NCBI GenBank assembly: GCA_017431365.1
Contig: JAFRLF010000001.1
Location: forward strand, 1-52,003
Length of the DNA: 52,003 bases
Direction: 5' to 3'
Source: Clostridia bacterium
GTDB lineage: Bacteria > Bacillota > Clostridia > Christensenellales > Aristaeellaceae
The notes under the pieces are model-generated. The model worked only from the letters and a program-made list of their open reading frames with translations. It was not told where the DNA came from and did not search any database. The translations under genes and the position numbers were made by a program. This document shows positions 1 through 52,003 of the stretch, in pieces; position 1 is the first letter of the stretch, and each line of letters opens with the position of its first letter.

Positions 1-1
1 C

Positions 2-166
2 TCCGTGGACACCGAGGCCAAGCGCATCAGCCTGTCCATCCGCGAGGTGCTCGAGGACGAGGCCATGGAAGCCGTCAACCCCGACGAGTTCGACATCCCC
101 GAGACCATCGGCGAAGCCGCCGAGGCTGTCGAGGAAGCCGCCGCCGAGGAGACCACCGAGGCCTGA
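2..166 (+). CDS. S1 RNA-binding domain protein, C-terminal fragment (5' end outside window); likely ribosomal protein S1 or S1-fusion
   Basis: Frame-2 translation SVDTEAKRISLSIREVLEDEAMEAVNPDEF...EETTEA* shows the end of an S1 domain (KRISLSIRE) followed by an acidic tail; TGA at 164-166; followed by a strong terminator. Confidence 0.55.
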   Translation, partial: SVDTEAKRISLSIREVLEDEAMEAVNPDEFDIPETIGEAAEAVEEAAAEETTEA

Positions 167-191
167 TTCCAATACATCCAAAGCAAGAAAA

Positions 192-226
192 GACCTCCGG
201 GCGTTCGTCGTCCGGGGGTCTTTTTC
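192..226 (+). terminator. Rho-independent terminator after S1-domain gene
   Basis: GACCTCCGG...CCGGGGGTC stem (one G-U wobble) followed by TTTTT. Confidence 0.8.
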
Positions 227-294
227 GTTTATGCCTGCCATAATCGGTCAATGAAAATCATCGAATGACATTCACCCCGTATGAACTTGCTTCG

Positions 295-1602
295 TTAAAA
301 ACTCTCATTGTCTAACAGAAAATCCCGGACGTTCATTGTCATAATTCCAACCTCATCGCGCTTCATTTTGATATTATCATTGATAAGAATCAGTTTCCTG
401 AATGAGTCTCCGATATGAAAAAATGAACGTTTTTCCTGATATTCCTTTAATTCATCCGGTATTGAAAACGCAGATTGAATGTAGATCAAATCACTGCCTC
501 TACTCGCCACAAAATCGACTTCCAACTGCTTTGTCGTATATATCGGGCGATTGTTTTTATCCATCCTATCCGTTTTTTCTCTGATTTCAACATTGCCTGT
601 ATTAACCCGATAACCCCTGTGACGCAGTTCGTTATAGATTATGTTTTCCATTATATGTGTCTCATTGATCTGTCTAAAATTAAGCCGTGCGTTTCTGATT
701 CCAATATCTTCAAAGTAAAATTTGTAAGATCCATTAATATAACGTCTGCCCTCAATATCAAAACGTCTGACACGATTGATCAAAAATGATTCTTCGAAAA
801 ACTCAAGGTAACGATTGATCGTATCGTCGGTCAAATTCCGATGCTTTTCAGCATTGAAAGTATTTGTAATCCGAGTGGGATTTGTGACGGATGCCATCAT
901 CGACGCTACCGTATCCAACAATTCTCCCAAATCCGCTGTATGCTGAACAATATTTCGTTCAATGATGTCCTTCAAATACACCTCTGTACAGAGTTCCCGA
1001 AGGTAACCCTCTTTCTGTTCATCGTCGCGCATCAGGGCGACAAGAGGAATACCTCCGGTCTGGACATATTCACGCCACGCCCTATCGCTTGGCGCGTCTG
1101 TTCCCTTCGCGTATTCCCCGTAGGTCAGAGGTAATATGTGAATTTCTTCTCCTCGTCCACGAAATTCAGTCAGAACATCGCTCGATAAAAAACGTGAATT
1201 GCTGCCCGTGACATATATATCTATGTTTTTCTTGTGAAGGTAACTGCTCAGCACACTTTCAAAAGAATCCAACTCCTGAATCTCATCGAGCAACAAATAG
1301 TAAGGTTTTTCCTCCTGAATACATGGCGACAAGTAATTCATAAAACGGTCTGCCGCGATTTTAACCGGACGACCATTCTTATAACGGGATTTGATTCCCA
1401 GCTTTTTTAAATCGTCCATGGAGTCAAAAGCAAAACGGATAATTTGATCCGGATGAATCCCATCAGCCAAAAGGTGTTCGTAAAACAGTTCCATCAGGAG
1501 ATATGATTTCCCAACGCGCCGAATCCCAGTAATCACCTTGATCAATCCATCGTTTTTACGGATAATCAGCCGCTTAAGATCCCTTTCTCTTGCAAACACC
1601 AT
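295..1602 (-). CDS. AAA ATPase of the AAA_14/DUF4143 family (ATP-binding protein with C-terminal PD-(D/E)xK-like DUF4143 domain)
   Basis: Walker A VITGIRRVGKSYLL, Walker B LLLDEIQ, C-terminal region typical of DUF4143 proteins. Low GC (~40%) relative to flanks. ORF track starts at 1632 (MLKR...); ATG at 1602 (MVFARERDL...) has a GAGAGG RBS 7 nt upstream and is preferred. Confidence 0.8.
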   Translation of the reverse strand: MVFARERDLKRLIIRKNDGLIKVITGIRRVGKSYLLMELFYEHLLADGIHPDQIIRFAFDSMDDLKKLGIKSRYKNGRPVKIAADRFMNYLSPCIQEEKPYYLLLDEIQELDSFESVLSSYLHKKNIDIYVTGSNSRFLSSDVLTEFRGRGEEIHILPLTYGEYAKGTDAPSDRAWREYVQTGGIPLVALMRDDEQKEGYLRELCTEVYLKDIIERNIVQHTADLGELLDTVASMMASVTNPTRITNTFNAEKHRNLTDDTINRYLEFFEESFLINRVRRFDIEGRRYINGSYKFYFEDIGIRNARLNFRQINETHIMENIIYNELRHRGYRVNTGNVEIREKTDRMDKNNRPIYTTKQLEVDFVASRGSDLIYIQSAFSIPDELKEYQEKRSFFHIGDSFRKLILINDNIKMKRDEVGIMTMNVRDFLLDNESF

Positions 1603-1811
1603 GTATGTACCTCTCGACAAACGTTTCAGCACTGTAACAGTTTTCGACTATATTATAGCAGATTCCGACTAAACTCGCAAGAATTTTCGAAAATTTCTAC
1701 AGTACTGAACCTGTATTCGACTAAATAATGGTTCAAACCTCCGGAGCTCTTAAAAAGCCCCAGAGGTCTTTTTAAAGGTGTGCTCATCCCATGACCGCCC
1801 TGTGTCCGGCA

Positions 1812-2435
1812 TCAGTCAAACAGAACCGTCCAAGTATCTGACCTGTACGCGTCAAAGCACATCCGGATCTGTTCTTCCGTGCATTTTTCCTCAGCCAGCG
1901 CCGGACATTCGTCAAGCGAAAAATACCGGCTCTCCGACGTCTCGCTGTTTGCGGCAAACTGACCTCCCATGCCTTCGCACAGGAAGAATATCTTTACCAC
2001 GCCATACGCGTAGGGCGGCGCGTTGTGCTTGTCCCTGTCCTGTACGGCGATGAGCCGCCTGACGCGGACGTCCAGTCCCGCTTCCTCTTTGACTTCTTTG
2101 ACGGTATTCTCCGCCGGCGACAGGTTGAACTCGCACCACCCGCCGGGCAGAGACCACTTTCCCCTCTCGCATACCAGCAGGATCTTCCCGTCCTCAAAGA
2201 TCGCCGCGCGCGTATCGATCTTCGGCGTCTGGTAGCCGACGTCTCCGCAGAACAGGCCCGTGACCTTGTCGGCGGACACGTCCGATTTCATCAGTATCAT
2301 TTCCGTCGCGATTTTCCGGATGCGCTGGTAGCGTTCCCGGTCGTATACGTCGCGTCCGTAGTAGAGCCCCGCTTGCGCAAGGCTCTGCAGCTCCTTCGCC
2401 CATTCCACAAGCCGATCCATCTTCCTCACCCGCAA
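1812..2435 (-). CDS. NUDIX hydrolase (with N-terminal Nudix_N_2-like extension)
   Basis: Nudix box GKWSLPGGWCEFNLSPAENTVKEVKEEAGLDV (GX5EX7REUXEEXGU); host-like GC; TTG start at 2435 with GGAGAAAGGGG RBS, alternative ATG at residue 6. Confidence 0.8.
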   Translation of the reverse strand: MRVRKMDRLVEWAKELQSLAQAGLYYGRDVYDRERYQRIRKIATEMILMKSDVSADKVTGLFCGDVGYQTPKIDTRAAIFEDGKILLVCERGKWSLPGGWCEFNLSPAENTVKEVKEEAGLDVRVRRLIAVQDRDKHNAPPYAYGVVKIFFLCEGMGGQFAANSETSESRYFSLDECPALAEEKCTEEQIRMCFDAYRSDTWTVLFD

Positions 2436-2452
2436 CCCCTTTCTCCGTTTCG

Positions 2453-3724
2453 TTATCCGAGCCCCTTCAGCAAAAAGACGTCGATTGGGATCAATTCGAT
2501 TTCCGGATGCTCGGGATGTTTTGACAGCGTTCCTTCGGAAGTCACGATAATCAGCCTCTTCAATTCAGGCATGGTATCAGACGCCTTCAGCAGATTCCCT
2601 ATCTCACGATCCGCGGATTGATCACTGATCTTCATACGGACCTGGATTGCGGCATACTCCGATGGAATGTAAAAGTCAATGTCCAGACCTGTTGCCGAAG
2701 ATTTGAGATAGTAAACTTCCTCGCCAAAGCGCCGCCTCAGCCAGACGGCAACGGCGTTTTCCAGCAGGGCGCTCATTTTGTCGGTCAGGAACAGATTCAG
2801 CAGCCCATTGTCCGCAAAGTAGTATTTCGGCGTCGTTTCGCGTTCAGCAAAGGCGGAAAAGTGATTGTATACCTTGAAAATCATATAGGAATCCATGATA
2901 AAGTTTATATAATCGATGATCGTATCTTTGCTGACCTTGATGCCTATGGCCTTCAGGTTGCCATACAGGTTCGCGTAAGAAACCTCGCGCATGACCGTTT
3001 CTGCGATCTTCTTAACCAGCAGCGCGACGGCGTTGCCGTTGCGCAGGTTATTTCGCGTAACGATATCGCCAAGGAGAATCTTCTGATAGACGCTGCTGAT
3101 ATATTCCCGTTTTGCCGGGTGTCTGACCGACTCCGGAAGGCCGCCCTGCACGAGGTATGCGTCGCACCTGGCGCGGATTCTCCCGTGAGCGACCGTTTCA
3201 ATCAATTCATCTTCACCATGGGGCGTTGCCGTGGCGTTCAGATACTCTTCAAAGGAGTAAGGCCAGATGTGTTTCTCCAGATAACGCCCTCCCAATGTCG
3301 ACCCAATTTCCCGAGAAAGCATTCTCGCGTTGCTCCCCGTAATCATTACGGATTCGTGCCGATCCGCCATTCTTCTGGCAAATTTCTCCCAGCCGGGAAT
3401 ATTCTGAATTTCGTCGAAAAAGAAATACCCTCGCTGATCGCTCATTTCGCTCTGAACCGCCAGAATATCGTTCAGATCCTCCGCCGTCATTTCAGTGAGA
3501 CGCTCATCCTCGAAATTGATATATATGATCCGATTCCAGTCTATGCCGTTTGCGACATGCCTCTTTACCAGGCCATACAGCAATGTGGATTTTCCGGCCC
3601 GGCGAAGCCCTGTCACAACCTGGTTGACATCTGGAAACAACGTGATTGTCCGGGGGATGATCTCGGCCCTGCGTATCACTTCATGCTGTTCCAGGATAAC
3701 CCTTTTGAGTAAATCATGCTGCAT
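2453..3724 (-). CDS. AAA ATPase of the AAA_14/DUF4143 family (second copy, diverged paralog of 295..1602)
   Basis: Walker A VVTGLRRAGKSTLL, Walker B FFFDEIQ, same domain order and length (423 aa) as the upstream copy; intermediate GC. Confidence 0.8.
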   Translation of the reverse strand: MQHDLLKRVILEQHEVIRRAEIIPRTITLFPDVNQVVTGLRRAGKSTLLYGLVKRHVANGIDWNRIIYINFEDERLTEMTAEDLNDILAVQSEMSDQRGYFFFDEIQNIPGWEKFARRMADRHESVMITGSNARMLSREIGSTLGGRYLEKHIWPYSFEEYLNATATPHGEDELIETVAHGRIRARCDAYLVQGGLPESVRHPAKREYISSVYQKILLGDIVTRNNLRNGNAVALLVKKIAETVMREVSYANLYGNLKAIGIKVSKDTIIDYINFIMDSYMIFKVYNHFSAFAERETTPKYYFADNGLLNLFLTDKMSALLENAVAVWLRRRFGEEVYYLKSSATGLDIDFYIPSEYAAIQVRMKISDQSADREIGNLLKASDTMPELKRLIIVTSEGTLSKHPEHPEIELIPIDVFLLKGLG

Positions 3725-3766
3725 GAAATCACCTCTACGGCATCAACTATACTACAAAGCTCGCAT

Positions 3767-3865
3767 TTTGTCGAGTATAGAAGGATACATTTTCCAATAT
3801 TTGTCGAGTATATAAGGATACATTTTCCAAATTCTGTCGAGTACATAAGGATACGTTTCAGATGT
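3767..3865. repeat. Three tandem direct repeats of 33 bp (TTGTCGAGTATAGAAGGATACATTTTCCAATAT-like) immediately upstream of the 2453..3724 ATPase gene
   Basis: Units 3767-3799, 3800-3832, 3833-3865 differ at a few positions; each contains a GTAT-N6-ATAC dyad; third unit overlaps the stop codon of the 3858..4748 gene. Confidence 0.85.
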
Positions 3866-4748
3866 CGGCATCATGACCGTTATCAAGCAGGTGTCTTTCC
3901 ATGCATTCCCGGATTTTGTCGGAGCCCTCTTCCATATGGGAGAGAAAGGTTATCATCAATCTCTGGGTGGGCAGCACATAACACTTCTGGCCCCATTTGC
4001 CGTTCAGGCTGAACCCGTCCCGGTATTTCCAGAAGAAGTAACCGTAGCCGCCCTCGCGGTTCATCTGCCGTACCGAAGTCGCCTCTCTCACATACGCCGG
4101 GGAAACGATTTGCTTTTGCCCGTATCTCCCTTCGCGGGAAAGCGTCAGCCCGACGCGGCTCAGCTCATTGACGGTCAGTTCCATCCCGGACGCGCCGTAA
4201 AAGTATCCCTCAGGGCTGAACTGACAGGGCGGGTCCGGTATCCCCAGCGGCGCAAACAGCCTCCTGCTCAGATATTTATCGAGCCTTTCACCGACAGCCT
4301 CAGACACAGCCACGCCGGTCAGATAGGCGGGCACGTTGCTGTACGCGAAGGTTCGCGTCTCCGGGTTGTTCAGCGGAATACGCAGGGCCTCCTCGAGCCA
4401 GTCATCGCCGGAAAGGCGGAACGGGAACCCCTCGACGGACATGGTCATCAGCCGCTGAAGCGTGACGGGCGCGTAAGCCTGCTTCTGCCCTTCGCTCATC
4501 GCCCGCACGTATTCCCCCGGCAGGTACCGGAGAACGCAATCGTCTGTATTCAGCGCGCCGTCTTCTATGGCCATGCCGGCCGCCAGCGAAACCATGGATT
4601 TGGTCACGGAATAAATCGGGTAACGGGTATTCCGCGTGTCCCCGAAGGAGGCCGTCAGTTTTCCGTCCTCCCATAGCTCCAGGCCGAAAACCTGCCAGTT
4701 ATTCCTCTGTATTTCTCTCACAAGGCCGTCAAAATCCGGGATGTTCAT
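3858..4748 (-). CDS. Serine hydrolase, beta-lactamase/transpeptidase-like family (class C beta-lactamase-related)
   Basis: S-x-x-K active-site motif SVTKS near the N-terminus; overall resembles class C beta-lactamase-like/esterase proteins; GGGGAGGAAAG RBS. Confidence 0.75.
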   Translation of the reverse strand: MNIPDFDGLVREIQRNNWQVFGLELWEDGKLTASFGDTRNTRYPIYSVTKSMVSLAAGMAIEDGALNTDDCVLRYLPGEYVRAMSEGQKQAYAPVTLQRLMTMSVEGFPFRLSGDDWLEEALRIPLNNPETRTFAYSNVPAYLTGVAVSEAVGERLDKYLSRRLFAPLGIPDPPCQFSPEGYFYGASGMELTVNELSRVGLTLSREGRYGQKQIVSPAYVREATSVRQMNREGGYGYFFWKYRDGFSLNGKWGQKCYVLPTQRLMITFLSHMEEGSDKIRECMERHLLDNGHDADI

Positions 4749-4864
4749 CGCGCTTTCCTCCCCTATTTTGCAAATGGCCGAACCGGTTCCGGCTTGACAA
4801 AACGGCCGCCTGCAGTTTAAACTCTGTAAAAATACGCCTGCCGGCCGACAAGAAAGGATCCGTC

Positions 4865-5020
4865 ATGCCGATTCAGTTCAAAAACCGGGGCGACAGCTCA
4901 AACGTCCGCTTTACGAAAGAATCTCTCCGCGAGGCCGGCATATCAAATGCCGACTTTGGCGGCAACCTCAACCTCTCCGATGAAATCGAACGGGACGCCC
5001 CAACAGGCAGCGAAATATGA
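4865..5020 (+). CDS. Small (51 aa) SpoVT/AbrB (MazE-like) swapped-hairpin domain protein, not in ORF track
   Basis: MPIQFKNRGDSSNVRFTKESLREAGI matches the MazE/AbrB N-terminal pattern ([22 protein letters not shown]). AGAAAGGA RBS 7 nt upstream of the ATG. No adjacent toxin gene. Confidence 0.4.
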   Translation: MPIQFKNRGDSSNVRFTKESLREAGISNADFGGNLNLSDEIERDAPTGSEI

Positions 5021-5036
5021 TTTTTGAGGCGCATTT

Positions 5037-5762
5037 ATGACAGGTCTTGGAACGATTATCAACAGCGCGGCCATCGTGGCCGGCGGCGTCATTGGACATT
5101 TCACCGGCAAGCTGTTCCGCGAGGAACAGCAGAAGGCGTTGAACACGGCCTGCGGCGTCAGCGTGATGTTTATCGCCATAGCCGGCGCGATGCAGGGCAT
5201 GCTGCATATTGACGGCCAGGCCATCGTGAGTGGCAAGTCCATGCTGGTGGTATTATGCCTCGCGGTGGGTACGGTCGTCGGCGAACTGCTCGGCATCGAA
5301 AAGGGATTTGAACGGTTCGGAGAGTGGCTGAAACAAAAAACCGGCAACAGCGGCGATCCGCAGTTTGTGAACGCCTTTGTGACGACTTCGCTGACCGTCT
5401 GCATCGGCGCCATGGCGATCGTAGGCGCGATCCAGGACGGGATCGGCGGCGATTACTCGACGCTGGCCGTTAAAGCCGTGCTGGATCTCATCATCGTCGC
5501 CGTGATGACCTCTTCCCTCGGAAAGGGGTGCGCGTTTTCTGCCATACCGGTTTTTATCTTTGAAGGCCTCATAACAGGGCTGGCCAGGCTGGTCGCTCCC
5601 ATCATGACGGATCTGGCGATCGCTTATCTCTCTCTCGTGGGCTCCGTCCTGATCTTCTGCGTGGGCGTAAACCTCGTGTGGGGAAAGATGATTCGGGTCG
5701 CGAATATGCTCCCGGCTGTCATCGTCGCCGTCGTAGCGGCCTATCTGCCGTGGACATTCTGA
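5037..5762 (+). CDS. DUF554 family membrane protein (YqgA/YdfK-like)
   Basis: Polytopic, Gly/Ala/Val-rich membrane protein with DUF554-like layout (MTGLGTIINSAAIVAGGVIGHF...). Confidence 0.8.
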   Translation: MTGLGTIINSAAIVAGGVIGHFTGKLFREEQQKALNTACGVSVMFIAIAGAMQGMLHIDGQAIVSGKSMLVVLCLAVGTVVGELLGIEKGFERFGEWLKQKTGNSGDPQFVNAFVTTSLTVCIGAMAIVGAIQDGIGGDYSTLAVKAVLDLIIVAVMTSSLGKGCAFSAIPVFIFEGLITGLARLVAPIMTDLAIAYLSLVGSVLIFCVGVNLVWGKMIRVANMLPAVIVAVVAAYLPWTF

Positions 5763-5796
5763 CAGAACCGATTTTTATCGTTTTGCCGCTTAAAAG

Positions 5797-6480
5797 TCAG
5801 CTTCTCAACGTCCTCAGATACGCCTTTTGCCCGTCCGTGATCCGAAAGCTCTCCACGCCTTTCTGGATCGCTTTGCTGTGTACCCAGGGAGCCAGGCGCC
5901 TTTCTTCGAGGTAGGGCAGCGCGGCTTCATACTGTTTTGCCAGAGCAGTGGCGAAATACCACGCGATCATCATGTTGACGTAGTATTCTTCCGACCTGAT
6001 CCCGGCCACCATATCAGCGTACCGTATGTCGAAACGCTCGTCCAGAAAATGCCGCATCAGCATCCCGACGGCGAACCTGACCGCGTATGTTTTATCGGAT
6101 TTGATCCACGCGCGGATGTACGGGAGCAGCCTCTCCGGTTCCCTCTTGAACGCCCCGGGGGACAGCTGGTCGCAGGTCGCCCAGTTGTCGACGAAGGGCA
6201 GAAACGCGTCCGTTTCCGCAGCGCATTTGTCAAAATCCTTCTCCAGCGAAATCACAAAGGCATGCAGCTGGTTCTCGTCAAAGTAACGATGCGGAAGGCC
6301 TGAAACAAACGCTTCCGCATCGCCGCTTTTGTACAGCGCCCTGGCCAGCGCGCGAAGGGCCGGTGTCCTGACGCCGATGATCCTGCCGGCCGGCACTGTG
6401 GGAATGAGTTTGGCCTGGAAAAGGGCGTATTCCTCATCCCGCATCCGAAACAGTTCCGCGACGATCTCATCTCTGTTCAT
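5797..6480 (-). CDS. DNA alkylation repair enzyme (AlkD/AlkC-like HEAT-repeat glycosylase family)
   Basis: 227 aa helical-repeat protein resembling PF08713 DNA_alkylation family members (…LIPTVPAGRIIGVRTPALRALARAL…). Confidence 0.75.
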   Translation of the reverse strand: MNRDEIVAELFRMRDEEYALFQAKLIPTVPAGRIIGVRTPALRALARALYKSGDAEAFVSGLPHRYFDENQLHAFVISLEKDFDKCAAETDAFLPFVDNWATCDQLSPGAFKREPERLLPYIRAWIKSDKTYAVRFAVGMLMRHFLDERFDIRYADMVAGIRSEEYYVNMMIAWYFATALAKQYEAALPYLEERRLAPWVHSKAIQKGVESFRITDGQKAYLRTLRS

Positions 6481-6557
6481 TTTATTGTCTTCTCTCGCGC
6501 GGGCTTTTCCTGATTCGACGACGACGCTCTGAACTGTAAATCAGCCAACAGTTCCGG

Positions 6558-7703
6558 TCATTCGTCCATGTCAAAATCATCAGGATCGAGCTCGCCGTAA
6601 TGCTTGGCCATAATCCTGTTGAACATCTCGATATACGCCCGCTTGCTGCCGCTGTGCAGCCAGACGGCCCAGGCGCACTGACCTTCGTTGTTTTTTGAAG
6701 GGACAAAATGCACCATGATGTCGAGCCGCTTTCTCGGGTTCCCCTCGGGCGTAAAGCGCAGGCCGAAGCTCCTGTAAAATTCTTCCCACTGGGCCTTTAT
6801 CGGCGGAAGGCCTTTTTTGACGCCCTCCGGAATCGCAAAGTCCTTTATATCCGCAGCATAGAACCAGCGTCCATCCCTGCCCTGTCTTTTCTCAAGCTCG
6901 AGCGGGATGATTTTTCTCAGAGGCTCGTTAAATCCCCATTCCAGCTGAACGTCCCGAAAGCGGATCTCTTCCTTCTCGACGTAACTGCCGGAAAAGGCGA
7001 CAGTCAGCCCCTTGGACGCCCCGCCGTTATTGACGGCCGTAATGAACGTACTCTCTCCCATCGGGCAGGGCATCAGGGAAGACTGCGAAATGGTGAGCCG
7101 CGGGAGGTCGTTATCCTTCTCCGCCGCCGACAGGGAATAGTATAGATTACTAACCTTGTCGGCCAGCTCATCCGGGATCAGATCATCACAGAGCCGCCCC
7201 TGTCCGGGCTCAAGGCCCAGCATAGGCTCGAGGTCTTCCATCGCCTCTTCAGCGAAGACCTGGCGCTTTTTTAAGGCGGCCTTCCACGCGTCGACATTGT
7301 CGACGAGGCCTTTCCATTTGGCCGGCGTCGACCTGATCCTGACGTCGGGGTCTTGCCCGACCTTGGCCCATGCCTCTATGCCCTGCCGCTGGTTGATCCG
7401 ATTCAGCACCAACATATCGCTGTCAAAGCACGAAACCGTCACGACATCCGTAGAGAGCCGCTCCGAGAGCGGCCGGCAGACGTCGCGGATCGCCCCATCA
7501 TCGTAAAAAACAATGCCGTCCGACCATATGGTCAGCCATTTGCCGCCGGCGTCGAAGAGCGATACGGTCAAGTCGGCGCTCTCGCGCGACGCGGCGGGTT
7601 GAAACCCCTGCGCCTTCAGCCCGTCGTTCAGTACGGACAGAAAGGCTTCCTTTCCAAAATCCTCGGTCTTAAGAATATGCGCGTTGGAGTAAAACAGGCC
7701 CAT
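6558..7703 (-). CDS. Hypothetical protein (381 aa, no recognisable domain)
   Basis: Long ORF with GGAGGT RBS 7 nt upstream, host-like codon usage; no motif recognised. Confidence 0.6.
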   Translation of the reverse strand: MGLFYSNAHILKTEDFGKEAFLSVLNDGLKAQGFQPAASRESADLTVSLFDAGGKWLTIWSDGIVFYDDGAIRDVCRPLSERLSTDVVTVSCFDSDMLVLNRINQRQGIEAWAKVGQDPDVRIRSTPAKWKGLVDNVDAWKAALKKRQVFAEEAMEDLEPMLGLEPGQGRLCDDLIPDELADKVSNLYYSLSAAEKDNDLPRLTISQSSLMPCPMGESTFITAVNNGGASKGLTVAFSGSYVEKEEIRFRDVQLEWGFNEPLRKIIPLELEKRQGRDGRWFYAADIKDFAIPEGVKKGLPPIKAQWEEFYRSFGLRFTPEGNPRKRLDIMVHFVPSKNNEGQCAWAVWLHSGSKRAYIEMFNRIMAKHYGELDPDDFDMDE

Positions 7704-7736
7704 TTGATTTACCTCCCCGACTTCTATGCAATCCTC

Positions 7737-8972
7737 TTACGCCCACGTCCCGTTGCGGAAGATCGCGCACTCGCTGCCGTCGGCGCGGACGCCGGTAATG
7801 GCCAGATCCTCCGACCCGATCATGAAGTCGACGTGGATGATGGAGTCGTTGACGCCCTTCTTGGCGGCCTCCTCCACGGACATGTCGTCGCCGCCGGGGA
7901 GCACCTCCTTGAACCCGTGCCCGAGGGCCACGTGGCAGCAGGCGTTCTCGTCAAACAGCGTGTTGTAGAACAGGAACCCGCAGCGGTTGACGGGGGACTC
8001 CTTCGGCACCAGGGCCAGCTCGCCCAGCATGCCGGCCGTCTCGTCCATGTGAATCATCTTCTCGAGCAGCTCCTGACCCTTCTTCGCCTTGCAGCTGACA
8101 GCCCGGCCGTTTTCAAACGTGATGGAGAAGTCCTCGATCAGCTGGCTGTTCCAGGACAGGGGCTTTGTGGACACCAGGGTGCCCTCGCACTTTCCGGCCA
8201 TGGGCGAGGTGAAGATCTCCTCCGTCGGCATGTTGGGGATGTAAAACGCCCCGTTGACGGCGTTGACCGCGCCGGCGCCCTCCCAGTGCGCGCCGGGGAT
8301 CAGCTCGGCGGTGAAATGCGTGCCGTTGGCGCTCTCGTACCGCAGGGAGACGAAGTTCTGCGCGTTGAGCCAGGCCGCCTTCTCGGTGATGAAATCCGTA
8401 TGCGCCTTCCAGGCGGCGACGGGGTCGTTTTCCTCATCCACGCGCACGGTGGTCAGCACCGCGTCCCACAGCTTGCTCATCGCCTCGTCCACATTGAGGC
8501 CGGGGAAGCACTTGAGCGCCCACTTCTCCGAGGGCAGCGCGGCGATGACCCACTGATGCTTCCCATCGATGGCGTTGCGGTAGGGCTTCAGCACCGCGGA
8601 GCGCGCACGCATGACGGCGCTGAGCTTTTCGGCGTCGATGCCCGCCATGGCGTCCGGGTCGCCTCCGGCGATGAAGATGCGGCAGGGCAGGTCGGACACC
8701 ACCTGCTTCTGCTTTTCGACCTCCCAGGGCAGGACCTCGGAGAGCGTGTCCGTCGACGCGCAAAGGTAATCCAGGCGGCTCTGCTCGTCGCAGCGCCACT
8801 CCACGTTGACCTTCTTGGCCCCGGCCCTGTAGGCCTCCTCCACGACCATCACGGCAAATTCATATTCCCTGACCGACGCGGTGAGGCTGACCACCTGACC
8901 GCTCTGCACGTTCGCGCCCGTTCTGACGATGAGTCTGGCGTACTTCTGTTTGATTTCCTGTGTAATTTTCAT
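7737..8972 (-). CDS. Aminopeptidase, M29 family (AmpS/PepS/aminopeptidase T-like)
   Basis: Length and motifs resemble thermophilic-type M29 aminopeptidases. ORF track starts at 8981; the ATG at 8972 (MKITQEIK...) is preferred because the AAAGGA RBS abuts the first ATG and sits 9 nt before this one. Confidence 0.8.
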   Translation of the reverse strand: MKITQEIKQKYARLIVRTGANVQSGQVVSLTASVREYEFAVMVVEEAYRAGAKKVNVEWRCDEQSRLDYLCASTDTLSEVLPWEVEKQKQVVSDLPCRIFIAGGDPDAMAGIDAEKLSAVMRARSAVLKPYRNAIDGKHQWVIAALPSEKWALKCFPGLNVDEAMSKLWDAVLTTVRVDEENDPVAAWKAHTDFITEKAAWLNAQNFVSLRYESANGTHFTAELIPGAHWEGAGAVNAVNGAFYIPNMPTEEIFTSPMAGKCEGTLVSTKPLSWNSQLIEDFSITFENGRAVSCKAKKGQELLEKMIHMDETAGMLGELALVPKESPVNRCGFLFYNTLFDENACCHVALGHGFKEVLPGGDDMSVEEAAKKGVNDSIIHVDFMIGSEDLAITGVRADGSECAIFRNGTWA

Positions 8973-9017
8973 GTTTTTCATTCCTTTCCGTTCAGTTGCA
9001 GGATAAACTAAAATACA

Positions 9018-9049
9018 GACGGCATGGCCTGCCGTCTGCGGAGTTATCT
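9018..9049 (-). terminator. Rho-independent terminator downstream of LCP gene
   Basis: CAGACGGCA-TGGCC-TGCCGTCTG perfect 9-bp stem overlapping the stop codon, followed on the minus strand by a U-rich tract (GTATTTTAGTTTAT). Confidence 0.6.
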
Positions 9050-10120
9050 GTTGATAAAGGCTTCCAGCCTGCGCCGCGCCGCCTCGAGGTCGGGCACGAT
9101 GACGTCCATTCCTGAAATCCTCTTGCTCTGATACTCGCCCACGTATGGCAGGTACAGCTGGTCGAAGGAGGCGTCGTACATGTTGTACATGATGGGTATC
9201 AGGGAAATGATATCGCTGAGGGTCAGGTTCGTCTCCATGCGCTCCATGGCCATGGACGCAATGCGGCTCAGGTCGAGGATGGACATGTCTCTCAGCTTCT
9301 CAAACACCTTCCACAGCACCTCGCGCTGCCGCTCAGTGCGCTGAAAATCGGACTCGCCCCTTCTGTACCGGGCATAGGCCTGGGCCTGCTTGCCGTTCAT
9401 GTGCTGCTCGCCGGTGCGCGTCAGGAAGTCGCTGTTCGCCTCCAGGTGAAACTGGTAGTTATACCCGTCGATCACGCCGTTGATGGCGGCGAGCTGCTTT
9501 TCGGAAACCACCGTCAGCGTCAGCCCGCCGATCTCGTCCAGCATGTCGGTGAGCAGGGTCAGGTCCACGGCCACGTACTCGTCCACCGTCAGGCCGTAGT
9601 TGTACTGCAGCGTCTCCCGGAGCAGGTCAAACCCGCCGTACACCCAGGCGGCGTTGATGCGGTTGTTCCCGCGCCCGGGCAGGGTGACATAAGAGTCCCG
9701 CAAAAAAGAGGTCATGCGGATCTCGTTGCGGTTGCCGTCCACGGTCAGCACGATGATCGTGTCCGAGCGGGAACGTCCCTCGCCCGGACGCGCGTCCAGG
9801 CCCACGAGCAGGATATTGCGGATGCCATCCACGGTGTCGATCAGCTCTCCCGTACCGATGAGGTAGTCCGCCACCTCGCTGTCCAGCTGAGCGATCATCT
9901 CCGCGTCCAGCAGCCCCTGATAGGAATAGTCGTCGTCCGGCATCGCCGGCGCGACAGGCGCGGCGTCCGCCGCCTCGTCCGCCTCGGCGTCACCGCTTGC
10001 GCCGGTCTGCGACGCGCCCGACTGCGTCCCCGCCAACGACGCGCCCGTCAGCATAAGTCCCATGCACAGCACAAGGCACAGGCACGCTCGGATCCAAACT
10101 GAAAATCTCTCTGTCATCAT
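9044..10120 (-). CDS. LCP family protein (LytR-CpsA-Psr cell-envelope phosphotransferase)
   Basis: N-terminal TM anchor then LCP domain (ILLVGLDARPGEGRSRSDTIIVLTVDGNRNEIRMTSFLRDSYV). ORF track starts at 10147 with no RBS; the ATG at 10120 has GAGGAG 7 nt upstream. Confidence 0.8.
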   Translation of the reverse strand: MMTERFSVWIRACLCLVLCMGLMLTGASLAGTQSGASQTGASGDAEADEAADAAPVAPAMPDDDYSYQGLLDAEMIAQLDSEVADYLIGTGELIDTVDGIRNILLVGLDARPGEGRSRSDTIIVLTVDGNRNEIRMTSFLRDSYVTLPGRGNNRINAAWVYGGFDLLRETLQYNYGLTVDEYVAVDLTLLTDMLDEIGGLTLTVVSEKQLAAINGVIDGYNYQFHLEANSDFLTRTGEQHMNGKQAQAYARYRRGESDFQRTERQREVLWKVFEKLRDMSILDLSRIASMAMERMETNLTLSDIISLIPIMYNMYDASFDQLYLPYVGEYQSKRISGMDVIVPDLEAARRRLEAFINR

Positions 10121-10255
10121 GTATGCGCTCCTCAGGGCGTCGGTCATGCGGTCACATCGGACACACAGCTAAAGCCATTTTACGGAATTATATCATCGCA
10201 ACGTTATATCCCTGTGAATTTCCTCCGAGCTTTTATACGTTTTTCGCCCGAATAC

Positions 10256-10290
10256 TGTACAATGCAGACGTTGTTGTGGTATAATCATTC
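10256..10290 (+). promoter_or_regulatory. Putative sigma-A promoter with extended -10 (TGgTATAAT) for HlyC/CorC gene
   Basis: TGTACA-N18-TGGTATAAT about 45 nt upstream of the TTG start in an AT-rich divergent intergenic region. Confidence 0.35.
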
Positions 10291-10332
10291 AATAATACCC
10301 GGCAAACGCCGGTTTCAATCGGAGGAATCATC

Positions 10333-11679
10333 TTGGATCCTGTTCCCTTGTGGCCATCTCTTTTGCTCACGCTGGGTCTGATCGCACTGACGTTTATTCT
10401 CACGCTTCTGGAATCCGCGGCTGAAGACCTGACCGAAAGCCGTCTGGAACGCATGAAGGACGAGGGCAGCGACCGCGCCGCCTCGATCCTTGAAAAGCTG
10501 CCCCGATGCGGGGGCATGCTCTCCGCCATTCACTCGGCACTGCTTCTGACAGCGCTCATATGCGGGGCCCTGCCCCTCGTCTCGCTCACGGGCTGGCTCG
10601 TCCGCGCGATCGGCGTGACAGACGTCGCGGCGTGGCCGGGGAGCGGGCTTTTTGCCGTCTGCCTTGCCGCGGCGCTGCTGGTCATGACGGCGCTGATGCG
10701 CCTGTTCGGGCGCGAGCTGCCCCGCCGCGTCGCCGCCAGGCACGCCGACCGGCTCGTCGTGGCCCTGTTCGGCGCGCTGCGGTTTATTCAGGGCCTGTTC
10801 AGTCCGCTGACGGCGCTCGTCACCGGCGGGACGCGGATGCTGCTGCGCCTGTTCGGCATCGACCCGGACAAGGCTGACGAGGACATCACCGAGGACGAGA
10901 TCCTCGCCATGGTGGACATCGGCGAGGAAAACGGCTCCATCGAGAGCAATGAAAAGGAACTCATCGAGAATATCTTTGACTTCAGCAATATGACGGCTGA
11001 GGACTGCATGATCCACCGCACGGACGTGACGGCCATCGACGTGGACATCGGCGAGGACGAGCTCATCGACCTGATCCGGGAGACGGGCTTCTCGCGCTTC
11101 CCGGTCTACGGCGACGACATCGACGACATCGTCGGCATGCTGACCACGCGGTCGTATCTGCTGAACGCGCGCCTGCCCGAGGGCGAGCGCAAGACCGTCC
11201 GCGAGCTCATGCGCCCGGCGTACTTCGTCCCTGAAACCGTGCCCACCGACGTCCTCTTCCGCGAAATGCAGGCAAAGAAGAATCACATGGCCATCGTGGT
11301 GGACGAGTACGGCGGCACCAGCGGCATCATCACGCTGGAGGACCTGCTGGAGGAGATCGTCGGCAACATCTACGACGAGTTCGACCCCCAGTCCGGGCAG
11401 GACATCATCCCCCTGGCGGACGGGAGCTGGAAGGTCGCCGGAAGCGTCGAGCTGGAGCCTCTGTGCGAGGCTCTTGGCATCGACGAAATCGAATCCGAGG
11501 AGTTCGACACCCTTGGCGGAATGGTCTTCAGCCAGCTGACCACCATCCCGGACGACGGCAGCCACCCGGAAGTCGAGTGCTACGGGCTGCACATCCGCGT
11601 GGACGAGCTCACCGACCGCCGGGTCGAGTGGGCCACCGTGCGAAAGCTGGATCCAAAGGCTGAGGACAGCGAAGTCTGA
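10333..11679 (+). CDS. HlyC/CorC (CNNM) family transporter: DUF21 membrane domain - CBS pair - CorC_HlyC domain
   Basis: N-terminal 4-TM DUF21 region, tandem CBS motifs, C-terminal transporter-associated domain; TTG start with GGAGG RBS. Confidence 0.85.
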   Translation: MDPVPLWPSLLLTLGLIALTFILTLLESAAEDLTESRLERMKDEGSDRAASILEKLPRCGGMLSAIHSALLLTALICGALPLVSLTGWLVRAIGVTDVAAWPGSGLFAVCLAAALLVMTALMRLFGRELPRRVAARHADRLVVALFGALRFIQGLFSPLTALVTGGTRMLLRLFGIDPDKADEDITEDEILAMVDIGEENGSIESNEKELIENIFDFSNMTAEDCMIHRTDVTAIDVDIGEDELIDLIRETGFSRFPVYGDDIDDIVGMLTTRSYLLNARLPEGERKTVRELMRPAYFVPETVPTDVLFREMQAKKNHMAIVVDEYGGTSGIITLEDLLEEIVGNIYDEFDPQSGQDIIPLADGSWKVAGSVELEPLCEALGIDEIESEEFDTLGGMVFSQLTTIPDDGSHPEVECYGLHIRVDELTDRRVEWATVRKLDPKAEDSEV

Positions 11680-11693
11680 AAAAGGAGTCCCGC

Positions 11694-12398
11694 ATGCAGC
11701 GCAGCGTCAAAGTCAACGGAGAAATCATAGATTACACCCTGATCAAAACCGCCCGCGCCTCGGTGGAGATCCGCGTCCTGCCGAACGAGATTCGACTCTT
11801 CGCGCCTCAGAGCTATCCGCTGCGGCGGGCCGATCAGCTCGTAAGGGACAAGGCCGACTGGATCGCGCAGGCGCGCCGCCGCTTTACCGAATACGAAGCC
11901 CGGGAGGCTGCCCTCTACCCCATGACCGACGGCATGCCCGTGCCCGTCGAAGGGCGGCAGTACACGCTGCGCGTAACATACGGCACGCGCAGCAGCGCGT
12001 ATCAGGCGGGCGACGAACTCGTGATCATCACGCCGGATACCGCACCGGACAAAGTGCGCGAAGCCCTGCGCGGCTATCTGATCGGCCGCGCGCAGCAGAG
12101 AATTCGCGAGCGGCTGGATCACTTCATTCCCCTCGTCGGGCGCGCACCCGGCCGCGTCACCATCCGCGAACAGCGCACCAAATGGGGCAGCTGCTCCGGA
12201 CAGGGAAACCTCAACTTCAACTGGAAGCTGATCATGGCCCCGCCCGAGGCGCTGGATTACGTGGTCATCCACGAGCTGTGTCATCTGTACGAATTCAACC
12301 ACTCCCCCAGATTCTGGGAGCGCGTGTCCCGGTACATGCCGGAATACGCCGTCTGGCGGGATTTCCTCCGCTCCGGGTGGGCGCACCCGTTCCCCTGA
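11694..12398 (+). CDS. DUF45/YgjP-like zinc metallopeptidase (M48/WLM-like, HExxH)
   Basis: HELCHLYEFNHSPRFW motif typical of the YgjP/DUF45 family; RBS AAAGGAG; 14 nt after the upstream gene. Confidence 0.8.
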   Translation: MQRSVKVNGEIIDYTLIKTARASVEIRVLPNEIRLFAPQSYPLRRADQLVRDKADWIAQARRRFTEYEAREAALYPMTDGMPVPVEGRQYTLRVTYGTRSSAYQAGDELVIITPDTAPDKVREALRGYLIGRAQQRIRERLDHFIPLVGRAPGRVTIREQRTKWGSCSGQGNLNFNWKLIMAPPEALDYVVIHELCHLYEFNHSPRFWERVSRYMPEYAVWRDFLRSGWAHPFP

Positions 12399-12488
12399 AC
12401 ATTCGCTAAGATTCGCTTTTATGACCGGCAAAACGAATATACGTGGCAAAACCGACAATGCAGAAGCGGATTAAAGGAGTGCCGTCTT

Positions 12489-13970
12489 ATGATAGAACGC
12501 TCAATTGAATATTACCAGGAGCTTGTCCACTCGTTAGCCGCCTTGCCGACAGAGGTAGAATGGGTTGAATTCAAAGTAAATAATAAAGATCCGGAACGGA
12601 TTGCGAAATATATCTCTGGATTAAGTAATGTGGCCACGCTTCTCGACCGGTCGAATGCCTACATTGTATGGGGAATTGAGAACGAAAGCCATAGAATCAT
12701 TGGCACAGATTTTGAATACAGAAAGGCGAAAAAGGGAAACCTGGAGTTGGAACTGTGGCTTGCGCAGCAAATCAATCCCAAGATCGGTTTTACTTTCCAT
12801 GAAGTACCTTATCGGGACGAGAGTGGAAGTATGATTCGTGTAACGCTGATTGAAATACCTTGTGCTGAAGGCGAACCGACCAGATATGGAAGTGTGGGTT
12901 ACATTCGTATCGGGAGCAATCTGAAACATTTATCAGAGTTCAAAGAGAAGGAAGCTGAACTTTGGAGAAAGTTTGACAAAACGCCCCTCGAAAAGAGAAT
13001 AGCCTATACAGAAGCCAGCGAGGATGACGTAGTTACTCTGTTGGATTATCCCGGTTATTATCGCAAACTGGGATTGCCGATTCCTGGTAATCGGGATAAG
13101 GTACTGCATGATTTGAGCGACGAGAAATTTATATATAAAAACGATGGTGGTACATGGGATATCACGAATTATGGTGCGTTAATGATTGCCGTAAATCTGA
13201 AAAAGTTTGAACGACTGAGCAAACGTGTCGTCCGCGTCATTCGCTATCCGGACAAATCACGCCTAGGTGGAATCAGCGAGCGTGAGTTTTCTTCCGGATA
13301 CGTGATTTCTTTTGAGGAGATTGTAACTTATATTATGACAGTCATACCGCAAGAAGAGATCATGGAAAGAGGAATTCGCAGACAAAAGTACAACTTCCCA
13401 GAAAGTGCTATCCGTGAATTATTGGCAAATACATTGGTTCATCAGGCATTGGATCAATATGGCACAAACCCTATGATAGAAATTTTTGTGGATAGAATCG
13501 AGTTCTCCAATGCAGGCGCTCCTCTGGTGGCAATCGAACGTATTATTGATACCGTTCCTCTGTCCAGAAATGAAAATATGGCGGGATTCATGCATCGCTG
13601 TGGTATTTGCGAAGAACGCGGCAGTGGCTATGACAAGATTATTGCTGCCACGAGTGCAGATGCATTATTGGCTCCGAAAATCGAAAACCAAAATAATCAA
13701 TTTACAAAAGTAACGCTGTTCTCCAAGGTTCCCTTTGAGTTGACAGCAAAGGAGGATCGCGTTCGTACCTGCTATATGTTCGCATGTCTTGCATTCGTCA
13801 ATTCGTCATCGATTTCCAATGCGGATATCCGGTCTGCGTTTGGATTGGAAGAGAGTGAAAAAGTCAAAGCGTCTCGGGTGATACGCGATACAATAAGCTC
13901 AAAACTGATCAAGCCTGTGGATCCTTCAACGGCGCCGAGATATATGAGATATGTCCCTTTCTGGGCTTGA
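12489..13970 (+). CDS. AlbA_2 (Schlafen-like) N-terminal domain / HATPase_c_4 C-terminal domain protein (putative ATP-dependent DNA-binding regulator)
   Basis: N-terminus EWVEFKVNN...ISGLSN (AlbA_2 signature), C-terminal HATPase_c_4-like region; low GC (~42%); AAAGGAGTG RBS. Confidence 0.7.
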   Translation: MIERSIEYYQELVHSLAALPTEVEWVEFKVNNKDPERIAKYISGLSNVATLLDRSNAYIVWGIENESHRIIGTDFEYRKAKKGNLELELWLAQQINPKIGFTFHEVPYRDESGSMIRVTLIEIPCAEGEPTRYGSVGYIRIGSNLKHLSEFKEKEAELWRKFDKTPLEKRIAYTEASEDDVVTLLDYPGYYRKLGLPIPGNRDKVLHDLSDEKFIYKNDGGTWDITNYGALMIAVNLKKFERLSKRVVRVIRYPDKSRLGGISEREFSSGYVISFEEIVTYIMTVIPQEEIMERGIRRQKYNFPESAIRELLANTLVHQALDQYGTNPMIEIFVDRIEFSNAGAPLVAIERIIDTVPLSRNENMAGFMHRCGICEERGSGYDKIIAATSADALLAPKIENQNNQFTKVTLFSKVPFELTAKEDRVRTCYMFACLAFVNSSSISNADIRSAFGLEESEKVKASRVIRDTISSKLIKPVDPSTAPRYMRYVPFWA

Positions 13971-13972
13971 TT

Positions 13973-14097
13973 TAAGTTTCCGTAAGTTACAAGGCGAGGG
14001 GAGGCAGCAGGGCAACAACTGAAAGAACGGCCTGAACTACCCCAAAATCAGGTGTTTTTGAAATCGGCAATCCCGGATCCTAAGTTTCCGTAAGTTT
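13973..14097. repeat. Two copies of a 16-17 bp direct repeat TAAGTTTCCGTAAGTT(T) (13973-13988 and 14081-14097) in the intergenic region after the low-GC gene
   Basis: Exact 16-bp identity, 92 bp apart, in a ~240 bp AT-rich non-coding stretch. Confidence 0.8.
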
Positions 14098-14252
14098 CAG
14101 ACTATGGATTTAGTGGTTCGACAAATAAGCTAAACGCATATTCCCATGATTGATGCGACAACACGAGATCTAGTATTTTCGCTTGTCCATAAAAGGGAAT
14201 ACAACCTTCAATTATGTCCCTCGAAAAGAACTGTCACCGAAAGGATGATACC

Positions 14253-14903
14253 ATGTCTTACGAATACAACATCCGCTACCTGAAGGGCGCGGCAGCCCTC
14301 CCTCTTTCCGGCGCCTTCGACCCAACCGAGATTCCCGAGCCCTGGAAATCCCTTGACGAGGCCGTCCTCGACCAGATGCCCTGGGGCGGGGACTACAAGC
14401 CCGACACCCGGGCACGCGCGGGCTGGAACGAGCAAGGCATCCACGTGCTGATGTACTCCAACGAGCCGCAGATCCGCGCCGAGGTGCTCGTGCACGGCGG
14501 GCCCGTCTGCACGGACTCCTGCGTGGAATTCTTCCTCATGCCGAACCCGGACAGCGGGCTGTACCTCAACTGCGAGGTCAACCCGCAGGGCATCGTCCAT
14601 CTGGGCGTGGGCGACGGGCGCTACGGCCGCCTGGTCATGTCCGTCCTGCCTGAAGGCATGAACGTCACCCACTCGGATCACAGCGGCGGCTGGTGGGCCG
14701 TGAGCTACACCCTGCCCGCCGATTTCATCCGCTCGAAACTCGACGGCAATATCCAGATCAACCAAGCCATGCGGGGGAATTTCTACAAGTGCGGCGACAA
14801 AACCGCCCACCCTCACTACGTCATGTTCAAGCCCTACGACACCGAAAAGCCGGACTATCACCGGCCCGAGCTGTTCGCCCCCATGACGCTGACGGGCGTC
14901 TGA
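14253..14903 (+). CDS. Carbohydrate-binding family 9 (CBM9)-like protein
   Basis: MSYEYNIRYLKG... with conserved W/G/D positions of CBM9-like sugar-binding domains; AAAGGA RBS 8-9 nt upstream of the 14253 ATG. The ORF track start at 14214 is likely too far upstream. Confidence 0.5.
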   Translation: MSYEYNIRYLKGAAALPLSGAFDPTEIPEPWKSLDEAVLDQMPWGGDYKPDTRARAGWNEQGIHVLMYSNEPQIRAEVLVHGGPVCTDSCVEFFLMPNPDSGLYLNCEVNPQGIVHLGVGDGRYGRLVMSVLPEGMNVTHSDHSGGWWAVSYTLPADFIRSKLDGNIQINQAMRGNFYKCGDKTAHPHYVMFKPYDTEKPDYHRPELFAPMTLTGV

Positions 14904-14928
14904 CGCTCAGGTAAGGAAACAATTCTCT

Positions 14929-16281
14929 ATGGATCAGAACAAGGATCAGATTTCACTGTTTGACGCGCCCGCGCCGGACGCGGAGCGCCCCGCCTATCAG
15001 CCCCTGGCCGCCCGGCTGAGGCCGAAGTCCCTCGACCAGTTCGTGGGGCAGACGCACCTGCTCGGCAAGGGCGCGGCGCTGCGCCGGCTGATCGAGAGCG
15101 ACCAGATCAGCTCCATGATCTTCTGGGGGCCGCCGGGCGTGGGCAAGACCACCCTGGCCCAGATCATCGCCGGGCGCACGCAGTCCGCGTTCATCGAGTT
15201 CTCCGCCGTGACCAGCGGCATCAAGGACATCCGCGACGTCATGCAGAAGGCGGACGACAACCGCCGCTTCGGGCAGAGGACCATCGTCTTCGTGGACGAA
15301 ATACACCGCTTCAACAAGGCGCAGCAGGACGCCTTCCTTCCCTTCGTCGAGAAGGGGAGCATCGTCCTCATCGGCGCGACGACGGAAAACCCCTCTTTCG
15401 AGGTCAACGCCGCGCTCTTGTCCCGCTGCAAGGTGTTCGTCCTCAGAGCGCTTGAAAAGGCGGACATCGTGACCCTGCTTGAGCGCGCGCTCAAGGACCC
15501 GCAGGGCTTCGGCGGGGAATCCGTCCGGATGGCCGAGGGGACGCTCGACCGGATCGCCGTCTGCGCCAACGGGGACGCGCGCACGGCCCTGTCCACCCTT
15601 GAAATGGCCGTCCTCAACGGGGATCTGATGGAGGACGGGAGTCTTCAGGTCACGCACGAGACGCTGGACAGGTGCACGTCCCGCAAGTCCCTCCTCTACG
15701 ACAAAAACGGCGAGGAACACTACAACCTCATCTCCGCGCTGCACAAGTCCATGCGCAATTCCGACCCGGACGCCGCGGTGTACTGGCTCATGCGCATGCT
15801 GGAGGCGGGCGAGGATCCCATATACATCATCCGGCGGGTGATCCGCTTCGCCAGCGAGGACGTGGGCCTGGCCGACCCGCAGGCCCTTCAGCAGGCGGTG
15901 GCGGCGTATCACGCCTGCCATCTGATCGGCATGCCGGAGTGCAGCGTGCACCTGTGCCAGGCGGTGGTATACGTGGCCCTGGCGCCCAAGTCCAACGCCC
16001 TGGACGTGGCCGTCATGGAAGCTGGAAAGGACGCCCGCGAAGCCCTCAGCGAACCGGTGCCCCTGCACCTTCGAAACGCGGTCACCGGCCTTATGAAAGA
16101 CCTGGACTACGGCAAGGGCTATCAATACGCCCACGATTACGACGAAAAGCTCACGGCCATGACCTGCCTGCCGGAGGACATGGCGGACAGGCGTTACTAT
16201 CGCCCCGCGGGTCAGGGCTGCGAAAAGGCGCTGTTGGAGCGGCTCGAGCAGATCAGGGCCTGGAAAAAGGAACACGCCTGA
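14929..16281 (+). CDS. rarA: Replication-associated recombination protein A (RarA/MgsA AAA ATPase)
   Basis: Walker A GPPGVGKTT, Walker B VFVDEIHRF, sensor and C-terminal MgsA helical domain; typical 450 aa length. Confidence 0.9.
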   Translation: MDQNKDQISLFDAPAPDAERPAYQPLAARLRPKSLDQFVGQTHLLGKGAALRRLIESDQISSMIFWGPPGVGKTTLAQIIAGRTQSAFIEFSAVTSGIKDIRDVMQKADDNRRFGQRTIVFVDEIHRFNKAQQDAFLPFVEKGSIVLIGATTENPSFEVNAALLSRCKVFVLRALEKADIVTLLERALKDPQGFGGESVRMAEGTLDRIAVCANGDARTALSTLEMAVLNGDLMEDGSLQVTHETLDRCTSRKSLLYDKNGEEHYNLISALHKSMRNSDPDAAVYWLMRMLEAGEDPIYIIRRVIRFASEDVGLADPQALQQAVAAYHACHLIGMPECSVHLCQAVVYVALAPKSNALDVAVMEAGKDAREALSEPVPLHLRNAVTGLMKDLDYGKGYQYAHDYDEKLTAMTCLPEDMADRRYYRPAGQGCEKALLERLEQIRAWKKEHA

Positions 16282-16294
16282 GAGGATTTTATTT

Positions 16295-16863
16295 ATGCCG
16301 GAAAGTCAAAACATTGAATTCAAGGAATCATGGCGCGACGATTACCTGAAATGGATATGTGGATTTGCCAATGCTCAGGGCGGAACTATAGTTGTGTGCT
16401 GCCAGAAGGCTGGACTATAAACACGCTGACAGAACCACACAGCTCCAATCCATATAATCCAGATATCGCAAATGTCTTTTACCGTGCCGGATACATAGAA
16501 CATTGGGGACGAGGCATCCAGAAAATTTGCGACGCCTGCAAGGAATTGGGAGCGGATCCTCCGGAATATGAACTCATCGGTCACGATTTGCGCGTACATT
16601 TCAAGGCATTACAGAGCGCCCTCATAAAGGACAGCAACGATCCAAAGGATCAACCTGATACTTTAGGTGATACTTTGAATGATACTTTGGCAGATACTAT
16701 TATCTCCCTGCTGCAAAAAAATCCTAAAATCACGCAAGAAGAAATAGCAAAGGCCAGCAAGGCTTCTATACCTACCATAAAACGGGCTATGAAGATACTT
16801 TCAGACACTGGCAGGATTAACCGAATAGGTGGAAAACGCTATGGTTATTGGGAAACGCATTGA
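16295..16863 (+). pseudogene. Decayed remnant of an AlbA_2/HATPase_c_4 family gene (N-terminal 41 codons in one frame, C-terminal ~150 codons in another; internal deletion)
   Basis: 16295-16420 encodes MPESQNIEFKESWRDDYLKWICGFANAQGGTIV then derails into a stop. The 16330..16863 ORF carries the typical C-terminal end of HATPase_c_4 (NPDIANVFYRAGYIEHWGRGIQKI) and a winged-helix tail. Total length is about one third of the intact paralog at 12489..13970. Confidence 0.6.
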
Positions 16864-16922
16864 CTCATAGGCGTTTAATGAAATAAAACAATAAATTGTT
16901 ACAGCACAGGAGGAATCATCAT

Positions 16923-18005
16923 ATGAAAAAGTATCGCGTAGGCATTATCGGCGCTACGGGCATGGTCGGACAGAGGTTTTTGTCCCTGCTGGAAAACCAT
17001 CCCTGGTTTGACGTCACCGCGCTGGGCGCGAGCGCCCGCTCGGCCGGACAGTCCTATGAGGACGCCGTAAAGGACCGCTGGGCGTTTACCTGGCCCATTC
17101 CGGAAAAGTATCGGGGCATGAAGGTCGTCGACGCCGCCGACATAAAGGGCATCGCCGACCGGTGCGATTTCGTCTTCTGCGCCGTGAACATGCCCAAGGC
17201 CGAGATCCTGGCCCTGGAGGAGGCCGTCGCCCGGACGGAAACGCCCGTGGTCTCCAACAACTCCGCCAACCGCTGGACGGAGGACGTGCCCGTCTTCATC
17301 CCCGAGATCAACCCGGAGCACGCCGAAGTCATCGAACACCAGCGCCGCCGCCTGGGCACGAAGCGCGGTTTCATCACCGCCAAGCCCAACTGCTCCATCC
17401 AGAGCTACGTGCCGGCCCTGAGCCCGCTGCGCCCCTTTGGGATCGAGAAGATCAGCGTCTGCACCTATCAGGCCATCTCCGGCGCGGGAAAGACCTTCGC
17501 CCGCTGGCCTGAGATGGTGGACAACGTGATCCCCTTCATCGGCGGCGAGGAAGAGAAGAGCGAGCGCGAGCCCCTGAAGATCTGGGGTCATGTCGAGGAC
17601 GGCCGCATCGTGACGGCGCAAAAGCCCGTCATCTCGGCCCAGTGCTATCGCGTGGCGGTGTCCGACGGCCACATGGCGGCGGTATCCGTCTCCTTCGAAA
17701 AGAAGCCGCCCCGGGACGAGATAATCGCCCTCTGGCGCGCCTATCAGGGCGAACCGCAGAAGCTGAACCTCCCCTCCGCGCCGGAGCACTTCATCACGTA
17801 CTTTGACGAGGACGACCGCCCCCAGACCCGCCTCGACCGCGACAATGAAAAGGGCATGGGCGTCAGTGTGGGACGCCTTCGCGAGGACAGCCTGTTCGAC
17901 TACAAGTTCGCCTGTCTGTCCCACAACACCGTCCGCGGCGCGGCGGGCGGCGCGATCCTCTCCGCCGAGATGCTCTGTGCCAAGGGCTACATCGAGAACA
18001 AGTGA
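16923..18005 (+). CDS. asd: Aspartate-semialdehyde dehydrogenase
   Basis: N-terminal Rossmann [13 protein letters not shown], catalytic Cys region ([10 protein letters not shown]) and histidine; AGGAGG RBS before the 16923 ATG (ORF track TTG at 16896 unlikely). Confidence 0.9.
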
Positions 18006-18007
18006 TC

Positions 18008-18649
18008 ATGAAAAAACGCATACTCTGCTTCGGCGATTCCAACACCTACGGCACCCGCCCCAACGGCGGCCGTTTTGACGAGCAGACGCGCTGGCCAGCC
18101 CGCATGGGGCAGCTCCTGGGCGACGGGTACGCCGTCGTGGAAGAGGGCTTCGGCGGGCGCACCACCGTTTTCGACGATCCGGTCGAGGGCGGATACAAGA
18201 GCGGAGCGGATTACCTGCCGCCCTGCCTGATGAGCCACAATCCGCTGAGCCTGGTCATCCTCATGCTGGGCGCAAACGACGCGAAGGCCCGCTTCCACAT
18301 GTCCGCCCGCACCATCGCCGAGGGATGCATGCGCCTGATCCGCCTCGTCCGACTGTACGGCATGGACGAGGTCGGCCAGCCGCCGAAGATCCTCCTCGCG
18401 GCGCCGCCGCCCATCGGCGAATGGGTCATGGACACGCCCTACGCCCAGGTCTTCGGCCCGGAGGCGGCCGCCGTGACCCGGGGCTTTGCCGCCGAATACG
18501 CGCGCTACGCCCGGCTGATGCGCTGCGCGTTTTTCGACGCCGGATCCGTCTGCGCCTGTTCCCGGGAGGACGCCATCCACCTGACGGCTGAGGGGCATAA
18601 GGCTCTGGCGGAGGCTCTGGCGGAGGAAGTCAGGCATCTGAATCTGTAG
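18008..18649 (+). CDS. SGNH/GDSL-family hydrolase (lipase/esterase)
   Basis: Block I ILCFGDSNTYG with catalytic Ser, GGR/GAND blocks and C-terminal D-x-x-H; starts 2 nt after the asd stop. Confidence 0.8.
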   Translation: MKKRILCFGDSNTYGTRPNGGRFDEQTRWPARMGQLLGDGYAVVEEGFGGRTTVFDDPVEGGYKSGADYLPPCLMSHNPLSLVILMLGANDAKARFHMSARTIAEGCMRLIRLVRLYGMDEVGQPPKILLAAPPPIGEWVMDTPYAQVFGPEAAAVTRGFAAEYARYARLMRCAFFDAGSVCACSREDAIHLTAEGHKALAEALAEEVRHLNL

Positions 18650-18689
18650 TTCTCCCATGATCAGCCAACGCCCTATATGTATAAAAATA

Positions 18690-18729
18690 TCGGCCTGCCC
18701 TCGCGATGAGGTCAGGCCGATTTGATTTG
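18690..18729. terminator. Bidirectional hairpin terminator between convergent genes (GDSL hydrolase / Cys-rich protein)
   Basis: TCGGCCTG...CAGGCCGA stem with inner CCTC/GAGG extension followed by TTTGATTTG. Confidence 0.55.
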
Positions 18730-18742
18730 CAGATCCGCCGGC

Positions 18743-19390
18743 TCACATTCTTCCCGCCATCAAGCTGGCCAGGTGGACGCCGTTCCCGCCGCCCGCAAGC
18801 ACGCCCTTCAGGCAGGCGTTGCAGTAGCACACGGCCCGGTCGGTCGCGTACTTTTTCACCTGATCGCGCATTTTCTCAAGGGCCTGCTCGTCGCTCAGGG
18901 GCGTCACATGCACGACCGCGTCGGAAAAGAACCGGGGCGCCAGCTTCAGCGCCGCGCCGGACACCGGCGTATAGAGGAACAGCCCGTCGAAATCCGCCCG
19001 GTCGAAACTGTCCTCCAGCTCCACGGGCACCATGTTCATGCGCCGGAGGCATGCCCTGACGGCCTCCTGCTGGGGGCGGTCGTTCCGGGCGCGCCAGCAG
19101 TCCTGCACGGTGATCCGCTCGCCGCCGTAATCCGGCCAGGGGAAATTGGGGTCTTTCAGGGCGTACTCCCACAGGCTGACCGTCTCCGCCTGGGGCGAAC
19201 ACTCCCTCGTGACGCCGAAACAGCTCTGGCAGTCGGAAACGAACAGATCCCCGGCCATAAGCCTCTTCTGCAGGGGGCGGCAGCAGTCCGGTATACTCAT
19301 GCCCTTGCGCGTGAGGAAATATCGCCCGAGCCTCTCCGTGGCACGCGGGTCGGCCTTTCTGAAATTGCAGCTGGGAAGGTAGTATTCCAT
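18743..19390 (-). CDS. Cysteine-rich hypothetical protein, co-directional and 36 nt downstream of tgt (possible metal/Fe-S binding; conceivably queuosine-related)
   Basis: Cys pairs/clusters (PSCNF, DCCRP, DCQSC, VCYCNAC); AAAGGGAG RBS 9 nt upstream; protein-like composition, unlike the antisense ORF 18722..19456. Confidence 0.5.
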   Translation of the reverse strand: MEYYLPSCNFRKADPRATERLGRYFLTRKGMSIPDCCRPLQKRLMAGDLFVSDCQSCFGVTRECSPQAETVSLWEYALKDPNFPWPDYGGERITVQDCWRARNDRPQQEAVRACLRRMNMVPVELEDSFDRADFDGLFLYTPVSGAALKLAPRFFSDAVVHVTPLSDEQALEKMRDQVKKYATDRAVCYCNACLKGVLAGGGNGVHLASLMAGRM

Positions 19391-19425
19391 GACGTCACGC
19401 TCCCTTTCGCCGTCGATGCGTTCCT

Positions 19426-20565
<1,140 letters not shown>

Positions 20566-20586
20566 TTACATATTGGTCTGATCGCT

Positions 20587-21108
20587 TCATCGCGATTGCG
20601 CCTGCGTCGCGCTCCGAACGTTCATCATGTCTTCGAGCGCCTCGAGCATGCTCTCATCCGGCTGAATGAGCAAGAGCCGCGCCATCTCGTCGCCGTCCTT
20701 TTTATAGGCGACGGCGCGGGTCTCGTGCGGCGACTGCCTGAGGACGGCCTTGTCGTACGCCTGGGCGTTGCCATAGGCCTTGAATACGTCGTCCTTCAGT
20801 CCCACGGCGAGGATCTGTCCGGCGGGTATGTCGTGAATGACGCGCGTATGATCCCGGTAGACGAGCTCCACGACGAAATGCTCCCCGTCGGCCGTGTAGC
20901 GGTAGCTCTTGACGCTCAGGCGCATGCACAGCACCGCCTCGATGATTATTACCGCCCACACGGCAAAGCGGATATACCTGAGGCTCTCCACGCCGGCCAG
21001 CGCCTGCTCCACCCATCCAGCCAGCACGATCGACGCGACCAGCCCGGCGATGATCAGGACCCCCGCCGCGGGCCTGATGTTCTGGCCCTTCAGGAGCTGG
21101 GACGTCAT
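20587..21108 (-). CDS. Hypothetical membrane protein (2 TM + soluble domain)
   Basis: Two hydrophobic helices near the N-terminus; start overlaps the upstream gene stop (ATGA at 21105-21108). Confidence 0.5.
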   Translation of the reverse strand: MTSQLLKGQNIRPAAGVLIIAGLVASIVLAGWVEQALAGVESLRYIRFAVWAVIIIEAVLCMRLSVKSYRYTADGEHFVVELVYRDHTRVIHDIPAGQILAVGLKDDVFKAYGNAQAYDKAVLRQSPHETRAVAYKKDGDEMARLLLIQPDESMLEALEDMMNVRSATQAQSR

Positions 21109-21905
21109 GGCTGCGTCTCCTGCGCATCGCCGTCGGAAACAGCTTCGTCCTCCGGTATTTCAGCGCCGAAGGCCCCCGGCTCGAACAGGACCTGCATCTC
21201 GTGGATGACGGCCGCCGCCGTGTCCGGATTCTGGCTGAACGCCATGATGCAGACGTATTTGTCCGTCGTGTCGTAGGAGAAGGCGTCGGTCAGGCCCGTC
21301 ATGGGCGTGGCCTGAAGCGCGTACACGTGCTGCACGCCGGTGGCCTTTTCGTTCTCGTCGAGCTCGTCGAAGGTCACCTTGCCGAGGCTCCGGTCACCGG
21401 TGTAGAGAAGGCCGTCTTCAATGTAGCCGTCCAGCGGGACCAGCAGGCCCTGATCCGCCAGATCCGTCATCAGGGTTCGGCTGATCAGGTATATGTCGCC
21501 CTCCTGCGCCGCCAGAAGGACCATGAACTTCTGCGCGGCGTAATAGTCGTTTTCACTGGTGCCCTCGCCCGAATAATCCAGGCCGAGGATCTCCAATTCC
21601 TGAAGGGCGGGCTCGTAATCCTCCGCCTGAACGTCGACGCCCGCTTCGGCGTCGCGCTGGATTTCCCATTCCTTGCCCGCGGCCAACAGCTGAGCCTGGA
21701 CCTCTTTGGTCGCGTCCGTGGCCGTGTTGACGTACGCGCCCACCATTTCGATGTCGATGCGCCGGGCGTTCGGCGCCCGGTAGGCCGTGGTGGAGAACAA
21801 AAGGTTCCCCAGCAGCACCGCGACGATGGCGATTAGTCCATAGATATATTTGTTGTAAAACACATGATTGCGGAATTTCGCGCCGGTCATTTTCGTATTC
21901 GGCAA
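21105..21905 (-). CDS. Hypothetical membrane-anchored acidic protein
   Basis: Single N-terminal TM (YGLIAIVAVLLGNLLF), acidic extracytoplasmic region; translationally coupled to the next gene. Confidence 0.5.
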   Translation of the reverse strand: MPNTKMTGAKFRNHVFYNKYIYGLIAIVAVLLGNLLFSTTAYRAPNARRIDIEMVGAYVNTATDATKEVQAQLLAAGKEWEIQRDAEAGVDVQAEDYEPALQELEILGLDYSGEGTSENDYYAAQKFMVLLAAQEGDIYLISRTLMTDLADQGLLVPLDGYIEDGLLYTGDRSLGKVTFDELDENEKATGVQHVYALQATPMTGLTDAFSYDTTDKYVCIMAFSQNPDTAAAVIHEMQVLFEPGAFGAEIPEDEAVSDGDAQETQP

Positions 21906-22131
21906 AGCAATGCACCTCCTGAGTCGGGATATCTCCCCAATTTTTATTATACAGGGGGACGCTCAAATCGGCAATAGACTTTTTTCGGGAAAATGCCCAC
22001 GAAGCGCCCCGGATCGAAGCCCAAAGGCAAATCAGTCTCATTTGTCAAAATGTCTTTACAAATCCGCAACTTTCAATTATCATAAGATATACTGTAAACA
22101 CATCGCCCTTGTCCAAAGGAGCTGACGGCCC

Positions 22132-23046
22132 ATGAACAGCGAATTTCTCAAATACATCAACGACGAGGCTCAGCGACTGAGCGGCGTTTACGTGCCGCTG
22201 CGCGCCGGGTTTCTTCGGCAGCGCCTTGTCAGAAGAGTGCCCCTGTCCTGGCTGCGCCCCAACCCGGACGACGAGTTCTGCTCCCGCGATATCGGTCCCA
22301 ACGACGGGATCATCGCGCGATACGCGAGAGCCTACCGCGAAATGAAGCCGGCCACCGATCTGACCGACTTCATACCGGACGGCAGCTTCGATTCGGACAG
22401 CGTCCTCAACCCGCTGATCGTCCAGAGGATCCACCCGGGCGGGTACATGATCCTCAACGGGCATCACCGGTGGGCCGCGGCGCGCCAGGTCGGCCGAAAG
22501 ACCATACGCGTCTGCGTCGTCAACCTGACGCAGAAGCAGGACGTCCAAAAGGCCCTCGACCTGTCCAAAAACACGAAACGCGCGACGCTGGACCTGGACG
22601 AAGTCGTCTTTTGCGAAAAGGGCGCGCCCTGTGAAAAGGCACTCCCGTTCCCGCTGAGCCGCGTGTATCCGCAGCGCGTGCGGCTCGGCGTGCCCGCGCT
22701 GTTTCACCGCCTCGCCCAATGGGGCTACGACGTCTGGGTCTACAGTTCCGGGTACTATTCGATGGATGAAATCACCCACCTGCTCGGCCACCACCGCGCG
22801 CGCGTCACCTGCGCGGTCACTGGCACCGCGCGCAAGGGCCCTCGTGGCGCACGCATGGACGAACAGCTCGAGGCCATGCTCGCGCGCAAGTACACCCAGA
22901 CCGTCCACATCGACCAGAAATCCATCCTTTTCGTGGACAGCCAGTCCAGGCGGTTTGAGGAATACCTGTTGAGCGGAACGGACGAATCCTGGAGTCGGGA
23001 GATCATCGGCCTCATGGGAAAGAAGGATGTGCATGCGAACAGCTGA
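22132..23046 (+). CDS. ParB/Srx-like (ParB N-terminal NTP-binding/nuclease-fold) domain fused to a HAD-like domain
   Basis: N-terminal half: LRPNPDDEF...PLIVQRIHPGGYMILNGHHRWAAARQVGRKTIRVCVV (ParB GxxR-box analogue). C-terminal half paralogous to the next gene, with a DLDEV motif-I-like start; AAAGGAG RBS. Confidence 0.6.
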   Translation: MNSEFLKYINDEAQRLSGVYVPLRAGFLRQRLVRRVPLSWLRPNPDDEFCSRDIGPNDGIIARYARAYREMKPATDLTDFIPDGSFDSDSVLNPLIVQRIHPGGYMILNGHHRWAAARQVGRKTIRVCVVNLTQKQDVQKALDLSKNTKRATLDLDEVVFCEKGAPCEKALPFPLSRVYPQRVRLGVPALFHRLAQWGYDVWVYSSGYYSMDEITHLLGHHRARVTCAVTGTARKGPRGARMDEQLEAMLARKYTQTVHIDQKSILFVDSQSRRFEEYLLSGTDESWSREIIGLMGKKDVHANS

Positions 23047-23536
23047 ACCGCAGAAGAAAATGCGCGTCTCCTTCGACCTGGACGAGGTGCTCTTCGTCTC
23101 CCCCGCGAACCACAAGACCGAGCCGCTGCCGCCCTGGCCGCTGCGCCTCATCTTCCGGGAAAACCTGCGCCTCGGCACGCCGGACCTGATCAACGAGCTG
23201 CAGCGCCTGGGGTACGACGTCTGGGTCTACACCTCCTCCTTCCGGACGGAGAGATACATCCGCACGCTGTTTCGGCTCTACGGCGTCCGGTTCGACGGCA
23301 TCGTCAACGCGGAGAGGCATCTTCGGGAGGTTCAGCGCAACAGAAAGACTCTCCTCCCGCAGAAGATGCCCAACTGGTACAAGATCTCCCTGCACGTGGA
23401 CGACGAGGAGGTCATCTGCTCCTCGGCGCGCCAGTACGGGTATGAGGCGTACCGCCTGGACGCCCAGGACGACGATTGGAAGGACAAGATCATCGCCCGC
23501 GCCGCGCAGATCAAAAGGGCGCGGGGCTTTGAATAG
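23033..23536 (+). CDS. HAD-like hydrolase domain protein (paralog of the C-terminal domain of 22132..23046; possible 5'-nucleotidase-like)
   Basis: SFDLDEVLF (motif I DxDxV), LGYDVWVYTSS (motif II-like), HVDDEE (motif IV-like DD). Shares LDLDEV... and LGYDVWVY blocks with the upstream protein. GAAGGA RBS 5 nt before the ATG at 23033 (ORF track 23027 overlaps the RBS). Confidence 0.55.
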   Translation: MRTAEPQKKMRVSFDLDEVLFVSPANHKTEPLPPWPLRLIFRENLRLGTPDLINELQRLGYDVWVYTSSFRTERYIRTLFRLYGVRFDGIVNAERHLREVQRNRKTLLPQKMPNWYKISLHVDDEEVICSSARQYGYEAYRLDAQDDDWKDKIIARAAQIKRARGFE

Positions 23537-23574
23537 ACCGCTGTGACGGGACCAACGGAGAGGAGGACGACCCC

Positions 23575-25254
23575 TTGGACAAAAACGCCAGCTTCGGCGC
23601 GCTCTACGCGGCTGACGATCTGAACCGCCTGCTGCCTTCCTCAGAGCAGGCCGGAGAGACCCGCGCCGACCGCGTCGTAGGATGTTTCTACTTTCTCACC
23701 CACGGAGCCGGTCAGCGGCCCACGCCCGCGCCGTGCAACGTGACGCAAATCATGCATACAACCCCTGAGGCGCTCGCCGACCTCTCGCACCCCGCCTGGG
23801 GCCATGGCGCTCTGTACTGGGATGAGCCTCTGTTCGGCTATTATTTTCAGACGGACAAATGGGTTCTGCGACGGCACGTCAAGCTGCTGACGCACGCGGG
23901 CGTGGACTTCCTGATCTTTGACACGACAAACCGCGTCACCTTCTGGCTGCACGTCAAAGCCCTGCTCGAAGTGCTTGAGGAATACCGCCTCGATGGCTGG
24001 GACGTGCCGAAAATCGCCTATTACACCAACACCCGCTCCGGTGAGACCGTCGATGAAATCTGGCGCGACCTGTACGAGCCCGGGTTGTTCTCGCAGCTCT
24101 GGTTCCGGTGGGAAGGCAAGCCCTTCATCATCGCCGATCCGGACGAATGCACCGGGGAGCAGCGCTCCTTCTTCACCTTCCGGCTGCCCCAGTGGCCCAC
24201 CGAAGCCCAAAAGCCGGGCGGCTGTCCATGGATCGATTTTGAGCGCCCTCAACGGGTCTGGGTCAACCCGTCGGGCGAGAACGAAATTGTTCCCGTCAGC
24301 GTGGCGCAGCACCCCAACCTGAGCTTTGGAGACGGCGCCTTTTACGGCGATCCGGTGCCGCGGGGCCGCGCTTTCCACGACGCCCGCAACGACAAAACGC
24401 CGGAAGCCCTCTTATACGGCTACAACGTGGCTGAACAGTGGGAACGCGCCATCAGCCTCGATCCGAAAATGGTCTTCTTCACCGGGTGGAATGAATGGAC
24501 GGTCGGCCGCATTCAGGGCGACGAGCCGCGTCCCGTCCTGCTGGTGGATCAGGCCGACAGGGAGTATTCGCGGGACGTCGAACCCATGCGGGGCGGTTTT
24601 TTTGACAACTACTACATGCAGCTGTGCGACTATATCCGCCGCTACAAGGGAGCGCCGCCCCTCCCAAAGAAACAGCCGCCTCACTGCATCGACCTGAACG
24701 CGCCGTTTGACCAGTGGAACGACATTCCCGCATATTGGGCCATGCCCTTCGGGACGATCCCCCGGCGCGCTGAAGGTCAGGGCGGCGTGATCTACGAAAA
24801 CGCCACAGGCCGGAACGAATTCGAATGCCTGAAAGTTGCGCACGACAGAGAAAACGTGTATTTCTACGCCCGCACGCGCAGGGACATCGTCTTCAACATG
24901 TTCACCAAGTGGATGACGCTGTACATCGGCGCGGCGGGCAGGCCCTATGAACCGCATTGGCACGGGTTTCACTACATCGTCAATGATATCGTCCTTGACA
25001 GATGCGCCACCTTTGTACAGAAATGCCTGGGCGGCTACCGTTTCGGCGGGAACACACGCATCCGTTACCGGTTCGAAGGCCGCGAACTGATGATTGCCGT
25101 GCCCAGGTCTTTCATGCGGCTGGATCAGGACGGATTCGAGCTGCGCTTCAAGTGGGCTGACCACACCGGAAAGAACGAGACGATATCCGATTTTTATGAA
25201 AACGGCGACGCCGCGCCCTACGGCCGCTTCGCCTATATCTACCGCGCACAGTGA
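23575..25254 (+). CDS. Putative glycoside hydrolase, GH99-like TIM-barrel (endo-alpha-mannosidase-like)
   Basis: N-terminal FYFLTHGAG and central FFTGWNEWTVGRIQGDE resemble GH99 family conserved blocks (FNEWHEG-type); TTG start with GGAGAGGAGGA RBS; assignment tentative. Confidence 0.45.
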   Translation: MDKNASFGALYAADDLNRLLPSSEQAGETRADRVVGCFYFLTHGAGQRPTPAPCNVTQIMHTTPEALADLSHPAWGHGALYWDEPLFGYYFQTDKWVLRRHVKLLTHAGVDFLIFDTTNRVTFWLHVKALLEVLEEYRLDGWDVPKIAYYTNTRSGETVDEIWRDLYEPGLFSQLWFRWEGKPFIIADPDECTGEQRSFFTFRLPQWPTEAQKPGGCPWIDFERPQRVWVNPSGENEIVPVSVAQHPNLSFGDGAFYGDPVPRGRAFHDARNDKTPEALLYGYNVAEQWERAISLDPKMVFFTGWNEWTVGRIQGDEPRPVLLVDQADREYSRDVEPMRGGFFDNYYMQLCDYIRRYKGAPPLPKKQPPHCIDLNAPFDQWNDIPAYWAMPFGTIPRRAEGQGGVIYENATGRNEFECLKVAHDRENVYFYARTRRDIVFNMFTKWMTLYIGAAGRPYEPHWHGFHYIVNDIVLDRCATFVQKCLGGYRFGGNTRIRYRFEGRELMIAVPRSFMRLDQDGFELRFKWADHTGKNETISDFYENGDAAPYGRFAYIYRAQ

Positions 25255-25269
25255 AAGGAGACGATGTCA

Positions 25270-26829
25270 ATGAAGATCCAACGCATCACGGCCGGGCGGG
25301 ACGCCGTCACGCTGTACACCGATTCGGACGGAAGCGCCGTCCTGCGGGAGAGCGTCCCCGTCGTGGGGGCCAAGCCGGGCCGAACGCTGACCCTTCTGCC
25401 CGTCGAAGTCACGAATAAGACGGTCGAGCTCCCGCGCTTCGACGGCGCGCGCGACCGCGTCTTTTCCCGCTTTGACCTCTTCGAAAGCGGCGCGCCGACG
25501 GCAGGGATCCGCTACGTGACGGACGCGGCGGCGGACGTGCCCGCCGACAACACCCCCTATCCTCAGCCCGACATCAAAAAAACGCTCGGCCTTCCGGGCG
25601 AACTGGCCAAACGACATCACATCCGTCAGGGGCTGATGAACATCAACCTGCCGGCGCTGATGACCACCCTGCCCGGGCCCGACGACATCGCGTATCCCTT
25701 CAACGGCCGGACCTACTACGTGCGCAGGGCCGCCGTCGAGGAAATCGACCGTCACATGACGTCCGTCCCCATGATGACTGCGATCCTGCTCAACTCGCCG
25801 CGCCTGTTCGGCTCAACCGGGGAACGGGCGCTGCTGGACGCCTGCATCCACCCCGGGTACGACTGGAACTGCTCGAACGCCTACATCAGCGCCTTCGACA
25901 TGGAGACCGAGGAGGGCCAGGGCTATTACGCCGCCTTCGTCTCGTTCCTGGTCGAGCGCTATACCCGGCCCGACAGAAAGTACGGCCACCTGGCGGGGGC
26001 CATCATCTCCAACGAGGTGAACAGCCAGTACATCTGGGGCAACGCCGGCGAGATGCCCGTCGAGGCCTACGTGCGCGAATACGCGCAGGCGCTGCGCCTC
26101 GCGTGGCTGTGCGGGCAGCGCTTCTGCGCGCACTTCAGGGTCTACATCTCGCTGGATCAGTTCTGGTGCGGGACGAATTTCGATCCGTCGCAGACGGGGC
26201 GCTACTACAGCGGACGGCGCATGCTTGAACTGCTGGCTCAGTACACCCGCGAGGAAGGCGATTTCCCCTGGAACGTCGCCTATCACCCCTACCCCGAGGA
26301 CCTGCGATGGCCGGACTTCTGGCACGACCGGGCGCCGGACTTCACCTTCTCAACGCCCAAGATCACCTTCAAGAACATGGAGGTGCTGGAGGCCTTCCTC
26401 TCGCAGGAGTCGTTCCTGTACCGCGGTGAACCTCGGCGCATCATCTTCAGCGAGCAGGGCTTCAACTCGCAGAACGGCCCCATGCAGGCCCTCACTGAGC
26501 GCATGGCCGCCGCGGGTTACGTGCTGGCCTACATGAAAGCCCGGCAGATGAAGACCGTCGACCTGTTCACGCACCACGCCACGGTCGACAACCCGCACGA
26601 ATTCGGGCTGAACCTCGGCATGTTCCGATACGATCCCGAAGCGCCTTACCATCTGGGCGAGGCCAAGCCCATCTTCGAGTCGTTCCTCGCCATGGACACG
26701 GAAAAAGAAGCCGCCGCCGTTCAGAAGGCGCGCGACTTCATCGGTCCGGAGCTGTTTGATTTCCTGCTCGACCCGCCCGTCCTCTGCGGAGAACGCGATA
26801 CCTCTCAGGACGACGCCTTCGGGGCGTGA
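25270..26829 (+). CDS. Putative glycoside hydrolase-like TIM-barrel protein (GH5/GH113-like or DUF-type; family uncertain)
   Basis: IISNEVNSQYIWGNAG resembles the NE(P/V) acid/base region of clan GH-A enzymes; GAAAGGAG RBS; the ATG at 25264 is an alternative start. Confidence 0.4.
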   Translation: MKIQRITAGRDAVTLYTDSDGSAVLRESVPVVGAKPGRTLTLLPVEVTNKTVELPRFDGARDRVFSRFDLFESGAPTAGIRYVTDAAADVPADNTPYPQPDIKKTLGLPGELAKRHHIRQGLMNINLPALMTTLPGPDDIAYPFNGRTYYVRRAAVEEIDRHMTSVPMMTAILLNSPRLFGSTGERALLDACIHPGYDWNCSNAYISAFDMETEEGQGYYAAFVSFLVERYTRPDRKYGHLAGAIISNEVNSQYIWGNAGEMPVEAYVREYAQALRLAWLCGQRFCAHFRVYISLDQFWCGTNFDPSQTGRYYSGRRMLELLAQYTREEGDFPWNVAYHPYPEDLRWPDFWHDRAPDFTFSTPKITFKNMEVLEAFLSQESFLYRGEPRRIIFSEQGFNSQNGPMQALTERMAAAGYVLAYMKARQMKTVDLFTHHATVDNPHEFGLNLGMFRYDPEAPYHLGEAKPIFESFLAMDTEKEAAAVQKARDFIGPELFDFLLDPPVLCGERDTSQDDAFGA

Positions 26830-26859
26830 CGCCTCCGGACGACGTCCCCCGGCAAAAAA

Positions 26860-26890
26860 CAGTGCCGCGCAGCCCATATGCGCGGCACTG
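26860..26890. terminator. Bidirectional Rho-independent terminator between convergent glycosidase and ABC substrate-binding genes
   Basis: CAGTGCCGCGC-AGCCCATAT-GCGCGGCACTG perfect 11-bp stem flanked by A-run upstream and TTGGTGTTT downstream. Confidence 0.7.
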
Positions 26891-26922
26891 TTGGTGTTTA
26901 TGCGGGTTTCTCAGGAAGGAGA

Positions 26923-28752
26923 TCAGCCCATGGCGGCCTGGTAGTTGGCCCAGGCGTTCTTGTAGATCGCTTCCCACTCGCGCAGGCCCATACCCTCGAG
27001 CTCTTCGACAAAGGCGTCGTACTCCTCGATGTCGCGCTCGCCGGCAATGAACTTGGCGATCTCGCCGTCGGCATAGACCTTCAGCTCGGCGTTGAAGTCG
27101 GACAGCTGTTCGGTCTCCTCGAGCGTGTAGTAGGTGATGGCCGGGAAGCCGCTGGTCTCATAGGGGGTGACCCACTCATACATGGAACCGCGGAACTGGC
27201 CTTCGGTGGTATGCACATCAAAGGTCGGCGGGTTGGTCGTGTACTCCATGTAGTGCTCGACGAAGTAGTTGAAGTCCTCTTCAGACTTCCAGCCAATGCC
27301 GCGAAGCTGCATGGCGTCACTGCGTCCGGCGTAGATGCCCTCGGGCAGGCCGACGGCACGGCTGGTGGCCACATGGCCGCCGTTCAGGCCGAAGGAAGCG
27401 TAGGGGCCACCCTGGATGGAGTACTTGTAGTCATAGTCGCCTTCGTAGGTGCCGTCAACGACCTCAGGAGTTTCACCCTTGACGGTGGCTAGGCCATCGG
27501 CGCGCACGGTCTCGTAATCGATGTACCAGTAAGCGCCCTGCACGATACCCATGGTGTTGTTGTTCCACCGCGGGCCGTCCCAGATCATCATGAAGCCGTA
27601 ATCGCTGTAGAAGAAGTCAGCCAGGCGGGCGATGATCTCGGGGTACTGCGTATCAGCGCTGGAAGCGAAGCCGCCCATATCCCAGCAGTTATACTCGAGC
27701 CACTGCTACTTGTCGTTCCACTGAGAGGTGAGGGGCGTGAAGGACACCCAGTGAGAATAATCTTCCTCAGCGGGGGTGACGGTGAAGGGCACGAAGGGAT
27801 ACACGCCCAGCTTGCCCTCGGACATCTTCGCGTTGACAGCGGTGCCGTCGTCGGTGAAGAAGCTGTTGGCAATGATGCCGTCCTCATAGAACTGATGCAT
27901 GATCTTCAGATATTCCTTGAACAGCGGGTCGCCCACGGGCAGGACAGCCTCGCCGTCGCGGACGGTGATCTTGGTGCCGTAATTGGCGCTGTTGCCCAGG
28001 AAGCCCATGGCGTTCAGGATGTAGTACCCGGGGTTCATGCTGTCGTTCGCGCCGCCCAGCGGGATGCAGTCCGGATCGGCTTCCTTGAAGGCGTACAGCA
28101 TGGCGATGAAGTCGTCCAGCGTCTTCGGCGGCTCAGTCAGGCCGACCGCTTCCATACGGTTGGTGTCGATGAAGATACGGTCGCTCTCGCCGTAGGGAGA
28201 GAAGTAGCCGCGGTTGGAGGGCAGGGTGTAGACCGCGCCGTCCGCCGCAGTGGCGTTGGCCCTGAAGATCGGGAACTCATCAAAGACCAGGCACAGGTTG
28301 GGCATGAGCTCCTCGTTGATATAAGGAGTGTAGTCCAGCAGCAGGCCTTCGCCGGCGCCGTAGTTCATAACTTCAGTGGTGGTCAGACCGATGCACAGCA
28401 TGATGTCCGGCAGATCGGCGGACGCGAAGAGCAGGTTCTTGCGCTCGGACAGAGCGGAGTCAAGCACCTGTTCGATCTCGAAGGTGACGCCGGTCTGCGC
28501 TTCCAGCCACTGCCAGAAATGCAGGTCATGGGGATCAGTCGGATGCGCGTCCTCCATGTGGGTGAAGACGCTCAGTGTCAGGCTCTCGCCCTCTCCGACC
28601 AGAGGCCAGGAGTTGCAGTCTGTCGCCATATAATCGTAATCGGGATTATACACGTACAGGCCGTCGCTGGCGTAAGTCAGGCCCTCAGCGAAGGCGGCGC
28701 CGCTCATCACGAGCATCGCAACTGCCAGAACCAGGCTAAGCAGCTTTTTCAT
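26923..28752 (-). pseudogene. Extracellular solute-binding protein (family 1, LplA-like) of an ABC transporter, interrupted by a single in-frame TAG at 27706-27708
   Basis: ORFs 27706..28797 and 26923..27678 are in the same frame and read continuously (...TSQWNDK*QWLEYNCWDMGGF...); combined length ~610 aa matches the lplA-type SBP; signal peptide MKKLLSLVLAVAMLVMSGAAFA with AGGAGGT RBS at the 28752 ATG. Confidence 0.65.
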
Positions 28753-28863
28753 GAGGTTACCTCCTTTTTTTGTTATTCCGTCCCCCTTCATGGGCAAGAG
28801 GGGCGGGTGCTTCTATCGAAACCGTCTCCAGCGGACGGTTTCAAACAACATTGGGACGGAGAA

Positions 28864-29799
28864 TCAGCCCTTCAGGGAGCCGATCATGATGCCCTTGACA
28901 AAGTATTTTTGTACGAACGGATACGCGATCAGCAGCGGCGCCGAGGAGATGAAGATCAGGGAATACTTCATGCCTTCAGCCATATATACCTGCCGCGCCA
29001 GCGTCAGCATGTACTCGATGTCGTCCTGACCGAGGTTCTGAGTGTTCAAATTGGCCAGGGCCGTCTGGTTCAGAAGCAGTATCCCGCGCAGGATGATCTG
29101 CAAAGGCTGCAGGTTGTTGTCAGAGATGTAGATCAGCGCCGTGAAATAGTCGTTCCAGCGCCCCACGGCGTAGAACAGCGCCATGACGGCGATGATTGGC
29201 TTGGCCAGCGGCAGCGCCATCTGGAAAAATTGCCGGAAATCGCTCGCCCCGTCGATAGTGGCGGATTCGTAGATGTCCTCAGGGATCGACGTCTGGAAGT
29301 ACACGCGGCACACGATCATATTGTAGATGGACAGGCCGCCCAGCAGGATCAGCGTATACGGCGTATTGATCAGGTGCATGTTCTTGATCTGCATGTATGT
29401 AGGGATCAGGCCGCCGCCAAAGTACATAGGGATCAGGAAATACGTCGCGAAAAAAGCGCGGCCATGGAGCTTTTTCTTGCTTAGCACGTAGGCCGTCGGC
29501 AGCGTCAGGATCAGGTTCCACAGCGTGCCCAGTGGCACGTTGATCATATTGTTCCGATAGCCGATCCAGATGCGGTTCTCCTTGAACACGTTTTGATAAG
29601 GCTCGAGCGTTGGGTTGACTGGCCATAAAACGACCTTGCCGTTTACCACGGCATAGGGGTCAGAGAATGACGCAATGACCGTAAAATAAAGAGGATACAG
29701 TATCACGAACATCAGAAGGATCATGATGATCGTATTGAACACGTCAAACACCACGTCGACCTTCGACTGACGGATTTTTGATTTTTTTATCTTCTGCAT
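28864..29799 (-). CDS. Carbohydrate ABC transporter permease (LplC-like)
   Basis: 6-TM permease with EAA-like loop; typical LplC/YtcP N-terminus and length. Confidence 0.85.
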   Translation of the reverse strand: MQKIKKSKIRQSKVDVVFDVFNTIIMILLMFVILYPLYFTVIASFSDPYAVVNGKVVLWPVNPTLEPYQNVFKENRIWIGYRNNMINVPLGTLWNLILTLPTAYVLSKKKLHGRAFFATYFLIPMYFGGGLIPTYMQIKNMHLINTPYTLILLGGLSIYNMIVCRVYFQTSIPEDIYESATIDGASDFRQFFQMALPLAKPIIAVMALFYAVGRWNDYFTALIYISDNNLQPLQIILRGILLLNQTALANLNTQNLGQDDIEYMLTLARQVYMAEGMKYSLIFISSAPLLIAYPFVQKYFVKGIMIGSLKG

Positions 29800-29813
29800 G
29801 AATGTCCGCCTCC

Positions 29814-30776
29814 TCAGAACAGGCCGATGTCGCTGACGCGCTTGGCAATGGCATTGACAATCAGCAAAAGCGTGATGTTGACGATAGTGTTAAACAAGCC
29901 GATCGCCGCCGAAGCGGAGAACTGCGCGTTCAGGAGGCCCAATTCATAGACGTAAGTAGCGATGATGTTCGAAGCGTCCAGGTTCAGCTTGTTCTGCAGC
30001 AGGTACACCTTTTCGAACCCGACGGACAGGATGCCGCCGCATGACATGATCAGCGTGATGACGATGGTGGGCATGATAGACGGAACGTTGACGTGCAGGA
30101 TGATCTGGAACCGGTTCGCGCCGTCGATGCGGGCCGCCTCCACCAGTTCCGGAGAAACGCCGGCCAGCGCCGCGATATAGAGGATGCTGCTCCAGCCGAT
30201 GCCCTGCCATACGCCGCTCCACACGTAGATCGGCGTAAACAGGTACGCTTTTTCGAGGAAGGCCGTGCGCTGTCCGCCCAGAGCCTCGGCGATATGGTTG
30301 AACAGGCCGCTGTCCTTGTTGCAGAACAGCGTGATCATTGAGCAGACCACGACTGTGGACAGGAAGTGCGGCGCATAGGTGATCATTTGAACCGTCTTTT
30401 TGAACTTCTGGTTGTCCAGCTCGTTGATCATCAGCGCCAGGATGATCGGCAGCGGGAACGTGGCCAGGGAATACAGGCTGATGCGCATCGTATTCCAGAT
30501 CAGCCGGCCGAACAGCGGGTTTTTGACAAACTTCTCAAAGTATTTGAGGCCCACCCAGGGACTGCCCCATATGCCCTTCGACGGCTTGAAATTACGGAAA
30601 GCGATCTGCACGCCGTACATGGGCATATAATTGAAAAGGAATATATAGATGACCGCCGGCGCGATCAACACGTAAAGTTGCCAGTCCGAGAGAATCCTGC
30701 GCAGTCCGCGCAGCCAGCGTGCGCTCCTCGCCGGACGGTTGATCACGCGGTTTTCTTTCGCTGCCGCTGCGTTCAT
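29814..30776 (-). CDS. Carbohydrate ABC transporter permease (LplB-like)
   Basis: N-terminus ...ILSDWQLYVLIAPAVIYIFLFNYMPMYGVQIAFRNF typical of LplB/YtcP-type polysaccharide permeases. Confidence 0.85.
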   Translation of the reverse strand: MNAAAAKENRVINRPARSARWLRGLRRILSDWQLYVLIAPAVIYIFLFNYMPMYGVQIAFRNFKPSKGIWGSPWVGLKYFEKFVKNPLFGRLIWNTMRISLYSLATFPLPIILALMINELDNQKFKKTVQMITYAPHFLSTVVVCSMITLFCNKDSGLFNHIAEALGGQRTAFLEKAYLFTPIYVWSGVWQGIGWSSILYIAALAGVSPELVEAARIDGANRFQIILHVNVPSIMPTIVITLIMSCGGILSVGFEKVYLLQNKLNLDASNIIATYVYELGLLNAQFSASAAIGLFNTIVNITLLLIVNAIAKRVSDIGLF

Positions 30777-30985
30777 ATGACCACTCCCCCTGATCCTTTT
30801 TCAAGCTCTGATCCTTCAGTCGTCCATAACCATGATGCTTAACACAAACCTCACAATTAACACAACTGTACATGAATTATACCATATTATTTAAAGTTGT
30901 CAATAGTCAATTTACTTTGGATTAATCGTAAGGCAACAATGGGCGGAATGACCGCCATTCACCCCGTCTATGATGATATAACGAA

Positions 30986-31016
30986 GCCGCCGCGCATTGT
31001 GATTATGCGCGGCGGT
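30986..31016 (-). terminator. Rho-independent terminator downstream of fucI
   Basis: GCCGCCGCGCAT-TGTGATT-ATGCGCGGCGG perfect stem; U-rich tract on the minus strand. Confidence 0.6.
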
Positions 31017-31045
31017 ATTACTATGTACTTGAGCGTTTCCCGGCC

Positions 31046-32848
31046 TTATTTCTTGTACGCGGGGCCGTAGTTGGCGCAGGCGCGGTAGTCGGCGCCCTCC
31101 TTGTCCATGCCGAAGGCGTTCCACGCGGAGGGACGGAAGATGTCCTCGGCGGGCACGTTGTGCATAGCCACGGGGATGCGCAGCATGGAGCACAGGGTGA
31201 TCAGGTCCGCGCCGATGTGGCCGTAGCTGATCGCGCCGTGGTTGGCGCCCCAGTTGTTCATGACGGCGTAGGCGTCCTTGAAGGGGCTACCGTCCTTGCC
31301 GTCGCAGCGGGGAGCGAACCAGGTGCAGGGCCAGGTGTAGTCGGTCCTCTTCCAGAGGGTGTCGGTCACCTCGTCGGGGAGCTTGACCGTCCAGCCTTCG
31401 GCGATCTGCAGCATCGGTCCAAGGCCCTTGACCAGATTCAGGCGGATCATGGTGCAAGGCATCTCGACGTCCGTGACGAAGCGGGAGGAATACCCGCCGC
31501 CGCGGAAGTAGCCCAGGTCGGCGTAGTTCCAGGTGGTGTGCGCCATGATGGCCTCCTGGTCGGCTTCGGTGACCTCGTACCAGGGCTTCATCACGGGGTT
31601 GCCCTCGACGTCAAGGGCCTTGCCGTTGGCGTCCAGGCAGCAGGCGCCGGAGTTGATCAGGTGGATGAAACCGCAGTTCTCCTTCGCCTTGCCCTCGATG
31701 TCATAGCCGGTGGCCTTCTTGACGGCCTCGGGGCTCCAGTAGGTGCGCACGTCAGCGAACATCTGGGCGCGGTTGGTCAGCAGCTTCATGAACAGCATGC
31801 CGAGGCCGTTGAGGATGTCGTTCTCCGTGGCGAGGATGTAGGGCTCGCGGGCGCCGTTGTGGTCAAAGCTGGTGTTGAGCATGGCCTCGGGGAAGTCGCA
31901 GTTCGGATAGAAGTCCGTCCACTGACGCTGTCCCTGGAAACCGCCGGCGATGGCGTTGTGACCGACGGACTCTTCCTCGCAGCCCTCGGGCAGGTTCTTG
32001 TTACCGTTCATCAGGTCCTTGATGATCAGGTACATCTTCAGCGTGAACTCCCAGTCGGCGTCCTTCTGGATGCGGTTGCGCTGCAGGTTCTCGGGGTTCT
32101 TGTCAAAGCCCTCCTTGACGTACTTCGCCGCCCAGGCCTTGAGCTTTTCGAATTCTTTCCTGTCGTAGATGCCCAGCGTCATGCGGCGGATAATCTCGAC
32201 CTCGTCCACGGACTCCACGCGCATGCCCAGGTAGTCCTCGATGAAATGCGTGTCCATGATCGACCCGCCGATGCCCATCGTGATGGAGCCGATCTGCAGG
32301 TAGCTCTTGCGGCGCATGGTGGCCACGGCCACGGCGGCGCGCCCGAAGCGGAGCAGCTTCTCCGTCACGTCGCAGGGGATCTCGGTGGCGTCGGCGTCCT
32401 GCACGTCATGGCCGTAAATGCCGAAGGCCGGCAGGCCCTTCTGCGCGTGGCTCGCCAGCACGCTGGCCAGGTAGACCGCGCCAGGGCGCTCCGTGCCGTT
32501 AAAGCCCCAGACCGCCTTGATGGTGTCGCGGTCCATGTCCATGGTCTCGGAGCCGTAGCACCAGCAGGGTGTCACGGTGAGGGTGATCTCCACGCCCTCC
32601 TTGCGGAATTTCTCGGCGCAGGCGGCGGCCTCCGCCACGCGGCCGATGGTGGTGTCGGCGATGACGACCTTTACCGGCTCGCCGTTTGAATAGCGCAGGT
32701 TTTCGGTGAACAGCTTCGCGGCGGATTTGGCCATGTTCATGGTCTGATCCTCCAGGCTCTCGCGCACCTTCAAAACGCCTCTGCGCCCGTCGATGGTGGG
32801 ACGGATGCCGATCACGGGATAATCTCCGACGTAACGATTTGCAGCCAT
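31046..32848 (-). CDS. fucI: L-fucose isomerase
   Basis: 600 aa; N-terminus [16 protein letters not shown]...RESLEDQT and overall similarity to FucI. Confidence 0.9.
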
Positions 32849-32939
32849 GGGAATCTCCTTCCTTTCGAATCAAAACTTACATTGAGATTTTAACACAGTT
32901 TTTCGCCCGTGTATACACGCCGGGGGAAAGTTTTCAGCC

Positions 32940-34109
32940 TCAGGCGTCCCGGTTCGGGTACCAGAACAAAAGCTTTTCCCCCAGGAGCTTGCCCGCCGCC
33001 TCGATAAAGAAGTAGTCGGCGTACGTCATGGTGATGTGCCGGCCCGCCGGCTCGTGCCAGGCGGCCGTGCACTGGGTGAATATGGCGGGGTCGTCCAGAG
33101 CCCAGTTGGCGCATTCGCGCTCCTGCGCCCTGAGGATGCGCAGCCCCGCGTCGAAATAGGGCTTCCCCTCGCTTTCCAGGAGCGCCCGCGCCAGCTCAAG
33201 CAGCCCGCTCGCCGCGATGTTGCCGGCCGCGTTGTCCCTTACGGGAGGCTCTTCCGGCTGGCGGAAGTCGCATCGGGGGATCCAGTCGTCCGCGGTCTGA
33301 CTAATGAAATAATTGGCCACCTTTTTGGCCGTGTCCAAATACCGCGCCTCGCCCGTGTGCAGATACGACAGCGTGAACCCATAAAGCGCCCAGCTCTGGC
33401 CGCGGCTCCAGGAGGAGCCCCTCTCGTAGCCCTGGCCGCCGGGGTTGTCCAAAAACGCCCCCGTCTCCGAATCGAAGATGACGATGTGATTGCACGACCC
33501 GTCCGGCCGGACAAAGTATTCCATCGTCGTGTCGGCATGGCGCATGGCGATCTGCCTGTATCGCGGGTCGCCCGTCGTCTCGCTGGCCCAGTAAAGGATC
33601 GGCAGGTTCATCATGCAGTCCACGATGGCCCAGCCCTCGCGCCCCGCGCCATCCCACGCGCGAATGAAGCCGTGGGGGTTAAACCGCGAGGCCAGCGTCG
33701 TCGCCGCGAAAAGGGTGCGGTCATAGCTGTCCGCGTTGCCCTCCAGCGCGAAGCGCACGCCGGATTGGATCAGCCACATGAACCCCACGTCGTGATCCAG
33801 GGCCTTGAAATTGCGCAGCGCGGCGTCGAGCATCCCTTCGGCGCGGACGGCCTCGTCGCGGTAAAGGCTGTCGCCGGTCATCAGGTACATCTGCCACATG
33901 CTGGCCGGCCAGAAGCCGTTGGTCCACCAGCCGATCTGCGTCGGCTTCCAGTCTCCGTTCTCCGTCGAGTAAGGGATATAATCCTTCCCGCGCGCCTTTT
34001 CGACGCCGTAGCGCATCTTGGCGTCAAGGCGCTCTTTCACATCGGACAGCCACGCCCGATCCTCCGCCTTCAGCGCGGCGCAGATGTCAAACCGTCCCAT
34101 GCCGTCCAT
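32940..34109 (-). CDS. Glycoside hydrolase family 88/105 (unsaturated glucuronyl/rhamnogalacturonyl hydrolase)
   Basis: 389 aa alpha6/alpha6-barrel-type sequence with the conserved W/D-rich blocks of UGL/YteR enzymes. Confidence 0.7.
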   Translation of the reverse strand: MDGMGRFDICAALKAEDRAWLSDVKERLDAKMRYGVEKARGKDYIPYSTENGDWKPTQIGWWTNGFWPASMWQMYLMTGDSLYRDEAVRAEGMLDAALRNFKALDHDVGFMWLIQSGVRFALEGNADSYDRTLFAATTLASRFNPHGFIRAWDGAGREGWAIVDCMMNLPILYWASETTGDPRYRQIAMRHADTTMEYFVRPDGSCNHIVIFDSETGAFLDNPGGQGYERGSSWSRGQSWALYGFTLSYLHTGEARYLDTAKKVANYFISQTADDWIPRCDFRQPEEPPVRDNAAGNIAASGLLELARALLESEGKPYFDAGLRILRAQERECANWALDDPAIFTQCTAAWHEPAGRHITMTYADYFFIEAAGKLLGEKLLFWYPNRDA

Positions 34110-34148
34110 CCCCGTCCTTTCCGTCGAGCTTACGCCGTGTTCCTGAAA

Positions 34149-35246
34149 TCAGACGTTGAACCGGAAGAGGGTCACGTCTCCGTCCTGCATGACGTAGTCC
34201 TTGCCTTCGCTGCGGATGAGGCCCTTCTCGCGGCAGGCGGTCATCGACCCCTCGCGCACCAGGTCGTCATAGGATACGATCTCCGCCCGGATGAAGCCCT
34301 TTTCAAAGTCCGTGTGGATCTTGCCCGCCGCCTGAGGGGCCTTCGTACCCTTTTCGATGGTCCAGGCGCGGACTTCCTTGGGGCCGGCGGTCAGGTAGCT
34401 GATCAGGCCCAGCAGGTCGTAGCTCACCTGCACCAGGCGGTCAAGCCCGCTCTCGGGGATGCCCATGTCTTCCAGGAACTCCTGCTTTTCCTCGGGCGGG
34501 AGCTGGGCGATCTCCTCCTCCACCTTTGCCGATATGACCATGACGGACGCGCCTTCGCTCTCGGCGATGGCCTTGACCTTCTTCACGTTCGGCAGGTTCT
34601 CCGGATCCTCCCCAAGCTCGTCCTCGGAGATGTTCGCGGCGTACAGGACGGGCTTGTCGGTCAGGAGGAACCAGTTCGCGGCGGCCTCGCGCTCCTCGTC
34701 CGTCAGGTCGCACGTGCGGGCGGGCTTGCCCTCGTTGAAGTGCGCCATGAGCTTGTTGGCGGCGGAGAGCTCGGTCGCCATCTTGCTGTCGCCGGTGCGC
34801 ACCAGGTGGTTCGCCTTGTCCTGGCGCTTTCCAACCGTCTCCATATCCGCGAGGATCAGCTCGGTCTCTATGGTCTCGATGTCCCGCGCGGGGTCGATGG
34901 ACCCGTCGACGTGGATGATGTTGTCGTCCTCGAAGCAGCGCACGACGTGCACGATGGCGTCCACCTCGCGGATGTGGGAGAGGAACTTGTTCCCCAGGCC
35001 CTCGCCCCGGCTCGCGCCCTTGACCAGTCCGGCGATGTCCACGAACTCAATGGTGGCGGGGGTGTACTTCTCCGGGTGGTACATTTCAGCCAGAACGTCC
35101 AGCCGCTTGTCCGGCACGGCCACGACGCCGGTATTCGGCTCGATGGTGCAGAAGGGATAGTTGGCCGCCTGCGCCCCCGCGCAGGTGATGGCGTTAAAAA
35201 GCGTGCTCTTTCCCACATTGGGGAGACCTACGACGCCTAATTTCAT
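34149..35246 (-). CDS. ychF: Redox-regulated ATPase YchF (ribosome-binding Obg-family GTPase/ATPase)
   Basis: G1 GLPNVGKST, NxxE specificity motif, TGS C-terminal domain; 365 aa. Confidence 0.9.
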   Translation of the reverse strand: MKLGVVGLPNVGKSTLFNAITCAGAQAANYPFCTIEPNTGVVAVPDKRLDVLAEMYHPEKYTPATIEFVDIAGLVKGASRGEGLGNKFLSHIREVDAIVHVVRCFEDDNIIHVDGSIDPARDIETIETELILADMETVGKRQDKANHLVRTGDSKMATELSAANKLMAHFNEGKPARTCDLTDEEREAAANWFLLTDKPVLYAANISEDELGEDPENLPNVKKVKAIAESEGASVMVISAKVEEEIAQLPPEEKQEFLEDMGIPESGLDRLVQVSYDLLGLISYLTAGPKEVRAWTIEKGTKAPQAAGKIHTDFEKGFIRAEIVSYDDLVREGSMTACREKGLIRSEGKDYVMQDGDVTLFRFNV

Positions 35247-35340
35247 TTATCTTCACATCTCCTTGTCCGTCGTTTCATCGCGTATTGTACCATAAAGGCA
35301 GAGATTCTTCAACTGAAACAGAAGAAGATCATTCCGTCTG

Positions 35341-36723
35341 TCAATCAAACAGGCTATTTAGCGCAATAAGTATTATTTTCTCATCTGTATTCTTTTTTTC
35401 AAATCCTGATCTGGAGAAAAAACCATATTTATATGGATGCAACGGCGTCTTCTCTACCTGTTCGATCTCCTTCCGGATCATGCTGTCCGTCAGAATGCCT
35501 TTTCGGAATTTGACTTCATAGAAAATATAACCCTCCGGGTCCAGCGTCACAACATCAAACTCGCCATTAGTCCTGGTTTCCTTATCGTCATACCAGTATT
35601 TTCCGATCTTGTCAAATATCTCAGGCAACAGGCCCCGGCGGTTTTGTCGGATCAGGTATTGCCTGCAGATGACTTCAAACGACTGCGGTACGAACTGACT
35701 TTCAAAGTCTTCCTGAATATAGCGATCCCAGAAGACCTCCCGATCCATCACGCTGAGTTGCGAGGCGTACCGAAAGATATATCTGTAAAAAAAGCGCGAC
35801 AACTGATCCGTTATAACATATCCCGCTTTCCGGCGATTGTCTTCATCATTGATCGGGACACGCTTCTCAACGACTTCCATACGGATCAGCCGCTCCAGTA
35901 CATCCGCCAAAGTTGGACTGGATGAAACATGAGATTGCGAAAGGATATCGCTGAATCTGGTATATCCCCTTGAGAGCGTCTCAAACACTTCGTTTGCGTT
36001 GGTTATTTTCGATACCTCAGATTTGAGAAACATCGTCACTTCATTTTCCAGCCGCGCGCCGCAAGAGGCGATCAATTCAATTATATTTTCCCGAACCGAT
36101 TTGTTACAGTCGATCAATCGATTATAATAGGGAATTCCTCCAAACACGCTGAACAATCTCACTTTGTCTTCCGGTGAAAAATCAGGGTAAAAAAGGGCTG
36201 ATTCCCAATAATCCATGGGCTTGAGATCAATCGTCAGGTCTATCCTTCCATATAAAGGGTTTTCCCTCATGAGAAGAGACTTCATGACATCCACAAAAGA
36301 ACCACAGATGATCAGTTTAAGCCTGGAAACCTCCCGGTACTTGTCGATCAACGCCTGAATAACGCTGTCCAAACCGGAAACACTGTCTCTCAAATAGGAG
36401 AACTCATCCAGCACCAGGACGATTTCTCTGTCCCTCGAGGCTTTAAAGATATATTCAAGACATGCCTCCATGTTTCCAAACGCCAGCGGCGGAAATTCAA
36501 AGGCCTCAGAAATCAATTCAGACAAGTTCGCAGCGTTGCTCAGCTCTGCCGTCTGCCTGCACTCATAATATATGCTTTTGACACCGCTTTCCCTCAGGCA
36601 CTGCTTGATCAGTTCGCTCTTGCCCACACGACGACGTCCATATACCAGCGCGGCGGCAAAACCCTGTCTGTCAAGCATTTTATGAAGGCGTTTGCGTTCC
36701 TCTTCCCGGCCAACGAATTTCAT
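35341..36723 (-). CDS. AAA ATPase (ATPase_2/archaeal-ATPase-like with DUF234 C-terminal domain)
   Basis: Walker A YGRRRVGKS, Walker B LVLDEFSY; low GC (~45%) relative to flanks. Confidence 0.75.
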   Translation of the reverse strand: MKFVGREEERKRLHKMLDRQGFAAALVYGRRRVGKSELIKQCLRESGVKSIYYECRQTAELSNAANLSELISEAFEFPPLAFGNMEACLEYIFKASRDREIVLVLDEFSYLRDSVSGLDSVIQALIDKYREVSRLKLIICGSFVDVMKSLLMRENPLYGRIDLTIDLKPMDYWESALFYPDFSPEDKVRLFSVFGGIPYYNRLIDCNKSVRENIIELIASCGARLENEVTMFLKSEVSKITNANEVFETLSRGYTRFSDILSQSHVSSSPTLADVLERLIRMEVVEKRVPINDEDNRRKAGYVITDQLSRFFYRYIFRYASQLSVMDREVFWDRYIQEDFESQFVPQSFEVICRQYLIRQNRRGLLPEIFDKIGKYWYDDKETRTNGEFDVVTLDPEGYIFYEVKFRKGILTDSMIRKEIEQVEKTPLHPYKYGFFSRSGFEKKNTDEKIILIALNSLFD

Positions 36724-36815
36724 TTACTCGATCATCTCCGACTCGGTATGTACTGAGTTAATTGTAACACAGCCGTTCAGCCCTGTCAACAAACGCTGAA
36801 CCATCCATTTCAAAC

Positions 36816-36898
36816 ATTGCTCAGTTGTTTATTCATGGATTTACAATACCATATGTCTGGATTCTATACTATAATTTCTGCGCGGTCTTTCCATAAAG
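36816..36898. repeat. ~85-bp intergenic repeat element, copy A (second copy at 44320..44402, ~80% identical)
   Basis: Shared blocks TGCTCAGTTGTTT..CATG..., perfect 20-mer CTGGATTCTATACTATAATT, and GCGGT.TTTCCATAA; lies ~95-175 nt upstream of the minus-strand gene start at 36723. Confidence 0.8.
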
Positions 36899-37056
36899 CA
36901 AGTCAAGGCCAAAACACAGCGGCTTCTACCGTCTTGTTACTATCCTGTTCGCCGTCCAGATCCATAAAACGCGTAAACCGGCGCTTGTCTATGCGCCGGC
37001 TTTGTGATAATATATGTAAGGCTTATTTAATCAATCAGATAAGGAGTGACCCGACC

Positions 37057-38412
37057 ATGAAAAAAGCCCTGGCCCTGGTATTGGTTCTGCTGTTTACGGT
37101 TTCAGGCTGCGCCCTGGCCGACGGCGTCTGGATGCGTCAGCTCCCCCAGTACGTCTATACCAACGCCGTACTGATGAGCCCCGAATCCTACCCCGAGGTA
37201 CGGCTGACCACTCAGAGCATCTATGAATTCTTCAACACATACGACCCCGTGACGCCGACGTTCCTCTGCTTCCCCGGCCCGGAGAACGCCTATCCCGAGA
37301 ACTTTGACCTGGATTACGTTCATTACCTGGACGTGGACAACCACATCCAGTATTCGTATCAGGTGTTCGAGTCCAACTCCTTCGAGGAGTTCCTGAACAA
37401 GGCCGAATCGGACGACTATATCCTCCTGGACGGCGAGGACGACGTGGCCGTACGCATCGCTCCGGAAGAATTCAGGGTATACGGCATGATCGCCACCCGC
37501 GAATTCGGCCGCTCCTCGAAGCTGATCTTCCAGATCAAAATGGATCAGCTCGACAGCAAAATGCCCGCCGACACGATCATCAGCTCCCTTTCCGAGATCG
37601 GCCTCAAGGAAGCCGGCCGCATCCAGGCGGCCCTGCGCTACGAGACTTATCCCGATATGTCCGCCTTCAACAACTACGACGGCATTAAAATGCTGCACAC
37701 GAACGACTTTGATTATCTACTGAAGGTCGCCTTCCCGCAGTTTACGGTGGGAAATGTCACCGCTACTCCGTTCGTTTACAAATACATGTATGACGAGCTG
37801 GAGATCTGCTATGACTTGGGCGAGGGCAGATACGCCCAGGTCAACTACGCCATCGACGACAACCCCTATCCCATCTACCGCATGGAGAACGACGACCCGG
37901 ACGCTCAGGAGATCACCCTCTCCGACGGCAGCACCTGGTATATCTTTATGAACGGCCTGTCGGAATACGGCAAATCCACTTACGTCTACGCCTCCACGCC
38001 GATCGGCCATCAGAGCTACTGGGGCAATGACGAATTCCTCACCATTCATATCGACCTTGAGAAGCTGGAATGGCCCAACGTTGAGGAATTCATCGCCGAT
38101 CTTGAGAACCTCTACATGGGCAGCTTCGAGGCCGTGAGCGCCTCTTCCGACCCCTATGTGCCCAGCGTGGTCACGCCCGCTGCCAGCGCTCAGGAACCCG
38201 AACCGGCGGTTCAGGAGCCGGCAGGCGAGCCCCAGCAGGCGCCCGCGGCCAGTGAAAACTGGGTTTGCCCCGAATGCGGCACGGAAAACAGCGGCAATTT
38301 CTGCACCGAGTGCGGCACAGCCCGTCCCGTTTCCAACGAATGGACCTGCCCCGAGTGCGGCCGCGTCAACGACGGCAAGTTCTGCCCCGAGTGCGGCACC
38401 GCGAAGCCCTGA
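37057..38412 (+). CDS. Lipoprotein with C-terminal tandem zinc-ribbon motifs
   Basis: Lipobox LFTVSGC after signal peptide; C-terminus NWVCPECGTENSGNFCTECGTARP / EWTCPECGRVNDGKFCPECGTAKP (two 25-aa repeats, nt 38254-38328 and 38335-38409); AAGGAGTG RBS. ORF track start 36817 is spurious upstream read-through. Confidence 0.7.
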   Translation: MKKALALVLVLLFTVSGCALADGVWMRQLPQYVYTNAVLMSPESYPEVRLTTQSIYEFFNTYDPVTPTFLCFPGPENAYPENFDLDYVHYLDVDNHIQYSYQVFESNSFEEFLNKAESDDYILLDGEDDVAVRIAPEEFRVYGMIATREFGRSSKLIFQIKMDQLDSKMPADTIISSLSEIGLKEAGRIQAALRYETYPDMSAFNNYDGIKMLHTNDFDYLLKVAFPQFTVGNVTATPFVYKYMYDELEICYDLGEGRYAQVNYAIDDNPYPIYRMENDDPDAQEITLSDGSTWYIFMNGLSEYGKSTYVYASTPIGHQSYWGNDEFLTIHIDLEKLEWPNVEEFIADLENLYMGSFEAVSASSDPYVPSVVTPAASAQEPEPAVQEPAGEPQQAPAASENWVCPECGTENSGNFCTECGTARPVSNEWTCPECGRVNDGKFCPECGTAKP

Positions 38413-38455
38413 GTCACCTTCGCCTGCGAGTCCCGTGTAAACCGAATACAGATAA

Positions 38456-38501
38456 GGCGTCGCTGCGGAAGCAAGAATTTCCGCAGCGACGCCCTTTTTT
38501 T
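38456..38501. terminator. Strong bidirectional Rho-independent terminator
   Basis: GGCGTCGCTGCGGAA-GCAAGAA-TTCCGCAGCGACGCC perfect 15-bp stem followed by TTTTTTT. Confidence 0.85.
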
Positions 38502-38514
38502 GCGGCCGCCGTGA

Positions 38515-40053
38515 TCACTCGAACCACTCGAGCCTCTGATTCACGTACGACGCGATGTCGTTCATCTCGCCGGCGATGTACTCGTCCCAGCGGCTGCCCG
38601 TCGCCTCGTTGAACGCGGCCGCCAGATCGCCCACCGAGGCGATGCCCCCGCTGTGCCCGCGCACGTAGATCCCAAGGCCCCTGATGAAATCCTCCCGCCC
38701 CATGAGCGCGCGTATCTCGTGAAGGACGGCCGCTCCCCGGTCGATGACGACGATCCCGTACTCGGACAGGGAATCGAAGCGCGCCGCCGCGCTGTCCGGC
38801 TTGAGCCCTCCGGGGATCGTGATCCTCAGCGACTCAAGCACGAGCGCGTTGAGCGCCCTGAGATAGGCCGCGTAACCGTCCCGCTCCTCCGTGAGGAGAA
38901 GCGCCAGATACGCGCACAGGCTGTCCCGCAGCCATGGCTCCCGATCGGAATCGGAGCCCACGGCCACGCCAAAGTACTGTCCCACACACAGGCGGTCGAC
39001 GGCGGTGCGAAGGTCGTCCTCCCGACCGCGCTTCAGCAGGGACACGGGCACCTGCACGAGTCCCGTCCGGCTCAGTCCGTCGCGCGCGTCGTCCGTGACG
39101 ACGAGGGTCAGCCCTTCCTGTCCGCAGGATCCGAACCAGCTCTCACAGGCGTTCATGGCAAAGAGCGCCTCGTCCAGGATGGCCCGCGCGTGCGCGCGCG
39201 TGTCCGCCCACGCCGTCAAAGGCAGGCCCGCGTCCGTCTCCCCCTCCGCGGAAACCAGGCCCCTGTGAATGACCATGGCAAAATCCCGGGCGGAAACGGC
39301 GGTAAAGTGATGCGCGACCTGGCCGTCAGACGCCGCGGCCGAGCCGTCGGAGCGGCCGGTCGCGCAGACGGCATAACCTTCGGGCAGAGTCAGGGTCACG
39401 TCGTAGTCGCTCGCGTCGAAGAGCATGGGATCGATGCACAGCGGCCACGCGCTGAGCGCGTAGTCCGCGGCATAGGCGTCGTACGCCGCGCATATGGGAT
39501 AAAATCCGTTCAAGCGCCAGCCCATCTCCCCCGCGCCGATGGCCCACCCGTTCCAGGAGAGCAGCAGCGTATAATCCAGCCTGATCTCGGCTTCCTGACC
39601 CGGCTCCAGCGCGCACTCCACTCGCATGAACTGCTCATACGCTCCGCTCACGCTCCAAACTGCCGCTTCGCCGTCCACGGCGACGGAAAAAAAATCGACG
39701 CCTCCCGGCGCGAATCCCGCCGGAAAGACGTCGTCCCATTCGCCCTCCTCGATGGGGACGGCCTCCTGCCTGCGCAGCGTGTTGGCGTAGAGGCAGAGCC
39801 ATACCGCGTCGACACTTCGCCCCGTCGCGTTGACGAGGTGTATCGTCTCGCTCACATAAAGGGCCTGCGCGTCGATATCCGCCGCGCAGTTGATCGTATA
39901 TCTGTTTCTCTCCGGCGCGCCGGCGTCTTCGCCCTCGCCCAGCGCCACGAGCGTCACCAGGGAGTATCCCAGGCTCAGCACCATCAGCACGGCCAGTACG
40001 ATCGCCACGATCTTGCGCATGCGCGCCCTTCTCCCGAGGCCCGGTTTTTTCAT
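38515..40053 (-). CDS. Hypothetical membrane-anchored extracytoplasmic protein (512 aa)
   Basis: N-terminal signal anchor (IVAIVLAVLMVLSLGYSLV). Large Ala/Gly/Asp-rich ectodomain with no confident motif; HEIRA is not an HExxH. Start immediately after the dusB stop; alternative start at 40020. Confidence 0.55.
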   Translation of the reverse strand: MKKPGLGRRARMRKIVAIVLAVLMVLSLGYSLVTLVALGEGEDAGAPERNRYTINCAADIDAQALYVSETIHLVNATGRSVDAVWLCLYANTLRRQEAVPIEEGEWDDVFPAGFAPGGVDFFSVAVDGEAAVWSVSGAYEQFMRVECALEPGQEAEIRLDYTLLLSWNGWAIGAGEMGWRLNGFYPICAAYDAYAADYALSAWPLCIDPMLFDASDYDVTLTLPEGYAVCATGRSDGSAAASDGQVAHHFTAVSARDFAMVIHRGLVSAEGETDAGLPLTAWADTRAHARAILDEALFAMNACESWFGSCGQEGLTLVVTDDARDGLSRTGLVQVPVSLLKRGREDDLRTAVDRLCVGQYFGVAVGSDSDREPWLRDSLCAYLALLLTEERDGYAAYLRALNALVLESLRITIPGGLKPDSAAARFDSLSEYGIVVIDRGAAVLHEIRALMGREDFIRGLGIYVRGHSGGIASVGDLAAAFNEATGSRWDEYIAGEMNDIASYVNQRLEWFE

Positions 40054-40056
40054 ATT

Positions 40057-41028
40057 TTATGACAGCCTCCTCAGATAATCCGTAAGCAGTTCGCCGAGCG
40101 CCTCAAGGGATTCGACGCTATTGACCTTCTCCCTGACGCGGGCGGCGCCGGGCATGCCCTGGATCGACCAGGCCACGTGCTTGCGCATCTCCCGCATGGC
40201 CAGGGGCTCTCCCAGCCAGTCCGCCTGCATGCGGGCGTGCCGAAGGATCAAACCGATGCGCTCCGCCGGAGAAGGCGGTGTCCACGGCTTGCCCTTCAGC
40301 GCGGCGAGGATCTCGGCAAACACCCAGGGATTGCCCTGCGCGCCCCGGCCGACGGCCACGCCGTCGCAGCCCGTCTCCCGGATCATGGAAAAATAGTCCT
40401 CTGCCGAGCGGACGTCCCCGTTGCCGATCACAGGAATGGTGACGGCTCTCTTCACTTCGGCGATCACGCGCCGATCCGCGCGCCCGGCGTACATCTGCGT
40501 CCGGGTCCGGGCATGCACCGTCACGGCCGCCGCGCCCTCGTCCTGCGCGATGCGCGCGATCTGCGCGGCGTTGACGCTGTCCTCATCCCAGCCGGAGCGG
40601 ATTTTCACCGTCACGGGGAGGGAGCTGCCCTTCACGGCGGCTCTGACGACCTGCCGCGCCCGCTCAGGCTCCCTCATCAGGGCCGAGCCTTCGCCGTTCC
40701 CGACGATCTTGTGCGCCGGACAGCCCATGTTGATATCGACGAAGTCAAACCCCCGTCCGCTCAGGCGTCGGGCGGCCTCCTCTATATACTCCGGGTCTCT
40801 CCCGAACAGCTGCAGGCCGAGGACGCCTTCGTCCCCGCCTCTGGCGAGGATGGCGTCCATCGCCCGCGTGCCCTGGGGCGCGTAAACGTAACCCTTGGCC
40901 GAGAGCATCTCCGTCACGGCCCAGGCCGCGCCATTTTCAAAGCACAGGCGGCGCATGGGGCAGTCCGTCACGCCGGCCATGGGCGCCAGGCCCGCGCCGG
41001 GCGGCAGCTCAAGCGTTCCGATCCTCAT
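40057..41028 (-). CDS. dusB: tRNA-dihydrouridine synthase
   Basis: MRIGTLELPPGAGLAPMAGVTD..., FMN-binding TIM-barrel motifs (DINMGCP, catalytic Cys). The ORF track N-terminal extension (to 41277) lacks an RBS; the ATG at 41028 overlaps the upstream gene stop (ATGA). Confidence 0.85.
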   Translation of the reverse strand: MRIGTLELPPGAGLAPMAGVTDCPMRRLCFENGAAWAVTEMLSAKGYVYAPQGTRAMDAILARGGDEGVLGLQLFGRDPEYIEEAARRLSGRGFDFVDINMGCPAHKIVGNGEGSALMREPERARQVVRAAVKGSSLPVTVKIRSGWDEDSVNAAQIARIAQDEGAAAVTVHARTRTQMYAGRADRRVIAEVKRAVTIPVIGNGDVRSAEDYFSMIRETGCDGVAVGRGAQGNPWVFAEILAALKGKPWTPPSPAERIGLILRHARMQADWLGEPLAMREMRKHVAWSIQGMPGAARVREKVNSVESLEALGELLTDYLRRLS

Positions 41029-41582
41029 GTCGCCGGCTCTTCCTCCGTCTCCTCCACGATCAGCTTCGTCTGGACGAGGCGGTCGATCTTCCAGCGTCCG
41101 TCCGTCCGGACAAGGCGCACGGAATACCGACCCCCGAACCAGGCGGGCGGCGTCGCCGAAAGCGCTCCGGAGGAAACGAGGTCCTGCCTGTCGCTGTTGA
41201 CGCGGCCGGTGATCCGGGGCACGCGCTCGACGATGGTCGCCGTGGCGGTGTTCTCCCACGGCCAGGCCCACACCCACTCCAGCGACATGCGGTAATTGTA
41301 GTCCGTGACCGTATAATCCACATACGGCGAAGCCCCGCTCAGGCCGATGTTGAGCGTCTCGTCGGTCCTGAGGAAGTTTTCGGTAAAATAGCTGGCCAGC
41401 TCCTCCTCGCCGTCCCGCTGCAGGATGACCTTCACCCGCAGGGAGAGCCCGTCTTCGAGCAGGAGGTAAATGTTGGCCGTATTCATCGCCAGGTAGAACG
41501 CCAGGATCAGCACCGCCGCGATGACGGAAAACATCACCATGCGCTTGGCGACGAACGAAAGAAATCGATGCAAATACTTCAT
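41025..41582 (-). CDS. Hypothetical membrane-anchored protein (185 aa)
   Basis: Single TM (MVMFSVIAAVLILAFYLAM); starts 2 nt after the GH78 stop and ends overlapping the dusB start. Confidence 0.5.
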   Translation of the reverse strand: MKYLHRFLSFVAKRMVMFSVIAAVLILAFYLAMNTANIYLLLEDGLSLRVKVILQRDGEEELASYFTENFLRTDETLNIGLSGASPYVDYTVTDYNYRMSLEWVWAWPWENTATATIVERVPRITGRVNSDRQDLVSSGALSATPPAWFGGRYSVRLVRTDGRWKIDRLVQTKLIVEETEEEPAT

Positions 41583-41584
41583 AA

Positions 41585-44245
41585 TTACCTATTCACGTTG
41601 TCATATTGCCAGCTGAAGGCGTAGCTTCCGGAATCCAGCTCGATCATGGCGTCGTTTTCCGACTGCCACGCCCGGAAGACGCCCGTGATCTCCTCGCTCA
41701 GGATCTTGCCGTTGGCGCAGACCTGGCGCACGTCCGTGTTTTCGAGGATGAGCACGGCCGTCGTGCCGCCGGGGATCGAGACGTTCACATGGCGGGTGCC
41801 GTCCTCGTCGCGCCACTCCGAGCGCACGCGGCCGTAAGGCGTCATCTGCCAGGCCGAGACGAAGGACAGCTCCTCGATGGGGCGCGGATGGATGACCAGC
41901 TCGCGGTAGCCTGGCTTGGACATGTCGATGCCCGCCAGGCAGCGCATCATCCACTCGCCGATCGCGCCGTAAGCGTAATGGTTGTAGCTGTTCATGTCCT
42001 TCGACCAGAAAGTGCCGTCCGGCTTGATGCCGTCCCAGTGCTCCCACATGGTCGTGGCGCCCTTGGTCACGCCGTAGAGCCAGGAAGGGTAGTCCGCCTT
42101 CATGAAGAGGTGTCCCGCCACGTCGTGCGCGCCGCCTTCCGTCAGCGCCTTGCACAGATAAGGCGTGCCCACAAACCCCGTCGTCAGGTGGCCGCCGTTC
42201 TGTTCGATGAGCTCGCACAGCTCGCGCACCAGGCGCGGCCGGTCGGCCTCCTCGCACAGGTCAAAGAACAGCGTCAGCACGTAAGCCGTCTGCGTATGAA
42301 CGGCCAGCCGCCCGTTGGGCGTGATGAATTCCTGCCGGTAGGCCTTGACGATCCTGCGGTAGAGATTGCGCAGGTCCATGGCGTCCTTCTCGTAGCCCAG
42401 CACCTCCGCCGCGCGGCGGCACTCGCGCACGGAGTAGGCGTAAAACGCCGTGGCGATGAGCGTCCTGTCCGTCGCGCCCACATAGCTGCCCTCGTGGGCA
42501 TCCAGACCGAGCCAGTCGCCGAAGTGGAACCCCTGCGTCCAGAGGTCGTCGTCAGAATGCGCGGTGATGAAGTCGATCCACTTGCGCATCGACGGGTACT
42601 GCCGCTCCAGCACGCGCTGATCCGCGTAGCACTTGTACAGCGTCCAGGGCACGATGGTGGCAGCGTCGCCCCAGGCGGCGGAGCCGTAGGCGTCCTTGTT
42701 GAGCACCTGCGGCACGACGAAGGGCACGCCGCCGTCCTCGCGCTGATCAGCCGCCAGGTCCTTGAGCCATTCGGACAGCATCAGCGCGGAATCCATGTTG
42801 ATGCAGGCCGTCCGAGCGAAGATCTGGCAGTCGCCAGTCCAGCCCAGGCGCTCGTCGCGCTGCGGGCAGTCGGTGGGCACGTCCACAAAGTTCCCCCTCT
42901 GGCCCCACTGTATGTTGTGGAACAGCTGGTTGACGCGCTCGTCGGAGCACTCAAAGCCACTGGTGACCTGAATGTCCGAATGGATGACAACGCCGGCGAA
43001 GTCCTTGAGGCGGATCTCTCCCGGCCAGTTCTCCAGCCGGACGTAGCGGAAGCCGTAGAAGGTCTGTTCCGGCTCATAGGTCTCCTCGCCTTCGCCCTTC
43101 AGCGTGTATTTGAGCAGGGCCTGGGCGTTTCTGTAGTTCTCCGTATAGAAATTACCGTCCTTATCCAGGACCTCGGCATGGCTGACGGTGACGGTGCGCC
43201 CCGCCTCGCCGCGGACGGTGAACTTCAGCCAGCCGACCATATTCTGACCCATGTCGAGCACCGTCTCGCCCTTGGGCGTGGTGATGAGCGCCACGGGCGT
43301 GATGGCCATCTGCCGCCGGACGGGGTGATCCAGCTGCGCCACGATATGAACGTTCACGTCCGTCGTCAGCAGGGCGTCCGACCAGCCGCCGTCGTCAAAA
43401 CCCGGCTGATCCCAGCCCGGCGTCTCCAGGCGGGCGTCGTAGTGGGTGCCGTTATAGATGTCAGCGTACAGCACGGGCGTATGCTGCAGGGCTTTCCAGC
43501 TCCCGTCGGACAGAAGGGTCTCTTCCGTGCCGTCCTCATAGGTGACGACGATCTGACAGAGCAGTCCAAGCTGCGTGCCGTAGAAGTTGCGCTGGTCCTT
43601 GTACGCGAGGTAACCGCGATACCAGCCGTCCGCCAGGGAGCAGGCCACCGCGTTTTTCCCCGCCTGCATGAGCGCCGTCACGTCATAGGTCTGGTACTGA
43701 AGGCGGTTATGGTAGCTCGTCCAACCCGGGCTCAGGAGGTCCGGACTGACGGGTTTGCCGTTCAGCCTCAGCGCGTAAATGCCCAGAGCCGTGGCGTAGA
43801 CGCGCGCCCGCTTTATGGGCTTGTCCGGCAGCGTGAATTCCCTGCGCAGGCGCGGCGCGCTCTGCATTTTCGATATGTCCTCGTCCTGCGGCGCGCTGAT
43901 AAACTTCGCCTCAAAGGGCCGGCCCATAAGGCCCGTTTCAAAATACGCCGTCTCGCTCCACTCCACCTCGCGGCCGCGCTTGTCCCAGATGCGCACGCGC
44001 CAGGCGTAACGGGTCCGGGGCTCGAGAGCCGGCCCGTCATACGGGACGAGGACGGAATCCCGGCGGTTGACGCGGCCCGTGTCCCAGAGGGGCGCGTCGT
44101 CTTCCTCGCGGAAGACCTGCAGCCGGTAGGCCCCCTGCAGGATGGGCCCGCTGGACGTGATCTGCCAGCTGAAGCGCGGCTTCGGCTCGTCAAGGCCGAT
44201 CGGGTTGGTTTTGTACTCGGTCGTCAGATTCACCACACTGGACAT
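41585..44245 (-). CDS. alpha-L-rhamnosidase (GH78)
   Basis: 886 aa; N-terminus NPIGLDEPKPRFSWQ and overall block structure typical of bacterial GH78 rhamnosidases; GGAGGTG RBS. Confidence 0.85.
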   Translation of the reverse strand: MSSVVNLTTEYKTNPIGLDEPKPRFSWQITSSGPILQGAYRLQVFREEDDAPLWDTGRVNRRDSVLVPYDGPALEPRTRYAWRVRIWDKRGREVEWSETAYFETGLMGRPFEAKFISAPQDEDISKMQSAPRLRREFTLPDKPIKRARVYATALGIYALRLNGKPVSPDLLSPGWTSYHNRLQYQTYDVTALMQAGKNAVACSLADGWYRGYLAYKDQRNFYGTQLGLLCQIVVTYEDGTEETLLSDGSWKALQHTPVLYADIYNGTHYDARLETPGWDQPGFDDGGWSDALLTTDVNVHIVAQLDHPVRRQMAITPVALITTPKGETVLDMGQNMVGWLKFTVRGEAGRTVTVSHAEVLDKDGNFYTENYRNAQALLKYTLKGEGEETYEPEQTFYGFRYVRLENWPGEIRLKDFAGVVIHSDIQVTSGFECSDERVNQLFHNIQWGQRGNFVDVPTDCPQRDERLGWTGDCQIFARTACINMDSALMLSEWLKDLAADQREDGGVPFVVPQVLNKDAYGSAAWGDAATIVPWTLYKCYADQRVLERQYPSMRKWIDFITAHSDDDLWTQGFHFGDWLGLDAHEGSYVGATDRTLIATAFYAYSVRECRRAAEVLGYEKDAMDLRNLYRRIVKAYRQEFITPNGRLAVHTQTAYVLTLFFDLCEEADRPRLVRELCELIEQNGGHLTTGFVGTPYLCKALTEGGAHDVAGHLFMKADYPSWLYGVTKGATTMWEHWDGIKPDGTFWSKDMNSYNHYAYGAIGEWMMRCLAGIDMSKPGYRELVIHPRPIEELSFVSAWQMTPYGRVRSEWRDEDGTRHVNVSIPGGTTAVLILENTDVRQVCANGKILSEEITGVFRAWQSENDAMIELDSGSYAFSWQYDNVNR

Positions 44246-44319
44246 TTACAGACACCTCCGCGAAGATTTAAGCTGTTTTGTTTGTTTTCACTTCGGGCAG
44301 TTCGTCCTGGACGAAGGAC

Positions 44320-44402
44320 ATGCTCAGTTGTTTGTCCATGATTCTATTTTACCACATGGCTGGATTCTATACTATAATTCTTTGTGCGGTATTTCCATAA
44401 CA
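44320..44402. repeat. ~85-bp intergenic repeat element, copy B (pair of 36816..36898)
   Basis: Same conserved blocks including identical CTGGATTCTATACTATAATT; lies ~75-155 nt upstream of the minus-strand GH78 start; adjacent perfect palindrome TTCGTCC-T-GGACGAA at 44301-44315. Confidence 0.8.
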
Positions 44403-44466
44403 GTTTTCATGCCTGACCCTTTCATATAATCAAGTCATTCTGGCTAGGCCGGGAATCCTTCTCAGT

Positions 44467-45546
44467 TTATTCCATGTTTTCCAGGATATCGATCATCTCA
44501 TTGACCATATCCTCGTCGTTCATGCGGAACTTGATGACCACGCGCCGCGACGCCGCCATGTCCACCGATCCGTTTGCGCGGTAGATCAGGTCGCTGTAGG
44601 AACGGCCGTTGACGGTGACCACCTGCTCAAGCTTGCGCTTGGCCTGGCGGGATATGCCTGTGAATTCATCGCTCAGGATGTACTCGAGCACAGCCCTCGC
44701 CCTGTCCTGGCTCAGCTGCATGTTGTCGAGGTAGGGCCCGGAGTTGTCCGTATGCCCCTCGATGATGATCTGGCTGACGTAAGGCGCGTAACGGTCGCTC
44801 ATCAGAACGGACAGGTAGCTGGGTATAAAGCTGTTGAGGAAGTCCTTGCCCACGTTCTTGAGGTCGTCCTTGCCTACGTCGAACATCATTTCGCTGGAAA
44901 AGACGATGGCGCCCGAATCGTCCACCGACGCGCCGGAGATATTGGACCTTGCCAGCGCGGAAACCAGTTCCTCGACGATGGCGCTGCGCACGCCCACGAG
45001 CCGGTCCAGCTGTTCCTGCTGGCGGATCAGCGTAGCGCGGGCCTCCTGCAGGTCCGCCTGCGACGTGCTGAGCTCGGCCTGAGAGGCGCTGAGCTCGGCC
45101 TGCGCGGTCTCGAGTTCCGTCTGAGCCGCCTCAAGGTCGCGCTTCTGGCTTTCAAGCGCCAGCTCCAGCTCCTCCAGCGTGTTCTGCTGGGCCAGATTCT
45201 GCGCCTGGCGGATCTCCAGTTCCGTCTCCGCGTCGCTGAGCTTCTGGGACTGCTCCTCCAGCTGGCGGTCGCGGTCGTCCAGGGTCTGCTGAGTCTTCGT
45301 CAGCTCGGCTTCTTTGTCCTCGAGGTCGCGCTGCGATTGAGAAAGCTGCGTCTCCTGCTCCTGCAAAAGGGCGCTCTGCCGGTCGAGCTCGGCCGTCTTG
45401 GTTTCAAGCATATCGTAGTACTGATACACGGCGTAGAACATGATGAGCACGAAGATCAGCATCAGTCCGCTCATCAGATCGGAAAAGCTGATCCACAGCG
45501 TGCCGCCGTCGCCCGAGCGGCGCTTGCTACGGCGCTGGCGCATCAC
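44467..45546 (-). CDS. MotB/ExbD-like stator protein with OmpA-like peptidoglycan-binding domain and ~150-aa periplasmic coiled coil
   Basis: TM with conserved protonatable Asp (WISFSDLMSGLMLIFVLIM), long heptad-rich Q/E/L segment, C-terminal OmpA_C motifs (IIIEGHTDNSGPYLDNMQLSQDRARAV...RRVVIKF); ATGA overlap with the upstream MotA-like gene. Confidence 0.8.
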   Translation of the reverse strand: MMRQRRSKRRSGDGGTLWISFSDLMSGLMLIFVLIMFYAVYQYYDMLETKTAELDRQSALLQEQETQLSQSQRDLEDKEAELTKTQQTLDDRDRQLEEQSQKLSDAETELEIRQAQNLAQQNTLEELELALESQKRDLEAAQTELETAQAELSASQAELSTSQADLQEARATLIRQQEQLDRLVGVRSAIVEELVSALARSNISGASVDDSGAIVFSSEMMFDVGKDDLKNVGKDFLNSFIPSYLSVLMSDRYAPYVSQIIIEGHTDNSGPYLDNMQLSQDRARAVLEYILSDEFTGISRQAKRKLEQVVTVNGRSYSDLIYRANGSVDMAASRRVVIKFRMNDEDMVNEMIDILENME

Positions 45547-47126
45547 TGACCACCCCCGCGGCCCATGTGTCGGGCGGCGTCTTCAAGGAACTGAGACGTC
45601 TGCTCCATGTAATCCACGAGCTGGCCGGTCTGCTTGGCATACTGCCGCGCGGCGTCCTCCATGATGGCGGGCATGTCCTTGACCGAGTCGCGGATGCCCT
45701 CCATGAGGCGGGTCAGATCGTCGATGATGTCCTGCATGTTCTGGTCGAACATGCCGAAGGCGTGCTGCAGGTCCTTGTTGACGTCCTTGGTAAAGGCCCG
45801 GTGCGATTCCTGCAGCGCCTCGCCGCTCTGCCGCACCTCGCCGGCCACCTTCTGAAGCGCGGAAGTGGAGAGGGCGCTGTTTTCCGTATAAGCCTGCGTA
45901 AAGGCGTCCATGCGCGTCTGGAAGGAGTCCACCTCGCGCAAAAAGTCGCTCTGCATCTGGCTGATCTGGGAGATATACGCCGCCAGCTGATGGGCCACCT
46001 GCTCCATGCTCTTGATGTTGCCCGCCACCGCGGCGTAACTGTCCTCCACGCGCTGCTGCGCGCCGCCCAGCCGCGTGAGATAGCCGTCGAACTTCACGAT
46101 CAGGGATTCGGACATCTGCTCGATCTCGACGATATCCCTCGACACGCGGTTCAGGCCGTCGATGTTGGCGTTGACCGTCTCCTGCGTCTGCTCATGCCAC
46201 GCGCAGGTCTTGTCGATCATGGTCGCCAGCTGGACGAACTTCCCCTGCAGGGAGGCGTTCATGTTCTCCACGAACTTGTTGACGATGATGTCGAGCCCGC
46301 GGATCTGCTCGCGCGCCGCCACGGTCACGAAGTTGTCCAGGCTCTCCTGCAGGGGCTGCAGGGCCAGCTCCATCTCGCTGCCGATCCGGGCCGCCAGGTC
46401 CCCCGTGATGTCCTGCGCCAGGGCGTGGATCATCTGGGTCTGTTCCTGCTGATAGATGGCGATCTGGGTGATGGGGTCGACGGTGGACATGTGCGCCTGA
46501 GAGGACATGGCGTCGTAAAAGGCCTGCAGCGCCTTGCGCGCGGAGCCCTGGGTCGAGCGCAGGATCAGCGAGAAGAACACGGAGCTAATCACGCCCACGA
46601 TGGACGTGGCGAAGGCGTACCTCATGCCGTCCATGAGTACGCGTATGGCCTCCATCGTGGCGTCTGAACTGTCCAGATTGAAGTCGGCCAGGCCGAGGAT
46701 GATGCCGATCAGCGTGCCCAAAAAACCAAGCGAGACCAGAATGCCGGGCAGCGCGTCCGCGAAGGCGGAAAACCCGGGGTCGAAGATCGCGGTGTCCTCG
46801 TTGATGTAATCGTCTATGGGGCTGGCGTTGTGGTACTCGTCGTCGGCGAAGAGGCGGCTGTTCAGGTACTCGCTCCAGGGCGTGGTCAGCGGCCCCCGCC
46901 CGAGAAAGCGCTTGTCCTGCCAGATCTCCTTGTTGTCGTTGCGGCGGATGCGCCGGGTGCCCTTTTTCAGCTGACGCCTGCACTGCATGACCGGGACGAT
47001 GCACTTCAGTATCCCGACCACGAACAGGACGATCATCGCGACATACACCAGAATCTGGGCGGCGCTGCGGATGCCGTCGCCCATCTGCGAAGTGAGTGCG
47101 CTCCATATGCTGTTCAAAGTCATCAT
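45543..47126 (-). CDS. MotA/TolQ/ExbB-family proton-channel protein with ~335-aa cytoplasmic coiled-coil tail (ZorA-like layout)
   Basis: TM1, basic cytoplasmic loop, TM2 with LGFLGTLIGI signature, TM3 (AFATSIVGVISSVFFSLIL), then long helical Q/A/E-rich tail. ORF track TTG at 47195 lacks an RBS; the ATG pair at 47126/47123 is preceded by AGAAAGGA. Confidence 0.75.
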   Translation of the reverse strand: MMTLNSIWSALTSQMGDGIRSAAQILVYVAMIVLFVVGILKCIVPVMQCRRQLKKGTRRIRRNDNKEIWQDKRFLGRGPLTTPWSEYLNSRLFADDEYHNASPIDDYINEDTAIFDPGFSAFADALPGILVSLGFLGTLIGIILGLADFNLDSSDATMEAIRVLMDGMRYAFATSIVGVISSVFFSLILRSTQGSARKALQAFYDAMSSQAHMSTVDPITQIAIYQQEQTQMIHALAQDITGDLAARIGSEMELALQPLQESLDNFVTVAAREQIRGLDIIVNKFVENMNASLQGKFVQLATMIDKTCAWHEQTQETVNANIDGLNRVSRDIVEIEQMSESLIVKFDGYLTRLGGAQQRVEDSYAAVAGNIKSMEQVAHQLAAYISQISQMQSDFLREVDSFQTRMDAFTQAYTENSALSTSALQKVAGEVRQSGEALQESHRAFTKDVNKDLQHAFGMFDQNMQDIIDDLTRLMEGIRDSVKDMPAIMEDAARQYAKQTGQLVDYMEQTSQFLEDAARHMGRGGGQ

Positions 47127-47410
47127 TCCTTTCTCAGGAGCGGCGGAAAAGCCGGATAACGCGTCAGATAACGGCGGAACGTAAACCGCCGGCAATGCTC
47201 AGACGAAAGAATTGAAGCGATTGTTCAAACTACGCCATATTTATTCTATCATCTTTCTGTTAAAGGAATATTTGCTGCCCGTTTGCCGCTTCCCGGACAG
47301 GTTTTACCCGCCTGTGATTGAAATACCGCCGGCGATATGATAGGATATTATATTATCTGCGCAATCAGACCTTTTCATTCGCTGAGTGTTTTGCATAAAC
47401 GAGGTGCCCT

Positions 47411-49195
47411 ATGGTGTTTTCCGCCGGAAAAAAGACGATCTTCCTGTGCGCAGTCCTGCTGGCCGCGGCGCTGCTTTGCCTGCCCGCCCTGGCGGAAGAG
47501 CCCGACGACAGCCCGACCCCCGCCTATTGGCGCGACGTCACCGTGCGCGTGGGACGCCTGAGCTCAAACGTCGAAATCAACATCCGCTCCGGTCCCGGCA
47601 CGGATTACGGCAAGGTCGGCAAGCTCTCAGCGGGAGACGAATTCATCGTCACGAGCCTGTACAATCAGGACTGGTACGCCATCGACTTCGACGGCCTGAA
47701 GGGCTACGCCGCGGCGAAGTACATCGTCGTCACCGAACAGGCCGATCAGGTGGCGGCTCTGGACGTTCCGAACATCGAAATCGCCTCGTCAAGCCTGACT
47801 GTGCCGTACAACTGCCAGGAGGGCGAGACGGCGGGCATGACCGGCACGATCCAGACGACGGGGCCCATCGTGGAGGCGAAAGCCGCCGTGTACGACCTGC
47901 GCGCGCTGAAGGTCGTCAAGGAATCCGTGGTCAGCTTTGACTACAGCGCGGGCGTCACCGCGCTTGACCTGTCCTCCTTCAACCGGGAAATGGATCTGGG
48001 ATCTGTCAGCGCGGGAGAAAAGCGCCTGGACATCACCGTGACGGGCGGCAACGGGCACAGCGCCACCGTCAGTCAGAACTATTACGTCACCGGATGGTAT
48101 TCCGACGCGGCCCACATGACCGCGGACTGCGCGATCACCGTTCCCGGCGGCAAGGCGGAAGACCTTTACGACCGGGCCTTCGGCACATACTGGGCGCCCG
48201 ACCCGGACGACGTCATGACCGTCACATTGCCGGAGGGCCGCGTCGGGGCTCTTTTCATGCTGGAATGGGTCAGGCAGCCCGCTTCTTTCGACATCCATAC
48301 CTTTGACGGCGAGGGGAACGAACTGCAGGCCATCCACGAGACCAACCCCTCCTCGATGATCAACTTTACCTACCCCCTGGACGAGAGGACGCGCAGCGTC
48401 ACCCTGCAGACGGATTCAGGCAGCAAACGCCTGGCGGAGATGCGCGTCATCGAGAAGGGCAGGGTTTCCGACTGCCTGATGACCTGGCAGCCCCTGCCGG
48501 AGAAGATCGACATCCTGGTAGTATCCACGCACCAGGACGACGAGCTCCTCTGGTTCGGCGGCACGATACCGTACTACGCGGCCCAGGGAAAGACCGTCGC
48601 GGTGCTGTACATGGCCACGTGCAGCCGCAGCCGCCTGAACGAGGCGATGGAGGGCCTGTGGACCTGCGGCGTCAGGTATCATCCCATATTCCTGGGGTAC
48701 AAGGACAACTACGCCAAGAGCCTGCAGGACGCCGAGGAAGTCTGGGGCGACGGCGCGCTTGAGGATCTGGTCGCCGTGATGCGCCGCTACAAGCCCGAGG
48801 TCGTCCTGGTGCAGGACATCAACGGCGAATACGGCCACAGGCAGCACCAACTGACGTCGCTGCTGGTGCGCCGGGCGGTGGAGCGCTGCTGGGACAGCAG
48901 CTACTATCCCGAAAGCCTGAACGCCTACGGCGCGTGGGACGTCAAAAAGACGTATATCCATCTGTACCTCGACAATCAGATTCACATGGACGTCTACGAC
49001 GAGCCGATGCAGGCCCTGAACGGCCTGACCCCGCTGCAGACGGCGACCATCGGCTACGCCAAGCACATCTCCCAGCACGGACACTACCAGATGGACAACC
49101 AAGGCGTCAAGTACGACAACAAGCTCTTCGGCCTGTACCGCACGCTCGTCGGCCCGGACGAGGCGAAAAACGACATGTTCGAGCACATCGGCTGA
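47411..49195 (+). CDS. Secreted SH3b-domain protein with C-terminal PIG-L/LmbE-family deacetylase domain
   Basis: Signal peptide (LPALA-EE), bacterial SH3 block (NIRSGPGTDYGKVGKLSAGDEFIV...WYAIDFDGLKGY), LmbE motif VVSTHQDDELLWFGG; GAGGTG RBS. Confidence 0.7.
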   Translation: MVFSAGKKTIFLCAVLLAAALLCLPALAEEPDDSPTPAYWRDVTVRVGRLSSNVEINIRSGPGTDYGKVGKLSAGDEFIVTSLYNQDWYAIDFDGLKGYAAAKYIVVTEQADQVAALDVPNIEIASSSLTVPYNCQEGETAGMTGTIQTTGPIVEAKAAVYDLRALKVVKESVVSFDYSAGVTALDLSSFNREMDLGSVSAGEKRLDITVTGGNGHSATVSQNYYVTGWYSDAAHMTADCAITVPGGKAEDLYDRAFGTYWAPDPDDVMTVTLPEGRVGALFMLEWVRQPASFDIHTFDGEGNELQAIHETNPSSMINFTYPLDERTRSVTLQTDSGSKRLAEMRVIEKGRVSDCLMTWQPLPEKIDILVVSTHQDDELLWFGGTIPYYAAQGKTVAVLYMATCSRSRLNEAMEGLWTCGVRYHPIFLGYKDNYAKSLQDAEEVWGDGALEDLVAVMRRYKPEVVLVQDINGEYGHRQHQLTSLLVRRAVERCWDSSYYPESLNAYGAWDVKKTYIHLYLDNQIHMDVYDEPMQALNGLTPLQTATIGYAKHISQHGHYQMDNQGVKYDNKLFGLYRTLVGPDEAKNDMFEHIG

Positions 49196-49238
49196 CTGCT
49201 CCGTGTTCTGACAACGCACAAACCCGCCAAAAACGTGA

Positions 49239-49278
49239 ACCGCCGCGCAATGATTCCGCGCGGCGGTCCATTTTTTTA
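49239..49278. terminator. Bidirectional Rho-independent terminator between convergent PIG-L and flotillin genes
   Basis: ACCGCCGCGC-AATGATTCC-GCGCGGCGGT stem followed by CCATTTTTTT; A-run on the other side. Confidence 0.75.
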
Positions 49279-49286
49279 TGAGCGGA

Positions 49287-50693
49287 TTATTCTTCGGTCT
49301 TCGGGGCCTCTTCCCGGGGCGCCGACAGCCGGCCTCCGGTGTATCCGGCGAGCAGCGCCGTCAGGTCGATGCCGGTGGATTCCTTCAGTCCCTCGATGAT
49401 CTGGCTGGAGGACTGCATGACGTCCTTGACCAGGCGAGAGGAATTCCCATCCCCGTACATGACGATCTTGTCGGTCTGAGCCAGCGGGGCCGCGGCGTTC
49501 TTGACGACCTCGAGCAGCGCCGCCAGGTACATCTCCAGGATGGACGCCTCACCCATCTTGCGCTGGGCTTCGGCCTTTTTCTCGATCGCTTCGGCCTCGG
49601 CCAGACCGCGGGCGCGGATGCCTTCGGCCTCCTGCTCCATGGCGAAGCGGGCGGCCTCGGCTTCGGCCTTGCGGGCTTCCGCTTCCTGAATGGCCTCGTA
49701 CTTCTTGGCGTCGGCGTCGCGCTGACGGCGGATCAGGTCGGCTTCGGCCTCGCGCTCGGCCTGGTACTTCTTGGCGTCGGCCGCCTTGCGGACCTCGGCG
49801 TCGAGCTTGCGCTCACGGATGGCGATTTCCTTTTCGGCCATCTCGGCTTCCTTTTCGCGCCGCGCGATGTCGGCGTTGGCGCGGGTGACCTCGATGGTCT
49901 TGCGCTGATTCTCCTGCTGGATCGAATACGCGGCATCGGCCTCGGCCTTCTTGGTGTCGGCGCGGACCTGCATCTCAGCCTGCTGGACGGAGAGCGCGGC
50001 GTTCTGCTCGGCAATCTTCTTCTCGGCCTCGACCTTGACGGCGTTGGCCTCTTCCTGCGCCTGAGAGGACGCGATGGCGATGTCGCGCTGGGCGTTGGCC
50101 TTGGCGATCTGGGCGTTCTTGCGGATCTGCTCCACGTTGTCGATACCCATGTTCTCGATGGTGCCGGCGTTGTCGCGGAAGTTCTGGATATTGAAGTTGA
50201 CGACCTCGATGCCCAGCTTCTGCATGTCGGGGATGACGTTCTCCGTCACTTTTTTGGCGACGCCCTGGCGATCCTGCACCATTTCCTTGAGGCCGACCGA
50301 GCCGACGATCTCGCGCATGTTGCCCTCGAGCACCTGCGTCACCATCGCGATGAGCTGAGGCTGCTTCATGCCCAGCAGGGACTCGGCCGCGCGCTCCAGC
50401 AGCTTCGGGTCCGAAGAGACCTTGACGTTCGCCACGCCGTCGACCATCACGTTGATGAACTCATTGGTCGGGACGGCCTCGCTCGTCTTGACGTCGACGG
50501 TCATGACCTGCAGAGACAGCTTGTCGACTCTCTCGAGGAAGGGGATGCGCCATCCGGCCTTGCCGATCAGGATGCGGCGCTTCCCAAGGCCGGAGATGAT
50601 GAACGCGGTGTCCGGCGGGGCCTTCAGATATCCCATGGCGAACAGGATGCACAGCAGGATGACCGCCGCGCCGATGACGTAGTAAAGCAGCAT
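49287..50693 (-). CDS. Flotillin-like SPFH/band-7 protein (FloT/YuaG-like)
   Basis: N-terminal hairpin anchor, SPFH domain, long Ala/Glu/Lys-rich coiled-coil (EA repeats) and C-terminal flotillin tail. The start at 50693 (MLLYYVIGAAVILL...) has a perfect AAGGAGGAG RBS; the ORF track extension to 50909 is unlikely. Confidence 0.85.
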   Translation of the reverse strand: MLLYYVIGAAVILLCILFAMGYLKAPPDTAFIISGLGKRRILIGKAGWRIPFLERVDKLSLQVMTVDVKTSEAVPTNEFINVMVDGVANVKVSSDPKLLERAAESLLGMKQPQLIAMVTQVLEGNMREIVGSVGLKEMVQDRQGVAKKVTENVIPDMQKLGIEVVNFNIQNFRDNAGTIENMGIDNVEQIRKNAQIAKANAQRDIAIASSQAQEEANAVKVEAEKKIAEQNAALSVQQAEMQVRADTKKAEADAAYSIQQENQRKTIEVTRANADIARREKEAEMAEKEIAIRERKLDAEVRKAADAKKYQAEREAEADLIRRQRDADAKKYEAIQEAEARKAEAEAARFAMEQEAEGIRARGLAEAEAIEKKAEAQRKMGEASILEMYLAALLEVVKNAAAPLAQTDKIVMYGDGNSSRLVKDVMQSSSQIIEGLKESTGIDLTALLAGYTGGRLSAPREEAPKTEE

Positions 50694-50880
50694 ACCAAAC
50701 TCCTCCTTGTAAGTTAGTTCGGCAAGTCCGGTTCCGCCTGAGACGCCAGGCCTCAGTCCCGCGTCACCTCTTGCCGTTGTGACGCCCTTATTATATAATG
50801 TGTTTATCTCATTGTAAATCTCATCATCGGCATGATAGAGCGTTCTATTCATGCCTTTGCGGCATAATACGGAGGCATAT

Positions 50881-51381
50881 ATGGGCAGAAAATCGACGCG
50901 CGAGAACAAGACCGCCTATCAGCTGGCCCGTGAAAAACGCGGCCTCACCATAGAAAAGGCCGGCGAAGCCCTGGGAGGCCTGACGTCTGACAGGATTTCC
51001 AAAATCGAAAACGGCAGCGTCCACGTACAGCCGGAGGACGTCGTTCTCATGGCCGAATGCTACAAGGCCCCCGAACTGTGCAACTATTACTGCACACACG
51101 AGTGCGCCATCGGAGAAAAGACCGTCGAAGCCGTCGAGATCAAATCCTTTGCCCAGATCGCGATCGAAACGCTGAATTCGCTCAACAAGATGACGCGTCT
51201 GAGCAACCGCCTTCTGGAGATCGTGGAAGACGGCCAGGTCCGTCCGGACGAGAGCGACGACTTCCTCGTCATCAAATCGACGCTCGACAAGATCGCGGCG
51301 TCGGTCTCGGCTCTGCAGCTGTGGGTAGACCGGCAAATCGCCGAGGGAAAGCTCGACAGGGAGCTGTTCAGCAAATCATAA
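50881..51381 (+). CDS. XRE-family helix-turn-helix transcriptional regulator
   Basis: HTH_3-like N-terminus (TAYQLAREKRGLTIEKAGEALGGLTSDRISKIENG); GGAGG RBS 5 nt before the ATG at 50881. Confidence 0.7.
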   Translation: MGRKSTRENKTAYQLAREKRGLTIEKAGEALGGLTSDRISKIENGSVHVQPEDVVLMAECYKAPELCNYYCTHECAIGEKTVEAVEIKSFAQIAIETLNSLNKMTRLSNRLLEIVEDGQVRPDESDDFLVIKSTLDKIAASVSALQLWVDRQIAEGKLDRELFSKS

Positions 51382-51522
51382 GGGGTGCGGAATAATCAAT
51401 CGCCGCCGTACGGTCCGTACGCGTTGAAAAGGCTTGCTTTTTTCTTATTGTGCATTATAATTAAAGTCATCATACACATTGATTGCAATTTGTGTGAGTG
51501 AATACTTTAAAGGAGGGCGTTC

Positions 51523-51879
51523 ATGCTTTTGACCTATCGAGAATGTCTCAGCAAATACGGCAGCGATTATCAGCTTAAGAAAAAAATCAAAAACGGCACT
51601 CTCTTCATAAAAGAAAAAGGAGTATACTCCACCCAGCGCAACACAGCTGAAATTGCCGTAATTATGTTGAAATATCCAAAAACAGTATGCACCGGCAAAA
51701 GCGCCTTTTATTACCATGCCCTGACTGACGAAATTCCCGATTACTATTACCTTGCCAGTCGTCGGACGGATACCAGAATACAGGATCCCCGCGTCAGACA
51801 ATCATTTCAAAAAGACGATATATTCGAAGCCGGCATTACAGACATCCAATATAATAATTCCTCAGATAAGGTACAATAA
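51523..51879 (+). CDS. AbiEi-like (type IV TA antitoxin N-terminal domain) small protein
   Basis: GTLFIKEKGVYST...PKTVCTGKSAFYYHALTDEIPD matches the AbiEi_4 pattern (G.L.R..RGvY ... P.aV.s..SAl..hgLtd); low GC; AAAGGAGGG RBS. Confidence 0.5.
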   Translation: MLLTYRECLSKYGSDYQLKKKIKNGTLFIKEKGVYSTQRNTAEIAVIMLKYPKTVCTGKSAFYYHALTDEIPDYYYLASRRTDTRIQDPRVRQSFQKDDIFEAGITDIQYNNSSDKVQ

Positions 51880-51981
51880 GTTGCGCAAATTCATTCAGCA
51901 CCTGTGAAAACAGGAATGGACATAGCGAAGACCAATTGGTAAAATTGTTTTGCTACAAACAGAAACCAAGGAGGTCAAGCC

Positions 51982-52003
51982 ATGTCCACAGACATTATAC
52001 AGC
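51982..52003 (+). CDS. Start of an unidentified gene (partial; MSTDIIQ...) following the AbiEi-like gene
   Basis: ATG preceded by a perfect AAGGAGGT RBS; runs off the window end. Confidence 0.4.

Follow-up and report, generated by a model that had tools for sequence, protein, structure and literature searches.

A ParB/Srx-HAD fusion protein and a stand-alone HAD paralogue are encoded by a conserved gene pair in rumen and gut Clostridia

What could be the function of a protein that joins a ParB/Srx-fold domain to a HAD-like domain and is encoded directly before a second, stand-alone HAD protein? This question is raised by two overlapping plus-strand open reading frames, confirmed by ORF listing in a 52,003-nucleotide stretch of a rumen Clostridia genome (contig JAFRLF010000001.1, the window). 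The ParB fold has been re-evaluated as a general NTP-binding module in a PNAS 2025 survey. The survey relied on Pfam domains, and it pointed out that unrecognised domains must be present in many of the bacterial 'single-domain' proteins with a ParB fold and at least 300 aa. The ParB/Srx-HAD family is a concrete example of such a domain, with an obligate-looking paralogous HAD partner.

The two genes and their transcription unit

All the motifs quoted in a first-pass annotation of the two reading frames were found at their places (Table 1). For gene 2, an alternative ATG at 23027 would give a protein of 169 aa. The AAGGA Shine-Dalgarno sequence at 23022-23026 favours the ATG at 23033, and the NCBI call is also the 167-aa form. 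With this start, gene 2 overlaps gene 1, whose stop codon is at 23044-23046, by 14 nt. The promoter candidate is a consensus match only and sits in a 226-bp divergent intergenic region. An Rfam scan of the whole window, made to look for a riboswitch or leader 5' of gene 1, gave no family at threshold.

Table 1. Features of the gene pair and its downstream neighbours in the window
Feature	Position	Strand	Basis or remark
Sigma-70-like promoter candidate TTTACA-17-TATCAT, 5' of gene 1	22055..22083	+	Consensus scan, 10/12
Gene 1 Shine-Dalgarno AAGGAG	22117..22123	+	Read from sequence; 8-9 nt 5' of ATG 22132
Gene 1, ParB/Srx-HAD fusion, 304 aa	22132..23046	+	ORF; NCBI MBR0462780.1
ParB/Srx-fold domain, aa ~36-132 of gene 1	22237..22527	+	
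Box I-like RPNPDDEF, gene 1 aa 42-49	22255-22278	+	
P-motif NGHHRW, gene 1 aa 109-114	22456-22473	+	
HAD-like domain 1, aa ~148-296 of gene 1	22573..23019	+	
HAD domain 1 motif I LDLDEV	22588-22605	+	LDLDEVVF, aa 153-160
HAD domain 1 motif II WVYSS, aa 202-206	22735-22749	+	
HAD domain 1 candidate motif III TGTARK	22819-22836	+	
HAD domain 1 motif IV HIDQ, aa 259-262	22906-22917	+	Second acid not conserved
Gene 2, stand-alone HAD phosphatase-like protein, 167 aa	23033..23536	+	ORF; NCBI MBR0462781.1
Gene 2 motif I FDLDEVLF, aa 14-21	23072-23095	+	
Gene 2 motif II WVYTSS, aa 64-69	23222-23239	+	
Gene 2 motif III LPQKMP	23354-23371	+	
Gene 2 motif IV HVDDE, aa 121-125	23393-23407	+	
Hypothetical protein, 559 aa	23575..25254	+	ORF; strong GGAGAGGAGGA ribosome-binding site
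DUF5722 protein, 521 aa	25264..26829	+	Pfam PF18989, E 4e-94

The 559-aa gene is probably co-transcribed with the pair in the window genome only, as suggested by its strong ribosome-binding site and the lack of a terminator after gene 2. Its product had no match in Pfam, NCBIfam or the PDB by sequence and profile searches, and the gene was not found adjoining the pair in 80 other genomes. The DUF5722 gene is the last one before the first terminator-like hairpin (26858-26892, terminator scan); a DUF5722 gene was also seen close to P0034, a fused homologue. The window's own neighbours of the pair (173-aa, 266-aa, 559-aa and DUF5722 proteins) gave no tblastn match in 80 GTDB loci and are therefore lineage-specific. 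An antisense reading frame (22045..23193, minus strand) was rejected as a high-GC artefact, because conservation and domain matches belong to the plus-strand proteins.

Folds and motifs of the two proteins

The N-terminal half of gene 1 has the ParB/Srx three-dimensional fold in an AlphaFold2 model (pLDDT 87.4, pTM 0.82) and matched Pfam PF02195 (ParB_N) above the gathering threshold (29.8 bits versus 26.3, E 6e-7). The Pfam match covers aa 85-142, while the fold starts earlier, at about aa 36, with the Box I-like HPNPxDEF. At least 793 homologues of gene 1 were found, about 300 aa long with 40-63% identity, and PF02195 is precomputed for nearly all of them. The motif NGHHRW is present in 80/80 orthologues, with G110 and R113 invariant. 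Fold, Pfam match and motif thus bear out the earlier assignment of a ParB/Srx-fold domain with a GxxR box. The box had also been likened to GERRxRA of ParB, and this part did not hold, since the motif is of the SerK type: in PDB alignments NGHHRWAA of gene 1 corresponds to DGHHRWAG of SerK (5x0j) and of 1vk1, versus AGERRWRA in ParB. Judged by these residues, the phosphate-binding motif of gene 1 is of the SerK/SbnI/sulfiredoxin kind (phosphotransfer, ATP/ADP-type) rather than the ParB CTPase-clamp kind. A passage of the 2025 survey states that the nucleotide specificity of ParB-fold domains is unpredictable from sequence or AlphaFold3, and 17 of the 28 ParB-fold proteins purified in that survey bound no NTP in vitro.

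Gene 1 shares the ParB_N fold, a PNPxxxxF Box I-like segment and the GxxRW of Box II with the CTPase DNA clamps ParB, Noc and KorB. In contrast to these proteins, which have GERRxRA where gene 1 has GHHRWAA, it lacks an HTH, a C-terminal dimerisation domain and a ParA neighbour, its residues 148-296 form a HAD fold, and the pair is neither origin-proximal nor plasmid-borne. TIGR00180 matched gene 1 with 37 bits, below its cutoff of 58, and in a scan of the 146 nearest neighbours the commonest Pfam families included no ParA-type one. A ParB-like role in DNA segregation was rejected, as there is no HTH, no ParA and no plasmid link. Compared with the single-domain sulfiredoxin, gene 1 is a fusion, and the catalytic Cys of Srx (GCHR) is replaced by His (GHHR).

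The C-terminal half of gene 1 and gene 2 share 28% identity over 145 aa (BLASTP, E 9e-19), which is far beyond chance, and both have a Rossmannoid HAD fold. Paralogous HAD folds with a DxDxV motif I had been proposed on first inspection; the alignment, the predicted structures and the conservation of the motifs agree with this. In gene 2, motif I (FDLDEVLF) and motif II (W[VI]YTS) are found in 70/70 orthologues, LPQK.P in 66/70, and the DD of motif IV, which had been noticed in the single sequence, in 69/70 as LH[IV]DDE. The domain in gene 1 is more variable. Motif I is [LM]DLDE[VT] in most orthologues, D154 being invariant and D156 kept in at least 90%, motif II is W.[YF][ST], and the candidate motif III is TG..[RK][KR]. 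Motif III is assigned by position alone, in a low-pLDDT loop. In motif IV, D261 is invariant and the second position varies (N/R/D/A/Q/S/K). Across 69 species, the median pairwise identity reaches 66.9% in gene 2, against 49% in the ParB domain and 45.5% in HAD domain 1.

In the predicted structure, gene 2 is of the cap-less type, its 167 aa including a flap of only about 30 residues. Its motif I resembles that of the FCP/SCP phosphatases, which we take to be DLDETL. Its structural neighbours include MDP-1, SCP1, UBLCP1, TIM50, Lem4, GmhB and the phosphatase of T4 Pnkp. Assignment to a HAD subfamily by sequence only failed, as every match was below threshold: PF00702 gave 14.5 bits for gene 2 (threshold 26.4), the C-terminal domain of gene 1 matched no HAD model in Pfam or TIGRFAM, and the window proteins had no match to PF03031, PF08645 or PF25109. 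Distant family members matched NIF (E 0.007-0.04), PNK3P (1e-3), HAD_PNKP (0.018) and HAD-IIIC, all sub-threshold. None of the models for the cap-less C0/type III HADs (MDP-1, the FCP/SCP NIF CTD phosphatases, the T4 Pnkp 3'-phosphatase, GmhB) was matched at threshold. The family also differs from these proteins by its own conserved flap, E..LPFPL....ERLRLG.P, by an invariant His, Trp and Tyr, and by the occurrence of a fused and a free paralogue as a pair. Pfam and NCBIfam detect only the ParB part of the fusion, and the family deserves its own profile models, given that Pfam does not see the HAD domain. A likeness to 5'-nucleotidases had been suggested as well, but there was nothing specifically nucleotidase-like in sequence or structure, and no cap that could enclose a nucleotide.

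Conservation and neighbourhood of the pair

The two genes are adjacent in 70/80 species-level GTDB genomes, and gene 2 adjoins gene 1 at 63 of the 70 informative metagenome loci. Two independent natural fusions of gene 1 and gene 2 were found, P0003 (472 aa) and P0034 (457 aa), and the gene order is inverted at one locus (L121). The pair occurs only in Clostridia of the rumen and gut, in at least 263 species-level genomes; cultured carriers include Butyrivibrio sp. INlla16 and Lachnospiraceae AC2029 and AD3010. The 14-nt overlap, the synteny, the fusions and the inverted order indicate that the two genes are a conserved module, physically and functionally coupled, as the first-pass annotation had supposed. 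The first-pass annotation had also not recognised the architecture, and it is indeed undescribed: neither the 2025 survey of ParB-fold fusions nor its supplements contain the ParB/Srx-HAD fusion, and literature searches for ParB with HAD fusions, partner-switching with ParB/HAD, and HAD with STAS returned nothing relevant. The genes are not, however, without annotation, since NCBI names the products 'ParB-like nuclease domain-containing protein' (gene 1) and 'HAD family hydrolase' (gene 2).

Genes for STAS, c4unk, MatE-HATPase_c_2 or HAMP-SpoIIE-HATPase_c_2 proteins lie within 3.5 kb of the pair at 18/80 GTDB loci, where they usually share its operon, whereas the twice-larger zone of 3.5-10 kb holds such genes at only about 6 loci. 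The 18 loci span 7 of the 36 gene-1 clades and at least 5 different arrangements. The pattern was replicated at about 11/80 metagenome loci, including one with only gene 2, and others in which only gene 1 is present and adjoins a divergent STAS+c4unk pair. Among the closest genes on the upstream side (71 in all) are 9 HATPase_c_2, 8 histidine-kinase HATPase_c, 3 response regulator and 2 SpoIIE genes. The preferred partners are histidine kinases and the components of partner-switching, namely a STAS antagonist, an RsbW-type serine kinase, a PP2C phosphatase and an uncharacterised protein of 180-205 aa. c4unk had no significant match in PDB sequence and profile searches. The window has no STAS, SpoIIE, HATPase_c_2 or c4unk gene, and no signalling gene is nearby at about 75-80% of loci, the window included; c4unk+STAS partner-switching operons also commonly occur without the pair. 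The link is therefore facultative, and it could be regulatory rather than mechanistic.

Possible functions of the module

The reading that we favour, tentatively, is a nucleotide-coupled heteromeric HAD phosphatase module that acts in phospho-signalling. The locus would then encode a two-subunit phosphatase module, occasionally made as one fused protein. The catalytic subunit would most likely be gene 2, as a small HAD phosphatase of the cap-less (C0-like) type that uses an aspartate nucleophile and Mg2+; all four of its motifs are intact, and it is under very strong constraint. The HAD domain of gene 1, the more divergent paralogue, probably pairs with gene 2 and is predicted to be rigidly packed on the ParB/Srx domain. 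The latter may bind a nucleotide and then either gate the phosphatase or phosphorylate the very substrate from which the HAD sites remove phosphate. An active site that is open and has no cap points to a phosphoprotein or another bulky substrate, and substrates of C0 HADs are typically macromolecular (PMC8069645). The module might operate together with partner-switching components and histidine kinases.

A small-molecule kinase/phosphatase pair is rather unlikely. Here the SerK-like domain would phosphorylate a free metabolite, perhaps serine or another hydroxyl compound, for example in buffering a phosphorylated intermediate, and the HADs would hydrolyse or transfer the phosphate. Some C0-like HADs (GmhB, KdsC, HisB-N) do use small-molecule substrates. 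SerK (T. kodakarensis TK0378, PDB 5X0B) and SbnI are ParB/Srx-fold kinases of free serine that have (D/N)GHHRW in common with gene 1. However, the SerK model NF053625 was matched with 25.5 bits versus 380, at positions 45-91 only (47 of 244), and the SbnI model NF033589 with 19.8 bits versus 350. Moreover, the C-terminal serine-binding domain of SerK and SbnI is replaced by the HAD domain, the cysteine or siderophore pathway context of these kinases is absent around the pair, and neither serine or cysteine genes nor any other metabolic ones consistently adjoin it. A kinase and a phosphatase fused on one metabolite would also form a futile cycle, and no cap encloses a small substrate. Unlikely, too, is a nucleotide-gated scaffold in which the ParB-fold domain is a non-catalytic, dimerising NTP switch and one or both HADs are pseudo-enzymes for protein binding. 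The N-domain of ParB is known to act as a switch that dimerises with NTP, many ParB-fold fusions bind CTP, ATP or GTP (2025 survey), motif IV of gene 1 is degenerate, and the inactive HAD-fold TIM50 is among the structural neighbours. In contrast, the catalytic motifs of gene 2 (FDLDEVLF, W[VI]YTS, LPQK, DDE) are near-invariant across 70 species, which argues for catalysis, and the nucleophile D154 of gene 1 is invariant too.

T4 Pnkp resembles gene 1 in that a phosphotransfer-type NTP-binding domain precedes a cap-less HAD phosphatase within a single chain. An analogous enzyme for polynucleotide end-healing, with a kinase-like domain and a HAD 3'-phosphatase for RNA or DNA ends, is very unlikely. 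The kinase domain of T4 Pnkp has the P-loop fold, in contrast to ParB/Srx in gene 1, and we know of no ParB/Srx domain that phosphorylates nucleic acids. The Pnkp-type matches were sub-threshold and no better than those of other HADs; the repair context of T4 Pnkp was not seen around the pair, and among the neighbours at 160 loci there was no ligase, Hen1 or nuclease. The nucleotide depletion or modification proposed at first sight, as a two-gene anti-phage defence or toxin system, is highly improbable. The module is a compact two-gene one, and ParB-fold domains have been described from a toxin that is an ATPase and from defence and conflict systems. However, the sole PADLOC match among six local proteins was a marginal one to MTase_II (E 0.0063) over the ParB region, tblastn with gene 1 against 50,697 phages and 72,556 plasmids found no homologue, and in IMG/VR a pattern scan gave only three ParB-motif fragments and no full-length homologue. 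The locus is ordinary chromosome with housekeeping or signalling neighbours, not a defence island, and the high conservation of gene 2 is the opposite of arms-race diversification.

For the phosphatase module in phospho-signalling, a functional link to STAS, RsbW and PP2C proteins would mean a new enzymatic layer or output for partner-switching in abundant gut anaerobes, and a tractable case of a SerK/Srx-type nucleotide site coupled to an aspartyl-phosphatase. Without a functional link, the pair is still a well-delimited uncharacterised enzyme family. A more specific form, a non-canonical writer/eraser of partner-switching, is doubtful. The SerK/Srx-type ParB-fold domain would be a protein serine kinase acting on the STAS antagonist, or it would charge the HAD aspartate, as the N-domain of P-type ATPases charges the P-domain, and the phosphate would be taken off by the cap-less HAD domains. 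If true, it would give the ParB/Srx fold its first protein kinase and bacterial partner-switching its first demonstrated HAD phosphatase. Such a module could supply the kinase and phosphatase at minimal loci that have only STAS and the non-kinase c4unk. Minimal loci of this kind were observed with gene 1 at L006 and L010 and with gene 2 at L131.

Conservation of the gene pair

Gene 1 encodes a ParB/Srx-HAD fusion protein and gene 2 a stand-alone HAD protein. The first-pass annotation had proposed them as a candidate two-gene system, and the synteny check bore this out: gene 1 and gene 2 are a real two-gene unit. One genome per GTDB species was scanned, which gave 263 encoding loci. Among the best 80 of these, gene 2 was directly downstream of gene 1 on the same strand in 70. 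The other 10 carried solo copies of gene 1, several being second copies in genomes with the pair elsewhere (RGIG5665, RUG340, RGIG2590). When metagenomes were searched with gene 2, gene 1 adjoined it in 63 of 70 informative loci; one locus had the inverted order (L121) and seven had gene 2 alone. In two independent natural fusions, P0003 (472 aa) and P0034 (457 aa), a single polypeptide carries all three domains. Two other joined proteins are probably products of assembly or frameshift errors, not genuine architectures: P0304 (244 aa), a YjjG-like nucleotidase fragment joined to the gene 1 C-terminal half, and P0123 (290 aa), a gene 1 C-terminal fragment joined to gene 2 via an out-of-frame stretch.

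Constraint differs between gene 2 and the gene 1 domains, the median pairwise identity across 69 species being 66.9% for gene 2, 45.5% for the gene 1 HAD domain and 49% for the ParB domain. The pair is carried by rumen and gut Clostridia (Lachnospiraceae, Butyrivibrio, Pseudobutyrivibrio, Christensenella-like, Oscillospiraceae), some of them cultured isolates. The sole non-Clostridia match among the best 80 genome loci was a rumen-type metagenome contig binned as Treponema sp. (L072, CAMOEE010000045.1), to be explained either by horizontal transfer or by faulty binning.

Domain folds and relation to known families

Every motif quoted in the first-pass annotation was found at the expected residues, and the folds it assigned to both domains were confirmed. 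The Pfam ParB_N match of gene 1 exceeds the gathering score; those to NCBIfam parB_part, SerK, Noc and SbnI are weak. An invariant HPNPxDEF, the counterpart of ParB Box I, marks the beginning of the ParB/Srx domain at about aa 36. In residue-level PDB alignments, the invariant NGHHRWAA corresponds to AGERRWRA of ParB and is near-identical to the DGHHRWAG shared by the free serine kinase SerK (5x0j) and 1vk1, its homologue from Pyrococcus. One helix links this domain to strand 1 of the second domain, and no HTH or dimerisation domain is present in gene 1. Canonical ParB has a GERR motif, an HTH and a ParA neighbour, whereas gene 1 has none of the three, and this identity was rejected. Orthology to SerK/SbnI was also rejected, since the core motif region alone matches (25 bits versus a cutoff of 380).

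Gene 2 is clearly paralogous to the C-terminal half of gene 1 (28% identity over 145 aa, E 9e-19). Judged by the definitions in PMC8069645, all four HAD motifs show little or no variation among 70 gene 2 orthologues: FDLDEVLF (70/70), W[VI]YTS (70/70), LPQK.P (66/70) and LH[IV]DDE (69/70). In gene 1 the nucleophile D154 is invariant, motif II is kept and a basic pair occupies the motif III position, and the second acid position of motif IV varies freely (N, R, D, A, Q, S, K). The HAD domain lacks a cap and has only a conserved flap of about 30 residues; its structural neighbours include cap-less MDP-1, SCP1, UBLCP1, TIM50, Lem4, T4 Pnkp phosphatase, GmhB and HisB-N. When 1.84 billion representatives were searched exhaustively with a profile, only 653 clusters came back: ~295-aa ParB-HADs and many free-standing HADs of 150-170 aa bearing classical DLDDTL or DLDETL motifs. 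These distant members matched NIF, PNK3P, HAD_PNKP and HAD-IIIC, all below threshold. On this evidence the HAD fold is certain, and the subfamily leans towards the type III/C0 group. Assignment to any curated HAD subfamily failed, nucleotidases included, and the nucleotidase identity suggested earlier was not upheld.

Gene 1 shows the tested fold-level defining features of the ParB/Srx and HAD superfamilies and is a member of both at that level. The domain architecture and the two-gene module are undescribed so far, as the first-pass annotation had supposed. NCBI gives both genes generic labels, and neither the text nor the supplements of a 2025 PNAS survey of ParB-fold fusions list a hydrolase or HAD partner. 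That survey states that long 'single-domain' bacterial proteins probably conceal undetected domains. The family is widespread and experimentally tractable, and so far gives no sign of unprecedented chemistry.

Partner-switching neighbours and possible function

No universal neighbour of the pair was found among the examined loci. Partner-switching genes occurred within 3.5 kb of gene 1 or gene 2 in 18 of the 80 GTDB loci, mostly in the same operon, and in only about 6 loci in the twice larger 3.5-10 kb zone. They comprise a STAS protein, a HAMP-SpoIIE-HATPase_c_2 protein, an uncharacterised 180-225-aa protein of the family c4unk and a MatE-HATPase_c_2 fusion. The 18 loci are spread over 7 of 36 gene 1 clades and show at least five arrangements: kinase-gene 1-gene 2-c4unk-STAS-PP2C, the pair first, c4unk directly upstream, STAS downstream, and STAS and c4unk divergent. 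The same pattern recurred in about 11 of 80 loci from metagenomes, of which only 33 reach 5 kb or more. It also occurs with gene 1 alone (L006, L010) and with gene 2 alone (L131, in the same setting as L121). The nearest upstream genes are also enriched in histidine kinases and response regulators. Operons of c4unk and STAS are commonly found without the pair, which thus accompanies these modules only in some cases and is not one of their core components. The tie of the module to partner-switching signalling is plausible but unproven.

The c4unk family (175-225 aa) has at least 1907 members, every one annotated as 'hypothetical', and gave no Pfam or PDB match. In every locus examined, the c4unk gene adjoins a ~98-aa STAS gene within partner-switching operons. 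Invariant residues include E45, W62, N97 and WD..E.S, and the family may partner STAS in the switch without being a kinase. The MatE-HATPase_c_2 protein (580-650 aa) unusually joins a multi-pass membrane domain resembling MatE/MurJ to a C-terminal HATPase_c_2 domain of the RsbW/SpoIIAB serine kinase type. It recurs at the head of partner-switching operons, often directly upstream of the ParB-HAD gene.

From the observed folds, motifs, synteny and neighbourhood statistics, we tentatively infer, as the best-supported model, that the pair is a nucleotide-coupled, heteromeric aspartyl-phosphatase acting in signalling. Gene 2 would be the conserved catalytic subunit and the gene 1 HAD domain its divergent partner. 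The SerK/Srx-type ParB-fold domain would bind nucleotide and provide nucleotide-dependent control or phosphotransfer, and the predicted target is a bulky phospho-substrate in a signalling pathway. The foremost rival, a small-molecule kinase/phosphatase pair, draws on the SerK motif of gene 1 but is unlikely; the missing SerK substrate domain, the futile cycle it would imply and the lack of metabolic neighbours all speak against it. Second and slightly less likely is a nucleotide-gated scaffold without catalysis, against which the invariant catalytic residues of gene 2 speak.

More doubtful is a scheme in which a ParB/Srx-fold protein kinase and the HAD phosphatases write and erase STAS phosphorylation, or in which the HAD aspartate is charged as in P-type ATPases. 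A Pnkp-like end-healing enzyme, third among the rivals, is improbable in a setting that lacks repair context. Defence or nucleotide depletion, the earlier proposal, comes last and is very improbable, with no supporting signal of any kind: PADLOC gave no meaningful match, phage, plasmid and viral-contig collections held no homologues, and the gene content of the window is that of ordinary chromosome (rarA/mgsA, asd, tgt, sugar ABC transporter, fucose isomerase, GH88, rhamnosidase).

Gene layout and surroundings in the window

Coordinates of features in the window and at homologous loci (L-numbers)
Feature	Position	Strand	Remark
Gene 1	22132..23046	+	ORF, 304 aa
Gene 2	23027/23033..23536	+	ORF, 169/167 aa by start codon
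Promoter-like site	22055-22083		5' of gene 1
Ribosome-binding site AAGGAG			in front of gene 1
Ribosome-binding-site candidate AAGGA	23022-23026		gene 2
559-aa protein	23575-25254		no Pfam, NCBIfam or PDB match
DUF5722 protein	25264-26829		after 559-aa gene, no intervening terminator
First terminator-like hairpin	26858-26892		3' of the pair
173-aa gene	20587-21108	-	between tgt and gene 1
266-aa gene	21105-21905	-	overlaps 173-aa gene
Antisense ORF	22045-23193	-	382 aa, opposite gene 1
Low-GC islands	295-3724, 12489-13970, 35341-36723
Inverted pair	L121:5860-7338		stand-alone HAD, then ParB-HAD; STAS and c4unk divergent upstream
c4unk family	L036:7104-7718, L010:8943-9479, L006:6955-7494		and others
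MatE-HATPase_c_2 fusion	L031:1781-3553, L011:8070-9908, L178:615-2360

The AAGGA candidate favours ATG 23033 as the gene 2 start, which is also the NCBI start (MBR0462781.1, 167 aa) and gives a 14-nt overlap with gene 1 up to its stop codon. No Rfam element was found upstream of gene 1. Since no terminator-like hairpin precedes that at 26858-26892, the pair is probably co-transcribed in this genome with the genes for the 559-aa hypothetical and DUF5722 proteins; the HAD gene and these two are possibly one operon. The other 80 loci contained neither protein, and the window's own neighbours did not recur next to the pair in other genomes. The fused homologue P0034, from another genome, also has a DUF5722 gene two genes upstream of it. 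The antisense ORF was rejected as an artefact, such long ORFs being frequent in high-GC sequence, and antisense ORFs produced a spurious 'conserved neighbour' cluster in ORF clustering.

The overlapping 173-aa and 266-aa genes received no family assignment and are not conserved beside the pair in other loci. The low-GC islands (GC 0.44-0.49 versus ~0.62 elsewhere) contain two tandem AAA_14/DUF4143 ATPases, a Schlafen AlbA_2 + HATPase_c_4 protein and an ATPase_2/DUF234 protein, and look like horizontally acquired or defence-like genes with no relation to the pair.

Follow-up and report, generated by a model that had tools for sequence, protein, structure and literature searches.

ZorAB is the newest of the few 5:2 rotary motors, and the one role so far known for it is that of the sensor core in Zorya, an anti-phage system of double-membrane bacteria; among bacteria with a single membrane, Zorya is under-represented (PMC11946911). 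In the ZorAB units of Zorya types I and II (8qyd, 8vvn, and 8vvi), two adjacent and translationally coupled genes, A then B, encode a three-TM subunit, whose channel has conserved Pro/Thr/Ser residues and whose cytoplasmic part comprises a membrane-proximal domain and a long helical tail, followed by a subunit with a TM aspartate and an OmpA-type domain bearing the N-x-x-L-S-x-x-R motif. The functional roles of the channel residues of EcZorA were shown by Hu et al. (PMC11946911), Asp26 of EcZorB is essential, and the long cytoplasmic ZorA tail is needed for Zorya defense, as are the motor residues (PMC11946911). Effector recruitment in Zorya is the job of this long tail. The pair of genes analyzed here, hereafter A and B, shares the gene order and domain layout of ZorAB and lies in a window (the whole stretch of DNA that was analyzed) of 52,003 nt from a member of the Clostridia. 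A full-text literature search on ZorA-like proteins and on Zorya in Christensenellales/Clostridia returned no paper describing this A–B family, and effector-less ZorAB of Clostridia is unmentioned in the Zorya structure papers and in the stator-evolution preprint.

Table 1. Features of the A–B locus, with positions numbered along the 52,003-nt window
Feature	Position	Strand	Basis or remark
Gene A, ZorA-like subunit	45543..47126	-	527 aa from the probable start, ATG at 47126
A ion-channel core, TM2 + short outer loop + TM3, residues 121-191	46554..46766	-	hydropathy, homologue alignment
A cytoplasmic helical tail, ~335 aa, residues 192-527	45546..46553	-	composition, periodicity, profile alignment
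Gene B, ZorB-like subunit	44467..45546	-	359 aa from GTG / 358 aa from next ATG
B transmembrane helix, residues 16-43, with Asp23 in WISFSDLM	45418..45501	-	alignment to EcZorB
B helical stalk, coiled-coil type, extracytoplasmic, residues 45-200	44947..45414	-	split ZorB profile, AlphaFold2, composition
B OmpA-type peptidoglycan-binding domain, residues 206-359	44470..44931	-	Pfam OmpA, EcZorB alignment
Gene C, 185-aa single-pass membrane protein with extracytoplasmic NTF2-like domain	41025..41582	-	
GH78 alpha-L-rhamnosidase, 886 aa	41585..44245	-	five rhamnosidase Pfam domains, 4.8e-119
Divergent intergenic region 5' of A	47127..47410	.	AT-rich; opposite-strand SH3_3/LmbE gene on the other side

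Both ORFs are present on the minus strand at the positions listed in Table 1. The maximal ORF of gene A comprises 550 aa and reaches a TTG at 47195, where the range given in the original prediction ends; the later ATG is probably the real one, because it is preceded by an RBS-like GAAAGGA, because a 100%-identical protein of 527 aa (P0001) exists, and because the homologue alignment favors it. The junction, previously described as an ATGA overlap, had to be corrected as well: it reads ...CAG-TGA-TG... (GTGATG), and gene B overlaps the stop codon of gene A as GTGA or TGATG. The intergenic region upstream of A is a probable promoter region common to A and the divergent SH3_3/LmbE gene. A scan for consensus promoters and terminators gave promoter-like matches on the plus strand only and nothing usable for the strand of A–B.

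The hydropathy profile of A revealed three hydrophobic segments (residues 18–50, 121–151, and 170–191 of the 527-aa protein), with the basic stretch RRQLKKGTRRIRR after TM1 and SLGFLGTLIG within TM2. Four residues, P127, F135, T138, and S175, were invariant across 15 aligned diverse homologues, and in the alignment of the family profile with EcZorA (8qyd_A, 3.3e-27) they line up with P136, I144, T147, and S184, respectively. The tail includes an invariant D-P-x-T-Q-I-x-I-Y-Q-Q-E-Q-T segment close behind TM3, has only three prolines, and exhibits a significant 3.5-residue hydrophobic periodicity that was equalled by 2 of 1000 shuffles. It aligns with the ZorA tails of 8qyd and 8vvn and also with all-helical bundle proteins. 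The Ca2+-site residues of EcZorA are partly kept, E86 being found in most members, whereas E89 is replaced by Asn, unlike in Zorya ZorA.

In B, the single TM segment contains WISFSDLM, which aligns with FWISYADLM of EcZorB and brings D23 opposite Asp26. This residue was invariant in 17 homologues, and by its alignment Asp23 is the candidate ion-carrying residue. The Pfam OmpA profile matched residues 221–329 (2.3e-9), within which N275, L278, and R282 (NMQLSQDRA, an N-x-x-L-S-x-x-R-A motif) are invariant in the homologues and align to the wall-binding residues N152, L155, and R159 of EcZorB. Searches with the B sequence against solved ZorB matched 8vvi_A (3e-13) and 8qyd_F (2e-9), and Foldseek with the B model ranked ZorB chains at the top, ahead of MotS, MotB, and OmpA.

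B differs from solved ZorB in that a helical, heptad-periodic insert of ~155 residues separates its membrane helix from its wall-binding domain; in EcZorB, by contrast, the latter domain joins the TM helix with no linker (PMC11946911). The PADLOC ZorB1 match to B falls into two stretches around it and resumes at residue 172, corresponding to profile position 47 of 232. This stalk is rich in Leu, Glu, Gln, and Ala, with no proline and one glycine, its periodicity was equalled by 9 of 1000 shuffles, and AlphaFold2 predicted it as helices spanning residues 21–113, 120–184, and 186–200. The one-sided indels observed among homologues in the stalk measure 7, 14, and 21 residues, and since these are multiples of seven, an extended stalk fits better than a hairpin. 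A folded-back stalk may also be possible, the AlphaFold2 confidence being low at the break between residues 113 and 120.

A and B are clear homologues of ZorA and ZorB. The PADLOC ZorA models matched A at up to 2.2e-25 and the ZorB1 model (PDLC00609) matched B at 8.8e-67, the solved ZorAB complexes were the best structure matches for the pair, and each protein carries the features of its counterpart, namely three TM segments, kept channel residues and a long helical tail in A, and a TM aspartate with an OmpA-type domain in B. The original prediction had described an ExbB/TolQ-like gene with a long tail, followed by a gene combining a TM aspartate (SFSDLM), a coiled coil and an OmpA domain, and had called the pair Zorya-like; these claims all withstood the profile, structure and conservation analyses, which set the pair closer to ZorA/ZorB than to MotAB or ExbBD. 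The curated NCBIfam cut-offs were missed, the best ZorA model scoring 75.6 bits against 100 and the best ZorB model 66.3 bits against 400. There is a precomputed Pfam match to PF28082 ('ZorA-like_t1') on P0001 and on most A homologues; with the accession and name alone as a basis, this family name carries no functional information.

The gene neighborhoods were compared across 80 related loci, all from Clostridia or Christensenella-like genomes. Neither in the window nor in these genomes was ZorC, ZorD, ZorE, ZorF, or ZorG found nearby, a difference from Zorya, nor do the 80 loci have a recurrent cluster of nuclease or helicase genes in common. Because these effector genes are lacking and the NCBIfam ZorA and ZorB scores lie under the curated cut-offs, A–B does not qualify for classification as a Zorya subtype. 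The window neighbors are a protein with SH3_3 and PIG-L/LmbE domains, a Band_7/flotillin protein, an XRE HTH protein, and an AbiEi-like ORF, and, on the downstream side, the GH78 rhamnosidase, the 185-aa membrane protein C, and Dus. When PADLOC was run on these neighbors, only AbiEi and a weak RmrA-like HTH match were obtained, and no Zorya partner. The recurrent neighbors across the 80 loci are C, MnmA, Dus, the rhamnosidase, and a coiled-coil protein (X). Flotillin, LmbE, XRE, and AbiEi were rejected as partners of A–B, with zero recurrence in the related loci. Protein X, present in 24 of the 80, was likewise rejected as an equivalent of the M1-like protein of the window, from which X is also absent, and its PADLOC JetC/LmuB matches are coiled-coil artefacts. 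The LmbE-like, flotillin, XRE, and AbiEi-like neighbors had thus been correctly named in the original prediction, the profile searches agreeing, and its statement that the known Zorya partner genes are missing extends to the 80 related genomes; effector genes beside homologues, for which it had proposed a search, were looked for in those loci, and none was seen. The downstream genes, which it had left undescribed, bear on the interpretation of the locus.

Relatives of A–B were found in at least 173 species-representative genomes of Clostridia (Christensenella-like), a count that comes from a genome scan with two exact peptide patterns and is a lower bound with no denominator. The conservation of the pairing is evident, as B follows A in 79 of the 80 loci and the lone exception is a contig end. 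Housekeeping genes (dnaA/dnaN/mnmE, mnmA, dus, and groEL) flank the pair in the related loci, and pairwise identities of A correlate with those of two adjacent gene products, MnmA (rho 0.71, 120 pairs) and Dus (rho 0.60, 78 pairs). Within its own clade, A, B, and C are 60–72% identical to the window proteins, and the neighboring Dus and M1-like proteins 43–50%. No A–B copies were found in plasmid, phage, and IMG/VR viral collections, and in the species-level genomes the distribution is not sporadic, linked to defense islands, or mobile. Taken from sequence comparison, this lineage-wide distribution is consistent with vertical descent, unlike the patchy occurrence of Zorya and of defense systems, and the Clostridia host is a further difference from Zorya. 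Concerning the host envelope, Christensenella minuta shows a Gram-negative stain, yet is without LPS/outer-membrane genes (PMC11448272).

As a chromosomal fixture that appears vertically inherited, and usually in the order A–B–C, the pair is read here as a ZorAB-type motor with a constitutive envelope-to-cytoplasm role rather than a mobile, self-contained anti-phage system, a reading to which we assign a probability of about 0.5. It starts from what is directly observed, that is, the homology, the motor and wall-binding residues, the architecture, the gene order, and the distribution. By homology, two B subunits encircled by five A subunits would form a 5:2 ion-driven rotary motor, with ions crossing at a site made of Asp23 of B and Thr138 and Ser175 of A. 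The OmpA-type domain would fix B to the cell wall atop the coiled-coil stalk, whose length varies and whose reach, from its geometry, might be up to ~23 nm if fully extended. Ion flow would then turn the A pentamer together with its 335-residue cytoplasmic helical tail, which may act on a cytoplasmic partner encoded elsewhere and not adjoining A–B. Membrane-anchored C, the usual next gene in order, would contribute an extracytoplasmic NTF2-like component, and the output could be to monitor or maintain a thin-walled envelope of atypical build.

Relatives of Christensenella are heritable, health-associated gut bacteria, and a lineage-defining envelope machine would matter for their biology. Effector-less, equipped with a stalked wall anchor, and conserved in Clostridia of the gut and rumen over no fewer than 173 species, A–B offers a natural test of the role of a ZorA tail without a nuclease and of wall reading without an outer membrane. 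A farther-reaching proposal, which we regard as doubtful, is that A–B, possibly with C, belongs to a functional class of 5:2 ion-driven motors that has not been described before: a housekeeping machine, passed down from the ancestor of a Christensenella-like lineage, that would couple the membrane ion gradient to an envelope process in thin-walled cells without an outer membrane, with an evolvable B stalk and C as its extracytoplasmic partner. If this holds, ZorAB-type motors would make up a wider family, from which Zorya would have branched off as a specialization for defense and would not be the family's only use.

The alternative that survives best is a minimal or new Zorya subtype, in which A–B would sense phage wall damage and the tail would activate unlinked effectors, or the motor would depolarize the membrane; we consider it possible, if on the unlikely side. 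The ZorAB of Zorya are the only characterized relatives, and the motor residues and long tail that are defense-essential there (PMC11946911) are kept in A–B. A tail retained with conserved positions would also fit defense with effectors encoded elsewhere, and vertical inheritance is compatible with an immunity function. The PADLOC category '[system]_other' asks for two co-localized genes of a system (PMC8565338), under which A–B would probably be flagged, and in the window the AbiEi-like ORF and the XRE gene lie ~4–5 kb from the pair. However, ZorAB alone is insufficient for defense in known systems (PMC8565338; PMC11946911), neither ZorC/D/E/F/G nor a recurrent nuclease or helicase accompanies the pair in the window or the 80 related loci, and all NCBIfam Zor models remain under cut-off. 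The lineage-wide occurrence in synteny with housekeeping genes, consistent with vertical descent, and the absence from plasmid, phage, and viral collections also speak against it. The original prediction had named both signaling and defense as possible roles; its suggestion of a minimal or novel Zorya subtype is not borne out by the missing effectors and the NCBIfam scores, the AbiEi/XRE neighborhood that it listed is not conserved beside A–B in related loci, and the distribution lends defense no support. A constitutive envelope role is somewhat more likely than defense. Should A–B defend against phage after all, it would define a type of Zorya that belongs to single-membrane bacteria and whose effectors are unlinked.

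Gene C bears on how far the module extends. It was detected in 73 of the 80 loci and stands directly after B, on the same strand and with short gaps, in 62, whereas in the window it is one gene further from B, with the rhamnosidase in between. The 'two-gene module' of the original prediction is therefore upheld as regards the conserved A–B pair and doubtful as regards its two-gene extent. C is predicted to have its N-terminus inside and one TM helix, which runs past the membrane before the globular domain, and its pairwise identity tracks that of A with a rho of 0.84; PADLOC produced zero matches. Compared with PDB folds, the domain is NTF2-like and resembles VirB8/PrgL/TraM/DotI, the ARC6/PARC6 intermembrane domain, and the Tim44 C-terminal domain, in which an N-terminal membrane helix precedes an NTF2-like cone on the opposite side of the membrane; identities to these envelope proteins are only 7–17%, and the neighborhood contains no genes for secretion systems or division. 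As the NTF2 fold is widespread, the match gives no functional indication. A 221-aa gene after B in one locus (L007) was rejected as C, the true C lying ~2.4 kb further on.

These observations invite the reading of A–B–C as a three-part force transducer of the Tol/Ton kind, in which A–B would energize C and C would act on a target in the wall or outer layer. As in tolQ-tolR-tolA and ExbB-ExbD-TonB, 5:2-type motor genes are followed, on one strand and with short gaps in those 62 genomes, by the gene of a single-pass, N-in membrane protein with a TM helix extending beyond the membrane; C diverges in step with A, and SH3_3 domains, which bind the wall, are present in distant relatives of C. We nevertheless find this improbable. 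The fold of C is not that of the TonB/TolA C-terminal domain, B is of the ZorB/OmpA type rather than the ExbD/TolR type, with no ExbD-family match in the Pfam and PADLOC profile searches, the long cytoplasmic tail of A would be left without a role, and Christensenella is reported to be without LPS/outer-membrane genes (PMC11448272). No Tol/Ton context was found in the window or in the 80 related genomes. Furthermore, C is not nearby in L029, L033, and L058 (A–B–rhamnosidase, with downstream sequence present) or in L004, and C-family proteins ~30% identical to C occur without A–B upstream. Because such relatives exist, the link between A–B and C is tentative; among the distant C homologues, most of them on short contigs, none has A or B upstream, which makes C less convincing as an obligate partner without removing the case for it. 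C is hence a candidate accessory component that may be a mere syntenic neighbor.

The rhamnosidase has no visible signal peptide and is a lineage-specific insertion, probably outside the motor; in 15 of the 80 related genomes its gene either separates B from C or comes immediately after B. It was rejected as an 'effector', being missing from most A–B loci and, in the window, set apart from B by an AT-rich spacer of 221 nt.

That A–B is a flagellar or other motility stator is largely refuted and highly improbable: it shares with MotAB/MotPS of Bacillota an ion-driven A/B pair, a TM aspartate and an OmpA-like wall anchor, its homologues are annotated as 'MotA/TolQ/ExbB proton channel' and 'chemotaxis protein MotB', and Pfam MotA_ExbB on A is barely over its cut-off (26.5 vs 22.9 bits), but with its three TM segments and a membrane-proximal domain like that of ZorA, A departs from the four-TM topology of MotA, the weak MotB_plug match on B is under its cut-off (17.4 vs 24 bits) and gives no credible plug, the matches to ZorA/ZorB models and structures are far stronger than those to MotA/MotB or MotS, and, in line with the original prediction, no flagellar or chemotaxis gene lies in the window or in the examined neighborhoods of the 80 related genomes. 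The periplasmic domain of B. subtilis MotS appears as a lower-ranked fold match of B.

The ORF check recovered both minus-strand reading frames of the original prediction at the coordinates proposed for them, here termed gene A (ZorA-like) and gene B (ZorB-like). The most likely start codon of A is the ATG at 47126, 3' of GAAAGGA, which gives a protein of 527 aa, the length both of P0001, a database protein 100% identical to A, and of the A homologues. The A/B junction reads CAG-TGA-TG, so that the start of B (GTG or ATG) overlaps the stop of A in a GTGATG overlap, and the ATGA overlap reported earlier is wrong. Three hydrophobic segments were found in A (residues 18-50, 121-151, and 170-191). 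TM1 leads into a strongly basic stretch and a conserved domain (about 75 residues), TM2 holds SLGFLGTLIG, and the tail of about 335 residues contains three prolines and exhibits a significant 3.5-residue periodicity. In a profile alignment with the E. coli Zorya motor subunit EcZorA, residues P127, F135, T138, and S175 of A correspond to Pro136, Ile144, Thr147, and Ser184, and all four were invariant across 15 diverse homologues; the importance of their Zorya counterparts has been shown by mutation (Hu et al., PMC11946911). The Ca2+-site residues of EcZorA are partly kept in the A family, with E or A at E86 and N in place of E89.

The single TM helix of B holds WISFSDLM, in which Asp23 aligns with the essential Asp26 of ZorB (PMC11946911), and a C-terminal OmpA domain (Pfam, 2.3e-9) conserves N275, L278, and R282 invariantly at the positions of the wall-binding N152, L155, and R159 of EcZorB. 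Whereas in EcZorB no linker separates the wall-binding domains from the TM helices, as stressed by Hu et al. (PMC11946911), B has about 155 helical residues in between. This region (residues 45-200) is rich in L, E, Q, and A, lacks proline, and was modeled by AlphaFold2 as helices 21-113, 120-184, and 186-200 (mean pLDDT 77). Indels among homologues measure 7, 14, or 21 residues and alter one half while the other stays uncompensated, and in most loci B is between 328 and about 420 aa long (maximal-ORF calls). Because these indels are one-sided and in heptad multiples, the stalk is more readily explained as a parallel coiled coil, extended and adjustable in length (up to about 23 nm), than as a hairpin, a less likely fold that the low-confidence break at residues 113-120 of the monomer model would allow. 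B also matches the N-terminal TM and coiled-coil part of the "PRK09039 peptidoglycan-binding protein" models (NCBIfam NF006542 and NF006543, 6e-17, below cut-off), by which a similar TM/coiled-coil/OmpA architecture may exist in other phyla.

The proposed kinship with ZorA and ZorB was borne out by profile searches, with PADLOC ZorA matches of up to 2.2e-25 and a ZorB1 match of 8.8e-67, the latter broken in two by the helical insert. A profile of 15 A homologues matched E. coli ZorA at 3.3e-27, and the best solved-structure sequence matches of both proteins were the ZorAB cryo-EM complexes 8vvn, 8vvi, and 8qyd. Pfam returned only MotA_ExbB, barely over its cut-off, and OmpA, and none of the NCBIfam ZorA/ZorB models reached its curated cut-off. 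The database lists a precomputed match to PF28082, "ZorA-like_t1", for homologues of A; we found no paper using the term "ZorA-like". An ion-driven, wall-anchored A5B2 motor of the ZorAB type is a prediction for A-B that homology supports well.

Full-length A homologues number in the hundreds (about 505-555 aa), the named ones from Clostridia, Christensenellaceae, or Eubacteriales MAGs, and a scan with each species represented by a single genome found relatives encoded in at least 173 genomes. Clostridia supplied all of the 80 loci kept for comparison, and many of these bear a Christensenella-like or Christensenellales label. B follows A in 79 of them, the remaining locus stopping at a contig edge. 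Other flanks differ among loci and are housekeeping (dnaA-dnaN-mnmE, mnmA, dus, groES/EL, sugar kinases). Across loci, pairwise identity of A correlated with that of B (Spearman 0.82), C (0.84), adjacent MnmA (0.71, 120 pairs), and adjacent Dus (0.60, 78 pairs). Within the window's own clade, A, B, and C are 60-72% identical to the window proteins and the neighboring Dus and M1-like proteins 43-50%. A tblastn search with A against 72,556 plasmids and 50,697 phage genomes gave no match, and no relatives were found in IMG/VR contigs. Such a distribution is what a conserved chromosomal function would show, in contrast to the patchy distribution reported for Zorya (PMC11890865).

We favor, at a probability of about 0.5, a constitutive envelope-to-cytoplasm transducer. 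Zorya-type defence with effectors encoded elsewhere, which would share the kinship with ZorAB, is the less likely reading: as first noted, no Zorya effectors lie beside A-B (PADLOC finds no Zorya partner among the window neighbors), and no nuclease or helicase family recurs in the 80 related loci. According to PMC11946911, Zorya is under-represented among bacteria with a single membrane; Christensenella minuta, a cultured member of the group, gives a negative Gram stain although LPS/outer-membrane genes are missing (PMC11448272). Since partner genes, a defining Zorya feature, were sought and missing, the suggested Zorya subtype was not assigned; A-B would work like ZorAB, and the evidence supports no more than that. 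New here are the stalked B subunit, the lack of a linked effector, the usual A-B-C order, and lineage-wide vertical inheritance.

Gene C encodes a 185-aa membrane protein, modeled (AlphaFold2, pLDDT 90) with residues 2-55 as one long helix at the N-terminus, of which the TM segment is a part, followed by an NTF2-like cone; basic residues ahead of the TM segment orient the protein N-in, with the domain on the outer side. It matched nothing in PADLOC or NCBIfam, and its family comprises 429 cluster representatives in a profile search. C was found in 73 of the 80 loci, directly 3' of B in 62 (gaps mainly 0-130 nt) and past an inserted rhamnosidase, as in the window, in 11; it shares 41-54% identity with the window protein where the corresponding A shares only 33-43% with that of the window. 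Such tight linkage in the lineage is suggestive, not proof, of C being a partner of A-B. Distant relatives (about 30% identical) have no A-B upstream in contigs with upstream sequence, and some end in an SH3_3 wall-binding domain and adjoin Dus. C therefore belongs to an older envelope protein family, and the C-Dus synteny seems to predate the association with A-B. A Tol/Ton-like force transducer made of A-B-C, the reading in which C would be integral, is improbable. A motility stator is very improbable, Foldseek ranking ZorB chains top for the B model and MotS, MotB, and OmpA domains lower.

Directly 3' of C or of mnmA, 24 of the 80 loci encode a protein of about 540-600 aa, absent from the window, that starts with a TM helix, continues as a long, repetitive coiled coil outside the cell, and ends in a conserved beta-rich domain; this makes it, after B and C, a further element of an "envelope protein" theme round the motor.

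Coordinates of features in the window and in related loci (L numbers; P numbers are database proteins)
Sequence	Feature	Positions	Strand	Remark
Window	Gene A, maximal ORF	45543-47195	-	ORF call
Window	Gene B, 359 aa	44467-45546	-	ORF call
Window	Perfect palindrome TTCGTCC-A-GGACGAA	~44299-44313	-	In 221-nt AT-rich B-rhamnosidase spacer
Window	GH78 alpha-L-rhamnosidase	41585-44245	-	Cytoplasmic-looking; wedged between B and C
Window	M1-peptidase-like protein	38515-40053	-	N-terminal membrane anchor; after Dus
Window	531-aa ORF	36817-38412	+	Opposite strand to M1-like gene; C-terminal double zinc-ribbon domain
Window	ATPase_2 + DUF234 protein	35341-36723	-	"Archaeal ATPase" type; adjoins YchF
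Window	Schlafen/AlbA_2 + HATPase_c_4 protein	12489-13970	+	
Window	XRE-family gene	50851-51381		Adjoins AbiEi-like ORF
Window	AbiEi-like ORF	51523-51879	+	PADLOC 1.7e-48; N-terminal 114 of ~180 profile positions only
L096	SH3_3-bearing C relative (P0437)	4775-5599		Beside Dus, without ZorAB-like genes
L099	SH3_3-bearing C relative (P0376)	611-1474		Beside Dus, without ZorAB-like genes
L009	~540-600 aa coiled-coil protein	14610-16226		Example
L090	~540-600 aa coiled-coil protein	6966-8687		Example

A GH78 rhamnosidase lies between B and C, or directly 3' of B, in 15 of the 80 related genomes, the window's clade included (related loci L001-L006, L013-L026, L029, L033, and L058). C was not found nearby in L029, L033, and L058, all with downstream sequence, nor in the metagenome locus L004. 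The rhamnosidases share 42-75% identity, which indicates an old and stable insertion; a functional tie to the motor is not evident. The operator-like palindrome in the spacer may be a regulator site for the rhamnosidase gene.

Upstream of A and divergent from it lie the neighbors named originally: the LmbE-like gene, whose product has SH3_3 + PIG-L/LmbE domains, the flotillin and XRE regulator genes, and the AbiEi-like ORF. The last is truncated and followed by stop codons, and probably represents an incomplete gene for an antitoxin or regulator. Downstream of B, on the same strand, lie the rhamnosidase, C, Dus, and the M1-peptidase-like membrane protein, whose synteny is kept in the window's clade. 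The remaining genes serve sugar utilisation and housekeeping (among them fucose isomerase, GH88, ABC transporter, YchF). The Schlafen/AlbA_2 gene sits in a patch with a G+C of 0.476 against about 0.6 nearby, which suggests horizontal acquisition.
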